Below are positions 1 to 64,000 of a stretch of DNA of 64,000 bases, piece by piece. The notes below the pieces were generated by a model that saw nothing but the letters and a program-made list of their open reading frames with translations, had not been told where the DNA came from and searched no databases. The stretch is from Syntrophobacteraceae bacterium (GTDB taxonomy: Bacteria > Desulfobacterota > Syntrophobacteria > Syntrophobacterales > Syntrophobacteraceae): contig PLSV01000201.1 in the NCBI GenBank assembly GCA_003165235.1, positions 1,488 through 65,487 on the forward strand, read 5' to 3'. The translations under genes and the position numbers were made by a program. Each line of letters begins with the position of its first letter. Within the stretch, counting starts at the first letter, position 1.

Positions 1-1718
1 ACTGGCGCAGGATTGCGCTCGCCATGCTTTGCATGGCCCTGGTGGCTGGCTGTGGCACGGCATGTCTCTATCTTATCAAGCCGGCGTTCGACGACCTGAT
101 TGTCAAGAAAAACAAGCAGATGCTGGACCTGTTATGCACGGCCGTGCTCGTCATCTTCGCTATCAAAGGCGTTTCTTTATGCGGCAACGCCTATCTCATG
201 AGCTACGTCAGTCAGCGGATAATAACGAGGCTCAGGGAGGACGTCTACAATCACATACAGTGCCTGCCCGTTCCCTACTTGGATAAGATGCAAACCGGGA
301 ACCTGATGTCCCGCATTCTCAATGACGTGGGCGCTGTCCAGTACACGCTTTCCGAGTCGGTGACGGGAGTAATAAAAGAGTCGTTCAGCGTAATCGGCTG
401 TGTAGGCATAATGTTCTACATGGATTGGCGGCTTGCAATTGGAGCTATACTTATCGTGCCGGTGGCCTTTCTGCCGGTTTTCAAAGTCGGCAAGATATTG
501 CGAAAGACCTCCGCCAAGGTTCAGCAAATCATGGCCGACCTCTCGGTCGTAATGCACGAGACAATAGCCGGAAATCGGATAGTGAAGGCCTTCGGCATGG
601 AAGCCCATGAGAAGAACCGCTTTCGCCGTGAAAATGAAAGGCTTTTGAAATACACCTTGAAAGCGGTGCTCGTTCGCTCCGTCAACAGCGCGGCAATGGA
701 ATTCCTCGGCGGGGTCGGCATCGTTTCGATTATGTTATATGGCGGCTACCAGATTATCAGCGAAAAGATGACGGCCGGAAACCTTCTCTCGTTTCTCGCC
801 GCCCTTATCAGCCTCTATGATCCGGTTAAACGCCTCGCGAACATCTATAATTCCATCCAGCAAGGGTTGGCGGCCGCCGACAGGGTTTATGACCTTTTGG
901 ACCGGCCCATCGAAATAGTCGAGCAACCCGATGCGATAACTCTTGAGCCTGCCAGGAAACATTTAGAATTCAGGAACGTCTTCTTCGGATACGGGGCAAA
1001 ACCCGTCCTGTCGGGGATCAGCTTCAGGGTCGACGCGGGACAGGTTGTAGCGGTGGTTGGCATGAGCGGGGCGGGCAAGACCACCCTGATAAACCTGATC
1101 CCCAGGTTCTACGAGATTGCCGAAGGGGCCATTCTCATTGACGGAATCGACATCAGGGACGTAACCCTTGCGTCCCTGCGTTCTCAGATAGCCATTGTCA
1201 CCCAACAGTCCATCCTTTTTAATGACACCTTCAAGAACAATATCGCTTACGGCGACATCCGCAAAAGCGATGATGAAATAATTGCAGCGGCCAAGGCGGC
1301 TAACGCATACGACTTCATAATGAAACTGCCCATGCAATTCGAAACCACTGTCGGTGAGCAGGGGACAAGGCTCTCGGGAGGAGAACGCCAGCGAATTTGT
1401 ATCGCGCGCGCTCTGCTCAAGGATGCTCCGATCCTCATACTCGATGAAGCCACCTCTTCGCTTGACAGCGATTCCGAACTCGAGGTCCAGAAAGCCCTCG
1501 AAAACCTTATGAGGGGCCGAACGACGCTCGTAATAGCTCACCGCCTTTCCACCGTGCAGAATGCCGATTGCATAATAACCCTGGCAAATGGGAAGATTGT
1601 CGAACAGGGCCGCCACTCGGAGTTGATGATGCTCGACAGTGAATACCGAAGGCTATATGAATTGCAGTTCTCTCAATTCTCCAAAGATGACCGGGGAATT
1701 GCTCTCAGGCATTCCTGA
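1..1718 (+). CDS. msbA: ABC transporter, fused permease/ATPase, MsbA-like lipid exporter; N-terminus cut by window edge
   Basis: Frame is open from nt 3 with no stop before the ATG at 24, so the true start lies upstream. TM-rich N-terminal half, then NBD with Walker A GMSGAGKTT, ABC signature LSGGERQR, Walker B ILILDEATSSLD, H-loop VIAHRLST. Confidence 0.85.
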   Translation, partial: WRRIALAMLCMALVAGCGTACLYLIKPAFDDLIVKKNKQMLDLLCTAVLVIFAIKGVSLCGNAYLMSYVSQRIITRLREDVYNHIQCLPVPYLDKMQTGNLMSRILNDVGAVQYTLSESVTGVIKESFSVIGCVGIMFYMDWRLAIGAILIVPVAFLPVFKVGKILRKTSAKVQQIMADLSVVMHETIAGNRIVKAFGMEAHEKNRFRRENERLLKYTLKAVLVRSVNSAAMEFLGGVGIVSIMLYGGYQIISEKMTAGNLLSFLAALISLYDPVKRLANIYNSIQQGLAAADRVYDLLDRPIEIVEQPDAITLEPARKHLEFRNVFFGYGAKPVLSGISFRVDAGQVVAVVGMSGAGKTTLINLIPRFYEIAEGAILIDGIDIRDVTLASLRSQIAIVTQQSILFNDTFKNNIAYGDIRKSDDEIIAAAKAANAYDFIMKLPMQFETTVGEQGTRLSGGERQRICIARALLKDAPILILDEATSSLDSDSELEVQKALENLMRGRTTLVIAHRLSTVQNADCIITLANGKIVEQGRHSELMMLDSEYRRLYELQFSQFSKDDRGIALRHS

Positions 1719-1725
1719 AGTGAAA

Positions 1726-3054
1726 ATGAAACCAATCGCCTCAAAGGAAGGTCCTCACGGAAACTGGATAATTTTTTCCTATTTTTTCAACATAGACGCC
1801 AAAGCCAGCTCACAGCACATAGATGACCGAATCCCGCAGTTGGCGCCACTCGGAGTAAAACCCTTCATCGTCTCCAGCATCTGTGCAGAGCGAAGCAGCG
1901 ATGCCGCTCACTTCAGGGTCCCCTCCATTGCGCCTTCAGGAGTGCGCTTCGAGCTCAGGTATCTCAAGAGGAGAAATAAGTTTTTTAAATTTGCGGCCAT
2001 TCCCCTGCTGATAATGATCCTTCCGCTCTATTTCATCGAAAAGGCCATTATCAATCTGGAGAGCGAGTGGTCGTGGTTCCCTCTGGCTTTCCTGCGCGGA
2101 CTGTTGTTGAGCGCCAAATTTCATCCCGAGCTGATCTATTCGACGGGCGGTCCGGCTAGCGCCCACATCGCAGCGGGCCTCCTCGCCCGCTGGACGAAGA
2201 CGCCGTGGATCGCAGAGCTTCAGGACCCGATCGTGTTCAAAGACTGGAAAAGGAGCAAAACCGCCCTGAAGATCAATTCAAGGCTGGAGCGATTTATTCT
2301 CCAGAAGGCCTCGGCAGTCATTTTTCTGACAGAAGCCGCAAGAGAAAGGGCAGTCCAGAGAACCAATGTTGACGCCTCCAAGGTCCACGTAATCTATCCA
2401 GGCGCTCGAGCCGCCGAGGGGCCGCAAACCATCTACCGGAAAGGAGATTCTTGCCGTTTTGCCCATTTCGGGTCCTTCGGAGGATCGAGGAACCCTGGGA
2501 ACTTTCTGGAAGGGGTTCAAATCCTGCTCGATCAAAACCCCGATTTAATCGAAAAAGTGCGATTGGACTTCTTTGGCGCAATGGACCGCTTCTCCGCAAA
2601 ACTCGTTGCCAGGTTCAAGCACCGCCAGGTCGTCACCTATTTCGGAAAGGTCCCCAGGCTCGAAGCGCTCAGGGCGATGAGAAAAACCGATGCCCTCGTG
2701 CTGATAGAAAACCTGGACGATCTGTCTTGTGAAATGATTCCAGCGAAGGTTTACGAATATCTCCAGATGAACAGGCCCATTTTGGGGCTCGTCTACCAGA
2801 ACTCGCATTTAAGAAGAATGCTTCTCGAACGGGGGCATTTCGTCACGCAAGGCGATTCCCCTGCCGGGATCAGCGAACAGATAGCACAGATTGTGGAACT
2901 ATGGGGCAGAGGGGATTGGGATTCTCTAAATTTCCCCAATTCTCCTTACTCCGTTCGGGATGCGGCAGAAAAGCTTCTGGCAATATCTCGTGGGGCGCTT
3001 CATGGAACTTTAGGGGATGGCGCGCGGATGTCACCATCCAACAGGCCTCGTTGA
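1726..3054 (+). CDS. glycosyltransferase, GT-B fold (GT4-like), with N-terminal hydrophobic segment
   Basis: ATG at 1726 (M30 of the 1639 track ORF) follows the msbA stop by 7 nt; the 1639 start would overlap msbA. Hydrophobic FAAIPLLIMILPLYF; C-terminal GT-B features HFGSFGGSRNP and IPAKVYEYLQMNRPILG (EX7E-like). Confidence 0.6.
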   Translation: MKPIASKEGPHGNWIIFSYFFNIDAKASSQHIDDRIPQLAPLGVKPFIVSSICAERSSDAAHFRVPSIAPSGVRFELRYLKRRNKFFKFAAIPLLIMILPLYFIEKAIINLESEWSWFPLAFLRGLLLSAKFHPELIYSTGGPASAHIAAGLLARWTKTPWIAELQDPIVFKDWKRSKTALKINSRLERFILQKASAVIFLTEAARERAVQRTNVDASKVHVIYPGARAAEGPQTIYRKGDSCRFAHFGSFGGSRNPGNFLEGVQILLDQNPDLIEKVRLDFFGAMDRFSAKLVARFKHRQVVTYFGKVPRLEALRAMRKTDALVLIENLDDLSCEMIPAKVYEYLQMNRPILGLVYQNSHLRRMLLERGHFVTQGDSPAGISEQIAQIVELWGRGDWDSLNFPNSPYSVRDAAEKLLAISRGALHGTLGDGARMSPSNRPR

Positions 3055-3587
3055 ATCAAATAATCCAGGATCAGGCGCGCGTTTTCCTCCTCCGAGTTTG
3101 CGACCGTATCCAGAGTGATCTCTGCCTGGAGCGGAGGCTCATAGGGATCGTCAATCCCGGTAAAACCCTTCAGGCGCCCCTGGCGCGCCTGAACATACAA
3201 TCCCTTTGGATCCCGCTGCTCGCAGACCCTTATGGGAGTATCGACATAGACCTCGATGAAACGGCCCTTTTCCATCATGCCGCGCACCTCATCGCGAACC
3301 GCCCGATAGGGACTGATCGCCGCGCACACGACAAAGCCGCCATGACGCACGATTTCCGAGGCTACGAAACCAATGCGCCGTATGTTCAGGTCCCGGTCCT
3401 CCTTGCTGAATCCCAGTCCTTTGGACAAGTTAGTGCGAACCACGTCGCCATCGAGCATTGTCACCCTGCGGCGCCGCTCAAGAACTAAACGCTCCAGCAT
3501 CTCAGCGGTGGTGGATTTTCCGGAGGCGCTCAGGCCGGTAAACCAAATACATACTCCCTGAGCATATCGTCGATCTGGAGTTTCCAT
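3000..3587 (-). CDS. cysC: adenylyl-sulfate (APS) kinase
   Basis: P-loop GLSASGKST, MLDGDVVRTNL, SKEDRDLNIRRIGFVA, CAAISPY. ATG at 3587 (M40 of track ORF) has AAGGA just upstream and gives about 195 aa, typical for CysC; the 3704 start looks like a spurious extension. Confidence 0.85.
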   Translation of the reverse strand: METPDRRYAQGVCIWFTGLSASGKSTTAEMLERLVLERRRRVTMLDGDVVRTNLSKGLGFSKEDRDLNIRRIGFVASEIVRHGGFVVCAAISPYRAVRDEVRGMMEKGRFIEVYVDTPIRVCEQRDPKGLYVQARQGRLKGFTGIDDPYEPPLQAEITLDTVANSEEENARLILDYLIQRGLLDGDIRAPSPKVP

Positions 3588-3920
3588 ACGATCCTTTCCA
3601 GGTTGGCTCTCTATAAATTGACCTTTTGCCCCGATTCCGCCGACTCGAGGTGACCGGCCCGGAAGCAGTTCGATCGGGGACAGAGACATCTCCGGAAAAC
3701 CCAATTACTCTTTTATGTAAATTTATCAAGTTTTTTCTTCGGTCGTTTTTGCATCGCCGGACGATCCCCAGGGGTTTTTCAATCTCACACCAGACTACGA
3801 CACGGGTCATTTTCAATGGGTGAAGACCGCTTGCCTGCCGGTAGCTTGTATGGTATTTCAGCATACCCGGCGTACTAACCGCTTAGACTCAAGCACCCCC
3901 TAATTCCAAGGCTGACTTTT

Positions 3921-4916
3921 GTGCAAGACAAACGACCGATAGTTGTGATCCTGGGTATGCACCGAAGCGGGACTTCCCTGATCGCCAATTTCATGCATGC
4001 CATTGGGGTGGACATTGGACACGACCGGGCCCCGGCCGATGAATGGAACGCCGCAGGCTACTGGGAATCCGAGACCATTTTCCAAATCCACGAAAAAATC
4101 CTGGAGCAATTGAACTGCACCTGGAAAAATCCCCCGCTGCATCTTCCCGTCAACTGGCAGCGCGCTTCCAATATTCAGCAATTAAAAAGCGGCCTCCTCG
4201 AATTCGTCCGCTCCGAATGTGAGAGGACAGACAAGATGTGGGGGTTCAAGGATCCACGGACGGCAATTCTGTTGCCGTTGTGGCGGGAAATATTCGATGA
4301 ACTGCAACTGGAGCCCCTGTATGTGTTATCAGTACGCTACCCCGGATCTGTAGCCGCTTCTCTGGCCCGTCGCGACCGTTTCGCTCTTGCCCGCTCACAG
4401 GCTCTTTGGCTCAAGACTTACGTGGCCGCGCTATCACATACGAGAAACCATCTGCTGGGCGTCGTAGATTACGATCGCTGGTTTGAGTCCGGATTGGAGC
4501 AGGCCAGGACCGTGATAGAATCCTTAAGCATTTCTCAGTCCATAAGTGAGGAACAAATAGCAAACGCCGTCAATGACACCATTCAACCTTCATTGCGACA
4601 CCATTCCTCCAGGCAGGATGCAATGTGCGCGCCGACCGTAGCGAGATTTTATTCTCTGCTGCGGCAGGCGACAATAGATGGAAAGGTCTCCGATGAAATC
4701 TGGACCATCACGGAAGCCTTTGAAAGCACGACTGACCTTTTGAGTATATGGGATGACCTTGTCATAGGTCTCGATCAGGCAATTGAACAGAAAAATGAGC
4801 AAATCGCCGGATACAAAAGGCGTTCGAACAACTACAAAAATATTCTATATTATTCGTATGCTATTTTTCTGATTTTAGTAATTGTTTACATTACGTATTC
4901 ATTTGTGCTGAAATAA
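3921..4916 (+). CDS. sulfotransferase-family protein with C-terminal TM anchor
   Basis: GTG start. N-terminal PAPS-binding (5'-PSB-like) loop VVILGMHRSGTSL, later FKDPRTAILLPLW and SVRYPGSVAASL. Single C-terminal hydrophobic helix ILYYSYAIFLILVIVYITYSFVL. Confidence 0.7.
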   Translation: MQDKRPIVVILGMHRSGTSLIANFMHAIGVDIGHDRAPADEWNAAGYWESETIFQIHEKILEQLNCTWKNPPLHLPVNWQRASNIQQLKSGLLEFVRSECERTDKMWGFKDPRTAILLPLWREIFDELQLEPLYVLSVRYPGSVAASLARRDRFALARSQALWLKTYVAALSHTRNHLLGVVDYDRWFESGLEQARTVIESLSISQSISEEQIANAVNDTIQPSLRHHSSRQDAMCAPTVARFYSLLRQATIDGKVSDEIWTITEAFESTTDLLSIWDDLVIGLDQAIEQKNEQIAGYKRRSNNYKNILYYSYAIFLILVIVYITYSFVLK

Positions 4917-4998
4917 GACATGGAGCCAACTGGAGGCAATTTTATCCAGGACCCGAATAAACGCATGAGCCAACCCGGCAGACAGCCGAGCCTCAGGT

Positions 4999-6087
4999 TC
5001 ATCTCAGGCAGGTTCGAATCACATTTCCCCATGCTTCGATCCACTTTCCCCTGTTGAACGATTCACTGACGGCACTGCGCTGCGCCTGTCCTATCTCACG
5101 TCCCCGATGGAGATTTCCCGATATCTCTTCAGCCATCTCCTCCGGCTCGAACGAAACCTTGACGCTAGGCAGGTCCGCCAGTCCGCCCACATCCGTAGAA
5201 AAAGTGGGACATGCGCAGGCCATGCTCTCAAGTGCGCCAAGAGCGGTGCCCTCTGTATGAAGCGTAGGGATGAGGGTCGCCAGGGAGGACCTGTAGAAGT
5301 CAGGCATTCGTTCGTGAGGAACTCTTCCGGTAAAAAAGACCTTGCCCGCCAAGCTGAGTTTGTGAATCAAAGCCTGGAGTTCCTGGAAATAGCCCAGCGA
5401 TACTATTTCTCCCACGATGAGAAGATTGAGGTCAGGGAACTGCTTACATATAAAATGAAAAGCTTCCAGAGCCAGGCCTATGCCCCGCCCATGGTCAAGC
5501 CGCCTTGGAAGCAATATGGCTTTCATGTCCGCTATAGCGGATACCGGCTGTCCGGCCTTGAACATTTCAAGATCGATACAGTTGGGAATCAGCCACCGCC
5601 TTTCTTCGACCTCTTCAAAAAAATGAGTGCCCGGTAAAATTCCGGCTAGACCCATCTCCCTGAAAAAAGCCGTACTGTTGGCGACCAGCCCTCTTGCCTT
5701 GAGCCATGCGTAATCGGCTTTTCTGCGACTCCGGCGATTGGCCCTTTCCCTGTAAGGGTCCGCCCATGTCACGGAATGACTGACCGCAACGGTTTTGGCT
5801 GCAAAGAGGGGCAGCAGGTTATTGAGGTCGTGGCTTACGAGCAGGTCCTGTCGCATCAATTCCGGAAGATACTGCACCTGCAGGGCTGTTCGAAAAGATT
5901 TGAAGGGTTTTTTCCAGGGACGAACGCTCCTTAGCTCGCTGCCGGCATCCCCGCTGAATTTCTGGAAAACTATATGTTCATGGCCCGGCAGGGCGGCAAT
6001 CAGATCAGAGACATAAACCTCGCCGCCCCCAAGCATCGGTTTGTAATTGTGTACTATGTGTCCTATTTTACCCATGGATCCGATCAC
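4999..6087 (-). CDS. glycosyltransferase family 4 (GT-B, group 1)
   Basis: FFTGRVPHERMPDFY and LIPTLHTEGTALGALESMACACPTFSTDVGGLADL (E-x7-E region) typical of group-1 glycosyltransferases. Confidence 0.75.
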   Translation of the reverse strand: MIGSMGKIGHIVHNYKPMLGGGEVYVSDLIAALPGHEHIVFQKFSGDAGSELRSVRPWKKPFKSFRTALQVQYLPELMRQDLLVSHDLNNLLPLFAAKTVAVSHSVTWADPYRERANRRSRRKADYAWLKARGLVANSTAFFREMGLAGILPGTHFFEEVEERRWLIPNCIDLEMFKAGQPVSAIADMKAILLPRRLDHGRGIGLALEAFHFICKQFPDLNLLIVGEIVSLGYFQELQALIHKLSLAGKVFFTGRVPHERMPDFYRSSLATLIPTLHTEGTALGALESMACACPTFSTDVGGLADLPSVKVSFEPEEMAEEISGNLHRGREIGQAQRSAVSESFNRGKWIEAWGNVIRTCLR

Positions 6088-6126
6088 ATGCCCGGTCGTA
6101 TCCGGTTGCCGCCCGTGCGACCCGTT

Positions 6127-7080
6127 TCAGTGATAGCCGCATTTTTCCAGGCTGTTTCTCAGGCTGCGCAACATACGGTAGAACTTAATTCTTTTGCCCA
6201 GGCGCCCGGGTCTATAAGATTCGATCATTTTCATCCGGTTGTTGACTCTATACCGCAGGTCGGCGCTCATCCCCGTTTGCATAGCCTCATCGATATAGCC
6301 TTCAATTGTTTTCATCTGCCCGTATGGATGAAGGATGCGCACGGGATGGACGGGATACATCTTCTTGAACCGTTCTCTGTTTCGCTTCATGAAAGCCATC
6401 TTGCCAACATCGGCGCCGAATGAGCCGCTTCCCTTATGATAAACAAACACCTCTTCGACGCACACCAACCTGTAGCCTGCGCTCCTCACCCGAAGGCAAT
6501 AGTCCTCGTCCTCGTAATAGCCCAACTCGAACCCCTCATCCAGCATTCCGGCTTTCCCGATCACATCCCTGCGCATGGCGACACAAAAAAACGAGAGCAT
6601 TTCAACTTCGAACCGGCTTCCCCTGCTTCTCGATGCCCACAGCAGACCCTCCTGAAGTATCTCTTCGGGGGTTTTGCCGGATGTGAAAATCTGCTGTTCG
6701 GTTCCAACCACATTGGAAACCGGGCCGGTCAGACCGATTGAAGAGTCATTGGAAAGGGGGTTGGTCAACCCGTCCAGCCATCCACCAGTTACGAGAGTGT
6801 CACTGTTCAGAAGGACCACGAACTCGCCCGAGGCGATCCTGAGTCCGTCATTGTTGCCGCCGGCGAATCCCCTGTTAGATTTGTTAAAGATGCACCTGAG
6901 CCTCGGTTGATCCTCCATCATATCGTTCAGGTAGGCGGACGTATCATCGGAAGAGTTGTTGTCCACAACGATGACTTCGAAATCGCTTCCGGCGCTATTC
7001 GCGAAAACACTTTCCAGGCAGGGCGCCGTAGTTTGGCGCAACCCGTTATGGCTGACGATTATGATGCTGGTCTCAGGCAT
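6127..7080 (-). CDS. glycosyltransferase family 2 (rhamnosyltransferase-like)
   Basis: SIIIVSHNG, FEVIVVDNNSSDDT, NRGFAGGNNDG, LLNSDT, YYEDEDYCLRVR: GT-A family 2 pattern; sits next to rfbCD. Confidence 0.8.
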   Translation of the reverse strand: MPETSIIIVSHNGLRQTTAPCLESVFANSAGSDFEVIVVDNNSSDDTSAYLNDMMEDQPRLRCIFNKSNRGFAGGNNDGLRIASGEFVVLLNSDTLVTGGWLDGLTNPLSNDSSIGLTGPVSNVVGTEQQIFTSGKTPEEILQEGLLWASRSRGSRFEVEMLSFFCVAMRRDVIGKAGMLDEGFELGYYEDEDYCLRVRSAGYRLVCVEEVFVYHKGSGSFGADVGKMAFMKRNRERFKKMYPVHPVRILHPYGQMKTIEGYIDEAMQTGMSADLRYRVNNRMKMIESYRPGRLGKRIKFYRMLRSLRNSLEKCGYH

Positions 7081-7145
7081 AAGCGTTGCCCCGGGGATTG
7101 AGAAATTTACGAGTTTAGTAACTTAGGAATTCAGTCCCTCAATCC

Positions 7146-8066
7146 CTAAATCCCTTGAGAGAGTGCATCCATCAGGCTCGCAAGACTCTTCTCCCATGGA
7201 GGCGGCGCTATTCCGAAACCCGCCCGGATCTTGCCGCAATCGAGCGCGGAATACATGGGCCTCGCCGCAACGGTCGCATAGGAACTGCTCGGTACGGGCG
7301 ACACCCTGGCGATCCGGGAAGATTCCCTTCGCCTCGCCTCGTCCAGAATGGCGAAAGCAAAGTGATACCACGTCGTAATGCCCTCTCCGCAGAAATGATA
7401 GGCGCCCCAGGGGACCTCTTCCGGACAGGAGAGGACGCGCTCAGCAATCCGGACCAGGCATCCGGCAAGGTCACAAGACCAGGTGGGGCATCCATACTGG
7501 TCCGACACCACATTTAACTCTTCCCGCTCCCTGCCGAGCCTCAGCACAGTCTTTACGAAATTCTGGCCCCTCGATCCGTAAAGCCATGAAGTCCGCACTA
7601 TTATGTGCCTGGCAAGCCGGGACCGCACAGCCTCTTCTCCATCCCACTTGCTCCGGCCGTAGACGTTCAGTGGATCGGCGGCATCTTCTTCTTTATAGGG
7701 GCGGTCGGATTTGCCGTTGAAAACATAGTCCGTGGAAATATGGATGAGCGGTATTCCCAGCCTTTCACACTCATCGGCAAGATTGGCCGGCCCATCCCGG
7801 TTAACAGCAAAAGCAGCCTCCGGTTCCGATTCGGCTTTATCGACGGCGGTATAGGCCGCGCAGTTTATCAGAAGGCCAGGTGAACTGACTCCGCTCAACA
7901 CCGAACGAGCGCTTTCCCTTTTCGTTATATCGATATGAGGAATGTCCAGGGCGCAGGCTTTGAGACCGCTGCTTTTCAGAGACTCGACCACTTCCCAGCC
8001 GAGCATCCCACCGCTTCCGAGGACTACGATATTACAATGCTTCATATGATCAGGAATCATCCTCAA
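7146..8066 (-). CDS. rfbD: dTDP-4-dehydrorhamnose reductase
   Basis: RmlD-type: NIVVLGSGGMLG Rossmann motif, YGRSKWDGE (YxxxK), 306 aa; ATG overlaps rfbC stop as ATGA (8063-8066). Confidence 0.85.
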   Translation of the reverse strand: MRMIPDHMKHCNIVVLGSGGMLGWEVVESLKSSGLKACALDIPHIDITKRESARSVLSGVSSPGLLINCAAYTAVDKAESEPEAAFAVNRDGPANLADECERLGIPLIHISTDYVFNGKSDRPYKEEDAADPLNVYGRSKWDGEEAVRSRLARHIIVRTSWLYGSRGQNFVKTVLRLGREREELNVVSDQYGCPTWSCDLAGCLVRIAERVLSCPEEVPWGAYHFCGEGITTWYHFAFAILDEARRRESSRIARVSPVPSSSYATVAARPMYSALDCGKIRAGFGIAPPPWEKSLASLMDALSQGI

Positions 8067-8614
8067 GCACCATCAACGGGTAAATCCGCCTCACGAAAAA
8101 AACTGCCTTTCGCATCCTTTTCAGAAATGACCCTCTCTCCATCCAGCGGCCAGTCTATAGCCAGGTCGGGATCATCCCATCTTATACATCTTTCATGTTC
8201 GGGAGCATAAAAATCGCTTGCTTTATACAGCACTTCAGTCATCGGCGAAAGAGCCGCAAAACCATGGCCAAAACCGGAAGGAATATAGATTTGCAGCTTG
8301 TTGGACGCCGAAAGATTCAAACCGAACCAGCGGCCGAACGTTGGCGAGGACCTTCTCAGGTCCACCGCTACATCGAAAATCTCTCCGCTGACGACACGAA
8401 TCAGCTTCGCCTGGGAATTCTTTATCTGGTAATGGATGCCCCTGAGAGCGCCACGGCAGGACAAAGAGTGATTGTCCTGCACAAATGACACATTGACGCC
8501 AAGAGCGGCCAGAGTTTTTTTGTTGTAGCTTTCGAAGAAAAATCCCCTCTCGTCGGCAAAGACACGTGGCTCCAGTACGATGATTCCCGGGATATACGCG
8601 GAAGACGCTCTCAC
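8063..8614 (-). CDS. rfbC: dTDP-4-dehydrorhamnose 3,5-epimerase
   Basis: Cupin RmlC motifs: GIIVLEPRVFADERGFFFESYN, RGIHYQ, KLIRVVSGEIFDVAVDLR, HGFAAL; 183 aa. Confidence 0.9.
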   Translation of the reverse strand: MRASSAYIPGIIVLEPRVFADERGFFFESYNKKTLAALGVNVSFVQDNHSLSCRGALRGIHYQIKNSQAKLIRVVSGEIFDVAVDLRRSSPTFGRWFGLNLSASNKLQIYIPSGFGHGFAALSPMTEVLYKASDFYAPEHERCIRWDDPDLAIDWPLDGERVISEKDAKGSFFREADLPVDGA

Positions 8615-8797
8615 TATTTACCCTCACATTGGTTGACCAGACGGCATACACACTTTTATCATCATCGCCGCAGAATTTAAAGCTTAGGGAATTCTCGGAA
8701 AAATTCAGCAAAGATGAGGTTGCCGGAATCAGGCGCCGGAGTTGTTCAGCCCCCCTGGAATCATTAGCGGCGCCGCATACTCCTGCAATCCGGCCGC

Positions 8798-9952
8798 TCA
8801 CCGCGTGCGATCCGTTCGCCGCGTGGAACGACCGGCGGACTCACGCACGATGGCGACCACCTGATCTTGCTGGTCCTCAGTGATTTCGTGGAACAGCGGC
8901 AGAATGAGCGACTGCCGTGTCAGGCGCTCGGTTACAGCAAGTTCGCCATGCCGGGCATCCCGGTATGCCGGCTGCAGGTGAGCAGCCATGAAGCCGCGGC
9001 GCGCCGAAATACCGCACTCCATCATTTTGCGCAAAAGCTCGTCGCGAGTGAGTGGAAACTCGTCGGGCAACACTATCCAGAAGGACTGGAAGTTGGTCCG
9101 GCCGAACGGGGTGTCGGCAACGACGTGGAGGCCCGGTATGCCGGCGAGCCGCTCCTGATAAAAGTGAGCCAGCTCCCGCCGGCGCACCGCCATAGCGTCG
9201 AGACGCGTGAGTTGGACGAGCCCGACCGCTGCCTGAATATCGCTCATGCGGTAGTTGAAACCGGTCTCCGGGTACTCTTCAATGATGGGTTCGAGGCGTG
9301 CGTGCCGGTCAGCCGCGCTTACGGTCATCGCGTGCTCGCGGAGCCGGCGCATGCGCTCTGCGAAGTCCAGGCGAGACGTCATTATCATACCGCCTTCTCC
9401 GGTGGTGATGAGCTTACGCGGATGAAAGGAAAATACGACGAGATCTGAGTGCGATCCGATTGGCTGACCCCGATAGGTAGATCCCAGTGCGCACGCGGCG
9501 TCCTCCACGACCGAGACGCCCCAGGGATCGCAAAGCTTGCGCACGGCGGCGATATCGGCAGGCACGCCTCCCTGATGCACAAGGATAACCGCCCTTGTTC
9601 GCGGCGTCAGCACCTCCCTGATGGTTACGGCAGTGAGATTTTGCGTGTCCTCATCGACGTCCGCGAAGACCGGCATTGCGCCGACGTACCGAACCGAGTT
9701 GGCCGTCGCGATGAAGGAGAGTGAGGGCGCCACAACCTCGTCTCCTGGACCGATTCCCAGCGTGACGAGCGCAAGGTGAAGCGCAGCATTGCCCGATGAG
9801 ACGGCGACGCCATGGGCGGCGCCGACCTTCTCGCAAACGGCGCGTTCGAAGGCGGCAACCCGCGGCCCCTGCGCCACCCAGCCGGATGCTATCACCTCGG
9901 CGACAGCGGCGGCCTCCTCCGAACCAAGATAGGGTCGCATGACGGGGATCAT
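8798..9952 (-). CDS. DegT/DnrJ/EryC1/StrS-family sugar aminotransferase
   Basis: MRPYLGSEE start, GDEVVAPSLSFIAT, DAACALGS, FSFHPRKLITTGEGGM (PLP lysine context). Confidence 0.85.
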   Translation of the reverse strand: MIPVMRPYLGSEEAAAVAEVIASGWVAQGPRVAAFERAVCEKVGAAHGVAVSSGNAALHLALVTLGIGPGDEVVAPSLSFIATANSVRYVGAMPVFADVDEDTQNLTAVTIREVLTPRTRAVILVHQGGVPADIAAVRKLCDPWGVSVVEDAACALGSTYRGQPIGSHSDLVVFSFHPRKLITTGEGGMIMTSRLDFAERMRRLREHAMTVSAADRHARLEPIIEEYPETGFNYRMSDIQAAVGLVQLTRLDAMAVRRRELAHFYQERLAGIPGLHVVADTPFGRTNFQSFWIVLPDEFPLTRDELLRKMMECGISARRGFMAAHLQPAYRDARHGELAVTERLTRQSLILPLFHEITEDQQDQVVAIVRESAGRSTRRTDRTR

Positions 9953-10968
9953 CAGCGTGTTTTCTCCGGTGTGTTATGCAGGCCACTGCACCCTTTGGCG
10001 CCGGCGCCCCTCGACTGCCGCCACCACGCAACCAATCGCTCAAGACCGTCCTTGAGATCTACCTCTGCGCTGAATCCCAGGGCGCTATGAGCCTTCCGCG
10101 TGTCCAACAACCTTCGGGCCACGGCATTAACGGAGCGTTGCGGTCCGTATTGGGGCGCCAGACCAGACCCCATCACAGCAACCAGAGATCGAACGAGATC
10201 GTCGAGGCTGGTTTCGGCACCGCTTGCGATATTGAAGACCTCATCGGTCGCCTCGCTCAGGGCGGCGAGAATGTTGGCGCGGGCGACATCGGAAACGAAA
10301 ATGAAGTCCATAGTCTGGCGTCCGTCGCCGAAGATCAGGGGCGGCAGACCTGAGTCTATGCGCTCCATCCATCGGACGATCACCTCGGTGTACCGGCCCA
10401 CGGTATCCATACGAGGCCCGTAGACGTTGGAATACCTGAGGGCGAGGTAGTCGAGACCGTACATCTCGTGAAAGCACCGAAGGAGGCTCTCGGTGAAAGC
10501 TTTGCCTGCTCCGTAAAGCGTCCTGTTGGCGTAAGAATGATGCTCCTCGGGGGTCGGAAACTTCTCCGCCATGCCGTAAACGGACGCTGAGGACGCTGCG
10601 ACAATCTTCCGCACTCCGGCGATTCGTGCAGCATCAACTACGTTGAAGGTCCCATCCACCAGCACCTCGAGCCCCAATCTGGGGTCTTCTGCACACTGGG
10701 TGATGCGGGCGGCCTCTTCGTGGAAGACGATATCCACCCCTTGCATTGCATCGAGAACTGCTTTGGCGTCACGGATGTCCGCAGCCACGATCCTAACCGG
10801 CCCGTGCCCCACAGCCCAAGCCAGGTTTGAAAGCTGTCCTCTGGCAAAGTTGTCGAAGATCACAATCTCGCCAACTCCCATCCCGACAAGCAGATCGGCA
10901 ATAGCCGAGCCGATCAGCCCCGCTCCGCCCGTGATGAGAATGCGCGCTCCCTGAAGGTCAATCGCCAC
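9952..10968 (-). CDS. NAD-dependent NDP-sugar epimerase/dehydratase (extended SDR)
   Basis: ILITGGAGLIGS glycine-rich motif, YGAGKAFTE (YxxxK), 338 aa; stop overlaps the DegT start by 1 nt. Confidence 0.8.
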   Translation of the reverse strand: MAIDLQGARILITGGAGLIGSAIADLLVGMGVGEIVIFDNFARGQLSNLAWAVGHGPVRIVAADIRDAKAVLDAMQGVDIVFHEEAARITQCAEDPRLGLEVLVDGTFNVVDAARIAGVRKIVAASSASVYGMAEKFPTPEEHHSYANRTLYGAGKAFTESLLRCFHEMYGLDYLALRYSNVYGPRMDTVGRYTEVIVRWMERIDSGLPPLIFGDGRQTMDFIFVSDVARANILAALSEATDEVFNIASGAETSLDDLVRSLVAVMGSGLAPQYGPQRSVNAVARRLLDTRKAHSALGFSAEVDLKDGLERLVAWWRQSRGAGAKGCSGLHNTPEKTR

Positions 10969-11121
10969 AGCTCACCACTCCTGTCGGGGCAATGCAGCAG
11001 CGCCAAAGCGACAGCGCGTTTTCCACAGCGTCTTCGACACAACCATTCGCTTCGATCCCTCAATGAGCATGGGGTGTGCATTCCCTGCAGAATCTGTCAT
11101 GGAACGCGTTTCCCTTCGATT

Positions 11122-12222
11122 TCATTGGTCTTCGCCCGATTGCGAATGCCCGGCTCGCGTCCGGCGCGGAACTGGAATGGAAAGCGCCATACCAAATCCC
11201 GAGGCTACCGCTGCGGCGATAGCCGCATCACGGCTCGCAGGTCTTCCGATCTGCGAGATCCTCGCGCGCGCCATCACCTCTCCGACCTTCAGACCCCCGG
11301 ATTGCAGGCGAATGATGGGCTCCGGGCCCAGACTGGATAACAAAATGCCTTGATGGCCCGGGGGCGGAGGCTCCAGGGGCCAGAAAGGCACACCCTGGCA
11401 AGCCAGCGCCCCGCGATCCATGTCACCCCAAAACTGAGCCACTACAGCGGTGGGATACCCCTGCCCAATAACCGCCGCCTCGCGCCTCCCGACAACGGGT
11501 TGAGCCTTTGGCCTCAGCGCAACCAGAATCGCATCGGCGCCGAGCGCCTCTTCGCCATCCTCCAGCCTCTCGACACTTTCGACAACCGCGCCGGCCAGCG
11601 TGAGACCCTTCACCAGAAACGGACGAAATAAGTTGTCACACCAGACCAATATCCGGCTGCCGTGGACGGCGATTTCAGCGTCCAACAGCATTTTGACCGC
11701 CATAATTCCGAGGTAAGAAAATACATCGACTGCCGGATGGCGCTCATTGGTTCCCGCGACCGGGATATCGAGACGCCTGCATGCCTCGAGATCCACATCA
11801 CCGGAGCGGAACTCCCACGCCTCGAACATCAGCGGGATGACCGCAGTCGGCTTCATGCACCGAACCATGCCGGCATCGATGGGACGGACGTGGCCGCTAT
11901 TGGTGACGATGTCGGCCTGGCCGACAATATCGGACCGCTTCTCAGAGATTATCTCGATTCGTTCGGAGACGGCCGCCATCCGGGCCAGGCCGGTTGTCTC
12001 CCGCTCGATCTCCTCGATGGTTCCATAGCTCGAGGGGCGAGCCACGGCGAAGACCTTCTTCGCCCCGGCCAGCGCCGCCAATACAGGCGTCACCACCCAG
12101 GCGTCCGAAGCCGCTTCCGTGAGGACCACCATCCCGGAGAGATCGAGCCGGCAACGCCGGACCGCGGCGCGCATCAGGTTCGACAATCGCTCGGGGCGTA
12201 ATCCGGGACGCGAGATCTTCAT
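11122..12222 (-). CDS. hypothetical protein, possible Rossmann-like fold
   Basis: ATG at 12222 (M9 of track ORF) overlaps the stop of the upstream 123-aa ORF as ATGA. No family recognised by eye; beta-alpha pattern VVLTEAASDAWVVTPVLAALAGAKKVFAV ... ADIVTNSG. Confidence 0.5.
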   Translation of the reverse strand: MKISRPGLRPERLSNLMRAAVRRCRLDLSGMVVLTEAASDAWVVTPVLAALAGAKKVFAVARPSSYGTIEEIERETTGLARMAAVSERIEIISEKRSDIVGQADIVTNSGHVRPIDAGMVRCMKPTAVIPLMFEAWEFRSGDVDLEACRRLDIPVAGTNERHPAVDVFSYLGIMAVKMLLDAEIAVHGSRILVWCDNLFRPFLVKGLTLAGAVVESVERLEDGEEALGADAILVALRPKAQPVVGRREAAVIGQGYPTAVVAQFWGDMDRGALACQGVPFWPLEPPPPGHQGILLSSLGPEPIIRLQSGGLKVGEVMARARISQIGRPASRDAAIAAAVASGFGMALSIPVPRRTRAGHSQSGEDQ

Positions 12223-12590
12223 CTCGCTCTTGCCCGTGCTACCCATAAAAATGTATGGAGCGCTCCGTCCAATATGCAGCGAATAGCGTGGTTGGCAAAA
12301 AGGGGTCGAAGAGAGTCTTCAGCAACATCATCCTCACTCCACCCAATGACTATTGGTTCAAAGTGCGGATAATCATTCTGTCGGATTGTCTTGACGGCGA
12401 TAACACCTCCATTGCGGGTGGAAGTCACAACCGTTACCGGCGGAGCATCCGTTTTGTTCATCCTCGCACCCGACCGTTTTCCAATCAAAGATGGCAGACT
12501 ACCAAAATGCTCAAAAATGTCAATATAATGAACTCCGTCGAGATGCAGGAGGGTTTCCTCTTTTTCAATATGTTGGGCATTCCAATTCAT
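12219..12590 (-). CDS. hypothetical protein (123 aa)
   Basis: Open frame on the operon strand, ATGA coupling to the downstream ORF; no motif recognised. Confidence 0.4.
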   Translation of the reverse strand: MNWNAQHIEKEETLLHLDGVHYIDIFEHFGSLPSLIGKRSGARMNKTDAPPVTVVTSTRNGGVIAVKTIRQNDYPHFEPIVIGWSEDDVAEDSLRPLFANHAIRCILDGALHTFLWVARARAR

Positions 12591-12609
12591 CGCCGGGGGT
12601 GTGCGAAAC

Positions 12610-13221
12610 TCAAGTAAAGTAAGTATACACTACTGCTTTCCGGCCCTTGTAGACTTCGATACTTCTGATCCGTTTTGCTCCCAGCTTTTCATAGAACCGC
12701 TGCGCATGCAGAAGCGCTTCGCCCGTGGTGATTTTGAACTCTGCAATACCTCTTTCAGACAGCATGGACGAGAATGCATGAAACAGGAGTTGAGCCAATC
12801 CGGCGCCTCGATGTTGCTCTGCCAGCGCAATGGCGATGAGCTCTGCTTTGGGAAGATCCCGTAAATCCTTCTTCAAGGGATAGACCAGCGTTTCGCATAT
12901 CTTTATGATTCGCTTCAGCGAAAACAACTTCGGAAAGAGCGCAATCACTGCCGAAAAAGATTTGCGCACCAGGAAGTCCCTGTAAAATGCTCCAGTATTA
13001 AGCGCCCCCAACGCAAATCCACATACTGGTCCGTTGGCGCCATCTTTGGCTATCAGCAGAACTCCGGCGCAGGAAGCGCACGCAAAGGAAAAAACCATCT
13101 CCAAAGCCCGGTCACCCAGCGTGCCTAGAAATCCCTGTCGCATCTCCCGCCTGTGAATTACAGCGGCCTGAAGCACTTCTTCTCTGGTGATGTTCTCTGC
13201 ACATATTACATAATTCGGCAT
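12610..13221 (-). CDS. GNAT-family N-acetyltransferase
   Basis: Acetyl-CoA binding region IAIALAEQHRGAGLAQLL and C-terminal RFYEKLGAK typical of GNAT. Confidence 0.75.
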   Translation of the reverse strand: MPNYVICAENITREEVLQAAVIHRREMRQGFLGTLGDRALEMVFSFACASCAGVLLIAKDGANGPVCGFALGALNTGAFYRDFLVRKSFSAVIALFPKLFSLKRIIKICETLVYPLKKDLRDLPKAELIAIALAEQHRGAGLAQLLFHAFSSMLSERGIAEFKITTGEALLHAQRFYEKLGAKRIRSIEVYKGRKAVVYTYFT

Positions 13222-13254
13222 TGCTGTCCCTGCCGCACCTGTTCGAAGCGGAGA

Positions 13255-14184
13255 TCACCCATTGCGCCGTTTTCCATAGATCTGCCTGACGATGGTGAGA
13301 GGCCGGCGTTTTGTTTCGGAAAAAGTTTTTGAAAGATAGATGCCCACTACCCCAACACATGAGATAACCATCCCGCCGATTAACCATAGGGAGGCCATAA
13401 GAGAAGCCCACCCGCTCAAGGTCCCGGAAAACAACATCCTGTTAACGACCAGACAGGCGATGCAGATGCACGCTGCAAAAGATATGATGGCGCCGATATA
13501 AAAGATCGCGATCAGCGGCGCATTGCTGAACAAAGTTATGGAAGTTATGGCCAATGAAATCTTTCGCCGAAGAGTATAAGTTGTCTTGCTGGAACTGTGC
13601 TTATGGACCACATGGGGTTGCTGGGCGAACCCGGTGATATATAAGAGTCCGAAGAGGAATACTTCTCTATCTTCAAACTGCAACAGCGCGTCGACATAAC
13701 GCCTGGTCATGAGACGGGCGGTAACCATGTTCTCAGGCAATTCCATTCCGGCAAAAAGGCGAAACAACCGGTAAAACCACGTCCCGGACCACCGCTCGAA
13801 AAGCCCGCCCTTCCGCTTGTCTTGAATGCCGTAGACCACGTCGCAGCGTTCACGCCGCAGTTGTTCGGCAAACCTCAACAGCCACTCGGGTTCCTCCTCA
13901 AGGTCGCTCTCGATTATGAACACCAAATCTCCACGGGTGTGCGCAAGGCCTGTCATAATCGCCTTGTGCTCTCCGAAGTTGCGCGAAAGATCCACCACGC
14001 TGACATGGTCATCGAGTTCCGAGAGCTGAACTGCACGGTCCAGGGAATCGTCGGGCGATCCGTCGTTCACCAGGATTATTTCGTAGTCCTCAGCCAATCT
14101 GAGTGCGGTATCGGTGATGCGGTGATAAAGTTCGTCGATGTAAGCCGCTGACTGGTAAAGAGTCGAAACGATAGAAAGGCTCAT
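13255..14184 (-). CDS. GT2 polyprenyl-phosphate glycosyltransferase (ArnC/GtrB-like)
   Basis: ATG at 14184 (M31 of track ORF). LSIVSTLYQ, IILVNDGSPDDS, RNFGEHKA, IIESDLEE, followed by two C-terminal TM helices: architecture of ArnC/GtrB/DPM1-type enzymes. Confidence 0.8.
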   Translation of the reverse strand: MSLSIVSTLYQSAAYIDELYHRITDTALRLAEDYEIILVNDGSPDDSLDRAVQLSELDDHVSVVDLSRNFGEHKAIMTGLAHTRGDLVFIIESDLEEEPEWLLRFAEQLRRERCDVVYGIQDKRKGGLFERWSGTWFYRLFRLFAGMELPENMVTARLMTRRYVDALLQFEDREVFLFGLLYITGFAQQPHVVHKHSSSKTTYTLRRKISLAITSITLFSNAPLIAIFYIGAIISFAACICIACLVVNRMLFSGTLSGWASLMASLWLIGGMVISCVGVVGIYLSKTFSETKRRPLTIVRQIYGKRRNG

Positions 14185-14376
14185 GGCAGACTTTATCTCA
14201 TATGGCGCGGCGCGCCCGCGCCGCTGTTGAGCAACAGATCCGGAACCAAGACGCCATGCTCGAATTCCCCCCAACGCCGGGGATATTCCGGACAGCCCGA
14301 GTAATCAAACCGGGTAAAATGAGATCGAAACAGCCTTTCCATGGAATGCGGCTGGATTGGACAATGGCGATTTTCT

Positions 14377-14886
14377 TCACTGCGTCGCCTTCCTCATCCT
14401 GTAGATCCTTAATGTCTTGGGATAGAGCGGCTCATCTATCTGCTCGAAATTCCGCCTGATGTATTGGTCGATGAGCGGGTGCGTGTTTTGGAAACGCAGT
14501 TCCTCTCTTCCGTCAAGGGCTGCATCCCAAACTATAGCAAATCCCGGCTCGGCATCCTCGATGCGTTGAATCTCCCTCTGCTGAAACGTGGAGTTTCTAG
14601 GATTCAGCGCATGGATTTCCCAGACGGGCGCCTTGCGCTCCAGGACTGCGTAGGCCCCCGGCCAAAAAGGAACAGCGAGGAAAGTGCGCCCATCGGGACA
14701 GTATTCCATGGCAAGAGACCTGAGCAGGGCTATATTGTTTGCTGTTGCTTGGTCTGTCTTGATCGTATCCCGGCCCAGCCGGACGTTTTCCCCACCTCCC
14801 AGCCCATGCCAGGCGCGATGCTCCGGCAACATTACGACCAGGCTCACGGCAAGCAGCAATGCGATTACCGGGATTCTCACCTTCAT
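14377..14886 (-). CDS. C-terminal (periplasmic-domain) part of the ArnT-like GT-C, or separate anchored protein
   Basis: 169 aa: one N-terminal TM helix (IPVIALLLAVSLVVML) then a soluble domain. Same frame as 14899..15894, separated by TAG plus 4 codons; joined length 505 codons. Confidence 0.5.
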   Translation of the reverse strand: MKVRIPVIALLLAVSLVVMLPEHRAWHGLGGGENVRLGRDTIKTDQATANNIALLRSLAMEYCPDGRTFLAVPFWPGAYAVLERKAPVWEIHALNPRNSTFQQREIQRIEDAEPGFAIVWDAALDGREELRFQNTHPLIDQYIRRNFEQIDEPLYPKTLRIYRMRKATQ

Positions 14887-14898
14887 GGAACTTGCCGC

Positions 14899-15894
14899 CT
14901 AGATTGCAAGGACCCCTATTAGAAACGGAAAAATCGCCTGCGCCAGATGCTCGACATCCGCACGAGCAAATGCGTGATGCATATAAGGCAGGATCAGGAA
15001 AGCCGCTGCAGCGGCGGCAGGGGGTATGGCCCTATCTTTGAAGCGCGCATAAATCACATATATTACGCCTGCCAGGCCTGACAAGGGCAGCGCGATATAC
15101 AAGGCGCCGATCATAAGGCTTCGTAGGCCGATTGGCGGCCGCCAGGGCCATGGAACGGGGAGCGGCAGATTCGTGCTCTGACGCTCGAAGATGAAACGAA
15201 CGTCCTCCCAAAATGCTCCCGCAAGTCCAGGCACGAAAGCCAATGCAAGCAGCATCGGCATGTAACCGACCATTATGCCGGCGGCCCACCATCCCAAGGC
15301 CGAAAGAAGCCTCAGTCTTCCATGGTTGAACACCGCCAGGAAGACGATAACGCCAAAGCCGCCAATAAGGCCATACAGCCCGTGATTACGCCCAAACACT
15401 GCTGCAAGCCCGAGGACCAATCCACTGACAAAACAGCGGCGGCGTGAGGGCCGCTCGATCAGGTGCGCGAGCACAGCGACCAGGGCGATCGATGTCGTGA
15501 TGTCAAATGTCTTGTAAGGTGTGAAAATCCAGAGGACCAATATCCCCGCAACGGGCAGCATCACAAGAATATCGTCTTCCGGGCGCGAGCGCGCAATGAC
15601 TACGAGGGCAAGAAAGAGCCCGAGTCCTGCAAAGATGCTGGTCGCCAATCTCAGGGCCATTATCCCGTTATCGCCCATCAAGCCCATGACGGCGGCAGAC
15701 AAGTAGTATCTGCCCAAATCATAAGCCATGAAGTCCCTGATGGGCACATCCCCCAGCAATGTCCGCTGGACGCCGTACCAGAGGAAACCTTCGTCCGCGA
15801 GGAGAACACCGTTGAAATAGCGCTGAATCGGCCACCGCGCGGCCATTATCAATGCGGCAAGCAACCCGAGGGCCAAGTATCTTTTAGCCCGCAC
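14899..15894 (-). CDS. GT-C (ArnT/PMT_2-like) glycosyltransferase, polytopic N-terminal part; ends at an in-frame TAG
   Basis: 331 aa with roughly 9-10 hydrophobic helices and an early acidic loop LLADEGFLWY as in GT-C enzymes. Terminates at TAG 14899-14901 in the same frame as the next ORF. Confidence 0.6.
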   Translation of the reverse strand: MRAKRYLALGLLAALIMAARWPIQRYFNGVLLADEGFLWYGVQRTLLGDVPIRDFMAYDLGRYYLSAAVMGLMGDNGIMALRLATSIFAGLGLFLALVVIARSRPEDDILVMLPVAGILVLWIFTPYKTFDITTSIALVAVLAHLIERPSRRRCFVSGLVLGLAAVFGRNHGLYGLIGGFGVIVFLAVFNHGRLRLLSALGWWAAGIMVGYMPMLLALAFVPGLAGAFWEDVRFIFERQSTNLPLPVPWPWRPPIGLRSLMIGALYIALPLSGLAGVIYVIYARFKDRAIPPAAAAAAFLILPYMHHAFARADVEHLAQAIFPFLIGVLAI

Positions 15895-15981
15895 TGTGAA
15901 TACCTTTTCAATGGAAAGCTATGCGCTCGTACAAGCTCAAAATCATAGCGGCATCCCAATCGGCTCGGCTGCACCAAGCCC

Positions 15982-16365
15982 TTACTGGCTTCGAATCACG
16001 AAAAAAACCCCCGAACAAATGAGCAGCACGCCGGCCACCCTGCAGAGGTTAACCGGCTCGTTGAATAGAAAGCGGCCAACAAACAGGGTCCCGATATAGG
16101 TCAGGCTCACCATCGGAAATGCTACGCTGAAATCCAGTTTCGACAGCACCTCCAGCCAAAGAATTGCACTTACGCCGTAAAGAGCAAATCCGATAAGAAT
16201 GTAGGGCGCCGCCATAAACTTGCGGATTAAACCGGCAATGCCGATCTCGAGGACCGGCATGCCCCCCGACCGCACGATCGCCAGTTTCATGAGTGTTTGG
16301 CCGCCAATCACCAAGAGTATGCAAATTGCCGCCAGCATGAGAGCGTGCAGATTCAACCTGTGCAT
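15982..16365 (-). CDS. EamA/SMR-like small membrane protein, ArnE/ArnF-like flippase subunit
   Basis: 127 aa, four hydrophobic helices, EamA-like pattern; located beside the ArnC-like and ArnT-like genes. Confidence 0.7.
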   Translation of the reverse strand: MHRLNLHALMLAAICILLVIGGQTLMKLAIVRSGGMPVLEIGIAGLIRKFMAAPYILIGFALYGVSAILWLEVLSKLDFSVAFPMVSLTYIGTLFVGRFLFNEPVNLCRVAGVLLICSGVFFVIRSQ

Positions 16366-16524
16366 AAGATAAAAGCTCCTCTATTCCCTGATCCAAGTTA
16401 GGCAGGCCTTAACCGGCAGGCCGCCCCTTCCAGTTGATGGTTCCTCTACCATTTTCAGCAACCGTTGGCAAGGAACGAGTCCGCAAGGTTCCTGAGTGCG
16501 CTTTGGCCTTCACGCGGCATCGAC

Positions 16525-17370
16525 TCAAGAGGAGGGGACATCGCCCACTTCAAATGACAGCATTTTCTGGCCCCTTGGATGTCCCCACTCGCCGATCAGG
16601 CTGACCTGGACTCCTGCGGCGCGGGCCATCATCCGGCATTCTTCGATCGAGTAGTGATACGGGTCCGAGTCATAGTTGGTCTGGATGTCCCCGGGCATAT
16701 GCGTGACCCGCTCAAGGTGGGCGGAGGATGGGGCTTCGAAAAATGTTGCGAAGAACCGGCCCCCGGGAGAAAGCGCCTTCCGGATTTCGACCAGACAGCG
16801 AATTACGTGGTTCATGGGCAGATGCGTGAAGACCGAGAGGGCGATTGCATAGTTGAACGTCCTGCCAAACCGGCTGAATTCGAACTTATCGTTTACCATG
16901 AGATTGGGCCGCTTTCCCGTAAGCCCTTCTCTTTCGATCTCTATCTGCCCGGCTTTTATAAGCGAAGCGTTGATGTCCAGCCCAAAGTAGTTACCGGCCT
17001 CAAGGTAGCGTATGCAGGGAATCCCCCCTCTCAGGCACCCACACCCGACATCGAGGAGAAGGTGATCGCTCTTCAGGCCATATCGCTTTAGGAAGTCTAA
17101 CTGCTGCGCGCCAATTTCATCCCACAAGCCGCCTACGAACTGGCGGTGCTCGTTCTTGCGGATCTGCCTGTCTGTGAGTTGTCTCCCGTATTCATTGACG
17201 CCATCGATTTGATTTTGCGACCCCCCGGATGGAGCTTCGCCGGAAGCTTTTGCTTTGGTGCGGCGCTGCCTTATGGAGCACCCTAATTTTTGTGCAAGCA
17301 ACAGCAAGAGTGCTCCTGTAATAGATGAAACCAGCGCAATCGTGAAAAAGCCGCACGAGTTGATCGACAT
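16525..17370 (-). CDS. class I SAM-dependent methyltransferase with N-terminal TM helix
   Basis: FFTIALVSSITGALLLLLA anchor; motif I LLLDVGCGCLRGG, post-I YFGLDIN. Confidence 0.75.
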   Translation of the reverse strand: MSINSCGFFTIALVSSITGALLLLLAQKLGCSIRQRRTKAKASGEAPSGGSQNQIDGVNEYGRQLTDRQIRKNEHRQFVGGLWDEIGAQQLDFLKRYGLKSDHLLLDVGCGCLRGGIPCIRYLEAGNYFGLDINASLIKAGQIEIEREGLTGKRPNLMVNDKFEFSRFGRTFNYAIALSVFTHLPMNHVIRCLVEIRKALSPGGRFFATFFEAPSSAHLERVTHMPGDIQTNYDSDPYHYSIEECRMMARAAGVQVSLIGEWGHPRGQKMLSFEVGDVPSS

Positions 17371-17686
17371 TGATGCTCCTGAATCGACGAAAATGGCCGC
17401 ACACTACGTGAAGGTCAGGATCTGAATAATGGCTCAAACTGACCACCAACGAATCCCGAAGCGCATTTCGCGGGTCGGATTCCATCTTAGAAAGCTCTTG
17501 AGACGCGCAGAACCCATAAATCATAGGATATCCCAATCAAATCCTCAAGCATTATAGACCGGGTATTCCTCCAAGTAGAGCAGGAAGCCGGCTCGGCACG
17601 GCTTATCCTGCATCCCCTCGTCCGAAACCCGCTTTTCGTCCATCAAGCGTTACAGAAGATGAATTCCAGAGAACAGTGAGAACTGA

Positions 17687-18706
17687 TCAGCACCCGGGGA
17701 GAGTTTTTTGAAAGAGAGGGTACTTAATGGAGACTTTCAACTTTTGAGCGATCCATTTGCCAAGTCCTTCCGCCTTGTTGCAACCATACAAAAATAATGG
17801 AAAGAAAGCGATGGAGATCGCCAGATTGGTCAGGGATCTGTTGGGGAATCCGACGCCATCGATCATTTTGAAGTAGAGCATGTGGAAAAGGTAAATTGAA
17901 TAGGAGATGCTGCCGAGATAGGCAAAGACACGAAACTTTATTACGTACCTGATGGCATGGATGAAAACGAGAGCTAAAGCGGGAAGAGGCATAATATAAA
18001 AGAACAGGCTGTTCTTGACGGAGTATTTAAGCAGCATCATGAAACCGAAAGTTGAAACCAGAAGAAGGCAAAAAGCCAGCTTTGCAGCTATTGGATGCTT
18101 TACTCGTGCAGGATTGAGAAAACACGGCAACAAGAGTCCAAGTGTAAACAATAGTATATAAATAAAGTAAAAGCCTCTCCACCCAGTATCCAAGAAGCTC
18201 AGAAGCTTTATGGTGATCTGGCCGGCATACCCCAGGCAAGGCAAGCAGTTGATTCCTGTAAACGCCAGAATGACGACTACAATCAATATTGCTTTATTTT
18301 TCCGCATACCTGAAAAGATGAGAGGCGCCAGAGCATAGCATTGCAGCAGTGTGGGTATGAACCAGAAATGGTCTGGGGCATGAAGGCCGAGGAGGGCCAG
18401 AGGGAAAGGTTTTCCGGAAACAAGCAAAGCGATCCAGAAAAGCGGAAAGATGCGGATCGCTCTGTCACGATAGAACAGGAACAAAGCTTTTTTTGAAAAA
18501 GTGGTTTCACCGGGCAAGGCGTTACTCAAAGAGTAGTACAAGCCATACCCGCCGGCCATGTAGAAAAGCGCAACGAATAGATTCGCAAAGCCGCTGGCGT
18601 CAACCGAAAAATGCGTGATGACATAGTGATTTATGAGTACCGAGGATATGGCGATTCCCTTGATAGTATCGGTCACAGGCCGAGTATCGGGGTTGAGGCG
18701 TTCCAT
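17687..18706 (-). CDS. acyltransferase family 3 (membrane O-acyltransferase)
   Basis: 339 aa, about 10 hydrophobic helices, N-terminal GIAISSVLINH region typical of acyltransferase_3; visibly lower GC than flanking genes. Confidence 0.7.
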   Translation of the reverse strand: MERLNPDTRPVTDTIKGIAISSVLINHYVITHFSVDASGFANLFVALFYMAGGYGLYYSLSNALPGETTFSKKALFLFYRDRAIRIFPLFWIALLVSGKPFPLALLGLHAPDHFWFIPTLLQCYALAPLIFSGMRKNKAILIVVVILAFTGINCLPCLGYAGQITIKLLSFLDTGWRGFYFIYILLFTLGLLLPCFLNPARVKHPIAAKLAFCLLLVSTFGFMMLLKYSVKNSLFFYIMPLPALALVFIHAIRYVIKFRVFAYLGSISYSIYLFHMLYFKMIDGVGFPNRSLTNLAISIAFFPLFLYGCNKAEGLGKWIAQKLKVSIKYPLFQKTLPGC

Positions 18707-18928
18707 AAAAAGTCCTTTGGCGATAATTTCGGGAATCTGCCACGGAAACGGATGCTTAGATAGATATCAGTCCTGGAGGAAGGGCGCCACAATGATCATG
18801 CAAGCAACAGGTCAATGAGACTGTTTTTTGCCATTTCGACATCAGCCGGGATAATTCATGCCAGTTTTGAGTCGTAAGTTTTGAGTTTTTAGACTCAATG
18901 CAAAATTAGAAACCAAAAAACTGCGCCT

Positions 18929-20092
18929 TCATTTCGCCAGCGCCCATTTGCCGTCCTTCACCACGATCATTTCCAGGTCCTCCTTGCTGAGGCCGTTGTG
19001 GTCCTGGGCAGACATGTTGAAGACTCCGTGCATGCCTACGAAACCCTTTGTGTTCTCGATATGGTCCCGGATCTTTGCGGGATCGGACCCAACCGCTCTA
19101 AGCGCCGATACGGCCAGGTTCATCGAATCCCAAGCATGCCCGCCAAACGAGGAGACAGGCTCCTTGAAGAGATCCTCATAAGCCTTCTTATACTCCAATA
19201 TGACTTCTTTCTGCGGCTGATTATCGGGCAGTAGATCGCCCACATTAACCCTGGCCAGAGGAAGGAGGACCCCTTCGGCAGCCTTGCCGGCAAGCTCCAG
19301 GTTTTTCAAGTTCCCAAAACCGTGGCTCTGGAAAAATGGGATCGAATCCATAGCCAAATCGCGCCAGCTCTTGATCGCCAGAATCTGTGTAGGCCCTATG
19401 GACCAGTTTACGATGGCCTGGGGCTGCGTGGATCGGATTTTGGTCATCTGCGCAGAAAGGTCGGTATCCTGAGGACCATAGCGCTCGTCGGCCACAATGG
19501 TAACGCCATTTTCGCCCGCGAGCCTCAACAACTCCTCTCGTCCGCTGGCTCCAAATCCGTCAGAGACGGTCATGATGGCAACCTTTTTAATCCCTTTGGC
19601 CTTCATGTAATCGTACATTTTTTCCACGACGTGACTATCAGAACCAGCGACTTTGAATATCCATCTATGACTCTCAACAGGGGTTACAATTTTGTAGCTG
19701 GCGGCACAAGAAATCAGAGGGACTTGAGCTTCCTCCGCCACACCCACCACCGCGAGGCTTGTTCCGCTGGTGCTCGGACCAATGATCACAGGCGCCTCAT
19801 CTTTTTTTATCAGTTTCTTTACCGACAAATTGCATTTGGTGGCATCGGTCTCGTCATCCTCGATGATCAGTTCAAGAGGATGGCCGTTGATGCCCCCCTG
19901 CCTGTTTATCTCCTCAGCGATCATTTTAGCCGTCTTCTTTTCAGGATCACCCAGAAAGGAGCCGCCGCCGGTGACCGAAAAAACAGCTCCGATCTTGTAA
20001 GGCTCCTTTTGCGAATGCGCTTTTGGCCCTGGAAGCAAAGCCGAGAAAACAAGCGCAATGATCCCCACACCCATTAAGACTCTTGTCTTCAT
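18929..20092 (-). CDS. ABC transporter substrate-binding protein, LivK/branched-chain amino acid type
   Basis: Signal peptide, then YKIGAVFSVTGGGSFLG and PVIIGPSTSGTS typical of Peripla_BP_6/LivK-like proteins. No permease/ATPase genes adjacent. Confidence 0.85.
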   Translation of the reverse strand: MKTRVLMGVGIIALVFSALLPGPKAHSQKEPYKIGAVFSVTGGGSFLGDPEKKTAKMIAEEINRQGGINGHPLELIIEDDETDATKCNLSVKKLIKKDEAPVIIGPSTSGTSLAVVGVAEEAQVPLISCAASYKIVTPVESHRWIFKVAGSDSHVVEKMYDYMKAKGIKKVAIMTVSDGFGASGREELLRLAGENGVTIVADERYGPQDTDLSAQMTKIRSTQPQAIVNWSIGPTQILAIKSWRDLAMDSIPFFQSHGFGNLKNLELAGKAAEGVLLPLARVNVGDLLPDNQPQKEVILEYKKAYEDLFKEPVSSFGGHAWDSMNLAVSALRAVGSDPAKIRDHIENTKGFVGMHGVFNMSAQDHNGLSKEDLEMIVVKDGKWALAK

Positions 20093-20228
20093 TCCACCGC
20101 TCCCTGGCCGTGAATCACATCTGTTTGACCACTTTATAGAAAACGATCCCGCCGGGTGTCAATGCAAATATGCAAAACGGAGCGCGGGCTGCCGGAAGAA
20201 ATATTATTGAAATCCCTGGAACAAAACC

Positions 20229-20248
20229 GGTGTAGAATTTTATCCGAT
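20229..20248 (+). promoter_or_regulatory. conserved 20-nt element, copy 1 (GGTGTAGAATTTTATCCGAT)
   Basis: 18/20 identical to 21869-21888; lies about 70 nt upstream of the NtrC-type regulator start. Confidence 0.35.
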
Positions 20249-20319
20249 TTTTTTCAGAATCTCGTTTACAATCAAGAGCATCTTCGGGTTGTTCGGATTC
20301 TGCTCCGAGAAAGCATACC

Positions 20320-21702
20320 ATGCGCGAAAAACACAAGATTCTGATTGTTGACGACGAGGCCCCCTTCCGCTCAGCATTGCGCCGGCTCCTGGGAAAAACC
20401 AACATCATTCTGGAAGCCGATACCGGAGCAGCCGGGCTAGCGCTTGCCGAGAGCGAAGATCCGGACCTCGTTTTGCTCGATATTGGACTCCCCGACGGAA
20501 GCGGTCTTGACTTGCTGCCACGCTTCAAGGAAATGCTTCCTTCCCCAACCGTTGTCATGATAACGGCATACGATCGGGTAAAAGACGTAGTTATGGCGAT
20601 AAAGAACGGCGCCTTCGACTACCTGGTCAAACCGGTCGACCTCGATGAATTTGAACTGACCATCCAGAACGCCATCGAACACGCCGGTCTAAAAAATGAA
20701 GTAACCCGCCTGCGCCAGGAAGTCCAGAGGCTCCATGGAGTAGATCTGCTGATCGGCAAGGACCATATATTTCTGGAAGCCCAGGTGCTCGCCATAAAGA
20801 GCGCGCAGAGCCGTGACGCGGGTGTTTTGATACAGGGCGAAAGTGGGGCCGGCAAAGAGCTTTTTGCCAGGCTCATTCATACCAGGAGTCCTCGGGCGCC
20901 ATATCCATTCGTGGCGCTCAACTGTGCTGCTTTTTCAACCGAAATCATAGAGAGCGAGCTTTTCGGGTATGAAAGGGGAGCTTTTACTGGCGCCAAAACG
21001 GAAGGCAAAGAAGGGCTGCTCCAAGTTGCGGATGGCGGCACACTGTTTTTGGACGAAATAGTGGATCTCCACCCCGAGATACAGGCTAAGTTGCTTCGGG
21101 TAATGGAAGAAAAGGAATTCTTCGCCGTAGGGGGAACCCGGCAAAAGAAGGTGGACATCCGGATCGTCTCAGCTTGCAACCAGGACCTATGGCATGTGGC
21201 CGAGCAGGGCGGCTTCCGCAAAGATCTCTACTTCAGGCTCGCAACGATAAAGATCAACCTGCCCCCTTTGCGCGAACGGCGCGACGACATCCTTCTGCTG
21301 GCGCGTATATTTATGGAGGAGTTCAACGACAAATACGGAAAGAAGTTCCGAGGCTTCAATCCCAAGGCCGAACAACTTCTGATGAATCATTCGTGGCCCG
21401 GCAACATACGCGAACTGCGCAACACCATCGAACGGGTCATCCTGCTGGAAAATGACGACATGATCGCGGGACGCCATCTTCTCTTTCTCGAACCGGACCG
21501 GATCGAGAAAAGCGCCCTTCAATCGGAAAAGTTCAGCGTGGTCTTGCCCGATGGAGGCGTTGGTCTCGAGGAGATAGAAAAGGAGGTCATTCTTCAGGCG
21601 TTCGAAAAATGCGGCTCCAATAAATCCAAGACGGCGCGGTTCCTCAAACTCCCCCGCCATATACTTCTCTATCGCCTCAAAAAATATGGAATAGAAGTTT
21701 GA
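20320..21702 (+). CDS. sigma-54-dependent response regulator (NtrC family enhancer-binding protein)
   Basis: REC domain (DLVLLDIGLPDGSG), AAA+ domain with Walker A GESGAGKE and GAFTGA loop (ERGAFTGA), C-terminal Fis-type HTH (KSKTARFLKLPRHILLYRLKK). Confidence 0.9.
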   Translation: MREKHKILIVDDEAPFRSALRRLLGKTNIILEADTGAAGLALAESEDPDLVLLDIGLPDGSGLDLLPRFKEMLPSPTVVMITAYDRVKDVVMAIKNGAFDYLVKPVDLDEFELTIQNAIEHAGLKNEVTRLRQEVQRLHGVDLLIGKDHIFLEAQVLAIKSAQSRDAGVLIQGESGAGKELFARLIHTRSPRAPYPFVALNCAAFSTEIIESELFGYERGAFTGAKTEGKEGLLQVADGGTLFLDEIVDLHPEIQAKLLRVMEEKEFFAVGGTRQKKVDIRIVSACNQDLWHVAEQGGFRKDLYFRLATIKINLPPLRERRDDILLLARIFMEEFNDKYGKKFRGFNPKAEQLLMNHSWPGNIRELRNTIERVILLENDDMIAGRHLLFLEPDRIEKSALQSEKFSVVLPDGGVGLEEIEKEVILQAFEKCGSNKSKTARFLKLPRHILLYRLKKYGIEV

Positions 21703-21868
21703 AGCAAATCAGGCGCGGCCACTTGGTCTCTTGCCGCTATTTGGCTTGAACAAAATGCTCCAATACCTTCCAGTTGTGAACAATATCCTACACATTAGAA
21801 GTAAGGCCTTGAATTAATTTATTTTTTCAAGCCCGCCCCCGCATCCCTGCCGACCAATAACCCGAACA

Positions 21869-21888
21869 GGTGTAGAATATTATCCAAT
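21869..21888 (+). promoter_or_regulatory. conserved 20-nt element, copy 2 (GGTGTAGAATATTATCCAAT); candidate UAS
   Basis: 18/20 identical to 20229-20248; 75 nt upstream of the -24 element at 21964; core is an imperfect dyad around AATATT. Confidence 0.35.
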
Positions 21889-21963
21889 AAAGCCTGCTGT
21901 CGATCAAAGAGTCACTCCTCCAGGTGCGGGCTGTTGGCCGCTATCCTGGTCATTTCGCTATCC

Positions 21964-21979
21964 TGGCACGCTGCTTGCT
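21964..21979 (+). promoter_or_regulatory. sigma-54 (-24/-12) promoter
   Basis: TGGCAC-gctgc-TTGCT, an exact match to TGGCAC-N5-TTGCW; 25 nt upstream of GTG 22004 with a GGAGG RBS in between. Confidence 0.75.
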
Positions 21980-22003
21980 TTAAGGAAGGCGACGGAGGCG
22001 AAA

Positions 22004-22477
22004 GTGCGTGTTGAGAATCTTGTGCTCCTTGTCGAAGACGACGCTTCGTTAAAACGCTCTTTGGAAAAATTCCTGGATAGGGCCGGATATGCCTTTCATA
22101 GCTGTTCAACAGCCTCTCAAGCGCTGGCTCTTGCTCAGAAGGCTCCTCCTCATGTCGTGATTCTTGAATATCATCTTCCCGATGCCAATGGCCACTCTCT
22201 TATCGAAAAGCTCAATCTGGTTGCTCCCGATGCCGTTGCGATTGTTCTCTCTGAATACGATTTTCAAGCTGTAGCCGGCGATCTGGATCGAGTGCAGATC
22301 CAAACGTTCCTTAAGAAGCCCTTTGACCTCGTTGACTTTGAAGCTGCTCTGTGTTCGGCCTGCGCTAAAACCAGCATGAATCCAGGGAAGTGTGAATGGC
22401 TGCCCGAAGTGGAACTCGAAGGCGTGCCTGCCTCCAAATTTGTATGGGGAACTCTCAGAAACCGAAGTGAACATTAA
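22004..22477 (+). CDS. stand-alone receiver-domain protein, Glu at the phospho-acceptor position (pseudo-receiver)
   Basis: Acidic pocket LLVEDD, conserved Ser (AIVLSEYD) and Lys-Pro (FLKKPF). Alignment of HVVILEYHLPDANG with DLVLLDIGLPDGSG places Glu55 (22166-22168) where the phosphorylated Asp normally is. Confidence 0.8.
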   Translation: MRVENLVLLVEDDASLKRSLEKFLDRAGYAFHSCSTASQALALAQKAPPHVVILEYHLPDANGHSLIEKLNLVAPDAVAIVLSEYDFQAVAGDLDRVQIQTFLKKPFDLVDFEAALCSACAKTSMNPGKCEWLPEVELEGVPASKFVWGTLRNRSEH

Positions 22478-22496
22478 CATTGGAAATCGCGCTGAA

Positions 22497-22613
22497 GCTC
22501 AAATTTCCAGGTGAAGGTGGATGCTGAAAAAAGAATGCTCAAGTTAATTTTCCCAGGCTCAAGTTCATGTCGCTCTGAAATTATCTCCAAGCTCTGCTCG
22601 AACGGATGCTCAA
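22497..22613 (+). repeat. cluster of GCTCAA / (G/A)ATGCT(G/C)AA short direct repeats in untranslated DNA
   Basis: GCTCAA at 22497, 22537, 22557, 22608; extended GATGCTGAA 22520-22528, AATGCTCAA 22534-22542, GATGCTCAA 22605-22613. Confidence 0.5.
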
Positions 22614-22714
22614 ACTCCTGTGACCAAGTTGATTTCAATTCTCGATCTGTGCTCCTGTTAGTGGTGGAAAGTCGTTCTCTCTTCTAATCGGTTCTGTGAG
22701 TCTCCTCTGTTTCA

Positions 22715-22753
22715 AAAGGCCATAAGGAAACCCCTTATGGCCTTTCACTTTTT
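22715..22753 (+). terminator. rho-independent terminator
   Basis: Perfect 13-bp stem AAAGGCCATAAGG / CCTTATGGCCTTT, 5-nt loop AAACC, then CAC followed by TTTTT. Confidence 0.8.
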
Positions 22754-22904
22754 GCACGCCTGCAGAAACAATCGCCGGTTTGAGTCCCAAACCCGAGTTC
22801 CATATATTATTCTACCTTTAAGTCTTTGCTCGAGACTTGCTTTTTTGAAGAAATGTGTGCGATATTACCCAAGCTTTAGATTTATCCCGATACAGGAGTT
22901 TGGA

Positions 22905-23081
22905 ATGGAACAACGAAAGCTGCAAATAATCGAAAAAATGGAGGAAAAGGGGATGAGCGTTGCCGCCGCCGCTGACGCCATTTCCTTCAATCCCATGATA
23001 CTGGGACTCTATCTTGCAAGGGATCCCTATCCTGTGCCGACCAGGATCCTCGACAAGCTGGAAGGCGTGCTGGCGAACTGA
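22905..23081 (+). CDS. small hypothetical protein (58 aa), possible HTH
   Basis: ATG 22905 has CAGGAG 5 nt upstream; the longer 22737 start lies inside the terminator hairpin. Helical sequence, no family recognised. Confidence 0.4.
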   Translation: MEQRKLQIIEKMEEKGMSVAAAADAISFNPMILGLYLARDPYPVPTRILDKLEGVLAN

Positions 23082-23291
23082 TTTCCCGCTTATGGTTTTA
23101 TCTTGGACCTGCAGCATGTCCAGTTTGTGATTCCCTCAGGATCCGCTGACAATGTTCGCCTCAAGGTTGTATCCGCCGGCGGCGGAACCAAAGCCGATCT
23201 GCTTGCTGAAAAAATGCTCACTCAATTGTAATAATTGACCCGATCCGCACTGAACTTTCTCATAACCACTGCATTCCATCGGAGTGAAACC

Positions 23292-23579
23292 ATGAGCATA
23301 AGGATGCCTTTGAAGTTCGTAGGCAGTTACAAGGTCATTACCCGTCAGGGCGGGGCGGAGAAGCAGGAGTTTTGCCAAAAGCTGGCCATGACGCCCCTGG
23401 CGCGCCAAGACCAGGGCGCGGGTGGCGAAGAGAATTCGCCCACGCACCAGATAACCTACTTTTGCTTTGGCTGCAGGAGAGTCCTGGAAGGCAGGATTAA
23501 GGAGAACCTGGACGATAGGGTCGTTTTTCAGGTTGATGAGCGTGAATACGAGTTCCGCCCGTCTGCCAAAGGTTGCTGA
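23292..23579 (+). CDS. hypothetical protein (95 aa); mutually exclusive with antisense ORF 23136..23771
   Basis: ATG 23292 preceded by GGAGTG with 5-nt spacing; G/C-rich third positions; a plus-strand terminator follows at 23833. An overlapping minus-strand ORF cannot be excluded. Confidence 0.3.
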   Translation: MSIRMPLKFVGSYKVITRQGGAEKQEFCQKLAMTPLARQDQGAGGEENSPTHQITYFCFGCRRVLEGRIKENLDDRVVFQVDEREYEFRPSAKGC

Positions 23580-23832
23580 AATCCGGCGGCGGCGGCCCGC
23601 TATGCGCTCTAAGGACTTTTCCGAGCAAACAGCCTGCAGAAATGAAATGATATATGAGCGCTCCGTGAGGCGTGCATTCACTTCCTTCCTATCCACGCTC
23701 TCCAGGAACATGAGTTGCAGGGATGACCGCGAGTGGTGCAAATCGCCTCGCGGTGACGCAATACGCCTCACCTTTGCAACATAGCGATATTTATAAGTAT
23801 TTTTTGAAAACAGGTAGTCCGGGATAATTACT

Positions 23833-23853
23833 GGCGCAATGTGCGCCTTTTTT
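23833..23853 (+). terminator. short rho-independent terminator candidate
   Basis: GGCGCA-atg-TGCGCC hairpin followed by TTTTTT; T-run only in plus orientation. Confidence 0.45.
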
Positions 23854-23957
23854 ATTCTACCCCACCCATGGCGTTACTCACCGCGCGCTAATGGCGCCTC
23901 TTAAAAATATCTGTCATTTTAAGTAGTTGCATAATTACGTCAAACAAAAAGACCCCT

Positions 23958-23973
23958 TGGCTTGAATCCTGCT
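23958..23973 (+). promoter_or_regulatory. sigma-54 (-24/-12) promoter candidate
   Basis: TGGCTT-gaatc-CTGCT: GG (23959-60) and GC (23971-72) at the canonical 12-nt offset; about 90 nt upstream of ATG 24065; followed by dyad ATGCAA-N6-TTGCAT (23982-23999). Confidence 0.5.
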
Positions 23974-24064
23974 CTGACAGAATGCAAACACAATTGCATG
24001 AGTTCGGTGAGTGAAGTTTTTTAAAGGCCGTTTCCACCATACCTGGAGCAGAAGGAGAGTCATT

Positions 24065-24970
24065 ATGGATGCCAAAGACCGAAAGAAAACAATGCAACCC
24101 GTGATCTTTGCGATGGAAAACGACCAGTGCGTATGGGGTCGGGCGGGGGTGATAAAACCAACCAAGTGCGTAAATGCATTCGACTGTCTGGGCTGCGCCC
24201 TCGATCAGCGAGTGCTGAGCAATTTTGATGAGCAGCGAAAAGCGAGCGGCCAGTCTGGCGGGCGGCCGCCGAGAATGCTGCTGATGATGCGCAAGGGCAA
24301 ATGTCGCCACATGCTGAGCGGCCGAATTCCCTACGGCTCCTGCTCGTATGCCTATGATTGCGTGAGGTGTCCCTTCGACCAGATGATCGAGGACACGAGC
24401 TACCTGCCCAATCTCAAGCGCCCGGAAGTGGAAAGAGCGTCCGGCTTCGACGTTGCGCGAAATTACTACTATCACCACGGCCATAGCTGGGCTCGGGTCG
24501 AATATGGCGGGCGGGTGCGTGTGGGCCTTGATGATTTCTCTCTCAGGCTTCTGGGACCTCAGGACGAGATACAGATACCGGCTCTCGGGTCCACCGTCGG
24601 CCAAAGTCGTCCAGCCGCTGTGTTGAAGCGTTCCGGTAAGGAAGCAGCGAGCCTGTGCCCTGTGGATGGCCAGGTAGTGGCGACCAATCATAACCTTCTG
24701 AAAAGAGCGACCACGGCGAATGATGCGCCATACGCAGAAGGTTGGCTTATGGTAATCCAGCCCAAGGCCCTGCGCAATAACCTCAAAAACCTGTTTTTCG
24801 ACTCGGAGGGTATGGCCTGGATCGACGATGAGGCATCGCGTCTTGGCGGCCTGTTGTCGGGCGTTACCGGTTATCCAACGATGCCAACCGGTGGTGAGGC
24901 GATCAAGGATATTTACGGAACCGTTCCGGAGATCGGCTGGGATCGGCTGGTGCGTGAATTCATGCAATGA
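24065..24970 (+). CDS. GcvH-like (lipoyl/biotinyl-type barrel) protein with Cys-rich N-terminal extension
   Basis: ATG 24065 preceded by GAAGGAGAG. C-terminal half matches glycine-cleavage H fold (YYHHGHSWARVE..., VRVGLDDF, PVDGQVVATN, PYAEGWLMVIQP). N-terminal half has two C-x12-C-x5-C-x2-C-x2-DQ modules. Confidence 0.75.
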   Translation: MDAKDRKKTMQPVIFAMENDQCVWGRAGVIKPTKCVNAFDCLGCALDQRVLSNFDEQRKASGQSGGRPPRMLLMMRKGKCRHMLSGRIPYGSCSYAYDCVRCPFDQMIEDTSYLPNLKRPEVERASGFDVARNYYYHHGHSWARVEYGGRVRVGLDDFSLRLLGPQDEIQIPALGSTVGQSRPAAVLKRSGKEAASLCPVDGQVVATNHNLLKRATTANDAPYAEGWLMVIQPKALRNNLKNLFFDSEGMAWIDDEASRLGGLLSGVTGYPTMPTGGEAIKDIYGTVPEIGWDRLVREFMQ

Positions 24971-25008
24971 CCCCTGCGCCGGATGCACGGTGCCTGATGT
25001 ATGAGTTA

Positions 25009-25055
25009 GGAGTTGTCGGTTTTGAGTTTTTAATTAACGTAAAACCGGCAACTCC
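25009..25055. terminator. 15-bp hairpin between convergent genes (bidirectional terminator candidate, no clear U-tract)
   Basis: GGAGTTGTCGGTTTT pairs with AAAACCGGCAACTCC (one G-U), 17-nt loop; lies between the stops at 24970 (+) and 25070 (-). Confidence 0.45.
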
Positions 25056-25069
25056 AAACTCAAAACTCT

Positions 25070-25630
25070 TCAGTCCCGGCCGAAGATATGCTTGAGGCTT
25101 CTGGAGATTTCGTATTTGCACGCAGTGCAGAATCTCGAAGGCAGGCCATCCAGTTTCTCGATGTTGCTCACGAAAGCCATCAGGCAATCCGGGGTCCGGC
25201 AATGCCCGATTCCCAGCAGATGCCCGGTTTCATGAAGGCCAATCTTGGCGGCCCGCAGATATGTGCGTGCCGAATCTTTATCCATGAGCCGATGAAGAGA
25301 GATTACGGCAGCCTTGCCGCCAAGCTGGGATTCGCCGAACACGAACTTAAGAATCGGCGTGCACAAGTCGCACTTAACGATTCCCAGCTTGAATCGCGAT
25401 CCATCATCGATTGACTCGAGCGCTTTGATTATTGCCCCTGCCGCATATTGGCTGCGCAGGGGAAGGTAGGCATACTCCGGATCAGGGTGCGAGGGCAAGG
25501 TGGCTGCATTGAGGCCGATCAATGTCTGCAGGTTTGCCGCAACGACCGAAACGGCCAGCGCATCCACCCATCCGATGGGAACAATATCAATATGACTTTC
25601 CTCGGACGTTCCGCGTCGATCGCGCGTCAA
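25070..25630 (-). CDS. amzA: archaemetzincin-family zinc metallopeptidase (M54)
   Basis: HETGHLLGIGHCRTPDCLM = HExxHxxGxxHCxxxxCxM, followed by CTAC (CxxC) about 17 residues later; 186 aa. Confidence 0.85.
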   Translation of the reverse strand: MTRDRRGTSEESHIDIVPIGWVDALAVSVVAANLQTLIGLNAATLPSHPDPEYAYLPLRSQYAAGAIIKALESIDDGSRFKLGIVKCDLCTPILKFVFGESQLGGKAAVISLHRLMDKDSARTYLRAAKIGLHETGHLLGIGHCRTPDCLMAFVSNIEKLDGLPSRFCTACKYEISRSLKHIFGRD

Positions 25631-25710
25631 TTGCTGTTACCTCTATTGGGGATAGAAGACCCCTTGTGATTTCTGCGGCGCCTTGGGCAGCGGGGCCCCG
25701 GAGTTTGGCG

Positions 25711-27063
25711 TCAACAGCGGCCAAGTTGATACCGCTTCATTTTCCGCATCAGTGTGCTCCGGTCGATTCCAAGCCGCTTGGACGCCCGGAGGATATTCCC
25801 GTTGCAGGATTCCAGGGTGGCTTTTATCTGGTTGATTTCATGTTCCTGCAGAGTCATCGACCCCATCGGACCTGCATCTGGGCGTGGATTGACGAAGGTC
25901 AGTTCTTCGGCCCCGATCATCCTGCCCCTGGCTATGACCACGGCCCGTTCGACCACGTTTCGGAGTTCCCGGATATTGCCCGGCCAATGGTATGAAATCA
26001 AAAGATCCAGCGCCTTCTGTGTGAAACCACCCAGGGATTTTCCGGTTTCTTCGTTGTAGCGCTTGAGAAAGTGATCGGCCAGTACGGGGATGTCATCCAA
26101 TCGCTCGCGCAAGGGCGGGACGTCAATGGTGATCACGTTGATACGATAGTAGAAGTCGTCCCTGAATTGATTTTCTTTTATCAGAGACGGCAGGTCTCGA
26201 TGGGTGGCGCTGATGAGCCGAAAATCCGACTCAACCGGCTGGCTGCCCCCTAACCTGAGGAAACTTTTCTCTTCCAGCGCCCGAAGGAGGCTCACCTGCA
26301 TTTTAGGGGAAATCTCGCCGACTTCATCAAGGAGAAGCGTGCCGTTGTGAGCCATCTCCAGGCGTCCACGCCTGGCTTTGACGGCGCCGGTAAAAGCCCC
26401 CCTCTCGTGGCCGAACAATTCACTTTCCAGCAGGGACTCGGATAACGAGCCGCAATTGACAGCCAGAAAAGGACCACAGGACCGATCGCTTCTAAAATGA
26501 ATGGCTTTGGCGACCATGTCCTTACCAACCCCTGTTTCTCCTGTAATCAAGATGGGTGCGGACGAAGGGGCGACTTCCTCGATCTTGGCGAAAATAGCCC
26601 GCATAGGGCTGGAGTGGGCGATAAAGACATCGAAAAATCCCTCGTGGCGTTCGCTCAGCAGTTCCTTGAGGACGATGTTTTCTTCTCGCAGCGCTTTATT
26701 GGCAAGAAGGCGCTCCATAAACAGCGACAGCTCATCAGGATCAAAAGGCTTGCAAAAATAATCTGTGGCCCCTCGCTTCATGGCGTCTACGGCCGTTTGC
26801 ACGGTGCCATGTGCAGTCATCATGACAACTACGGCATTCGGCTGGCGTTCCTTCAATCGAGAAAGAAACTCGATTCCATCCATGCCAGGCATTTTGATAT
26901 CCACCAGATAGATGTCGGCAGGGAAAGTCTCGACAAGTTTCAGAGCTGCCTCGCCGGACAATGCCGTTTCCACCTGATAGCCGTCTTTGACAAACCAGGC
27001 CTGGAGCGACTCGCAGATCATCTCTTCATCGTCCACAATCATGATGCATGTCGAAAATTTCAT
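25711..27063 (-). CDS. sigma-54-dependent response regulator (NtrC family)
   Basis: REC (IYLVDIKMPGMDG), AAA+ with Walker A GETGVGKD and GAFTGA loop (ERGAFTGA), C-terminal HTH (ILRASKRLGIDRSTLMRKMKR). Confidence 0.9.
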   Translation of the reverse strand: MKFSTCIMIVDDEEMICESLQAWFVKDGYQVETALSGEAALKLVETFPADIYLVDIKMPGMDGIEFLSRLKERQPNAVVVMMTAHGTVQTAVDAMKRGATDYFCKPFDPDELSLFMERLLANKALREENIVLKELLSERHEGFFDVFIAHSSPMRAIFAKIEEVAPSSAPILITGETGVGKDMVAKAIHFRSDRSCGPFLAVNCGSLSESLLESELFGHERGAFTGAVKARRGRLEMAHNGTLLLDEVGEISPKMQVSLLRALEEKSFLRLGGSQPVESDFRLISATHRDLPSLIKENQFRDDFYYRINVITIDVPPLRERLDDIPVLADHFLKRYNEETGKSLGGFTQKALDLLISYHWPGNIRELRNVVERAVVIARGRMIGAEELTFVNPRPDAGPMGSMTLQEHEINQIKATLESCNGNILRASKRLGIDRSTLMRKMKRYQLGRC

Positions 27064-27094
27064 ACGGAGGCTTCTCCTCCCTCCCTCAATGGAG

Positions 27095-28663
27095 TCAATT
27101 CCCTCGCTGGGACTGGTCCTGATGCAACGCGGTTACAGCCTTGCCCGGAACATGCCCGCCATCCCGGAGGTTCAAAGGGTTCCGAGGCAGCTTGATTCTG
27201 AATATCGATCCTTTGCCAGGCTCACTTTCGACATCCACGTCTCCATGGTGTTCTCGTATGATGCCGTAGACCATCGGCAATCCGAGACCGTTGCCTTTCC
27301 CATCGGTTTTGGTGGAGTAAAAGGGTTCGAAAATCCGCGGCAGTTCCTCAGGATCAATTCCACACCCTGTGTCGGCGACCGCCAGGCTGATCATATCGGC
27401 GCTCTCGTCGATTTCGCCGGAGATGGTTAAAGTCCCCCCGTGCGGCATTGCGTCAATAGCGTTGAATATCAGGTTCAAAAGGCACTGTTGAATCTGGGCG
27501 TAATCTCCGCATGCAGTGAACGGACCCGACGGGAAATGGACCTCGAGGCGGATGTTGGCAAGTTCAAGCTGATGCTCCGTCAGGAGCAGAATTGTGTCGA
27601 CCAGTTCGGACATCTCCACAATCTTTGCTTCCACGCTTTTTGGCCGGGCGAAGGTAAGAAGGTTCTTGACAATAGACCCGCACCGCATCGCCTCCCGAAA
27701 AGAGAGGTCCAGATATCGCGCCACATTCGACATCTCAACATCGGACGGCCCATTCTGCCCGGGTTTTGGTTGCAGAATACTCTGGACAAGCCTGTTGAAG
27801 GTCACGATGCTAGTGATCGGGTTGTTGATTTCGTGGCAAACCGAAGCAACGAGCCGCCCCAGGGAGCTGAGCCGATCTTCATGAGCCAAACGGGCGAAAT
27901 CTTTTTTGAGGGCTCTGGTGCGCTCTTCGATCTTCTTGCCCAAATCCTGGGTAATGTCCCGGATCGTCAGCACGAACTGGGCGACATCCCCATGCCGGTC
28001 AAGAATGGGGTATGCGGTGCCCTGGCGAAACTGTGATATATTGTTCATATCGCCAATTTCATATATCGCACGGGCCGGCTTTCCGGTCCGCAAGGCTTCG
28101 CGAGCAACGCAGATCGCTGAAGGAAACTTGCACGGACTTGATTCCTGGTACAGCACCTCGTAACAATGTTTGCCGATGATGTCGTCCTTGTTTGCACTGC
28201 CGGGTATCTGGGCCGATTGGTTGCAGTCTGTAATAAGGAATTTCCTGTTGATGACAAGGACACCATCCGGGGAGGCCTCCAGCAAGGCGGAGGCCAGCGG
28301 ATTCTGTGCATAGCCCTTTGCCATTTCAATCAACCGCATGGAGGCCTCCCGGTCGAGTAAACCCACGGTGGGCCGTTTCTTACTCATAATTTCGCATAGA
28401 ATGCGCTCGTCGCCGGTGCACTCCAGAATCAGGTCCAGGCCTTCTATGCCAAGAAGATCCAGATGATCGTCTAATACCTTTATCCCCGCCTCTTCGGCAT
28501 TTATATGGCCCAGGACGGATTTCTCAACATCAACGACCGCCACCAACCGCAGGCCGGAAGATTCGATGGCGGACAGATTCTTCATAATAGCCTGCAAACT
28601 GGACCCGACGACTACCATGCCTATGTTAAACTTCAGGCTATGGGAGGAAGCTGGAGAATTCAT
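27095..28663 (-). CDS. soluble sensor histidine kinase: Rossmann-like N-domain + PAS + HisKA/HATPase
   Basis: No TM segment. NIGMVVVGSS...LRLVAVVDVE...GLDLILECTGDE resembles an NAD(P)-binding N-terminal domain; PAS with HCYEVLYQESSPCKFPSAICV; H-box SVCHEINNPITSI; N-box LLNLIFNAIDAM; G-boxes DTGCGI and GNGLGL. Confidence 0.85.
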   Translation of the reverse strand: MNSPASSHSLKFNIGMVVVGSSLQAIMKNLSAIESSGLRLVAVVDVEKSVLGHINAEEAGIKVLDDHLDLLGIEGLDLILECTGDERILCEIMSKKRPTVGLLDREASMRLIEMAKGYAQNPLASALLEASPDGVLVINRKFLITDCNQSAQIPGSANKDDIIGKHCYEVLYQESSPCKFPSAICVAREALRTGKPARAIYEIGDMNNISQFRQGTAYPILDRHGDVAQFVLTIRDITQDLGKKIEERTRALKKDFARLAHEDRLSSLGRLVASVCHEINNPITSIVTFNRLVQSILQPKPGQNGPSDVEMSNVARYLDLSFREAMRCGSIVKNLLTFARPKSVEAKIVEMSELVDTILLLTEHQLELANIRLEVHFPSGPFTACGDYAQIQQCLLNLIFNAIDAMPHGGTLTISGEIDESADMISLAVADTGCGIDPEELPRIFEPFYSTKTDGKGNGLGLPMVYGIIREHHGDVDVESEPGKGSIFRIKLPRNPLNLRDGGHVPGKAVTALHQDQSQRGN

Positions 28664-29053
28664 GACGCATGCCCTCTGGTGGTGGAACCGAAGGAGTTCC
28701 AGGGTTAAAAAGCCCGGCGCAGCCCCTTAAATTGGTCACGATCGGCGGCCCGAGATCGATCGCTCAGGAGTTTTCGGCGCATGGCCCCCCTAAAGTCTAG
28801 ACCGGCCTTTGACTCCGGGTTGCCATGACGGCGGCCGGCAGTGGCCGGATCGCTTCTAAACGCTTGTATTCCTCGTTTGGAATTTATCATTATATACATA
28901 AAGATGCACAATGAGGAGGGAAAAATCAGGGGCGCCGGGTCAAGAGGCATTTTTGCAAAAGTCCTTACAGACCCTAAAAGTCCATTAGTTACAATATATT
29001 AGCGAATCCTGACCCAATTTTGGTGGAAATTCTTTGTGTGTGAAATGTTTTAC

Positions 29054-29082
29054 TTGACATTTCGCAAGGCCTATTTTCTAAT
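29054..29082 (+). promoter_or_regulatory. sigma-70-type promoter candidate for the ech operon
   Basis: TTGACA (29054-29059), 17-nt spacer, TCTAAT (29077-29082); would give a leader of about 260 nt. Confidence 0.35.
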
Positions 29083-29348
29083 AGGGAACCTAGAATGAAA
29101 GCCGTTGTTCTTTCAAAAACTATCTCTGTACGATCCACCCGAAAATGAAGTTTTCAGGTGCATTTGTTCTTCGCGTTCGCGGATGTGCCTAAATCTCGGA
29201 TTTGAATCGCTCCGGGCCTTGCGTTAAAAGCCGACGGGGCGGGGGCTTGTCCGGGCGAGGCTCGTTGTTGCTGGGTTCACAATTTCAATTCAATTCAAAC
29301 GCTGTTTTAGATTTCCAAAATGGACCAAATTCACAAGGAGATAGGACT

Positions 29349-31310
29349 ATGACTGATGGAATGATGGCGATCGCCATCTTGCTACCGGTAGTGGCTGGCT
29401 TCCTGATACTCGCAATTCGCAATTATTTTGCGCGAGGGGTCGTTGTCGTTCTAACGGCTATAGTGCTCATCGCAAACAGCATCCTGTTCGCCGCAAGAGG
29501 ACCCCTGACCTATACTCCCCCTGCAGGGTTCGAGTGGGGCACGCTAATTTCAGTCCTCGACTACGCCATTCTTGTCCTCTACCTTGTACTGGGTTTTAAA
29601 TTACGGAACCGGTTGGTTCTGATTTTCGCCGCGACCCAGATCATACCGATTATCTACTTTGAATTCGTTATGAAGGCCCATATCGACCTGAGACCGGTTT
29701 TTGTGGTCGATCATCTGGCCATAGTGATGACTTTGATCATTTCCATTATCGGTTCTCTTATCTGCATCTACGCCATCAGGTACATGCGGGACCATGAGGA
29801 GCATGCTCATGTCGAGAAGTCCAGGCAGTCCAGGTTTTTGTTCTGGCTTGTTTTGTTCCTGGGCGCCATGAACGGCTTGGTCTTCGCCAATAACCTTTAC
29901 TGGCTTTACTTCTTCTGGGAACTTACCACACTTTGTTCTTTCATGTTGATTTCGCATGACAAGACACAGATAGCCCTGGAAAATGCCGCGCGCGCTCTGT
30001 GGATGAATTCCACCGGTGGAACGGCATTCATCCTGGCTATTATCTATCTCTACGCCACTCAAGGTGGCGCTTCGGCCCTTTCGGTTCAAAACATCATTGG
30101 AGGAGGCATGCACAGTGCGGCCATGATCCTGCCGGTAGCTCTTCTTTGCTTCACCGGGTGCACAAAGGCTGCACAAATGCCGTTCCAGTCCTGGCTTCTT
30201 GGAGCAATGGTCGCTCCCACGCCGGTTTCAGCCCTGCTCCATTCCAGCACCATGGTTAAAGCAGGCGTGTACATGGTGCTCAGGCTCGCCCCGGCTTATG
30301 CTGGAACTCTTTTGAGCACCGCCGTAGCCATTGTCGGCGCATTCACCTTTTTTGGCGCCTCGGCGCTGGCGATCAGCCAGACAACGGGCAAGCGGGTCCT
30401 GGCCTACTCGACCATCGCCAACCTGGGTTTGATCATAGCCTGTGCCGGCATAAACACCCCGTTGTCAATAGCCGCAGCGATTCTGCTCATCATTTTCCAC
30501 GCCATTTCAAAAGGTATGCTGTTCCTCTGCGCCGGAACGATCGAGCACCAGATCTGGAGCCGTGAGATCGAAGACATGGAGGGCCTGGCAGCCAAAGCGC
30601 CTCTTGTCACCCTCATTACCGCAGTGGGCATGCTGTCCATGTTCCTGCCTCCATTCGGGATGGTGCTTGGTAAATGGATAGCCCTCGAAGCGGCCTACAA
30701 AGTTCCCTTGGCGGCAATTTTCTTTGTGCTTGCAAGCGCTTTGACCATCGTTTTCTGGACAAAATGGCTGGGAAGGCTTCTGCAGGTCGTGCCGAAATTG
30801 GGATGGCCGCTTGAAAAGCTTTCCCCCAGCTACTCGGTTCCCCTGTGGACTTTATTTATAGGTATTTTTGTCGTCGGTTTCGGGATCGGACCGATTTACC
30901 ATTACTTCATCGCATCAGCCACCAGCGACGTCATCCGTGGCAGCATGATCGCTTCAGGCTGGGGCAACATCGTGCTGGCGGGCTCTTCAGCCGCGCAGAC
31001 AGGGGCTGCGGTCCGAGGTTCTTTCCCCGTCTGGGTGCTCTACCTGGTCTTGGGCATCGCCTTGTTCCTGCCCATGTTGTTCTTCGGATTGAAGCCCACC
31101 CAGTTGCGGCAGGTCTATCTGTGCGGCGAGCAAACAGGCGGCACCGATACAGATGAATGGTGCGCTGAAGCCGATATTAAGACGAAGTTCATACTGGGCG
31201 GCTACTACTTCCAGGGAACACTCGGCGAAAAAGCTTTGAATCCCTGGGTAAATACCGTAGCCATTTTACTCCTGGCCATCATGATTGTCTGCGGGGTGAT
31301 CTCGAAATGA
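29349..31310 (+). CDS. echA: Ech hydrogenase subunit A (NuoL/antiporter-like membrane subunit)
   Basis: ATG 29349 preceded by AAGGAG; the TTG 29202 extension is non-membrane and Gly/Arg-rich. Many TM helices; antiporter-like motif WLLGAMVAPTPVSALLHSSTMVKAGVY. Confidence 0.8.
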   Translation: MTDGMMAIAILLPVVAGFLILAIRNYFARGVVVVLTAIVLIANSILFAARGPLTYTPPAGFEWGTLISVLDYAILVLYLVLGFKLRNRLVLIFAATQIIPIIYFEFVMKAHIDLRPVFVVDHLAIVMTLIISIIGSLICIYAIRYMRDHEEHAHVEKSRQSRFLFWLVLFLGAMNGLVFANNLYWLYFFWELTTLCSFMLISHDKTQIALENAARALWMNSTGGTAFILAIIYLYATQGGASALSVQNIIGGGMHSAAMILPVALLCFTGCTKAAQMPFQSWLLGAMVAPTPVSALLHSSTMVKAGVYMVLRLAPAYAGTLLSTAVAIVGAFTFFGASALAISQTTGKRVLAYSTIANLGLIIACAGINTPLSIAAAILLIIFHAISKGMLFLCAGTIEHQIWSREIEDMEGLAAKAPLVTLITAVGMLSMFLPPFGMVLGKWIALEAAYKVPLAAIFFVLASALTIVFWTKWLGRLLQVVPKLGWPLEKLSPSYSVPLWTLFIGIFVVGFGIGPIYHYFIASATSDVIRGSMIASGWGNIVLAGSSAAQTGAAVRGSFPVWVLYLVLGIALFLPMLFFGLKPTQLRQVYLCGEQTGGTDTDEWCAEADIKTKFILGGYYFQGTLGEKALNPWVNTVAILLLAIMIVCGVISK

Positions 31311-32167
31311 ATCAGTTCATAATAGTCATCGCAACAATAGTTTTTGCTCCCATTGTCGGCGGCCTGCTTTTCGGGATAGACCGAAGGATTACTGCAAGAT
31401 TGCAAGGTCGATTCGGTCCCCCCATTTTGCAGCCTTTCTATGACATCTTCAAGCTCCTGGGCAAAGAGAGCATTGCAGTGAGCAATATGCAGTTCGTGTG
31501 GATCTATGCATATCTGATTTTGATGATTGTGAGCCTGCTATGTCTCATTTTGCAGTCGGATGTTCTCGTGCTCGTCTTCCTGCTCGGATTTGCGGGTGTT
31601 TCATTGGTCCTGGGGGGTTTCAGCACCAAGTCTCCCTACTCCCATTTTGGGGCCAACAGGGAACTGCTTCAGATATTGGCTTACGAACCCGTGCTCCTGC
31701 TTCTTGCAATAGCGATTTATGCACAAAACGGGACCTTTCTCATAAGCGAGATCGTGAGCCACCAGCAACCGCTGCTCTTCTCTTTGTGGCCTTTGTTTAT
31801 CGCGGTCCTGTACGTCCTGACCATAAAGATGCGTAAATCTCCGTTTGATATTTCCACCTCGCACCACGCTCACCAGGAGATAGTAAAGGGGATCACCACC
31901 GAATATTCCGGTCCCTTTTTGGCTATCTATCAGCTCGCGGAATGGTATGAAATCGTGCTGGTGCTGGGGATAATAGTCCTGTTCTGGGCCAATCCCCTTT
32001 GGGTAGGTTTATTGATCGCGTTTGCCGCATTCCTGCTCGAACTTGTAGTCGATAACATTGCGGCGAGAATGACAGCACGGTGGATGGTGCGTCTGAGCTG
32101 GTCGGTTGGGTTGACTCTCGGAATCCTCAATATTGCTTATCTCTATATCGTAAAGGGGGTATTTTAA
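31307..32167 (+). CDS. echB: Ech hydrogenase subunit B (NuoH/HycD-like membrane subunit)
   Basis: 286 aa polytopic protein; ATGA overlap with echA stop (31307-31310); position in a six-gene ech order. Confidence 0.8.
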   Translation: MNQFIIVIATIVFAPIVGGLLFGIDRRITARLQGRFGPPILQPFYDIFKLLGKESIAVSNMQFVWIYAYLILMIVSLLCLILQSDVLVLVFLLGFAGVSLVLGGFSTKSPYSHFGANRELLQILAYEPVLLLLAIAIYAQNGTFLISEIVSHQQPLLFSLWPLFIAVLYVLTIKMRKSPFDISTSHHAHQEIVKGITTEYSGPFLAIYQLAEWYEIVLVLGIIVLFWANPLWVGLLIAFAAFLLELVVDNIAARMTARWMVRLSWSVGLTLGILNIAYLYIVKGVF

Positions 32168-32172
32168 GACAA

Positions 32173-32664
32173 ATGGGTTTGATAAAAAAATCTCGCGTGA
32201 AATCACCCTGGATCATGCACTTCGATAACAGCTCCTGCAATGGCTGTGACATCGAGGTGCTCGCTTGTCTGACTCCTCTCTATGACGTGGAACGCTTCGG
32301 CATTGTCAATATGGGCAACCCAAAGCATGCCGATGTCCTGTTGATCACCGGACCCGTGAACCGGCGTACGGCGCGCGTGCTCAAGAATCTCTATGAGCAG
32401 GTCCCCGACCCCAAAATGGTGATTGCCGTTGGGACCTGCGCCTCTTCGGGCGGGGTGTTCCATAACTGCTATAACGTCCTCGGCGGCGTTGACAAAGTCA
32501 TACCCGTAGATGTTTACATCCCGGGCTGTGCAGCGCGTCCGGAAGCAATTATCGATGGAGTTGTGATGGCGCTCCAGGGCCTGACCGAGCAGCGCCATCT
32601 TTGGGCGACATGCCCTCATTGTAAAACAGAACACGAGGTAACGGACCAGCGATGGAGAATCTAA
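32173..32664 (+). CDS. echC: Ech hydrogenase small subunit (NuoB-like)
   Basis: ATG 32173 (M32 of track ORF) 6 nt after echB stop. Cys ligands CNGCDIEV, GTCASSGG, IPGCAARPE for the proximal [4Fe-4S]. Confidence 0.85.
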   Translation: MGLIKKSRVKSPWIMHFDNSSCNGCDIEVLACLTPLYDVERFGIVNMGNPKHADVLLITGPVNRRTARVLKNLYEQVPDPKMVIAVGTCASSGGVFHNCYNVLGGVDKVIPVDVYIPGCAARPEAIIDGVVMALQGLTEQRHLWATCPHCKTEHEVTDQRWRI

Positions 32665-33029
32665 CAATAATAGACAAGAGCGCAATAGTGAGTGAAGGCA
32701 AGAAATTGCTTGATGCCGGAGCCAAGTTTGTTACCGCCGTATGTAACGATCTGGATGAACAACTGGAGGTGACTTATTTCTTCAGCTCAGACAGAGGCAC
32801 GGAAATGAAGGGCCTGCGGTGTACGGTCGCCAAAGATGAAGAAGTCCCCAGTTTGTCGGGCGAAACTCTTTCCGTGGTGCTGATTGAAAACGAACTGCAG
32901 GAACTGTTCGGCTTGAAGGTCAAAGGCATCGCCATCGATTACGGCGGACATATGCTCTTAGCCCACGACAGTCCCACCACGCCAATGTTGAAAGAAAAGA
33001 AGGCTGAGCCGAAAGGAGAAGAGAACTAA
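32652..33029 (+). CDS. echD: Ech hydrogenase subunit D (small soluble subunit)
   Basis: 125-aa soluble protein between small- and large-subunit genes, as in echABCDEF operons; no cofactor motif. Confidence 0.6.
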   Translation: MENLTIIDKSAIVSEGKKLLDAGAKFVTAVCNDLDEQLEVTYFFSSDRGTEMKGLRCTVAKDEEVPSLSGETLSVVLIENELQELFGLKVKGIAIDYGGHMLLAHDSPTTPMLKEKKAEPKGEEN

Positions 33030-34111
33030 TGGCTACGCGCACTGTAGTTCCCTTTGGCCCACAGCATCCGGTCCTTCCCGAACCCGTACAGTTGCGGCTC
33101 ACCTATGAAGATGAGAGAGTCGTGGAGGTTACCCCGGTTATCGGCTACGGCCATCGAGGCATAGAGAAGGCTTGCGAATTAAATGAATATGCCAAAAATA
33201 TTTACCTCTGTGAGCGCGTTTGCGGGATCTGCAGCTATCAGCACAGCGCAACCGTCGTTGAGGTAATGGAAAGATTGTGGCCGCTCGAATTGACCCCCAG
33301 GATCAATTACCTGCGCACCATCTGGTCTGAAATGGCCCGTACCCACAGCCACCTCCTCTGGCTCGGATTGTTGGCCGACGCCTTCGGTTTCGAGAGCATG
33401 TTCATGCAGTTCTGGCGCATACGGGAAAAAGTGCTCGATCTTCTCGAACAGACTACCGGGCACAGGGTTATCCAGTCTGTCAACATCGTTGGCGGCGTGC
33501 GGCGCGATATCGATGAACAGCAGAAGAGGATGATCGTCAGTGTTCTTGCGGACGTGCGAAAAGAAAGCCAATCCTTGATAAACGCGCTTATAGGCGATTA
33601 CACGGTCAAGAAAAGGACTGTTGGAGTAGGGATCATCACCAAAGAGCAGGCCATTTCACTTGGCTGCGTCGGCCCAACGCTCAGGGCAAGCGGGGTGTCC
33701 GAAGATGTCCGCTTGACCAAATACCATGCATACGGGGAATTGAATTTTGAACCCATAGTGGAAAGCGCCGGGGACTGTTATGCGCGCGCGGCGGTCCGAG
33801 CCAGGGAACTCTTCCAGGCAATCGATCTGCAGTTGGAGGCCCTGTCAAAACTGCCGGAAGGTGAAATTGCCGTTAAGGTGAAAGGCAATCCTCCGGCAAA
33901 TGAGGCGGTCATGCGCACCGAAGCCCCACGGGGAGAGCTCTTTTACTATGCGAAGGGAAATGGCACCCGCAAATTGGAACGCATGAAGATACGCACGCCG
34001 ACCAATGCCAATCTCCCAGCGGTCCTGGTCCTGTTGCCGGGTTGTCAGTTGGCGGATGTGCCGGTTAATGTCCTCTCCATTGATCCATGCATCTCTTGCA
34101 CGGAGAGATAA
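33029..34111 (+). CDS. echE: Ech [NiFe] hydrogenase large subunit (NuoD-like)
   Basis: N-terminal RVCGICSYQHS and C-terminal DPCISCTER Ni-Fe-binding Cys pairs; 360 aa. Confidence 0.9.
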   Translation: MATRTVVPFGPQHPVLPEPVQLRLTYEDERVVEVTPVIGYGHRGIEKACELNEYAKNIYLCERVCGICSYQHSATVVEVMERLWPLELTPRINYLRTIWSEMARTHSHLLWLGLLADAFGFESMFMQFWRIREKVLDLLEQTTGHRVIQSVNIVGGVRRDIDEQQKRMIVSVLADVRKESQSLINALIGDYTVKKRTVGVGIITKEQAISLGCVGPTLRASGVSEDVRLTKYHAYGELNFEPIVESAGDCYARAAVRARELFQAIDLQLEALSKLPEGEIAVKVKGNPPANEAVMRTEAPRGELFYYAKGNGTRKLERMKIRTPTNANLPAVLVLLPGCQLADVPVNVLSIDPCISCTER

Positions 34112-34136
34112 GAAACCAAAAGGAGCATATGAACCA

Positions 34137-34493
34137 ATGCCTATGATGCTACCCACCGTCCTCAGGAATTTGTTGGATGGTCCGGCAACGAGACTCTACC
34201 CGATTCAGGTGCGAGAGTCTTTCCAAAATGCCAGAGGCCACGTTGTCTTTAATGATGACAAGTGTACGCTTTGTAGTGTATGCGCTCTCCGATGTCCCGC
34301 CGATGCGATTTCCATCGATAAGGAAAACAAGACGCTGAGCTTTCATCCCGCTCGCTGCATAGTATGCGAAGTCTGTGTCCTTGGCTGTCCCAGCGATGCA
34401 ATCGACTTGATTTACAAATGGCGTCCTCCTTTCTCCAGAAAGCCGGTGGAGGTTCATGAGGCGCGAGGGAAAAAGCCCCGCACCCCAATGTAG
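34137..34493 (+). CDS. echF: Ech hydrogenase subunit F, 2x[4Fe-4S] ferredoxin-like (NuoI-like)
   Basis: ATG 34137 (M45 of track ORF) with AAAAGGAG upstream. Two cluster motifs CTLCSVCALRCP and CIVCEVCVLGCP. Confidence 0.85.
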   Translation: MPMMLPTVLRNLLDGPATRLYPIQVRESFQNARGHVVFNDDKCTLCSVCALRCPADAISIDKENKTLSFHPARCIVCEVCVLGCPSDAIDLIYKWRPPFSRKPVEVHEARGKKPRTPM

Positions 34494-34535
34494 AAGAGCG
34501 AAAACAAACGTCGTGTCTCCTCGGGGAGCCGCTAA

Positions 34536-34580
34536 AAAACAAACAGGCAAAACGGGTTTCGCGTTTTGCCTGTTTGTTTT
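34536..34580. terminator. bidirectional rho-independent terminator
   Basis: Perfect 19-bp stem AAAACAAACAGGCAAAACG / CGTTTTGCCTGTTTGTTTT, 7-nt loop; A-run and T-run built into the arms; between convergent echF and the Cache gene. Confidence 0.85.
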
Positions 34581-34741
34581 GTCTCACTTCCAGCCGGAAG
34601 CGTTTTTGGCTTTGAGCCGGCGTTTTGTCACTTTAGCTTCGAGGCCTCATCGCCCCCCACACTGTAGTAAAATGGGGAGCACCGCCCAACGCTCTGCCCG
34701 GGGGAGATTTTTAAACCCGTAAAAACCGCGTTTACGCCGCG

Positions 34742-35140
34742 CTAGTCCTCGTAATTGTAAACCGCGCTGCAAAAGATCAAATCATTTTCTTTCTGAAAAT
34801 AGGCCAGTTTGGGGAGGACCTTATTTCTTCTGGGGTGGTACCATTTATATTTCACCCACCCGCTGATTTGATTCTTTGCGTTGTCCACAATCTCCTTATT
34901 AAACGCTTTGCCGTCGGAATCCTTAACGGCGAGAAAATCCAGCCCCACGAATTTGTCGTTGACCCCGTGCGCGAGCATGATCCCGGCAGTGCTCAAAACG
35001 AAAACATACAGATCGCCCTGGACAAACATTCCGTTGGTATTGGAAAACTCAGCCAATGCGACATCTTTTCCAACTAACTTGTAAAAGTCTATGGCCTGTT
35101 CCACCCAGTATTTCGCATACTCCTCGGGTCTCTCGTACAT
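34742..35140 (-). CDS. stand-alone single-Cache (sCache_2-like) domain protein, no signal peptide
   Basis: GDLYVFVLSTAGIMLAHG, FLAVKDSDGKAFNKEIV, GWVKYKWYHP: Cache_2-type pattern; N-terminus MYERPEEYAKYW is hydrophilic. Confidence 0.7.
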   Translation of the reverse strand: MYERPEEYAKYWVEQAIDFYKLVGKDVALAEFSNTNGMFVQGDLYVFVLSTAGIMLAHGVNDKFVGLDFLAVKDSDGKAFNKEIVDNAKNQISGWVKYKWYHPRRNKVLPKLAYFQKENDLIFCSAVYNYED

Positions 35141-35493
35141 TTAATTCTCCTTTGATAAAGGATGGCAACCCTCTTTTGCGGATGAATGAGAGCCTCTATC
35201 GAGTCCGGAATAGTCCCGGCGTCTGTTCATCCACTGCAGGCGCAATCGATCGACTTATTTAAAGCTTTATTTCACATGGCCGTCCCTTTGTCAAGCGTAT
35301 CCATCAGCATGAAACCCTTAAAAGGCCCGCCCACAAATGAAAGCATCCCAGGCGCATTTTGCAATGAGCAACCTGGAAAAACGCCTTTCGTCAAAAACAA
35401 TTACCCGCCGGCCAATACACTCATTTACACGGGAGTAAAAAAACCTTAAACAGGTATTTGATCGATACACAAATATCAAAAAGGCGGCAATTG

Positions 35494-36831
35494 ATGGCGA
35501 TAATCGCAATCGTTGGAAGACCCAACGTCGGCAAATCCACTCTTTTCAACAGGATAAGCAAGAGCAGCCGGGCGCTGGTAGATGACCTGCCGGGGGTCAC
35601 CAGGGACAGGAATTACGCCCGTGGAGTGTGGGACGAAAAGAGCTTCACCACTATTGATACTGGGGGGTTCATCATCAGGGACGATTCCCTTTTCGACCAG
35701 AGCACACGGGAGCAAATCTTCCACGCCCTCCAGGAAGCCGACATACTTCTTTTCGTGGGGGACGGCAAAACAGGGCTGCATCCCGAGGATTCCGCCCTTC
35801 TCAACATCCTGCGCCGCACCTCAAAGCCCCTTTTTTTTTCGGTAAACAAAATAGACGGCCCAGAGCAGCAGGGTAACCTGGCCGATTTTTACGCCCTGGG
35901 GGTCGAGGATATCTACCCGATCAGCTCGGCACACGGGTTTGGGGTGGGTGAGCTTCTCTCGGATATGGTCGAGCTTATACCTGAACCCCCCAGCCCGGAA
36001 AACGGTGAAGAAGCTGAGGTTTCAGAAATCCGCATATCCATTCTCGGCCGGCCGAACGTAGGAAAATCGACCCTGGTGAACCGAATTCTGGGCGCCCCGC
36101 GCGTCATTGTCAGCCCAATCCCCGGGACTACTCGAGACGCGGTTGATACGCTTTTCGAGCGTGACGCGCGCAAATACCTGCTCATAGATACAGCGGGCAT
36201 AAGGAAAAAGGGGAAAACGACCGAAAAGCTCGAAAAGATAAGCATAATCAAGGCGCTTCAAAGCATTGACAAAAGCCATGTCTGCGTTCTTTTGATCGAC
36301 GCCTCCGAGGGCGTGGCAGACCAGGACCTTCACATCGCGGGCTATATCCAGGAACGCTATCGGGCGTGCATTATCGGGGTAAACAAATGGGACGTCTTCG
36401 ATCCAAACCTAAAAACCCGGAAAAATTTTCTCGAAGATCTGAAGTGGCGCTTCCGCTTCATGCCCTTCGCCCCGGTCCTGACCCTGTCGGCCATCACCGG
36501 TAAAGGCGCGCAAAAAGTGCTCCCGACGGTACGTGAGGTTTTCGAGCAATACAGTAGCCGAATCTCAACCGGCATCCTCAACAGGGCGCTCCAGGAGGCT
36601 GTCAGCGCACATCAGCCCCCTATAGTCCGAGGCCGCAGACTCAAGTTTTTTTACGGAACACAGGCCGGGACCCGCCCTCCAATGTTCGTTCTGTTTTGCA
36701 ACTACCCCAAGAGTATCCACTTTTCCTACGAACGCTTTCTTCTAAACAAGCTCAGGGAAAGCTTCGGGCTGGATAAAACACCTTTGCGGCTCGTATTTCG
36801 CGGCAGAACGCAAAGGGACAAAAACGAATAA
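35494..36831 (+). CDS. der: ribosome-associated GTPase Der (EngA)
   Basis: Two tandem GTPase domains (GRPNVGKST twice, DTGG/DTAG, NKID/NKWD) plus KH-like C-terminus. ATG 35494 preferred over TTG 35458. Confidence 0.9.
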   Translation: MAIIAIVGRPNVGKSTLFNRISKSSRALVDDLPGVTRDRNYARGVWDEKSFTTIDTGGFIIRDDSLFDQSTREQIFHALQEADILLFVGDGKTGLHPEDSALLNILRRTSKPLFFSVNKIDGPEQQGNLADFYALGVEDIYPISSAHGFGVGELLSDMVELIPEPPSPENGEEAEVSEIRISILGRPNVGKSTLVNRILGAPRVIVSPIPGTTRDAVDTLFERDARKYLLIDTAGIRKKGKTTEKLEKISIIKALQSIDKSHVCVLLIDASEGVADQDLHIAGYIQERYRACIIGVNKWDVFDPNLKTRKNFLEDLKWRFRFMPFAPVLTLSAITGKGAQKVLPTVREVFEQYSSRISTGILNRALQEAVSAHQPPIVRGRRLKFFYGTQAGTRPPMFVLFCNYPKSIHFSYERFLLNKLRESFGLDKTPLRLVFRGRTQRDKNE

Positions 36832-36879
36832 CGAGAAGCAAGGAGCAGGGAGCAGAAGCTTCAAGCTTCCCGCAAACAG

Positions 36880-38517
36880 CTATATTTTCCAGCGAACACT
36901 GATTGTTGTTCCGATTTCCAGAATGGATTCAATCTCAAATTCTCCGCCTGAGAGTTCCGCTCGCTCACGCATGGATGTAAGGCCAAATTTGGCGCCCTCT
37001 CCCTTCGAGACAACGGCAGCCCGATCAAATCCCACCCCGTCGTCGCTGACGCGCAATGTAATACATCCATCTTCCAATGAAAGGTCCAGTGATATTTTCC
37101 TGGCCCGGCTATGCTTGGCCGAATTGTTCATCGCCTCCTGAATGACTCGGAATATGATAATTTTCAGGTTTTCCGGGACTTGAGACTCTTCAAGCCTGAT
37201 ATCTTTCTCAACCGTGATATCGGTGTAAATGCTCTCGAACCTTCTGCAAAACCAACCTATAGTGGCAATTATTCCAAAATCGTCGAGCAACGAGGGCCGA
37301 AGATCGGTCATGATGCGTCTGGACTCATCAATCGCCTGATCCATTGCCCTTGACAGCGTAATGAAACTTTCCCGGACCTCAGGATTTCCAGTGAGCTGCG
37401 CCGCAGCGTTCTCCAGGCAAAACTTGACGGCGCTGAGCGATGACCCGATGCTGTCGTGCATCTCCCTTGCGATTCTCTTTCGCTCGTCTTCCTGGGCGCG
37501 AAGGAGCTGCGAGGCCAGCAGTCTCAGCTCTTCCCGCGATTCGTTCAACTCCATAAAGGTTTCTGCAAGCTCCTGGGTCCGCTGCTGAACGCACAATTCG
37601 AGATTGTCACGGGCGATCCTGAGTTCTTCCTGAATACGTTTCAATTCGCCTATATCTCTCCAGGTGGCCACCGCGCCTGTCACATTCCCCAAACTATCTC
37701 TAATGGGACCGGCGTTAACCAGTACGGGAATGTCGTCTTCACAGCACCCCTTAAGAACGTGCTCCTGGTTTGACGCGATCCTTCCCCGCAGAGCGGCGTC
37801 CCTAATCGATCTCAGCAAACCAGAGCTGTCAGGCCACAGCTCTGCGACCGACAAATCCAGATCGGTAAGCAACTGGTTGCGCTCTTGTTTTCCACCGTCG
37901 CGGCAAACCATATCGACAGCGTACCTGCTGAGCGCCTGCACCTGGAGATCCGGGGAGTTGACAAGGACTATGCCTACCGGAATGTGTTCGAGCAGCGCTT
38001 CCAGGATCGCCTGCCGCCCTTCGGCCTCGTGCGCCCTTCTCTCGGCGTCGGCCTGCGCTTCGGCGTGCTGAATGGTTCTTTCCCTGACAAGTTCCTCGAG
38101 ACTGCTCTTATGCCGCTTTAGCTCTTCCTCGATACGCTTGCTCATTATCGAGTAGCGGATCGAACGTTCCAGAATGGGAACCGTAAATTCGCCCTTCGCC
38201 AGGTAATCGGAGGCACCAGCCTCCATGGCCTGCAGGTCGACCGCATAGTTCCCGTGCGCCGTCAGGAAGATGATAGGCGCCGTGCAGCCTCCCTCAACGG
38301 CTGTCCTCAAAAGATCAAGACCGTTATGGGACCCCATGGAATAATCAAGAAGATATACGTCGTGCTCTTCCCTGCAAATTGCCTCCAACCCCGCCTCATA
38401 TGTCTGGACCCAGGCAAGCTCGAATCTGGTATTCTCCGCTTCGGCAAGCATATCGGAAACCAAGAGGAAATCCTCCTGGTCATCATCGATCAGCAGTACG
38501 CGAACGTGATCCGCCAT
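36880..38517 (-). CDS. hybrid REC-PAS-histidine kinase (HisKA_3 / NarL-class)
   Basis: REC (VRVLLIDDDQED, YLLDYSMG), coiled coil, PAS, H-box REMHDSIGSSL, HATPase_c (VSDDGVGFD, GLTSMRERAELSGG). No LuxR-type partner adjacent. Confidence 0.85.
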   Translation of the reverse strand: MADHVRVLLIDDDQEDFLLVSDMLAEAENTRFELAWVQTYEAGLEAICREEHDVYLLDYSMGSHNGLDLLRTAVEGGCTAPIIFLTAHGNYAVDLQAMEAGASDYLAKGEFTVPILERSIRYSIMSKRIEEELKRHKSSLEELVRERTIQHAEAQADAERRAHEAEGRQAILEALLEHIPVGIVLVNSPDLQVQALSRYAVDMVCRDGGKQERNQLLTDLDLSVAELWPDSSGLLRSIRDAALRGRIASNQEHVLKGCCEDDIPVLVNAGPIRDSLGNVTGAVATWRDIGELKRIQEELRIARDNLELCVQQRTQELAETFMELNESREELRLLASQLLRAQEDERKRIAREMHDSIGSSLSAVKFCLENAAAQLTGNPEVRESFITLSRAMDQAIDESRRIMTDLRPSLLDDFGIIATIGWFCRRFESIYTDITVEKDIRLEESQVPENLKIIIFRVIQEAMNNSAKHSRARKISLDLSLEDGCITLRVSDDGVGFDRAAVVSKGEGAKFGLTSMRERAELSGGEFEIESILEIGTTISVRWKI

Positions 38518-38691
38518 GCAGGCTCCTGCGTCATAAGTTTTCGGCCGAAAGCCGAATCCCGTCTAAATATGGTGTGGGTTATACAGGTATCGGGGGTGGA
38601 AACCGCCGCCGTCTGCAAAGACCGACCGTTGGCGCGCCATATGAAAATTATCCCGCACGTCCTCTTTTCATTTTTCCCCCAAGCATGCCTT

Positions 38692-39531
38692 TTATATCTG
38701 AATCGATTTTGGATTACAACCCTTGCCACGTCCCTGCTTAAACTCGTAGAACTCATGAAAATGGTGTACAGGTCCATGTCCTCCGCCCAGGGGCAGCCCA
38801 CCGGCAATGGCCCTCCCTACGTATGTTTTTGCCCGTCCTACAGCATCCTCCACTGATGATCCCTTCGCTATAAATGCCGCTATGGCCGAGGCGAAGGTAC
38901 AGCCCGTACCATGAGTATGGGGTGTACTATGCCGCAGTCCGACGTATTCACGAAAATTTCGGCCGTCGTAGAGCAGGTCAACCGGGTTTCCTTGCAGGTG
39001 GCCTCCTTTTATGACTACATATCTAGGCCCGAACTGTTTTAGTTTCACAGCAGCAAGCCTCATATCGTCAGCGCATTCGACCCGCATGCCTGTGAGGGTT
39101 TCCGCCTCATCCAGATTCGGTGTGATTATCAATGCCATCGGGAAGAGCCGGCAAACCAGGGCCTCGACCGCATCCGCATTCAGGAGCCTCTCTCCGCTCT
39201 TTGCAACCATTACAGGATCAACAACTACATTTTGGAGATCCAATTCCTTGAGATCGGAAGAGACCCTCGATATGATCGCAGCGCTGGAGAGCATCCCCGT
39301 TTTCACGGAGTCAACCCCGATGTCCAATACAACGGAGCGAATCTGCGATGAGACGAAATCAGGGTCTATTTCGATAATTCCGTATACTCCCAGCGTGTTT
39401 TGAGAGGTCAGGGCCGCCACGGCGCTCATGGCGTAAACACCCAGCGCCGAGAATGTCTTTATGTCGGCCTGAATGCCGGCGCCGCCGCTCGAATCAGATC
39501 CCGCGATAGTGAGCGCTCTGGGTATTTTCAT
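38692..39531 (-). CDS. thiD: hydroxymethylpyrimidine/phosphomethylpyrimidine kinase
   Basis: ALTIAGSDSSGGAGIQADIKT and GTGCTFASAIAA motifs. Confidence 0.9.
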   Translation of the reverse strand: MKIPRALTIAGSDSSGGAGIQADIKTFSALGVYAMSAVAALTSQNTLGVYGIIEIDPDFVSSQIRSVVLDIGVDSVKTGMLSSAAIISRVSSDLKELDLQNVVVDPVMVAKSGERLLNADAVEALVCRLFPMALIITPNLDEAETLTGMRVECADDMRLAAVKLKQFGPRYVVIKGGHLQGNPVDLLYDGRNFREYVGLRHSTPHTHGTGCTFASAIAAFIAKGSSVEDAVGRAKTYVGRAIAGGLPLGGGHGPVHHFHEFYEFKQGRGKGCNPKSIQI

Positions 39532-40538
39532 CTAAAATGGTCCCACCCTTTCTCCGATGGGGCAATCCGCTTTCCATCGGCAAGCTGGACCCATACCTCA
39601 CCGATTTCGGCTGTGATTCTCCCTATTTGGGCGCATGAGGTTCCGGTTTCATCGAGCAACATTTTTCTCAGACCGGGAACAGCCTCAGGGCTGGAAGTGA
39701 ACATTAGTTCGTAGTCTTCGCCACCCGACAGGACCCATTCCAACGAATCCGCACCAGCCGCATGGGCCGCTTCGCAAATCGCAGGGCTAACCGGAAGGCT
39801 TGCAGCCTCGATTTCAGCTCCCTTGCCGCTGGATTTGCAAATATGGCAAAGATCGCTAATAACTCCGTCACTTACGTCTATCATGGAGGTGACCTGACCG
39901 GAACGAGCGAGAAGTTGTCCCTCGACAAGACGGGGCTGAGGGCTCAGATGTCTTTCCAAAAGCTTCTGCCTGCTCAAACCGCTCACAGCGAGGTCCTGGC
40001 GGCGGATCAGTTCCAGACCGGCCCTGGACTCTCCGGGCGACCCGGTTAACAGTATAGCGTCCCCTGCGCGGGCCGTGCTCCTCAGTGTGAGCTGCTCAGG
40101 CGCCACTAAGCCCAGGAGTGTGAAATCCACTACGATGAGGGATTCCATGCGGCTCAAGTTACCACCCACAATAGACGCGCCCGCCAGCGCCGCCTGCTCT
40201 CGCAGGCCGCGATACAACTCCTCGACATATCCAACTTCCGTACTCCCCGGAATGGCAAGCGAGACGAGCGCCCATCGCGGATCGCCCCCCATCGCGGCTA
40301 TATCGCTCACATTTATCGCCGCCGCCTTGCGCCCCAACTGATACGGGGTAATGGCCTGACGGGTGAAATGGACACCCTCAACCTGAATATCGCAGGTGGC
40401 GAGCAGGTATTCCGGCCCGGAGGCATCGAGCACGGCCACATCGTCCCCAATTCCTCTGACCACCCCGGCCGCCGGCTCCGCAAGCATGCCCGATATACGA
40501 CCGATCAACCCGAACTCTCCGATTTCCCCGACCAGCAC
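39528..40538 (-). CDS. thiL: thiamine-monophosphate kinase
   Basis: GEFGLIGRI, GIGDDVAVL, AIR-synthase-like fold pattern; GTG start; stop overlaps thiD start (39528-39531). Confidence 0.9.
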   Translation of the reverse strand: MLVGEIGEFGLIGRISGMLAEPAAGVVRGIGDDVAVLDASGPEYLLATCDIQVEGVHFTRQAITPYQLGRKAAAINVSDIAAMGGDPRWALVSLAIPGSTEVGYVEELYRGLREQAALAGASIVGGNLSRMESLIVVDFTLLGLVAPEQLTLRSTARAGDAILLTGSPGESRAGLELIRRQDLAVSGLSRQKLLERHLSPQPRLVEGQLLARSGQVTSMIDVSDGVISDLCHICKSSGKGAEIEAASLPVSPAICEAAHAAGADSLEWVLSGGEDYELMFTSSPEAVPGLRKMLLDETGTSCAQIGRITAEIGEVWVQLADGKRIAPSEKGWDHFR

Positions 40539-40736
40539 CTTATTTCTCCCGCATTGGGGTTATTTTTAAGCTCCGCACGCTCTACGCCTGTTCGATACTC
40601 TTCATTACCTCAGTACAAGCCTAATGACAGGAACTTTCCCCTGAGTTCCAGACCTGATAACTATAATGCATAATAAGGGACTGCTCTATTCTTTTTTAAA
40701 CAGGTCCAATTATCGAATTCATGGGGATCACGGTTA

Positions 40737-40766
40737 TTGACTCCCAGGTGTTTTCATGGCTATACT
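40737..40766 (+). promoter_or_regulatory. sigma-70-type promoter candidate
   Basis: TTGACT (40737-40742), 18-nt spacer, TATACT (40761-40766), about 90 nt upstream of ATG 40859. Confidence 0.3.
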
Positions 40767-40858
40767 TGCGCCAAAATAATCTTTAGGCCCATTTACCGAC
40801 AATCGCCACCCACACAGCAGATTGCCTCTGTGGGTAATTTTTTGATGAGGAGAACCAA

Positions 40859-41872
40859 ATGAGAAAGGCTGGGCTAATCGCTTCCGCACTGTTAGTTTTT
40901 GTATTTTTAGCCGCGTACGGCTTTTACCTGTCCTGCGCCGCCGACAAGCCATCCCAGAATGCCACCGCCTCCACTAAACAAAATGAACCAAAAAATGCCG
41001 CACTAGTGAACGGGAAGGCCATCACTATGTCGGATTATCAAGCGGGAATCGATCAGCTTCAGCGGCAGGTCTCCATGACCGGCCGTCAGCCTGACGAAAA
41101 AGAAATGCAGACATTAAAGCAAAGAATTCTTGATAACCTGATCGACCGTGAACTCCTGAAACAGGAAGCCGAGAAGAGAGGAATCAAGGCCGATGACGCC
41201 GAGGTGAATGCCCAACTGGATGCTGTAAAGAAAGGCACTACACCTGAAAATTTCGCTAATTCGCTTAAGCAGATGAATATGACCGAACCGGCGTTGAAGG
41301 CTTACTTCGCCTCTCAGCTCGCCATGAAGAAACTGCTGGACAAGGATTTGGCGTCGAAGATCGTCGTTACGCCTGAAGAAGTGAAGGCTTTTTATGATGG
41401 CAACCCTGACGTATTTAAGACTCCCGAAATGATCCGCGCCAGCCACATCCTCGTAAAAGTGGATAAAACAGCCTCTGCCGAAGAAAAGGCCAAAGCGCTG
41501 GAAAAGATCAAGGGCGTTCAGAAACGGCTCAATGGGGGCGAGGACTTCGCCAAGGTGGCAAAGGAGGTCTCCGATTGTCCTAGCAAGGATAATGGCGGCG
41601 ACCTGAACTTTTTCCAAAAAGGCCAGATGGTGCCGCCATTCGAAAACGCTGCTTTTTCCATGAAAACGGGGCAGACCAGCGATATAGTGGAAACTGAGTT
41701 CGGCTATCACATAATTAAGCTGACCGATAAGAAAGAAGCGGGAACGATGTCCTTTGATGAAGTCAAGCCCCGCATCGAACAACACCTGAGGTCTGAAAAA
41801 ATGTCCCAGGAATTCCCTAAATATGTGGAAACGTTTAAATCCAAAGCCAAGATAGAGATCTTTGTAAAATAG
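40859..41872 (+). CDS. parvulin-type peptidyl-prolyl isomerase (SurA/PrsA-like)
   Basis: N-terminal anchor/signal helix, SurA_N-like helical region, parvulin domain ASHILVKV...GGDLNFFQKGQMVPPFENAAF...FGYHIIKL. Confidence 0.85.
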   Translation: MRKAGLIASALLVFVFLAAYGFYLSCAADKPSQNATASTKQNEPKNAALVNGKAITMSDYQAGIDQLQRQVSMTGRQPDEKEMQTLKQRILDNLIDRELLKQEAEKRGIKADDAEVNAQLDAVKKGTTPENFANSLKQMNMTEPALKAYFASQLAMKKLLDKDLASKIVVTPEEVKAFYDGNPDVFKTPEMIRASHILVKVDKTASAEEKAKALEKIKGVQKRLNGGEDFAKVAKEVSDCPSKDNGGDLNFFQKGQMVPPFENAAFSMKTGQTSDIVETEFGYHIIKLTDKKEAGTMSFDEVKPRIEQHLRSEKMSQEFPKYVETFKSKAKIEIFVK

Positions 41873-41908
41873 CGCATTTCAAATATCGCCTTATCGCGAA
41901 ATAACCAG

Positions 41909-41932
41909 GATCCCCCCTTCCCAGGGGGGATC
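41909..41932 (+). terminator. GC-rich hairpin after the PPIase gene (terminator candidate, no U-tract)
   Basis: GATCCCCCC / GGGGGGATC 9-bp stem with 6-nt loop, 37 nt after the stop codon. Confidence 0.4.
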
Positions 41933-42323
41933 TCCATTAGTGCACAAGCAAATGAATCCCCCCGGCAGGTGGGCTTAACTCACACATACTAATCCAGCCC
42001 GGGCCTATCGGCCCCATCTTCCTTCTTCCATTTCATCCGACTATTGATTAAGTTATGCGCCGAAGGTTTTCTCTGAAGTATTTTGCGCAAGGATGCGCAC
42101 TTATCGTGCTGGTTCAACGCGGTTCTTCCTGTCCCTTTGGGACACCCAAACCATCAAAAGGCTTAACCTGGTGAGACCGGGCCAACGACCACGCCTTACC
42201 GCCATCATTTTCTACGTTCCGCGACGGTAGGAGAGCACCATTCGCACGATGAACTTTTCACAGGACCATACTGAAAACTTGATGCCGTATTCTCTGTGCT
42301 CCCTGCGCCCGGTTCGATGCATG

Positions 42324-42352
42324 AATGGTTTTTGTGAACCATTTCGGTTTTT
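42324..42352 (+). terminator. terminator/attenuator hairpin immediately upstream of the DUF4301-like gene
   Basis: AATGGTT-tttgtg-AACCATT 7-bp stem then TCGG TTTTT; 31 nt before ATG 42383. Upstream ACCATTC (42237-42243) could pair with the 5' arm as an antiterminator. Confidence 0.45.
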
Positions 42353-42382
42353 GATTCTTTATTGAAAACGGCGGACGAGTTA

Positions 42383-43984
42383 ATGACAATCAGGTTTACC
42401 AACGCGGACCGTCAGCAGATGAAAACCCTGGGCATCACTACGGCCAGGGTATTTGAGCAGATTGACATATTCAGGCGCTCCGATTTTTTCGTCCGTTTGA
42501 AAAGACCGTGCACCCTCGGCGACGGCATTCGAAAAATCGACGATGCCGATTTGGGGGAATATATCCATCTGCACTCCTCGGCAGCCAGGCAGGGCCGATT
42601 CATGAAATTTGTTCCTGCCTCAGGGGCGGCCACCCGGATGTTCCAGTCTCTGCTCCAGATTTTCTACCTTCCCCAGTATCTCGAAAAGGATGAGCTGCAA
42701 AAGAGAATGGACCAGGGGGTTTCGATAGCGTGCGACTTCAAGCGTTTTGTCGATGAGATCTACAGGTTCCCTTTCGTGCACAACTTGAGGGAGGTCATGG
42801 CCAGCGACGGATATATCCTGGATGACGTAGTCCGCGAGGGCTATTTCAGAGTTCTGCTGGAATATCTCTTAACCGCAAGAGGGCTCAGCTACGGGAATCT
42901 TCCCAAAGCCATGCTCCTGTTTCACTCCTACCCCGAAGGACACAGGACCGCCTTCGAGGAGCAGATTGCCGAGTCGACAACATACCTGGGGGCCGACAGC
43001 GGCAAGTGCAGCCTGCACTTCACCGTGCCGGAGGAACACGAGACAGACTTCCATGCGCTAAGGGAGGACGTTTGCCCCCGCTACGCGGACCGTCACTGCG
43101 CCATTTTTGATGTTTCCTTTTCATGCCAGAAATCATCGACAAATACTATAGCCGTGGATATGCAGGGATTTCCCTTCCGCGACAGGCTCGGCCGGCTTCA
43201 TTTCAGGCCGGCCGGACACGGCGCTCTGATCGAGAATCTAAATGAACTCAATGCCGACCTTATCTACGTGAAAAACGTGGACAACGTCGTTCCCGACAGA
43301 CTCAAAGAGACGGTTTGCTTCTGGAAGCAGGTGATGGGCGGCCATCTGGTCTCAATTCAGAAAACAATTCATTCGCTCCTGCGCCGGATGCAGGGTCCGG
43401 ATACGAGCAATGCGGTCCGGGAGGCTGAAGCTTTCGCCGCGCGCGAACTTCTTTTGAGCTTTCCCGCAGGGTTTAAAATTTGGCCTGAAGAAAAGAAGCG
43501 CTCCTTTTTGTTCGATATGTTGAACAGGCCCATTCGAGTCTGCGGGGTGGTCCCAAACGCCGGTGAACCTGGAGGAGCGCCCTTCTGGGTCGAAGATGAA
43601 AATGGAGACCTGTCCGTTCAGATAATCGAAAAGGCTCAGGTGGATTTAAATTCCTCGGAACAAAGCGCCATATGGAATTTATCCACCCATTTCAACCCGG
43701 TCGATATCGTATGCTGCGCGCGGGATTTTGAAGGAAAGCCTCACGATCTGAGAAAATTCGTCGATCCCAAGACGGTCATAATCACCAGGAAATCGCTAGA
43801 CGGAACAGACATACAGGCCCTTGAGCTTCCCGGACTCTGGAACGGCGGCATGGCCCATTGGATAACCGTATTCGTCGAAGTCCCTGCAGCCACTTTCAAC
43901 CCTGTCAAATCACTCTTCGATCTGCTGCGGCCCGAGCATCAGCCGGAACTCCCACACCGCAGCAGCCTGAGCGCCGAGGATTAG
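42383..43984 (+). CDS. DUF4301-like protein, possible sugar-nucleotide pyrophosphorylase-related fold
   Basis: About 530 aa; FVPASGAATRMF loop resembles the nucleotide-binding loop of UDP-sugar pyrophosphorylases. Family recalled from memory, not searched. ATG 42383 preferred over TTG 42362. Confidence 0.55.
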   Translation: MTIRFTNADRQQMKTLGITTARVFEQIDIFRRSDFFVRLKRPCTLGDGIRKIDDADLGEYIHLHSSAARQGRFMKFVPASGAATRMFQSLLQIFYLPQYLEKDELQKRMDQGVSIACDFKRFVDEIYRFPFVHNLREVMASDGYILDDVVREGYFRVLLEYLLTARGLSYGNLPKAMLLFHSYPEGHRTAFEEQIAESTTYLGADSGKCSLHFTVPEEHETDFHALREDVCPRYADRHCAIFDVSFSCQKSSTNTIAVDMQGFPFRDRLGRLHFRPAGHGALIENLNELNADLIYVKNVDNVVPDRLKETVCFWKQVMGGHLVSIQKTIHSLLRRMQGPDTSNAVREAEAFAARELLLSFPAGFKIWPEEKKRSFLFDMLNRPIRVCGVVPNAGEPGGAPFWVEDENGDLSVQIIEKAQVDLNSSEQSAIWNLSTHFNPVDIVCCARDFEGKPHDLRKFVDPKTVIITRKSLDGTDIQALELPGLWNGGMAHWITVFVEVPAATFNPVKSLFDLLRPEHQPELPHRSSLSAED

Positions 43985-44008
43985 AAGGAGACTCCACCCC
44001 GCCGGGGC

Positions 44009-47000
44009 TTAAGCCGAAAGACTTGGGCCCTCTCGCTTTGCGGGTGTGATCACAATACCGGAAGCCAACTTTTGCGCGTTCAGCCTGCGAATGGGTTCCC
44101 TGGCCAGGCTGCGGATTCTGTCCTGCACCAGAGCGGCAACGTTATCCCATGCATAGTGCTTCCTTACATGTTCCAATGCGCTTTGCGCCTTCTGTTTCGC
44201 TGTGGCGGGATTTTCATATACCGTGCGAAGCATGTCCCGGATCGACTGCAGGTCGGGTTCGAGCACGTACCCTGCGCCTCCGGCCAGCCGCATTCCATCG
44301 ACGTTTACTTCCCTTCGCCCGGCCGAAATCTGATAGGAAAACTCCTGCAAGCAGAAATCGTCCGTTGCGCCCCCCGATGTGACAATGATCGGGATGCCGC
44401 AGGCCATGGCTTCGAGCACGGGAAGGCCGAATCCTTCGCCCCGGTAAGGATGCGCCAGGCAGTTACAGGCGGTGAATAGTCCAGGGATGTCCTGTTCCTC
44501 GATCATCTCGGTAAGATATACCAGTTCAGGCGCAGCGGGATCATCCTGTATCCGCCGGATAATGTCCCCTATGCCCTGCCCCTTATAGAAGGAATCCTGG
44601 CCCATGTCCTTAACTATCAAGGCCACATCGTCTTCTCGCCGGAAGGCGCCTCGGTAGGCTTCGAGAAGCAGGTCGATACCTTTTCGCCAGATGGCGCCGC
44701 CAACGAAGAGGAACTTGAACTTTTTGCGAGTAGGCAAAGAATAGGGGACGGCCCCGGGATGAAAAAGATCGGTGTTCACCCCGTTGGGGATCACCCGGAC
44801 CCGCTCCACAGGCACCCCGCTCGCCACGTAGGTCTTGAGAACATGCTTGCTTGGGACCCATATTTCATCGACCAGATCGCTCATAGGCCCAATCCAGTCT
44901 TCCGGCAGCCGTCCGAACTCCCATGGCTGAATCATTACCCAATGGCCCGAAGGAGGAGGAGCGAAGTTAGGCGGCCATTGGTGACGGACGTGGACATCCG
45001 GCATACAAGGGAGACGATTGTTGACGCAGGAGGCGATCTTGTGGAACTGCGGGGCCGCCTCGGGCCCGAACTGGTCCTTCTCATAAGGTATCACGGCGAC
45101 ATTGTGACCGGCGTCGATCAGTTTGAGACAAATTTCCCGATTAATCAGGGCGAGGGAATGGTAAACAAACTGGGAGCCTTCCCAGATTACGTTCAAGCGT
45201 TTTTCCGGGCCGGCGCTGCGCTTGGCGGAGATCGAATTATTTCCAGTAGATGAGGCCACCTCACAGTAATGATCGAGCAATTCAGCCAGATATCCATTAA
45301 AGCCTTTGCCGGGGGAAATATTTTGCTGAATCTGCTGCAGCAGGGACGGATTTTCCACCAGCCGCCGCAAGGCGCCTGCCAGGGCTGCAGGATTACGGGG
45401 CTCAAAGAGAAAACCGTTCACACCCTCCTGAATGAAATCGGGGATCCCTCCGATACGGCTTCCAATGACCGGAATCCGCGCGGCAAGGGCCTCAGCGACA
45501 ACCAGGGGCGCACAGTCCTCCCAAACTGATGGAACAACAACCACGTCTACACGACCAAGGATCTCAGGAAGCTTGGACAATTCGTAATGCCCATGAAACC
45601 GGACCAGATTCTTCCCGTCGATTTTTTCCAATTCCTTGACGTAAGCGGCAGGGCCGCTGCCAAAAACGTGAATCTCAATCTGACCGGCTTCAAACGCCTC
45701 GCCTGCAGCTACCAGGACATGAATACCCTTTTGGCCAAGCAAGCTGCCGATGAAGCCGACTCTAAGCGGGCGAGTTGATGAATTTTCCGGCGCCCGACAG
45801 GCGCCGACCTGCCGCCAGATGTGGTCGACCGTTTCCGGCTGCTGCTGCAGCACACGGATGCGCGAAGGTGAGTGGCCGTTCTCGATAAAAAGTTGACGCA
45901 CACGATTGGACACGGCCAAGTGCAGGCCTATATGCCGGTCGAACATCCGTCGGCCGCGCTCGACCCGCAGAGCGTAATCAACGGCCTTGTCCGGCCTGCC
46001 GATACAGGCTGCACACTTGTCGCCATCATCGGAAGGGCCCGAACAAAGCTTGAGGTCTTTTTGGAACAGGTACATCCTCGGACACAGGGGCCAATAGTTG
46101 TGGGAGGTGTAGACGCTGGGTATCCCGGCCCGAGACGCCACCTCCGGCACCCCCATCGAGAAATTCAGCAGGCTGTGGTAATGGACGATATCAGGTTGTA
46201 AGTGAGCAATCAATTTGGAGACAATGCTCCTCATATTCGGGTCGTCTATTTCACGCTGCGGATTTTCCAGATCGTAGAAAATGGCCGGACGATTATAAAC
46301 CCCAAATAAACGAATTCCGTTCTCATTGCCCTCCTCTACGTGATAGGCTCCCTTTTCCGGCAGTATCCGGGAACCGGTGAAGATCACGGAGAGCTCATAC
46401 CCCTGCGCGGCCAGCGCCCTGGCTATCTGCCTCGGCAGGATGGTGCCGCCGCCTTCTTCGCGCCAGCCGTACATGAAGAAAAGGATATGGCGCGGGACTT
46501 TCGCGGCCGGCGCGTGGATGGTGGGGCGGCGCCCATTGCCGCCGGCCGGTTCCATGGCCGCTGGATGTGTTGCCGGCACAGGTTTAGGCTCCTCTATGGC
46601 CGGGATTACCCCCAGTCCTCCGTCTATCGCGACAGCCGAAGGATCTTCACGCAGTACGCCTACCGCCCACCTTATTTGAGCCGGCCGGTAGAGGGCCGCG
46701 TGGTTTAAGACGATCTGCGCTTTTATCTTCTGGTCGGCGGCCCGGTCTTTGGAATACTGCCCCTGAGAATGCTTTCTGTACCACAGTACGGCTCCCGGCG
46801 TCCTTTTGCCGTAAAAGCCTCTTTCTCCGCAACTGATCCAGAAATCCCAGTCTTCGTATCCAACGTCCGTCGAAAAACCGCCGACGATCTCCCATACTCT
46901 TTTCGGAAACATGGCGGCGCTGGAGCAGATGTAGTTGAACTTCGTCAAGGTGGTGAAATCGTACTCGGGATGGGGCTCGAACGTCGTTGCCTCTCCAAAG

Positions 47001-50000
47001 TTCTGCTGATCCGGATAGGCAATGGACACTCCGGGAGTAAACTCCAGAGTCTTGGCGCATTGGAGGAGAAAATCGGGAGACAGCTTATCGTCGGCGTCCA
47101 AACAGAGTATGTATTTGCCGATTGCCTGGGAGATCCCATTGTTGCGGGCTACGGCGGGTTTACCCGAGTTGGGCTGCCTGATGATTCTTATCGCTTTCGA
47201 GGGGGACTCGTCAATTAGAGACTCGGCGATACTCTGACTATCATCGGTGCTGCCGTCATTAACGATTATGATTTCATAGCTTTGAAGGGACTGGGACAGA
47301 ATGCTTTCCACACATTCCCGCAGGTATCGGCTGTAGTTGTAGCAGGTTATGACGACTGAAATAAGCGGATTGCACTCGCTATGGCCGCTCAAGGCAACTT
47401 GGCCGGGATAGCGCATCTCCATGGCTTTCCAGCCCCGTTGGGCAAGGGCCGCAGCAATTTCCTCGCCTTGGCGTCCCAGTTGGCCCTCCGCAGCCAGTTC
47501 TTCGAGAGCGAATCTTCGAAATACGAAAGAAGGCGATTTCGGCCGGGAGTGGTTGACCGAACCATGCTTTTCATCGTGGCGCCAGGGTGTGATTTTCACG
47601 CAGCCGATAGATTCGATCTGCGCCAGAAGCTTGACAGCTTCGGCGTACGCTTCGGGGGCAACGGCCCCCGGCGGTTCGCCGGGCCAGACTATCCATTCGG
47701 GAGATCCTTCCTTTGATAAAGCTTCCTGAACCCACGCTGTCCCAAGATCGACCAAAGAATAAGGAAGGGCCGCCCGCAAATTGGACACAAACCCGTTCAA
47801 CTCTCCCGCCCCCAGAGAATCGCCAAAGACGCCGATGGCGCGCGTATCTTTCAAGGCATACCGCTTGAATACCACTGACCAATCATTGACGAATACGTCG
47901 CCCTTGGCGACTGTCTTGCTCTGGTCATGGTGCCGGTAGTACGAAAGCACCCGGTCGATAGAATGAAAACGGGCCGATTTCATCATGCGGGCCCAGAGAT
48001 CATGGTCCATTGCAAAGTGAAGGGACGGATCGACGTAGGTCCCGTCGCAAAGCCTCACGGATTCAAGAAGACTGCGCACGAAAAAAATCGCGGGCTGATT
48101 TGGAATAGAGTAAGGGATCCAATACTTCATGAGGTGGTAAAACGATCGCTCGTGATTTGCCTGTTCTTTGAAGGGCTTTCCGGATGGGTCGGCAAGGATG
48201 CATTTACCCATGACCACTGATTTTTGCCCGGACGCCAACTCATGCGCAACGCGGTGGAACGCTTCAGGCGCAAGCCAGTCATCCGAGTTGAGCCAGCAGA
48301 TGATATCCCCTGAGGCCATTGCAAATCCCTTATTCAGGGCGTCACTCTGGCCGTTGTCTTTCTCGGATATCCACTTGAGGTGCGGGAAACGCTTGAGGAC
48401 TTCAACGGTTCCGTCCGTCGATCCCCCGTCGATCACGATGTGCTCGAAGTCAGGATATTGCTGGTCCAAAACGCTTCTTATGTTTTGTTCGATGTAGCCG
48501 GCCTGGTTGAACGACGGGGTAATGACGGAAATCCGGGATCGCCCGGAAGTCTGATTCCTAAAATTCAATTTGGCTTCAGACTTCATCTCTCGAGCAGGCT
48601 CCCCCAGGGTTTCCCGCTGCTGAGCGTTGCAGCCTCTGATCTTATCCAGCCTCAAAAGGAGCGCACTTACATTATTGATCATTTCCATATCATCAGTCTG
48701 AACGCTCAGGATCTGTTCGACCAGTTCGCGGCTTTTCCGGTATTCACAAGTCTCGTAATATAGGACAGCGAGATTGTTGAGCGTCCGGGGGTGATTCGGA
48801 GAAGATTCGAGCAGTGAATGGAACATTTCCTCGGCGTCTTTGACCCTGCCTTGGAGGAAATGAGTAATAGAAACAGCATTAAGAAGTTCCGCTTTCCCCA
48901 TTTGAGACGCAGTGGCAACGATATGCTCAAAGGATCTTTTACTTATCCCTTTCTTCGAATCATAAGCCAGCTTCATTTCTTGCAGGCTAAGGTTCAGCTC
49001 TTCGAGGACACCGGGAAAAGAGGGATCAATTTTGCGCCTCCAGGAATCAAAAACTTCTCTTTGTATTGAGATGGGGTCAACTCCCGGCAGCAACACTGTT
49101 TCGCCTGATTTGCGATGAATTTCTTGCTCTCTTCGAATTACAGCCTCAGCCTCCTCAATGTACTTTGCCCGAAAAACTTCAGACCGTTGGGAAGGCTGGA
49201 ACCGGAATGCTCCGAGAATGCAATTCACCCCGAGAAGTTGAGCGTGGCGGAAGAAACGAAGCCAAAGTTCCAAATCACCGGCAAGACTGAGATTCGTATC
49301 GATGCAACCCGCTTTCTGCCAAAGCGATCTTTTCCAAAACGTGGACTCCTGCTCGATCCATTCATAGTCTCCCGACAGGTATCGCTTGTGCGACCAGGCG
49401 GGAATTTCACCTATATGCCGTAGGTCGCCAGACTCTTTGAGAGTTGTAGGCCGACTGGTGATCCACTCGACATGCGGCAGTTGTGAGAAAATATATGCTA
49501 TTCTGTAGAGAGAGTCGGGCAGAAGTTTATCGTCAGAATTGATCCAGCCCATTATATCGCCGGAAGATCTCTGAAAGCCTGCATTTACGGCGCTGTAGTG
49601 GCCACCATCCGGACCGCTGCTCCAGTAGCTCAGGTGTTTTTCGTATTTCTTGATGATGGTTACAGACTGGTCGGTGCTGCCTCCGTCCATAATGATGTAT
49701 TCCAGGTTTGGATAACCTTGGTCCAGCACCGATTCAATACACTCTTCCAGATAAATCCCTTGATTAAAGGAGGGAGTGACAATCGAGATTTTTGGCAGCC
49801 TGGCACCAGGGGGATGCTCGGGCACAGCACAACTCCCAGGTCGGGGCGACATGAAGGGAAGGAACAATATGGCGTCGGATTGATTCATTCGGCCACCGCA
49901 AACATCTGCGTTCGCCAGGCCTGAAACGTTGCCAGAGATAAAGCTTTCATCGACCTGATCGTCCCAGATGCGAGGGGCTTTCTCTGCTTCCCATTTTGAG

Positions 50001-51262
50001 CGGTAGAACTGAACCCTCGGATCGGAGAATGGGAATCGGGGCTGGGGGCTGCTCGCGTAGTCAAGCGAGACCAATGCGCCTCGATAGTCGCCCCTTCGCG
50101 CCTGGTTGAGCGCAACCCAGAAGAGCGCGATCCCGTAATCGCAATTACCGCCCACACAAGCCATCACGAGGTTTTCCTGGAACGAGGCGAAAGATGGGTC
50201 ATCGAGCCTGGATATGAGGATTTCCGCTTCGAGCATTGCCGCCCTCTGGGCGGGGTCATTGAAATCACCTCGCAGCGAGAGCAGGAAATCCGACTGCACA
50301 GGGTGAGAATCTTTCTCTGCTAAGGAACCACCCTTTTTTTCGGCCAGGTATTCCGATATCTTATGAACGGTATTCAAATCGCGAAGGCTCACATCAAAAG
50401 GGATATCCATGCGCATAGCATTTGCGGCGAATGTGTAAGCCTCGACAAGGTCGAGCGAGTCGAGCAGACCTGAATCGACCAACTCCGTTTCGCCATCGAC
50501 GTCTATATCCAGTCCTCTCTGCCTGAGCCTATCCGAGAGAAAACCGGCCAGAGCCAATGATAATCCTTCGACTTCCAACCCACGTTCAGCTTCCATATGC
50601 ACGTTATTGAGCAGCAGGGAGCAAAAGGATTCAGTTTCAGATCTTGGTTCGAAGAACGTCTTTATTGGCTGAAAGCCGATGCTTGTTCCGGTCAACTTCG
50701 CGATCTCTTCAATGTAGAGGCCTGCCCCACGGTCGTTCATGTGCAGTCCGTCTTCCTGCAAATACTCGCATGACGGAAGGCCGTTTTTCCCAAGGATTGC
50801 CTTCACGGGATTTATGACCAGGATGCCGCTGTCCGCACACAATTTTGCAATCTGCCGGTTGAAAACGCGGGTGATATCGAGCTTATTCTTTTCTGTTACG
50901 TTGTGAAAATCTACTTCATGGAGCGGTTGAGGAAAGACCAGCCACCCGAATTTTCCGGAGCCGTTCAGTTCACGGAAGATCGCTCCATACCTTTGCATCA
51001 TCAACTGGAAGACCGCGTTCAAACGGCCCAGTGAAGCGGCGCACCAGAGTTGGAAAATGTCATGGGGGCCTATGCTGAGAAATTTCCATCCTTTCTCGGC
51101 GGCAAAAATGCTTCTTACTTTTTCCCCTATGGGAATAGACTGATAGAAATGCTCTATCTGGAGAGCGCCGACCCAGTAAGCGGTGACTTCTTCTCCCTCA
51201 ACATCTGTTTGAAGGCCTAATCTATTAAAACAGTCTACGTTGCTATTTCCAGTGATGATCAT
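44009..51262 (-). CDS. 2417-aa multidomain protein: SGNH-like + carrier (PP-binding-like) + TPR + 3x GT2 + 2x GT4
   Basis: Uninterrupted ORF of 2417 codons; ATG overlaps the stop of the upstream FAAL gene (ATGA 51259-51262). Domain motifs are listed in the sub-features below. Confidence 0.9.
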   Translation of the reverse strand: MIITGNSNVDCFNRLGLQTDVEGEEVTAYWVGALQIEHFYQSIPIGEKVRSIFAAEKGWKFLSIGPHDIFQLWCAASLGRLNAVFQLMMQRYGAIFRELNGSGKFGWLVFPQPLHEVDFHNVTEKNKLDITRVFNRQIAKLCADSGILVINPVKAILGKNGLPSCEYLQEDGLHMNDRGAGLYIEEIAKLTGTSIGFQPIKTFFEPRSETESFCSLLLNNVHMEAERGLEVEGLSLALAGFLSDRLRQRGLDIDVDGETELVDSGLLDSLDLVEAYTFAANAMRMDIPFDVSLRDLNTVHKISEYLAEKKGGSLAEKDSHPVQSDFLLSLRGDFNDPAQRAAMLEAEILISRLDDPSFASFQENLVMACVGGNCDYGIALFWVALNQARRGDYRGALVSLDYASSPQPRFPFSDPRVQFYRSKWEAEKAPRIWDDQVDESFISGNVSGLANADVCGGRMNQSDAILFLPFMSPRPGSCAVPEHPPGARLPKISIVTPSFNQGIYLEECIESVLDQGYPNLEYIIMDGGSTDQSVTIIKKYEKHLSYWSSGPDGGHYSAVNAGFQRSSGDIMGWINSDDKLLPDSLYRIAYIFSQLPHVEWITSRPTTLKESGDLRHIGEIPAWSHKRYLSGDYEWIEQESTFWKRSLWQKAGCIDTNLSLAGDLELWLRFFRHAQLLGVNCILGAFRFQPSQRSEVFRAKYIEEAEAVIRREQEIHRKSGETVLLPGVDPISIQREVFDSWRRKIDPSFPGVLEELNLSLQEMKLAYDSKKGISKRSFEHIVATASQMGKAELLNAVSITHFLQGRVKDAEEMFHSLLESSPNHPRTLNNLAVLYYETCEYRKSRELVEQILSVQTDDMEMINNVSALLLRLDKIRGCNAQQRETLGEPAREMKSEAKLNFRNQTSGRSRISVITPSFNQAGYIEQNIRSVLDQQYPDFEHIVIDGGSTDGTVEVLKRFPHLKWISEKDNGQSDALNKGFAMASGDIICWLNSDDWLAPEAFHRVAHELASGQKSVVMGKCILADPSGKPFKEQANHERSFYHLMKYWIPYSIPNQPAIFFVRSLLESVRLCDGTYVDPSLHFAMDHDLWARMMKSARFHSIDRVLSYYRHHDQSKTVAKGDVFVNDWSVVFKRYALKDTRAIGVFGDSLGAGELNGFVSNLRAALPYSLVDLGTAWVQEALSKEGSPEWIVWPGEPPGAVAPEAYAEAVKLLAQIESIGCVKITPWRHDEKHGSVNHSRPKSPSFVFRRFALEELAAEGQLGRQGEEIAAALAQRGWKAMEMRYPGQVALSGHSECNPLISVVITCYNYSRYLRECVESILSQSLQSYEIIIVNDGSTDDSQSIAESLIDESPSKAIRIIRQPNSGKPAVARNNGISQAIGKYILCLDADDKLSPDFLLQCAKTLEFTPGVSIAYPDQQNFGEATTFEPHPEYDFTTLTKFNYICSSAAMFPKRVWEIVGGFSTDVGYEDWDFWISCGERGFYGKRTPGAVLWYRKHSQGQYSKDRAADQKIKAQIVLNHAALYRPAQIRWAVGVLREDPSAVAIDGGLGVIPAIEEPKPVPATHPAAMEPAGGNGRRPTIHAPAAKVPRHILFFMYGWREEGGGTILPRQIARALAAQGYELSVIFTGSRILPEKGAYHVEEGNENGIRLFGVYNRPAIFYDLENPQREIDDPNMRSIVSKLIAHLQPDIVHYHSLLNFSMGVPEVASRAGIPSVYTSHNYWPLCPRMYLFQKDLKLCSGPSDDGDKCAACIGRPDKAVDYALRVERGRRMFDRHIGLHLAVSNRVRQLFIENGHSPSRIRVLQQQPETVDHIWRQVGACRAPENSSTRPLRVGFIGSLLGQKGIHVLVAAGEAFEAGQIEIHVFGSGPAAYVKELEKIDGKNLVRFHGHYELSKLPEILGRVDVVVVPSVWEDCAPLVVAEALAARIPVIGSRIGGIPDFIQEGVNGFLFEPRNPAALAGALRRLVENPSLLQQIQQNISPGKGFNGYLAELLDHYCEVASSTGNNSISAKRSAGPEKRLNVIWEGSQFVYHSLALINREICLKLIDAGHNVAVIPYEKDQFGPEAAPQFHKIASCVNNRLPCMPDVHVRHQWPPNFAPPPSGHWVMIQPWEFGRLPEDWIGPMSDLVDEIWVPSKHVLKTYVASGVPVERVRVIPNGVNTDLFHPGAVPYSLPTRKKFKFLFVGGAIWRKGIDLLLEAYRGAFRREDDVALIVKDMGQDSFYKGQGIGDIIRRIQDDPAAPELVYLTEMIEEQDIPGLFTACNCLAHPYRGEGFGLPVLEAMACGIPIIVTSGGATDDFCLQEFSYQISAGRREVNVDGMRLAGGAGYVLEPDLQSIRDMLRTVYENPATAKQKAQSALEHVRKHYAWDNVAALVQDRIRSLAREPIRRLNAQKLASGIVITPAKREGPSLSA
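44108..45196 (-). other. domain: GT4 #2 (GT-B, aa 2023-2385)
   Basis: FKFLFVGGAIWRKGIDLLLEAY, LAHPYRGEGFGLPVLEAMACGIPIIVTSGGATDDF. Confidence 0.75.
45338..46495 (-). other. domain: GT4 #1 (GT-B, aa 1590-1975) with 4-Cys insertion
   Basis: HILFFMYGWREEGGGT, VVVVPSVWEDCAPLVVAEALAARIPVIGSRIGGIPDFI (E-x7-E); insertion C1727-x12-C1740-x9-C1750-x2-C1753. Confidence 0.75.
46763..47368 (-). other. domain: GT2 #3 (aa 1299-1500)
   Basis: LISVVITCYNYSRYLRECVESIL, IIIVNDGSTDDS, CLDADD, YEDWDFW. Confidence 0.8.
47918..48535 (-). other. domain: GT2 #2 (aa 910-1115), paralogue of GT2 #1
   Basis: RISVITPSFNQAGYIEQNIRSVLDQ, HIVIDGGSTDGT, WLNSDD. Confidence 0.8.
48638..48955 (-). other. domain: TPR repeats (aa ~770-875)
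   Basis: AELLNAVSITHFLQGRVKDAEEMFHSLLESSPNHPRTLNNLAVLYYETCEYRKSRELVEQIL shows the TPR helix-pair pattern. Confidence 0.6.
49163..49792 (-). other. domain: GT2 #1 (aa 491-700)
   Basis: KISIVTPSFNQGIYLEECIESVLDQ, YIIMDGGSTDQS, WINSDD. Confidence 0.8.
50333..50590 (-). other. domain: acyl/peptidyl carrier protein-like (aa ~225-310)
   Basis: LVDSGLLDSLDLVEAYTF contains the carrier-protein DSL motif; candidate phosphopantetheinyl serine is Ser269 (nt 50456-50458). Confidence 0.6.
50678..51262 (-). other. domain: SGNH/GDSL-like hydrolase/acyltransferase (aa 1-195)
   Basis: Block I IITGNSNVD (Ser7, Asn in place of the usual Asp), block III-like LSIGPHD, block V EDGLHMNDRG (Asp171/His174). Confidence 0.6.
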
Positions 51263-52875
51263 AATAAAGTGAATCCCTTCGACTCATAGATCGCCTTGTT
51301 CCGAGACCTGCTTATCTTCCCGCTGCTCGTTTTCACCAGCGACATGTGTTCGAGAATTTCCACGCGTTTGGGAACAATGCCGACTTCATCCATGATCGCC
51401 TTCTGGATGGCAATCTTCAGCGGGGTCGGCGCATTGCCGTCCTGGCGTTCGGCAAGGACAAAAAGGTCCTGGGTGCCCATCTCTTCGTTCCAGATTCCGA
51501 AGGCGACGACTCGTCCGGGGTAGATGCCCCCCACTGCGGATGCTGCAAACTCCACGTCCTGGGGAAAGATGTTTTTGCCGCAGACGATGATGAGGTCTTT
51601 TTTTCTTCCCGTGATGAAAAGCTCCCCGTGCTCATCAACGAACCCCAGATCACCAGTGAGATAGAACCCGTCGCGCAGCGGCCGCGTGCCGTCGAGAAAG
51701 TTGTTGAACAAGCTCGGAGAGTGGACGCCGATCTCCCCCGCCCCGGTATCTTCCGAATCAAAGACCGCGACTTCCACTCCCGGCAGCGGCTTTCCGCAGG
51801 AGAGAAGCGCGCCTGCCGCATCGAGCCGCTTGGAGTTGCCGTGCCAAGGCAAGGTCTGGGTGACCGCGAAAGTGTTTTCTGCGAGGGCGTAGCAGACGGT
51901 CATGGTTTCGGGGCGAACGGAACGGTACTTTCCGGTGAAAAGTTCATGGCTGCTCAGACGTGCGGGCTCGGAGCAGTTGATCCACATCCGGATGCTGCTG
52001 AGATCGTGCGCCCTGCCCTTGTTCACGAGCAGATGGTAGGCGAAATTCGGAAGGAAACAAAGGGTCGGCTTTTTTTCCTCGATGACCGCCAGCATAATAT
52101 CGGGCTGGGTGATCCAGTCGAAGGGGTCCATCTGATAGAAGGGGGCGCCGCACATGAGGGGCATGAGGTAGCAGGCGATGAGCCCCATATCATGGTAAAG
52201 AGGCAGCCAACTCACGACTGCATCGGAGGGCCCAATCAGCAGGGCGGCGGCGTAGCTTTGCATATGGGCGATAATCCCTCGGTGGCTGAGCACCACGCCT
52301 TTCTGCAATCCGGTGGAACCCGACGAGAACTGGACGAGGGCGTCTTGGGAAGGAAAACCCCGGTCCGCTCCGGGCAGTTCGGGGAGCATCTGCGGGGAGA
52401 AGACCTTCGCCTGCGTGACCTCAGAGTACCTCGCCTGTTCCTGGACGTCGATGAACAGGGCGCCGAATCCGGTTATCTCACGGATGTGATCGATTCTTCG
52501 GCGGTATTCCGATTCGCTGACCTTCGCAGTGGGCGGGCTGATCTGGGCCGGAAGATGGCCCGCTTTCATCGCTCCGATATAGGCTGCGAGCAGATGGATA
52601 TCAAGCTTCTTGATGAAGAGGACAAGCGTGGGTTCGGACAGGTTCCGGGCGAAAAGCGATGCATATCGGCAGACATAGTCCCAGAACTGCTCCCGGGAAT
52701 AAGAAAGCCATTCTCCGCCCGCGCGAACGGAACAGCAAAGAGCGCCGGGGTCCTGCTCACGGAAATATTCGATGCATTCGGGCACGGTGTTCTTTTCAGG
52801 ACAACCGGTTTGCATAGCCATCCATTCATGCGGCTGATAGATAAAGAAACAGAGAGACCGAATTCCCCGATTCAA
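51259..52875 (-). CDS. fatty-acyl-AMP ligase (FAAL-type adenylating enzyme)
   Basis: AMP-binding core FSSGSTGLQKGVVLSH, FAAL-type WLPLYHDMGLI, YALAENT, GDLGFVDEHGELFITGRKKDLII, KTSSGKISR. TGA overlaps the ATG of the 2417-aa ORF. Start may be an internal Met (MAMQTG). Confidence 0.85.
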   Translation of the reverse strand: MNRGIRSLCFFIYQPHEWMAMQTGCPEKNTVPECIEYFREQDPGALCCSVRAGGEWLSYSREQFWDYVCRYASLFARNLSEPTLVLFIKKLDIHLLAAYIGAMKAGHLPAQISPPTAKVSESEYRRRIDHIREITGFGALFIDVQEQARYSEVTQAKVFSPQMLPELPGADRGFPSQDALVQFSSGSTGLQKGVVLSHRGIIAHMQSYAAALLIGPSDAVVSWLPLYHDMGLIACYLMPLMCGAPFYQMDPFDWITQPDIMLAVIEEKKPTLCFLPNFAYHLLVNKGRAHDLSSIRMWINCSEPARLSSHELFTGKYRSVRPETMTVCYALAENTFAVTQTLPWHGNSKRLDAAGALLSCGKPLPGVEVAVFDSEDTGAGEIGVHSPSLFNNFLDGTRPLRDGFYLTGDLGFVDEHGELFITGRKKDLIIVCGKNIFPQDVEFAASAVGGIYPGRVVAFGIWNEEMGTQDLFVLAERQDGNAPTPLKIAIQKAIMDEVGIVPKRVEILEHMSLVKTSSGKISRSRNKAIYESKGFTLL

Positions 52876-53018
52876 ACTTTATACCAACTCCTGAATGGCT
52901 TTGAAGCGTGCAGGCCGAAGGTATATCCCCTGCAATTAAAGTCAAATAGTTGACGATTCTCGCCCCTGCCGCGCCGCATTCATCCGGGAGCAGGGAGCGG
53001 CCCACCAGTCGCATTCCT

Positions 53019-53034
53019 TGGCATGTATGTTGCT
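53019..53034 (+). promoter_or_regulatory. sigma-54 (-24/-12) promoter for the sugar operon
   Basis: TGGCAT-gtatg-TTGCT, one mismatch to TGGCAC-N5-TTGCW, correct spacing; about 130-145 nt upstream of the first gene. Confidence 0.7.
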
Positions 53035-53162
53035 TTTCAGTTCACCCAAGCCAGTTTCATTGCGCCCCGGGCGGGCGCGCCACTCCTGCCCGCCTGAAAA
53101 AAGTAACGGCAAGGCTTCTTATTTTTTGAACTATATTGAACGTTTCTCAGTGAGACGAGTTA

Positions 53163-54143
53163 GTGAGCGGCATGCAGATGCGGGCATTGATCACGGGCAT
53201 ATCGGGCTTTGTGGGTAGCCATCTGGCAAGATATCTTTTGACGCTGGGCGCGGATGTTTGCGGCATTGCCCGCCGTCCGGAAAGCGAATGGAGCTTTCCG
53301 GGCAGTGAACGGCTTGAGGTCTGCACTGGAAACATATTGGATGAGGATTTTCTTCGGAATTGCATCGAAACGATAAGGCCAACGCATGTATTCCATCTCG
53401 CCGGAACCCTGGGCGGTGCTGTGGGCAGCAGCTTGGGCCAGTACGAGAGCAATGCCTGGGGAACGGTAAGGTTGCTGGATGCCCTGCGGGCGCTCAGGCC
53501 GGCCCCCTGGGTCCTGGTCGCGGGTTCGAGCGCGGTCTACGGCCCTGCCGGAAACCTTCCCATTGGCGAGGAGCAGGCTTTCCAGCCGCTGACTCATTAC
53601 GCCGCCAGCAAGGCAGCGCAGGAACTGGTCGCAATACAGCATCACCTTGCATACGGGATGAACATCGTTCGGACAAGAACATTCAATCTGGTCGGCCCGG
53701 GGTTGTCCCGCGCATTGGCGCCCTCTGAACTGGCCTACCAGGTCGCCCATGCGGAGGCAGGGGGGCCCTCCGTGATCCAGGTTGGCAACCTGGCCCCGCG
53801 ACGTGACTATTCGGATGTCCGGGATGTGGTCCGCGCCTACGTGGCGCTGGCAGCCGCCAGCAGGCCCGGAGAGGTCTTCAATGTCTGCAGTGGACATTCC
53901 CGCTCCGTTCAGGAGTGCGCGGAGATACTGACTGGAATGGCAAGGGCGCCGGTGAGGCTCGAAGTCAACTCTGCGCGCATGAGAAGGGTTGAGATCGAAG
54001 ACCAGGTGGGCAACGGCGAACGATTGGTAAATAGAACCGGCTGGCAGCCGCTAATCCCCATCGAAAAGAGCCTCGGGGACCTTCTGGACTGCTGGCGACA
54101 CAAATTGAATGTAGCGGGGGAAGCATGTCCTGGAAGGATGTGA
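53163..54143 (+). CDS. NAD-dependent NDP-sugar epimerase/reductase (extended SDR, Rmd-like)
   Basis: MRALITGISGFVGSHL Rossmann motif, YAASKAA (YxxxK). Start uncertain: GTG 53163, ATG 53172 or ATG 53178. Confidence 0.8.
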   Translation: MSGMQMRALITGISGFVGSHLARYLLTLGADVCGIARRPESEWSFPGSERLEVCTGNILDEDFLRNCIETIRPTHVFHLAGTLGGAVGSSLGQYESNAWGTVRLLDALRALRPAPWVLVAGSSAVYGPAGNLPIGEEQAFQPLTHYAASKAAQELVAIQHHLAYGMNIVRTRTFNLVGPGLSRALAPSELAYQVAHAEAGGPSVIQVGNLAPRRDYSDVRDVVRAYVALAAASRPGEVFNVCSGHSRSVQECAEILTGMARAPVRLEVNSARMRRVEIEDQVGNGERLVNRTGWQPLIPIEKSLGDLLDCWRHKLNVAGEACPGRM

Positions 54144-55114
54144 GGGTGCTCGTAACTGGAGCGGGAGGCTTTATCGGCAGCCACCTCGTTGAGGAACTGG
54201 CGGGTCAGGGCGCTCGCGTGCGTGCATTTGTCAGGTATAACTCAAGGGGGGACTTCGGGTTCCTGAAATTCCTGCGCGCCGAATTGAGGCAAACCCTGGA
54301 AATTGTTCAGGGCGACCTGCGCGATCCATCCGCCCTGCTGCGCGCGATGGACGGGTGCACCTACGTTTTCCATCTCGGGGCAATGATTTCGATCCCTTAT
54401 TCCTACATTCACCCCCGGGAGGTAATAGAGACAAATATTCTCGGGACCCTCAACGTCCTGGAGAATTCCAGGCTGACCCGCCCCGACAGGGTCATACACG
54501 TATCGACAAGCGAAGTTTACGGGACCGCCAGAACTGTTCCCATTTCCGAGAATCACCCGCTGCAGGGGCAGTCGCCTTATTCGGCAAGCAAAATAGGTGC
54601 TGACAAGGTAGCGGAAAGCTACTACCGGGCATTCGACGTTCCGGTGATCACCGTGCGGCCCTTCAACACCTACGGACCCAGGCAGTCGGCGCGAGCGGTC
54701 ATTCCAACCATCATCACGCAGGCGCTGACAAAAGAGCATGTCCGCCTGGGCGCCCTGACGCCCACCCGTGATTTCACATTTGTTCAGGATACCGTCCGGG
54801 GGTTTATTTCTGCAGCCGTGGCGGACGGGGTGCTCGGCACTGAAATAAATCTCGGGAGCAATCGTGAGATCAGCATAGGCGACTTGGTGGATCTGATTGT
54901 CAAGCTTGTTGGAAAGCCAGTGGAAGCGCTTCGCGACGAGAAGCGCCTGAGACCAGGAAAGAGCGAGGTGGAGCGGCTTCACGCCGATAACTCGCTGGCT
55001 GCCCGGCTGTTGGGCTGGAAACCGTCGGTTTCCTTGACGGACGGTCTGGGCAGGACGATTGCATGGATAAAAGATCATCTCGATCTGTACCGAATCGAAG
55101 AATGCTGCGTTTAG
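54125..55114 (+). CDS. NDP-sugar 4,6-dehydratase-like extended SDR (PseB/LegB/RfbB class)
   Basis: VLVTGAGGFIGSHL, STSEVYG, YSASKIGADK. Confidence 0.8.
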   Translation: MSWKDVRVLVTGAGGFIGSHLVEELAGQGARVRAFVRYNSRGDFGFLKFLRAELRQTLEIVQGDLRDPSALLRAMDGCTYVFHLGAMISIPYSYIHPREVIETNILGTLNVLENSRLTRPDRVIHVSTSEVYGTARTVPISENHPLQGQSPYSASKIGADKVAESYYRAFDVPVITVRPFNTYGPRQSARAVIPTIITQALTKEHVRLGALTPTRDFTFVQDTVRGFISAAVADGVLGTEINLGSNREISIGDLVDLIVKLVGKPVEALRDEKRLRPGKSEVERLHADNSLAARLLGWKPSVSLTDGLGRTIAWIKDHLDLYRIEECCV

Positions 55115-55148
55115 CCATGGTCAACACCCTTGAGGAAAGGAACCGACA

Positions 55149-55952
55149 ATGCAAGCAGTGATATTGGCCGGAGGCCGTGGCGCCCGTCTTGCGCCATACA
55201 CTACGGTGCTGCCTAAACCCTTGATGCCGGTTGGCGACATGCCAATCCTGGAGATACTGATCCGTCAACTGCAGGTCACCGGAGTCAAAAAGGTCTTCGT
55301 CGCCGTCGGCCACCTCGCGTCATTGATCATGGCCTATTTCGGCAAGGGAGAGCATGTCGGAATGCCGATCGAATACTCCTTCGAGCCTTCCCCGCTGGGA
55401 ACGGCCGGCCCGCTGAGCCTGATTCCCAAGCTGGAGAATACCTTTCTTGCCATGAATGGAGACCTGCTCACCGACCTGGACTTTCGCGCCATGATCAGGG
55501 CGCATCGGGAAGCCGGCGCTGCAGCCACTGTCGGCCTTTACACCAGGGATGTCAAAATCGACCTGGGGGTCGTTGAAACGAACGCATGCAGCCAGATTAC
55601 CCACTACAGAGAGAAGCCGGTTTATCATTACCAGGTGAGCATGGGGGTATACGTGTTCGAACCAACGGTGCTGCGCTTCATTCCCCGTGAAATGCGCCTC
55701 GATATGCCCGAACTCGTCCGGAAGCTCATCGAGGCGGGAGAGCATGTGATAGGATACCATCACTCCGGCTACTGGCTCGACATTGGCCGACCCGACGATT
55801 ATCAGACGGCGCAGGATGATTTCGAGCGCATGTCGTCGACGCTTCTGGGGAATGGCTCGGCGCCCTCGGTCCATCGTCAGATCCTCCTGAACGACTACGC
55901 ACGCGTATCGCCGGCCGTTCCGACCAACGGCCGGATGCAAAAATCCGCATGA
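55149..55952 (+). CDS. sugar-1-phosphate nucleotidyltransferase
   Basis: MQAVILAGGRGARLAPYTTVLPKPLMPV: GGxGxRL...KP signature of NTP-transferases. Confidence 0.8.
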   Translation: MQAVILAGGRGARLAPYTTVLPKPLMPVGDMPILEILIRQLQVTGVKKVFVAVGHLASLIMAYFGKGEHVGMPIEYSFEPSPLGTAGPLSLIPKLENTFLAMNGDLLTDLDFRAMIRAHREAGAAATVGLYTRDVKIDLGVVETNACSQITHYREKPVYHYQVSMGVYVFEPTVLRFIPREMRLDMPELVRKLIEAGEHVIGYHHSGYWLDIGRPDDYQTAQDDFERMSSTLLGNGSAPSVHRQILLNDYARVSPAVPTNGRMQKSA

Positions 55953-56311
55953 TCGCAGCCTCAGCACTTTTGGATCCCGGCCCAGGCCGGGGTCCGGCAT
56001 TCTCGCAGTAACCCCATAATTTCGAAGCCCAGGTTCGTAGTAAAAACGCCGTAAAAAGTGAAGTCAGAAGATTGACAGTTGTAATAGGTCCATCTGCTTA
56101 CAGGATCGATCGAGTCAACGATTCTGTAAGAATTTAAGTTACTGGAACGAGCATCGCGGAGCCGGTTTTTGATAGATCTTACGCCCGCCCGTTGCTTGAC
56201 CGGAAATAGGCGCCCCAGCCCATGCGCAAGAACCCGGCAATGGCTCTGCAAGTTTAAAAGAGCAATGAAATTTGCTCTATGTCCCGATATTTTTGTGAGT
56301 TGGTATAGATT

Positions 56312-57463
56312 TTGATCGAATCAGAAAGATGCGAGGCGGCGGGTATTCTCCTGCCTGTCAAAGCCTCGTGCGCACAACGGGGAGAGATCGTGGCCGAAAA
56401 AAACGTACCGATCAACAAGGGCAACTATTCGCTCGATACCATCGAAAGGGAGTCGCTCTTCGAAGAGCGCCGGTCAGAGGGATGGGAGCCTGAGTACCGG
56501 GAATACAGGCGGAACTGGGCCTGTTTGCCCGAACAGCAGACAGTTTCCGGCTATCCGTTGTTGATCGATGTGGAACTGGCTTCGATCTGCAATTTAAAAT
56601 GCCCAATGTGCTACACCATTAAGGAGGAGTTCAAAAAGAAAGTCAAATCGGCTCTCATGGACTTCGATCTCTTTAAGAAGATCGTAGACGAAATAGGAGG
56701 GAAAGTCCCCGCCTTGAGGCTGAGTCTGAGAGGAGAGCCTACCCTCCACCCTCGGTTTACCGAATGCATCCGCTATGCGGTGCAGAGCGGAATCAAGGAA
56801 GTATCTTTTCTGTCCAACGGCAGCATGCTGAGCGCAGAATATTTCGAAAAGATAATGAGGGCGGGAGCGAACTGGATCACTTTATCGGTAGACGGCCTTG
56901 ACAGGACCTATGAGAAGATCCGCAAACCGCTGAAATTTTCGAGCACGCTTGAGAAAATAGCGGAAATTAAAACTATCAAGGAGAGGGCATCCTTTCACAA
57001 ACCGGTGATCAAGGTCCAGTCGGTGTGGCCCGCTATCAGGGAAAATCCCGAAAAATACTATAATACGTTTCTCCCCCACACCGATCTCATAGCCTTCAAT
57101 CCACTCATAGACTACCTGGGGAAGGATGAACAGATAGTCTACGAGGAAGATTTTTCCTGCCCTCAACTCTATCAGAGGCTTGTTGTAGGCGCAGACGGCC
57201 TGGTCATGATGTGCTCCAATGACGAGGAAAATACGGTCGTTGTCGGAGACGCGAAACATCAGCGCGTCTGCGAAATATGGCGCGGCCGGGAGTTAAACTC
57301 CGTGAGGGAAATCCACAGGAAGAGAAATGGCTTCATGCAGATTCCGGTTTGCAAGAAATGCTATCTTCCCAGAAAAACTGAAAATTCAGAACGGGCCGTA
57401 GTGAACGGCAGGGAAATAATTGTCCGCAACTACATAAACAGGCAACAGCGCGTGGGTGAATAA
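56312..57463 (+). CDS. radical SAM enzyme with C-terminal SPASM/twitch-like Cys-rich domain
   Basis: CNLKCPMC = CxxxCxxC cluster motif; C-terminal cysteines in FSCPQ, MMCSND, VCEIW, PVCKKCY. Likely real start is GTG 56390, preceded by GGAGAG. Confidence 0.8.
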   Translation: MIESERCEAAGILLPVKASCAQRGEIVAEKNVPINKGNYSLDTIERESLFEERRSEGWEPEYREYRRNWACLPEQQTVSGYPLLIDVELASICNLKCPMCYTIKEEFKKKVKSALMDFDLFKKIVDEIGGKVPALRLSLRGEPTLHPRFTECIRYAVQSGIKEVSFLSNGSMLSAEYFEKIMRAGANWITLSVDGLDRTYEKIRKPLKFSSTLEKIAEIKTIKERASFHKPVIKVQSVWPAIRENPEKYYNTFLPHTDLIAFNPLIDYLGKDEQIVYEEDFSCPQLYQRLVVGADGLVMMCSNDEENTVVVGDAKHQRVCEIWRGRELNSVREIHRKRNGFMQIPVCKKCYLPRKTENSERAVVNGREIIVRNYINRQQRVGE

Positions 57464-57513
57464 GACTGCGTGTCTCCAATCCTTCGGGGTTCGGACACTC
57501 TGCGCATCGGTGA

Positions 57514-58548
57514 ATGTCAACGGCAGGGGTGGATATGCTCAGGAGCTACAGGCGCGACAGGCGCTACATCATTGCAGAAATCGGCGGCAACTTCACCACC
57601 TTTGAAGAAGCCAGGGCGCTGGTCGACGCCGCGGCCGCCTGCGGCGTTGATGCAGTAAAGTTGCAGACTTACCGAGGGGACACTTTGGCGAGCAGGAGCG
57701 CGATTTTCGACATGGAGAATACGGGCGTCACCTCTCAGTACGACCTCTTCAAGAAGTACGAAATAGACGAGGAGCTTCACCGTAAAATATTTGACTATAT
57801 CGGTTCAAAGGGGCTCGACTGGTTCTCGACTCCTTCCCATGAAACCGATGTGGATATGCTCGAAAATCTCGGCGTCGGAGCATACAAGATCGGTTCGGAC
57901 GACGCCGTAAATATCCCTTTTCTTAAATATATCGCCAAGAAGGGCAAGCCGGTCCTGCTCTCCACCGGGATGTGCTCGATGGAGGAGGTCCGGGAGTCCG
58001 TTTCGGCCGTCCTGGGAGAAGGAAACGCGCAGTTGACTCTGTTGCATGCGATCACCAGTTATCCGGCGCATGCCGAAGATGTGAACCTGCTCGCGATGAA
58101 AAAGATGATGGAAGAGTTCCCGCTCCCCGTCGGCTACTCGGACCATACACTGGGCTCCGTAGCCTGCCTTGCCGCCGCCGCCATGGGCGCGGCCGTCATT
58201 GAAAAGCATTTTACGATCGACAAGAATGCCGAAGGGCCGGACCACATGCTTTCCGCCGACCCCGCCGAGATGAAATCCATCGTGGATCAGATCAGGGTGA
58301 TGGAAAAGATGCTGGGCAGCGGAATAAAGATGCCGGCAGCATCGGAGGCCACAACCAGGGTCAACAACCGCAAGAGCATCGTCGCGGCAAAAGCGATCAA
58401 AGCCGGATACGGAATAGAGTCTAATAACATTGCGATTAAAAGGCCCGGATACGGAATTGCGCCAAAATATTTCGAGCAAATCCTGGGGCGCAGGGTCAAC
58501 CGTGACATAAGCGAAGACGAAGTGATTGCATGGAGCGACCTGGGATGA
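57514..58548 (+). CDS. NeuB-family nonulosonic acid synthase (PseI/LegI/SpsE-like)
   Basis: IIAEIGGNF, VDAVKLQTY, HAITSYPA, GYSDHTLG, C-terminal SAF domain (IAIKRPGYGI). Alternative ATG at 57535. Confidence 0.85.
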   Translation: MSTAGVDMLRSYRRDRRYIIAEIGGNFTTFEEARALVDAAAACGVDAVKLQTYRGDTLASRSAIFDMENTGVTSQYDLFKKYEIDEELHRKIFDYIGSKGLDWFSTPSHETDVDMLENLGVGAYKIGSDDAVNIPFLKYIAKKGKPVLLSTGMCSMEEVRESVSAVLGEGNAQLTLLHAITSYPAHAEDVNLLAMKKMMEEFPLPVGYSDHTLGSVACLAAAAMGAAVIEKHFTIDKNAEGPDHMLSADPAEMKSIVDQIRVMEKMLGSGIKMPAASEATTRVNNRKSIVAAKAIKAGYGIESNNIAIKRPGYGIAPKYFEQILGRRVNRDISEDEVIAWSDLG

Positions 58549-59219
58549 CGGGCATAATGCTTCAGGCAAGGATGGGGTCAACCAGGCTTCCCGGCAAAGT
58601 GATGAAGAACATATGCGGGAGGACGATGCTCGAGCATATCCTTATCCGCCTGAAACTGGCGACCGAAGCTGACATGCTCATCGTCGCGACCACCACCAAA
58701 GATATGGACGATTGCATTTGCGAACTTGCCCTGAGCCAGGGGGTCTTTTGTTACAGAGGCGACGAAGCTGACGTGCTCGACCGCTATTACCAGGCGGCGG
58801 TTCATTTCGGACTACGCCACATCGTGAGGGCCACCGCGGACAACCCCCTGGTGGACCCCGAAGAGATAGACCGCCTCATCCGGCTCCATAAGGACACCTC
58901 GGCGGATTATACGCATGCTTTCGGGCAACTGCCGCTTGGAGTCGGAGCGGAGTGTTTCACGATGGAGGCCCTTGAACGCTCATGGATGGAAGGTGTTGAG
59001 CCCAATCACCGGGAACACGTCAATGAGTACATCCAGGAGCGGCCTCGGATGTTCCATATCGAACAACTCGAAATCCCGGAAAAGAAGCGGGCGCCTTTGC
59101 TCAGACTCACGGTGGACACGGTTGAGGACCTGCAGAGGGTCGGCTCTATTTATGAATCGTTATACGTGGCGGGCTGCTGGATAAGCACAGAGGAAGCGAT
59201 ACGCGCATGCGCACTGTAA
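58545..59219 (+). CDS. cytidylyltransferase, CTP_transf_3 (PseF/SpsF-like CMP-sugar synthetase)
   Basis: MLQARMGSTRLPGKV motif; ATG 58545 overlaps the preceding stop as ATGA. Confidence 0.8.
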   Translation: MTGIMLQARMGSTRLPGKVMKNICGRTMLEHILIRLKLATEADMLIVATTTKDMDDCICELALSQGVFCYRGDEADVLDRYYQAAVHFGLRHIVRATADNPLVDPEEIDRLIRLHKDTSADYTHAFGQLPLGVGAECFTMEALERSWMEGVEPNHREHVNEYIQERPRMFHIEQLEIPEKKRAPLLRLTVDTVEDLQRVGSIYESLYVAGCWISTEEAIRACAL

Positions 59220-60208
59220 TATGCATAGAGGCATCCCACCAACGGGGGATGGGACATCTCTTTCGCGGTCTGCGCCTTGCGAAAGCGCTCCGCGCGGCTG
59301 GCGATGAGATTCTCTTTGCAGTAAACGATGACCGGCGGTCGCTGGAGATCCTCTATTCCGAAGGGTTCGATGCTGAAGCAGTCCCCTCTTACGCCTCGGG
59401 ACCCGACTGGGAAGAAGGAATCCTGCGAAGGCGCCGCCCGGACTGGTGGATCAACGATCGCCTGGACACGGCGGCAGCACATGCCGAGAAAGTTCTCGGC
59501 TCCGAGGTCATGCTTGCAACCTTCGACGACCATGGAGACGGCGGGCTTTCCGCCGCTTTCAATGTTCTCGCCATGGACCTTAAGCCGTTGGAAAGAATGC
59601 CGAACGGTCTCTATGGGACAGAGTACATCATCCTCGATCCCGAAATCGAAAAATGCCGGGCCGCGCTCCCGGTGCGCGGCGACCCATCAGAGATCCTGGT
59701 TACCCTTGGCGGAAGCGACACTTATGGGATGACCCCGCGCGTCCTCTCCGCACTGGGCGGAATGCAAATTCCCCCGGCGGCCTGCGTTTCGGTCGGACCG
59801 AATTTCAACCACCGCGAGGCGCTGAACTCAGCCCTGGCGAATTACCCTGGACGTGTCCGTATCTATGACAATCCATCGAGCCTCATTGGGCTGATCGTAA
59901 AAGCCGAAATCATCGTCTGCGGCGGAGGGGTGACGCTTTTCGAAGCAGCCGCGCTCGGCATCCCGGCCCTGGCGATAGCAAACGAACCTCATGAAATCCC
60001 CATAGTCCAATGGTTCGAAGAGAAGGGGTTTTGCATCTGCCTCGGATTTCGTGAAAACGGGGTTGAGAGCCGGTTATCGTCCGCACTACCGAACTTGCTT
60101 TCCGGAAGCGATCGTCTTGAGCAGATGAGCATAACCGGGAGGCGCCTTGTCGACGGGAGGGGTCTGGAACGGATCGTGGCCAGGATCAGGGGAGACCGGC
60201 ATGAGTGA
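59207..60208 (+). CDS. PseG/SpsG-like NDP-sugar hydrolase (GT28-like fold)
   Basis: N-terminal IEASHQRGMGHLFRGLRLAKAL and C-terminal GGGVTLFEAAALGIPALAI resemble PseG/SpsG proteins. Confidence 0.65.
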   Translation: MRTVICIEASHQRGMGHLFRGLRLAKALRAAGDEILFAVNDDRRSLEILYSEGFDAEAVPSYASGPDWEEGILRRRRPDWWINDRLDTAAAHAEKVLGSEVMLATFDDHGDGGLSAAFNVLAMDLKPLERMPNGLYGTEYIILDPEIEKCRAALPVRGDPSEILVTLGGSDTYGMTPRVLSALGGMQIPPAACVSVGPNFNHREALNSALANYPGRVRIYDNPSSLIGLIVKAEIIVCGGGVTLFEAAALGIPALAIANEPHEIPIVQWFEEKGFCICLGFRENGVESRLSSALPNLLSGSDRLEQMSITGRRLVDGRGLERIVARIRGDRHE

Positions 60209-60896
60209 GAAAACCGCGGTTATTCATCAACCCGACTTTCTGCCGCACCTAGGCTTTTTCCACAGGCTGCTGCAGGCGGACATCTTCATAATTCTCGATC
60301 ATGTCCCGCTCTCCAAGAGCGGATGGGTGCATCGGGACAAGATCAAAACGCCCCAGGGCGAACAGTGGATAACAATCCCGGTGAAAAAGAACGGCCTGCA
60401 GCCGCTCATCTGCGAGGCAGAGATCGACTACAACCCGCATTACGGCAAAATCCAGAAACTGCTGCATGCCCACTACTCCCATGCTCCCTTTTTCCAGGAG
60501 ATTTACCCTCCCCTGCGGGAAGTCATGGAACGACGGCAGGCAAGGCTTGTCGATTTCAACCTGGACCTGTTGAACCTGGCGCTGAACTGGTTTGATATTC
60601 GGATTGAAAAAATAGAGATCAGCAGCACCCTCGGAATAACGACTCGGAAGTCTCAAATGAACGCGGACCTGGTAGCCGCCGCCGGAGGCGCCGTTTACCT
60701 CTCCGGACCGGGGGCAAAAGCCTATCATGAAGATGGGCCCTTCTCCCAGGCCGGACTCACCGTCGCCTGGCAGGATTTCCACCACCCGGTCTATCAGCAG
60801 CAACACGGACCTTTTATCCCTTACCTGAGCTGTATCGACCTCTTTTTCAACTGCGGCATCCTTAACTCTCAAAAGATATTACGGAGCTGTGTATGA
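60201..60896 (+). CDS. WbqC-like family protein
   Basis: ATG 60201 (M19 of track ORF). VIHQPDFLPHLGFFHRL ... ITIPVKK matches the WbqC-like N-terminus as I recall it. Confidence 0.65.
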   Translation: MSEKTAVIHQPDFLPHLGFFHRLLQADIFIILDHVPLSKSGWVHRDKIKTPQGEQWITIPVKKNGLQPLICEAEIDYNPHYGKIQKLLHAHYSHAPFFQEIYPPLREVMERRQARLVDFNLDLLNLALNWFDIRIEKIEISSTLGITTRKSQMNADLVAAAGGAVYLSGPGAKAYHEDGPFSQAGLTVAWQDFHHPVYQQQHGPFIPYLSCIDLFFNCGILNSQKILRSCV

Positions 60897-61519
60897 ACAT
60901 ACTTGCGCTTGGCGCTCATTTCGACGACATCGAACTGGGTTGCGGCGGCGCCATGGCGAAGCACATCGCCAAAGGCGATAGGGTCTATGCGTATGTGGCG
61001 ACCGTATCGGGTTTCATTGGTCCAAACAACAACATCGTCCGGACGAACGAAACGGCGCTGGCGGAAGGGCGGGACGCAATGGGCATCCTTGGCGTCGAGC
61101 TTATCTGCGGCAATTTCAAGACCCTCGAGATCGAATTCACTGAAGCCCTCAACGTTGACATCCTGCGAATCGTAGAAGAGAAGAACATAGAGAAAGTTTA
61201 CACCCATTGGATGGGCGACATACACCATGACCATCAGGCGGTTGCAAGGGCTTCTCTGCATGCATGCAGATGGGTGCCAAGACTGCTTATGTACCGCAGC
61301 AACTGGTATCATTCGAACCTGGACTTCAGGGGTAATTTCTACATAGACATAAGCGATTTCCTAAACAAGAAAATCGAGTCCATACAAGCCCACAAGTCGG
61401 AAATGGAGCGGACAAGAGACAGATGGGTAAGTTTTTTCACCAAAGAGGCGGAGAATGCCGGCCAGCGCATCGGCGCAAGGTACGCGGAAGTTTTCGAAGT
61501 AGTCAAATGGCTTGAATAG
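60893..61519 (+). CDS. PIG-L/LmbE-family deacetylase
   Basis: ILALGAHFDDIELGCGG and HHDH motifs; ATGA overlap with preceding stop. Confidence 0.8.
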   Translation: MNILALGAHFDDIELGCGGAMAKHIAKGDRVYAYVATVSGFIGPNNNIVRTNETALAEGRDAMGILGVELICGNFKTLEIEFTEALNVDILRIVEEKNIEKVYTHWMGDIHHDHQAVARASLHACRWVPRLLMYRSNWYHSNLDFRGNFYIDISDFLNKKIESIQAHKSEMERTRDRWVSFFTKEAENAGQRIGARYAEVFEVVKWLE

Positions 61520-61605
61520 TGCCCGCCCACCCGGGATGAGAGACAGCGGCGGGCGCAACCTGCTCCGCAATCTATAGCAACTGCCTTGCTGTTGGAGGAC
61601 CAGAA

Positions 61606-62364
61606 ATGAAAGTCGTTGGGACCATTGAAGCAAGAATGGGCTCAACCCGGCTGCCGGGAAAAAGCCTGATGGAGATCTACGGCGGCATGCCGCTTATCGA
61701 GGCGGTGACGGAGCGCTTCAGGATGTGCAGGAATGTGGATGCGGTCTGGGTCGCTACGACCACCGAACCCGCAGACGACGCCATAGCCCAATGGTGCAGG
61801 GCAAACGAAGTAGACTGTTTCCGGGGCTCCGAGCAGGACGTCCTGGACCGTGTGGCCAAAACCGCAATGGAGGCAAGGGCGGATGCGGTTGTCCAGATGG
61901 GTGCGGATTCCGCCTATCTTGATTTCAAGCTGATCGATGCAATGGTCAAGGTATTCAAACGCGGCGGGTGCGATTACCTTTGCAATGACCTTGAGCTGAC
62001 CTATCCCCTCGGCATTTACGCCCACGTCATAAGGGTTTCCTGCCTTGTTGCGCTCAATCGGAGGGCCGAGTTGACCGAGCAGGAGCGCGAAGATGTTGTA
62101 CGATACATCTACGAGCATCCGAACGAGCACCGTGTCGCCAACATCACGGCGCCTACCGAATTCGCATATCCGGGGCTCAGATTGACCATCGACTATCCCG
62201 AAGACCTGGAGCTGGCGCGCACGATCTATGCGCGCTTCGGAGGCTGCCGCTTCACGACCGGGGACGTGATCGGGCTCTACCGGAATGAACCGGAGCTATT
62301 CAAAAAGACCAGGGGCCTCGTCCAGCGCTCGGCGCCTTTCCTGAAAAGGGCTGCAAATGAATAG
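61606..62364 (+). CDS. cytidylyltransferase, CTP_transf_3, second paralogue
   Basis: GTIEARMGSTRLPGKSL motif, parallel to 58545..59219. Confidence 0.75.
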   Translation: MKVVGTIEARMGSTRLPGKSLMEIYGGMPLIEAVTERFRMCRNVDAVWVATTTEPADDAIAQWCRANEVDCFRGSEQDVLDRVAKTAMEARADAVVQMGADSAYLDFKLIDAMVKVFKRGGCDYLCNDLELTYPLGIYAHVIRVSCLVALNRRAELTEQEREDVVRYIYEHPNEHRVANITAPTEFAYPGLRLTIDYPEDLELARTIYARFGGCRFTTGDVIGLYRNEPELFKKTRGLVQRSAPFLKRAANE

Positions 62365-63379
62365 AAAGCTAAGCGCGGCCATAATCGGGGCGGGCCGGAT
62401 CGCAGGGGGCTACGATACCGAGAAGATCGGCAGCGATGCCGGCGTCTACACCCATGCCGGCGCCTATACCCGTGACGAAAGGTTCGTGCTCCGCACCGTT
62501 TGCGACCTTGACGGATCGCAGGCCGAGAGTTTCCGCAAGCAATGGAACATCGGCTCGGCTACGTCGCACCCTGAAGAGATCTACACAGATTATCACGACG
62601 TCATCAGCGTCTGCACGCCTGACACAGCCCACTTCGAAGTTATTCGAAATATTCTCGAACATGGTGCGTGCAGGACAATTTTCGCCGAGAAGCCCCTCGC
62701 CACAACCCGTGACGAGATAGCGCACCTCAGGCGCCTTGCTGAGGAGCACGGCGTGAATCTCGTGGTGGATTATCAGCGCCGGTTCGACAACCGCCACGCA
62801 AGAGTCCGGGACCTCATCTCCCGAGGCAGGCCCGGCCTGCTCGCCGTCAATGCCTTTTACATGAAGGGCCTCGAACACAACGGAGTTGCGCTCGTCGATA
62901 CCCTGACCTACCTCTGCGGGCCACCCGATGCGGTGCTTGCCTACAACCGGGTCTTCAACAGCACGGTTGGGGAGTACTCCTATGACTTCATCCTTTTTTT
63001 TGAGCGCTTCAACGCAACCGTCAGAACGATAGACACCGATTCATCCGAATACCACTACCACATCTTCGAAGTGGACCTTCTTTTCTCCGACAGGAGGATG
63101 ACCATCAACGACAATTCCCGGACACTCGAGCAGCGTATGGTGGGAGAGTACGCCTACGGCGGCGTCAAGGCGCTCGATGACAAAAACCCGCTGCGTGAGG
63201 ATACCGGCTATCGGTTCGCACTGCCCGCCGCAGTCGATTATATCTACGAAATCACCGTTAACAACAAGGTCCACGACCGGAACACACCGGAATCGTCCCT
63301 TATTGACAGGGCGATTCTCGACGCGATCCTGCTGTCATACGAAAACAAAACAAAGATACCAATGGGAGCACCGGTATGA
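62357..63379 (+). CDS. Gfo/Idh/MocA-family oxidoreductase
   Basis: AIIGAGRIAGG, VCTPDTAHF, FAEKPL: NAD(P)-binding N-terminal domain pattern. Confidence 0.8.
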   Translation: MNRKLSAAIIGAGRIAGGYDTEKIGSDAGVYTHAGAYTRDERFVLRTVCDLDGSQAESFRKQWNIGSATSHPEEIYTDYHDVISVCTPDTAHFEVIRNILEHGACRTIFAEKPLATTRDEIAHLRRLAEEHGVNLVVDYQRRFDNRHARVRDLISRGRPGLLAVNAFYMKGLEHNGVALVDTLTYLCGPPDAVLAYNRVFNSTVGEYSYDFILFFERFNATVRTIDTDSSEYHYHIFEVDLLFSDRRMTINDNSRTLEQRMVGEYAYGGVKALDDKNPLREDTGYRFALPAAVDYIYEITVNNKVHDRNTPESSLIDRAILDAILLSYENKTKIPMGAPV

Positions 63380-64000
63380 AGAAGGTCCGAACAGCACCCC
63401 TGCCACCCTACAATCCCTTTGGCCCTGAGGAAGTCGCAACGGTTGCCGAGGTAGTCAAAAGCGGCATGTTGTCCGATTTCATCGGGCGGGATTGCGAAAA
63501 ATTTCTTGGTGGAAAGCATGTCCGGGAACTCGAACAGCGATGGGCCGAATACCACCGGGTCAAACATGCCGTCTCATTCAATACCGCAAGCTCCGCACTG
63601 GTCGCAGCAATCGGAGCGTCCGGCATTCTGCCGGGGGACGAGATCATCGTGGTCGCATATAGCATGTGCATATCCGCAACCGCCCCTCTATTCTACGATG
63701 CCGTGCCGGTCTTTGCCGATCTCGAAGAAGAGCATTACTGCATGGACCCCGACAGTCTTGCGCGGAAGATCACGCCACGGACAAGGGCGGTCCTGAGCGT
63801 GGACCTGTTCGGGCAATCCTCGGATATGGACCGGATAAATGCCGTTGCGAAACGGCATGACCTGAAGGTGATCTGCGATGCGGCCCACGTGCCGGGATGC
63901 GAATACAACGGCGGCTTTGCGGGGACTTTTGGCGACATCGGCGTCTTCAGCCTCAACCAGCACAAGATAATCCACTGCGGCGAGGGGGGCATTGCCGTCA
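63376..64000 (+). CDS. DegT/DnrJ/EryC1/StrS-family aminotransferase (3' end beyond window)
   Basis: Absent from the ORF track because it has no stop in the window. ATG 63376 overlaps the previous stop (ATGA). My translation gives AVSFNTASSALVAAI, GDEIIVVAYSMCISA, FSLNQHKIIHCGEGG (PLP lysine). Confidence 0.8.
   Translation, partial: MKKVRTAPLPPYNPFGPEEVATVAEVVKSGMLSDFIGRDCEKFLGGKHVRELEQRWAEYHRVKHAVSFNTASSALVAAIGASGILPGDEIIVVAYSMCISATAPLFYDAVPVFADLEEEHYCMDPDSLARKITPRTRAVLSVDLFGQSSDMDRINAVAKRHDLKVICDAAHVPGCEYNGGFAGTFGDIGVFSLNQHKIIHCGEGGIAV

Follow-up and report, generated by a model that had tools for sequence, protein, structure and literature searches.

In the terminal part of the window (the whole 64,000-nucleotide stretch of DNA analysed), twelve co-directional open reading frames occupy the forward strand. 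ORF listing and profile searches placed all 12 at the positions and in the families given by the initial annotation. Start and stop codons do overlap as ATGA at 58545, 60893 and 63376, and overlaps of 4–19 bases occur at six of the 11 gene junctions. For the radical SAM gene, the most likely start is not 56312 but the GTG at 56390. This codon is preceded by a GGGGAGAG ribosome-binding site and gives a product of 357 aa, in agreement with the length of homologues. The parent contig (L001) is identical to the window across the overlap, and in its gene call the NeuB gene starts at 57535 (previously 57514). Extension of the contig past position 64000, proposed earlier as a check, revealed five more co-directional genes 3' of the DegT gene. 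This suggests a cluster of about 17 genes in a Syntrophobacteraceae-like bacterium, of which the window probably holds the first twelve.

Genes of the cluster and their neighbors

We observed two gene blocks, cassette A (53172–61519 in the window) and cassette B (61606 onwards). Among the core enzymes of cassette A, the LegB-like, NDP-HexNAc-type 4,6-dehydratase (54125..55114) scores 434.7 bits with TIGR04180 (cut-off 475) and carries the TSE and YSASK (YxxxK) motifs in the alignment. It is followed by a sugar-1-phosphate nucleotidylyltransferase (55149..55952; Pfam NTP_transferase, 135.6 bits), whose best NCBIfam matches, Man-1-P guanylyltransferase (158.7 bits) and MurU (120 bits), are both below cut-off; it is the putative supplier of the NDP-sugar substrate. 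The NeuB-family ulosonic acid synthase (57535..58548; Pfam NeuB, 293.4 bits) possesses a SAF domain and scores 363 with TIGR03569 (cut-off 399.65) and 295.6 with PseI (cut-off 340.25), while its PDB matches are PseI (187 bits), SpsE (181 bits) and NmNeuB (169 bits). The SpsF-like cytidylyltransferase 1 (58545..59219; Pfam CTP_transf_3, 105.1 bits), whose top PDB match is an uncharacterised cytidylyltransferase (6oew), is presumed to be the CMP-ulosonate synthetase. The PseG/SpsG-like NDP-sugar hydrolase (59207..60208) was recognized by TIGR03590 only (89.5 bits, cut-off 153.55), with no Pfam and no PDB sequence matches. NeuB and the other core enzymes all fall below the curated NCBIfam cut-offs for Leg, Pse and Neu enzymes, in line with the earlier view of a pathway of the nonulosonic acid (NulO) type that differs in gene content from all three as described. 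Curated equivalog cut-offs are missed by every enzyme of the cluster, and the substrates named here are thus guesses.

Cassette A ends with genes for a WbqC-family protein (60201..60896; Pfam WbqC, 205.8 bits) and a PIG-L/LmbE-family sugar N-deacetylase (60893..61519; Pfam PIG-L, 57.8 bits; best NCBIfam match BshB1, 70.6 bits, below cut-off). The WbqC gene invariably occurs together with the PIG-L gene. The WbqC family has been termed uncharacterised in the literature, and the present member has no PDB sequence match. Its fold is confidently predicted (AF2 pLDDT 95.1); at a threshold of E<0.001, Foldseek returned no solved structure, and the highest-ranking of the weak matches were class I aminoacyl-tRNA synthetase cores (TM ~0.3, E>0.03).

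Cassette B opens with a second SpsF-like cytidylyltransferase (61606..62364; Pfam CTP_transf_3, 87.3 bits). It is followed by a Gfo/Idh/MocA NAD(P)-dependent oxidoreductase (62357..63379; Pfam GFO_IDH_MocA, 61.6 bits, N-terminal domain only), which scores best with iolG (inositol 2-dehydrogenase, 69 bits) and reaches 47 bits with UDP-GlcNAc 3-dehydrogenase. The gene for the DegT-family PLP aminotransferase (63376..64000) runs past the end of the window; the fragment scores 174.7 bits with Pfam DegT, and on the parent contig the protein has 425 aa. Its earlier listing as a core Pse/Leg homologue is doubtful, as scores far below the PseC (201, cut-off 423.5) and LegC (163, cut-off 420) cut-offs rule out an enzyme of either type. 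Among solved structures, perosamine synthases, inosose aminotransferases and KdnA come closest, and DegT is as similar to KdnA and inosose aminotransferases as to NDP-sugar aminotransferases.

The five genes after degT encode a B12-binding radical SAM protein, a 351-aa protein, an MptE/Maf-like protein, a methyltransferase and a 329-aa hexapeptide acyltransferase (CatB/Vat type). As noted before, the window itself contains no acetyltransferase; the hexapeptide enzyme lies further on in the parent contig. The sole acyltransferases are of the CatB/Vat/WbbJ type, i.e., O-acetyl-type enzymes, and a NeuD/PglD-type N-acetyltransferase was not found (56 bits, cut-off 160.8). On the reverse strand, divergent from the cluster, lie genes for a fatty-acyl-AMP-ligase-like adenylating enzyme (51259..52875; Pfam AMP-binding, 145.2 bits; FAAL/FACL models 190–223 bits, below cut-offs) and a giant, 2417-aa glycosyltransferase (44009..51262) with TPR repeats, three GT2 and two GT4 domains (Pfam). 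Neither flagellin nor any other acceptor is encoded, as far as detected, within the window.

Conservation and linkage of the two cassettes

In other genomes, cassette A has the order 4,6-dehydratase, NDP-sugar transferase, small SDR, radical SAM, NeuB, SpsF-like cytidylyltransferase, SpsG/PseG-like hydrolase, WbqC and PIG-L. Of 80 genome loci, fetched from among at least 541 species matches, 47 contain it, with both order and sequence conserved among carriers as diverse as Rhizobium, Campylobacter concisus, Aliarcobacter butzleri, Clostridium, Leptospiraceae and Brocadiaceae, among others. Within these 47 loci we counted the LegB-like gene in 41 (48–57% identity to the first gene of the cassette), the nucleotidyltransferase gene in 43 (43–50%), the small SDR gene in 42 and an MptE-like gene in 27; as loci were fetched via the radical SAM or cytidylyltransferase 2 genes, such co-occurrence counts are biased to those genes. 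Identities across the cassette A loci amount to 56–78% for NeuB, 43–65% for cytidylyltransferase 1, 28–51% for the hydrolase, 50–67% for the radical SAM enzyme, ~40–50% for WbqC and 63–76% for PIG-L in most loci (52–53% in L051 and L086). The radical SAM, WbqC and PIG-L genes, which the initial annotation regarded as local additions to a Pse/Leg core, are in fact fixed members of cassette A, with 38–76% identity across phyla. The unusual enzymes make up a block that hundreds of bacterial species have in common; as no study of it turned up in the literature searched, the sugar is probably not a textbook one. The cluster is an uncharacterised, widespread variant of nonulosonic-acid biosynthesis.

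Cassette B is rarer. Its cytidylyltransferase and Gfo genes, likewise taken for additions at first, form together with degT a second conserved cassette, which lies directly 3' of cassette A in all seven contexts seen (L009, L020, L024, L045, L066, L090 and L091), two of them reached independently via the cytidylyltransferase 2 search. Cytidylyltransferase 2 (homologues 56–69% identical, named SpsF by JGI) is followed by Gfo and DegT in L020, L024, L066, L090 and L091, and by Gfo at the locus end in L045. Gfo is 44–50% identical in the other loci with both cassettes; DegT is 65–71% identical in L020, L024 and L066, but just 26–33% identical to the LegC-like DegT proteins of other cassette A loci.

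The proposed link of the giant glycosyltransferase with the cluster gained support, as genes for MptE-like, AMP-ligase and multi-domain glycosyltransferase proteins adjoin the same cassette in Desulforapulum (L015) and Citrifermentans bemidjiense (L090). The AMP-ligase is 64% identical in L015, where it lies beside the MptE-like gene, and 90% in L009, and C. bemidjiense has a counterpart at this position; homologues of the multi-domain glycosyltransferase follow the AMP-ligase in L015 (53%), L009 (84%) and L090. The complete layout, AMP-ligase and multi-domain glycosyltransferase genes included, recurs in C. bemidjiense Bem. Because of this conserved neighborhood, we link the AMP-ligase to the cluster. 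The 2417-aa protein is likely a glycan-building or protein glycosyltransferase using the cluster products.

The radical SAM enzyme and its probable SDR partner

The signature gene of cassette A encodes a BtrN/DesII-like radical SAM enzyme (56390..57463; Pfam Radical_SAM and SPASM) with a four-Cys twitch-type auxiliary-cluster domain. Homologues with 53–73% identity were detected in at least 541 species, and the invariant residues include C67/C71/C74 and C257/C275/C321/C324. We observed its structural class in two ways. The best PDB match of the family profile is the C-terminal domain of BtrN (E 3e-12), with all four auxiliary-cluster cysteines in the aligned region and three of them paired with BtrN cysteines. 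In turn, Foldseek with the AF2 model (pLDDT 84.6) ranked BtrN first (E 5.5e-10) and DesII a close second. By profile and predicted fold, the enzyme is nearest to BtrN, then to DesII.

The small SDR gene is absent from the window. Where most other genomes hold it, we found a 437-bp non-coding gap (55953..56389), in which tblastn with small SDRs detected no remnant; the gap has no Rfam match, and no convincing promoter or terminator was found in it. At the start of the cluster lies SDR1 (53172..54143, ORF from 53163; Pfam Epimerase, 159.7 bits), an extended epimerase/reductase-type short-chain dehydrogenase of the Epimerase/GDP_Man_Dehyd families with weak LegB similarity (127 bits). In the alignment it carries SSA...YAASK motifs and lacks the dehydratase Glu. 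Despite only 24–28% identity to the small SDRs of other genomes, SDR1 probably replaces them as the partner of the radical SAM enzyme, and a Syntrophobacteraceae MAG (L009, 92%-related) shows the same layout. Fusions of an SDR to the radical SAM enzyme (640 aa), found among the homologues, point to a functional link between the two. The radical SAM family also occurs beside different NeuB genes with no SDR nearby, in loci that instead hold DUF4910, FemAB-like GNAT and carbamoyltransferase genes, which suggests that the enzyme may act on the finished ulosonic acid and not on the NDP-sugar. No paper in the literature searched ties a radical SAM enzyme to NulO synthesis.

Proposed pathway and alternative readings

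The locus is a genuine cluster whose products make a nine-carbon, sialic-acid-like sugar and attach it. In the reading that we favor, to which we give a probability of about 0.7, its two conserved cassettes make, tailor, CMP-activate and transfer a nonulosonic sugar; we infer all chemical steps and the final product. Judging from family membership, the nucleotidyltransferase and the LegB-like dehydratase would produce an NDP-4-keto-6-deoxy-hexosamine. The radical SAM enzyme may abstract hydrogen at a carbinol carbon of its presumed substrate, and SDR1 could reduce the ketone left behind, with net epimerisation or deoxygenation as the result. Homology and gene order suggest that the SpsG/PseG-like hydrolase frees the sugar, NeuB joins it to phosphoenolpyruvate and cytidylyltransferase 1 yields the CMP-sugar; the order NeuB, SpsF-like, SpsG-like is that of spsE-F-G in B. 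subtilis, where an SpsG/SpsF-based route gives Leg (PMC7439481). PIG-L would strip the N-acetyl group that stems from GlcNAc, whereupon WbqC might, speculatively and in view of its weak Foldseek matches, act on the freed amine. Gfo and DegT would convert a hydroxyl to an amine, as in Kdo8N formation, with cytidylyltransferase 2 as a possible dedicated activator of the cassette B product. A precedent is found in Ca. Kuenenia, where a Leg-like cluster that contains a deacetylase as well as two cytidylyltransferases produces a free-amine CMP-NulO; the Brocadiaceae locus L051 has the same gene order plus the radical SAM gene.

The same spsE-F-G-like order would also fit an ordinary legionaminic route such as that of C. 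jejuni or the sps route of B. subtilis, which we regard as unlikely. Here LegB, the nucleotidyltransferase, DegT as LegC, an acetyltransferase, the SpsG-like enzyme, NeuB and SpsF would give Leg5Ac7Ac, and the remaining genes would add decorations such as deacetylation and methylation. The dehydratase score close to the LegB cut-off agrees with this, as does the resemblance of DegT to GDP-perosamine synthases, which are 4-aminotransferases on GDP-4-keto-6-deoxy sugars. The NulO made by the Ca. Kuenenia cluster, with its deacetylase and two cytidylyltransferases, has the mass of Leg/Pse. However, DegT and NeuB miss the respective cut-offs, neither a LegG-type 2-epimerase nor a NeuD/PglD-type N-acetyltransferase was found, and 10 cassette A loci that span 20 kb or more lack DegT entirely. 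Moreover, degT is translationally coupled to the Gfo and cytidylyltransferase 2 genes, not to legB, and the radical SAM, WbqC and PIG-L proteins are as conserved as NeuB, unlike optional decorations.

Somewhat less probable still is that two CMP-activated products are made, the ulosonic acid by cassette A and an unrelated CMP-/CDP-amino sugar or aminocyclitol by cassette B, both used by the large glycosyltransferases. Cytidylyltransferase 2 shares ~30% identity with SpsF-1 orthologues from other loci and has its own oxidoreductase and aminotransferase, Gfo scores best with inositol 2-dehydrogenase, DegT resembles scyllo-inosose and 2-DOI aminotransferases, and CMP-linked HexNAc-like species devoid of a keto acid have been reported in Magnetospirillum. 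Yet, the match of Gfo spans the Rossmann domain only, no inositol-phosphate synthase or other precursor gene was found in the cluster, and all seven loci with cassette B have cassette A immediately upstream of it. An 8- or 10-carbon ulosonic acid, formed if NeuB condensed PEP with a non-hexosamine sugar (e.g., a pentose or heptose), is improbable: NeuB does lie outside the curated NeuB and PseI models, about equidistant from the PseI, SpsE and NeuB structures, the nucleotidyltransferase shows similarity to guanylyltransferases for heptose-1-P and Man-1-P as well, and C10 CMP-ulosonic acids of unknown origin are known, but no heptose or pentose pathway genes were found in the cluster and the LegB-like dehydratase, PIG-L and PseG-like hydrolase all suggest an N-acetyl-hexosamine route.

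For the favored nonulosonic sugar, the downstream B12-radical SAM protein and methyltransferase would add methyl groups, and the MptE/Maf-like protein, the sialyltransferase-like 351-aa protein and the giant TPR-glycosyltransferase could place the sugar on a protein or glycan.

Gene content and extent of the cluster

We found that the twelve co-directional plus-strand ORFs reported in the initial annotation from 53163 to the window end are all present and belong to the families it named (Pfam and NCBIfam profiles), and that ATGA overlaps do occur at 58545, 60893 and 63376; 6 of the 11 junctions between these twelve genes overlap. The first gene, starting at 53163, encodes an SDR (SDR1) and is followed by genes for a LegB-like 4,6-dehydratase (54125-55114), in which both the TSE and the YxxxK motif were found, and for an NTP_transferase protein of 267 aa. 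Next comes a Radical_SAM/SPASM protein, the gene of which most likely starts at GTG 56390, after the GGGGAGAG ribosome-binding site; this start gives a protein of 357 aa, the length typical of the family. The following genes encode a NeuB-type synthase with a SAF domain (57535-58548; clear Pfam match; start as called on the parent contig), a first, SpsF-like CTP_transf_3 protein (58545-59219), a PseG-like protein without a Pfam match (59207-60208), a WbqC protein and a PIG-L deacetylase. The last three ORFs, translationally coupled, encode a second CTP_transf_3 protein, a Gfo/Idh/MocA oxidoreductase and a DegT aminotransferase truncated by the window end. Immediately upstream of the radical SAM gene, a 437-bp non-coding gap (55953-56389) occupies the position of a small SDR gene in other genomes; tblastn detected no remnant of that gene in the gap, Rfam had no match there, and neither a promoter nor a terminator stood out clearly. 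Rfam matched no RNA element over 51000-64000 at E ≤ 0.1, and the promoter and terminator scans did not exceed the shuffle expectation.

The cluster could be followed past 64000 on its parent, a 113.9-kb metagenome contig (L001) reached by exact look-up of the Gfo protein and identical to the window over the overlap. There, DegT has a full length of 425 aa and is followed on the same strand by five more genes, encoding a B12-binding radical SAM protein, a protein of 351 aa that weakly matches a Tannerella BFO_1060-family glycosyltransferase and polysialyltransferase, a putative MptE/DUF115 (Maf-like) protein of 354 aa (L001 14828-15892; 35.1 bits against a cut-off of 34.6), a methyltransferase and, at L001 16978-17967, just past the window end, a CatB/Vat-type hexapeptide acyltransferase of 329 aa. 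As unrelated minus-strand genes come next, the cluster comprises about 17 genes. The acyltransferase scores 56.4 bits with the NeuD/PglD-type model TIGR03570 (cut-off 160.8), its best matches being the CatB and Vat O-acetyltransferases; the CatB/Vat match is confined to the C-terminal 150-190 residues, and the N-terminal 130-150 residues match no family. No clear N-acetyltransferase was found in the cluster, even on the extended contig. The nearest genome, the Syntrophobacteraceae MAG SPRUCE_480, shares this layout, with the divergent AMP-ligase gene and the giant glycosyltransferase gene also in place and proteins 84-97% identical.

A conserved cassette and its extended form

The initial annotation had presented the locus as an expanded Pse/Leg cluster. 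It is instead one member of a widespread and conserved cassette. When one genome per species was scanned with the radical SAM protein, relatives were detected in at least 541 species, and all ORFs of 88 loci were compared with the cluster proteins, the cassette counts referring to 80 genome loci. Around the radical SAM gene, 47 of these 80 loci share an order which we call cassette A: dehydratase, nucleotidyltransferase, small SDR, radical SAM, NeuB, SpsF-like, SpsG-like, WbqC and PIG-L. Among the 47, the dehydratase is LegB-like in 41 and of the Polysacc_synt_2 type in three, the nucleotidyltransferase is found in 43 and the small SDR, of 287 aa, in 42. The NeuB proteins are 56-78% identical and, in most loci, the PIG-L proteins 63-76% identical. 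A gene for a 188-aa hexapeptide acyltransferase sometimes lies between radical SAM and NeuB, and an MptE-like gene follows PIG-L in 27/47 loci; the hexapeptide acyltransferases resemble O-acetyltransferases, not NeuD/PglD. The window holds eight of the nine members in the conserved order, with 28-78% identity to other genomes. The missing one is the small SDR, whose usual place is empty, while SDR1, a more distant SDR, stands at the front of the cluster.

Carriers of cassette A include Clostridium saccharoperbutylacetonicum, Campylobacter concisus, many Rhizobium species and members of Leptospiraceae, Brocadiaceae, Elusimicrobia and Chlorobiaceae; in Aliarcobacter butzleri, the cassette is situated inside a Wzz/Wzx polysaccharide locus. 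On metagenomic contigs, it adjoins flagellin and FliW genes. Natural small SDR::radical SAM fusions of about 640 aa occur as well (L007/L008 10001-11923, proteins P0005 and P0028, and others), and on the contigs bearing them flagellin, FliW and FlgK genes are located a few kb from the cassette. A flagellin from locus L007, used as a tblastn query, revealed no flagellin acceptor in the window or the other loci. A plasmid search with the radical SAM protein matched nothing but two rhizobial chromids, the annotation of which was uninformative.

The last three ORFs of the window form a second unit, cassette B (second cytidylyltransferase, Gfo/Idh/MocA oxidoreductase and DegT), which accompanies cassette A in only 5 of its 47 loci, so that the window represents the rarer form of a cassette that is still uncharacterised. 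C. concisus, A. butzleri, Rhizobium leguminosarum and R. etli carry cassette A alone. Cassette B directly follows cassette A, with 44-71% identity, in a Leptospiraceae MAG, in Sideroxyarcus and in a Desulfobacterales MAG; in the betaproteobacterial MAG L045, the second cytidylyltransferase and Gfo genes are followed by the end of the locus. A search with the second cytidylyltransferase independently reached Citrifermentans (Geobacter) bemidjiense Bem and Herbaspirillum sp. HC18. In C. bemidjiense (CP001124, 4,248,276-4,269,028), where essentially all of this layout recurs, the order is cassette A, a methyltransferase gene, cassette B, a second methyltransferase gene, genes for a 361-aa protein and an MptE-like protein, an AMP-ligase gene and then genes for very large multi-domain glycosyltransferases. 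This arrangement suggests that the AMP-ligase (51259-52875) and the giant TPR/GT2/GT4 glycosyltransferase (44009-51262) of the window work with the pathway, and supports the earlier proposal that the giant protein may be a pathway partner.

Relation to described ulosonic acid pathways

The general reading of the initial annotation, a nonulosonic-acid-type pathway other than those described, proved right, as LegC, LegG and LegH are unmatched and the pathway models score below their curated NCBIfam cut-offs. The dehydratase reaches 434.7 bits with the LegB model (TIGR04180; cut-off 475), and profile placement of the synthase, a check which had been proposed, leaves it below both the NeuB-type (TIGR03569; 363 vs 399.65 bits) and the PseI (295.6 vs 340.25) cut-offs; it is about equally distant from the solved PseI, SpsE and NeuB structures (SpsE 1vli match, 181 bits). 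The other pseudaminic acid models likewise fall short (PseB 51 vs 407.75, PseC 201.5 vs 423.5 with the DegT protein, PseG TIGR03590 89.5 vs 153.55 with the PseG-like protein), and no match to a PseH or PseF model was listed for the cluster proteins. DegT scores 163.4 bits with LegC (TIGR04181; cut-off 420), shares 26-33% identity with the LegC-like DegTs found in other loci with cassette A and has a mixed set of nearest solved relatives, comprising perosamine synthases, aminotransferases for inosose, and KdnA, the transaminase of Kdo8N formation. Both cytidylyltransferases are closer to the uncharacterised structure 6oew than to KdsB.

The closest published description concerns the legionaminic acid-like cluster of Ca. 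Kuenenia stuttgartiensis in the SugarBase preprint of 2026, with two cytidylyltransferase homologues and a deacetylase within legB...neuB and a CMP-sugar carrying a free amine (10.64898/2026.04.20.719630). As far as can be judged from that description, the window cluster shares the two cytidylyltransferases and the deacetylase. Yet a formyltransferase is part of that description, whereas radical SAM and WbqC genes are not (10.64898/2026.04.20.719630), and the cluster studied here has Gfo, DegT and B12-radical SAM genes in place of the LegC and formyltransferase genes of Kuenenia. The Brocadiaceae MAG L051 (LegB, nucleotidyltransferase, DegT, PIG-L ... radical SAM, NeuB, SpsF-like, SpsG-like, WbqC) retains the gene order described for Kuenenia, plus the radical SAM and WbqC genes. 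Between PIG-L and radical SAM (L051 5195-9610), this MAG encodes two methyltransferases and a sulfotransferase as well as another, distant radical SAM/SPASM protein, which suggests further tailoring of the sugar, possibly sulfation.

Comparison with the Bacillus subtilis sps and Campylobacter jejuni legionaminic acid clusters, also proposed earlier, showed that neither is matched gene for gene. The B. subtilis pathway consists of SpsM, SpsC, SpsD and SpsG together with SpsE and SpsF, with the SpsE, SpsF and SpsG genes adjacent (PMC7439481). Similarly, the NeuB (57535-58548), CTP_transf_3 (58545-59219) and PseG-like (59207-60208) genes of the window are adjacent and overlapping, a non-epimerising PseG-like hydrolase takes the place of LegG, and homologues of the cytidylyltransferase carry the name SpsF assigned by JGI; SpsG-based synthesis in B. 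subtilis thus provides a precedent for a PseG-like hydrolase in a legionaminic acid-type route. In contrast to sps, where a Polysacc_synt_2 enzyme (SpsM) acts on UDP-GlcNAc, the cluster possesses a LegB-type dehydratase with its own nucleotidyltransferase, lacks an SpsC-type aminotransferase and an SpsD GNAT (its DegT belongs to another subfamily) and adds the radical SAM/SDR pair, WbqC, PIG-L and all of cassette B.

As in the C. jejuni CMP-legionaminic acid pathway (PtmE, LegB, LegC, LegH, LegG, LegI, LegF), the LegB-like dehydratase gene adjoins that of the nucleotidyltransferase, and a NeuB-type synthase is accompanied by a CTP_transf_3 activating enzyme. However, no LegG, LegH or LegC orthologue was detected at cut-off, several extra conserved enzymes are present, and the nucleotidyltransferase measures 267 aa against the 352 aa given for the PtmE homologue of Plesiomonas. 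From the AMP-ligase to the cluster end on the parent contig, the LegG hydrolysing 2-epimerase is absent, the PseG-like protein being encoded there instead. Clusters of the C. jejuni type include PtmE, PtmF and PtmA; Gfo and the extra SDR were considered as possible counterparts of PtmF and PtmA, but Gfo is tied to DegT and the second cytidylyltransferase, with which it forms a cassette of its own (5/47 loci). The Leptospira interrogans NulO cluster is no instance of the cassette described here but a standard legionaminic acid cluster with LegG, and a paper on flagellar pseudaminic acid in Clostridium does not mention the cassette genes.

As for cassette B, the logic proposed for it recalls Kdo8N formation in Shewanella, where the oxidase KdnB and the aminotransferase KdnA oxidise a hydroxyl of an ulosonic acid and transaminate the resulting carbonyl; KdnA (5k8b) matches DegT with an E-value of 2.5e-42. 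The Kdo8N oxidoreductase is a metal-dependent alcohol dehydrogenase, in contrast to the Gfo/Idh/MocA protein of the window, and, unlike the Kdo8N route, cassette B contains a dedicated cytidylyltransferase.

Proposed chemistry and significance of the signature enzymes

The signature enzymes of the cassette are the BtrN-like radical SAM protein, WbqC and the PIG-L deacetylase. The radical SAM protein belongs to a very large family with members 53-73% identical, some of them fused to an SDR (640 aa). FNPLIDYL and CNL[KRH]CPMC serve as motifs of the family. In 20 family members, the CxxxCxxC motif (C67-x3-C71-x2-C74) and exactly four further cysteines, all in the C-terminal domain (C257, C275, C321 and C324), are invariant. 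The best match of the family profile is the auxiliary-cluster (twitch) domain of BtrN (residues 164-252, E 3e-12), with three of the four C-terminal cysteines aligned to BtrN cysteines, and BtrN also comes first in Foldseek with the predicted structure (pLDDT 84.6; TMt 0.68-0.74), SuiB and DesII being close behind. BtrN, the 2-deoxy-scyllo-inosamine dehydrogenase of butirosin synthesis, and DesII, the TDP-4-amino-4,6-dideoxyglucose deaminase, are radical SAM enzymes acting on cyclitols and sugars, and both begin by abstracting hydrogen at a carbinol carbon, whether of a cyclitol or of an NDP-sugar. The window enzyme shares with them the CxxxCxxC cluster and the C-terminal four-cysteine auxiliary-cluster domain, yet it is only about 16% identical, carries an N-terminal extension of about 50 residues, and is set apart by its NeuB-cluster context and its sometimes fused SDR partner; its activity is a prediction. 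The most economical reading would be a two-step reaction in which radical oxidation or elimination is followed by NAD(P)H reduction by the fused or adjacent SDR, the net outcome being epimerisation or deoxygenation. The substrate would be either the NDP-sugar or the finished acid.

This SDR-partner reading is complicated by a second type of locus, in which the same radical SAM family is found with a different NeuB (36-39% identical) and no SDR close by. The loci in question (L053, L063, L070, L074, L075, L078 and L083; radical SAM 53-59% identical) show the order NeuB, DUF4910/DUF2172 M28-like, FemAB-like GNAT and radical SAM, then a carbamoyltransferase or B12-radical SAM gene, and their NeuBs fall below both the NeuB and the PseI cut-offs.

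WbqC is always paired with the PIG-L deacetylase. Its AlphaFold model (pLDDT 95.1) has no fold match at E<0.001, and no sequence match was found in the PDB; the weak top fold matches are class I aminoacyl-tRNA synthetase cores, with a TM of about 0.3. In mycothiol synthesis, the deacetylase MshB is followed by MshC, an ATP-dependent ligase acting on the freed amine, and one may speculate that the WbqC/PIG-L pair follows a similar logic of deacetylase plus ligase. Our literature search on WbqC retrieved only statements that the family is uncharacterised, with no function given, a full-text search of the library consulted yielded no paper tying a radical SAM enzyme to nonulosonic acids, the papers retrieved for pseudaminic acid had unrelated titles, and our search brought up no published function for either protein in this context.

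The product is most likely a tailored 9-deoxy nonulosonic acid. It would carry an unusual stereocentre or deoxy position introduced by the radical SAM/SDR pair, and its N5 substituent would be replaced or free; the variant with both cassettes may add a further amine and methyl groups. A bolder proposal, to which we give roughly one chance in five, is an ulosonic acid class not yet described, in which the radical SAM/SDR pair would deoxygenate or invert a backbone carbon or, in the variant with both cassettes, the B12-radical SAM protein would C-methylate the chain, and WbqC would be an enzyme of new fold by which the amine that PIG-L has freed is derivatised anew. If this is true, the radical SAM/SDR or B12-radical SAM step could explain the CMP-activated C10 or unassigned ulosonic acids that mass spectrometry has recently revealed in environmental bacteria. 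For Magnetospirillum, CMP-activated C10 ulosonic acids are reported without an explanation (10.64898/2026.04.20.719630), and mass-spectrometric surveys contain many bacterial ulosonic acids without assigned genes.

Hundreds of species have the cassette, among them C. concisus and A. butzleri, which are human-associated, Rhizobium, a plant symbiont, and C. bemidjiense, which grows easily; the interest of the cassette is solid because such cultured carriers make it directly testable. Elucidation of the pathway would give a Pfam family lacking a function its chemistry, place a radical step in the biosynthesis of a sialic-acid-like sugar and offer candidates for the genes behind the unexplained CMP-sugars. 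On flagella, S-layers, capsules and lipopolysaccharides, nonulosonic acids are decorations that shape phage and immune recognition.

The window also contains a separate polysaccharide locus (1639-18706, mostly minus strand) with GT4 and GT2 genes, a methyltransferase gene, an Acyl_transf_3 protein gene, RmlD (7146-8066), RmlC (8063-8614), an SDR (9952-10968), a GNAT (12610-13221) and an ABC exporter (24-1718). Its PseC/ArnB/LegC-like DegT (8798-9952) scores 334.8 bits with PseC and 276 with LegC, both below cut-off. In principle, the main cluster could obtain the 4-aminotransferase and the N-acetyltransferase that it lacks from this DegT and GNAT. Two ORFs (23136-23771 and 23888-24988) have no Pfam match. 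Elsewhere, we noted two response-regulator activators of the sigma-54 type (20320-21702 and 25711-27063), a histidine kinase with a PAS domain (27095-28663), a hybrid kinase of the REC-PAS-HisKA_3 type (36880-38517) and, convergent with the giant glycosyltransferase gene, a plus-strand gene (42362-43984) for a DUF4301 protein (Pfam 617.7 bits, no NCBIfam match). A plus-strand module at 29202-34111 resembles membrane-bound hydrogenases or complex I, encoding NuoL/Mrp-type antiporter, NuoH-like and NuoD/[NiFe]-large-subunit-like proteins.
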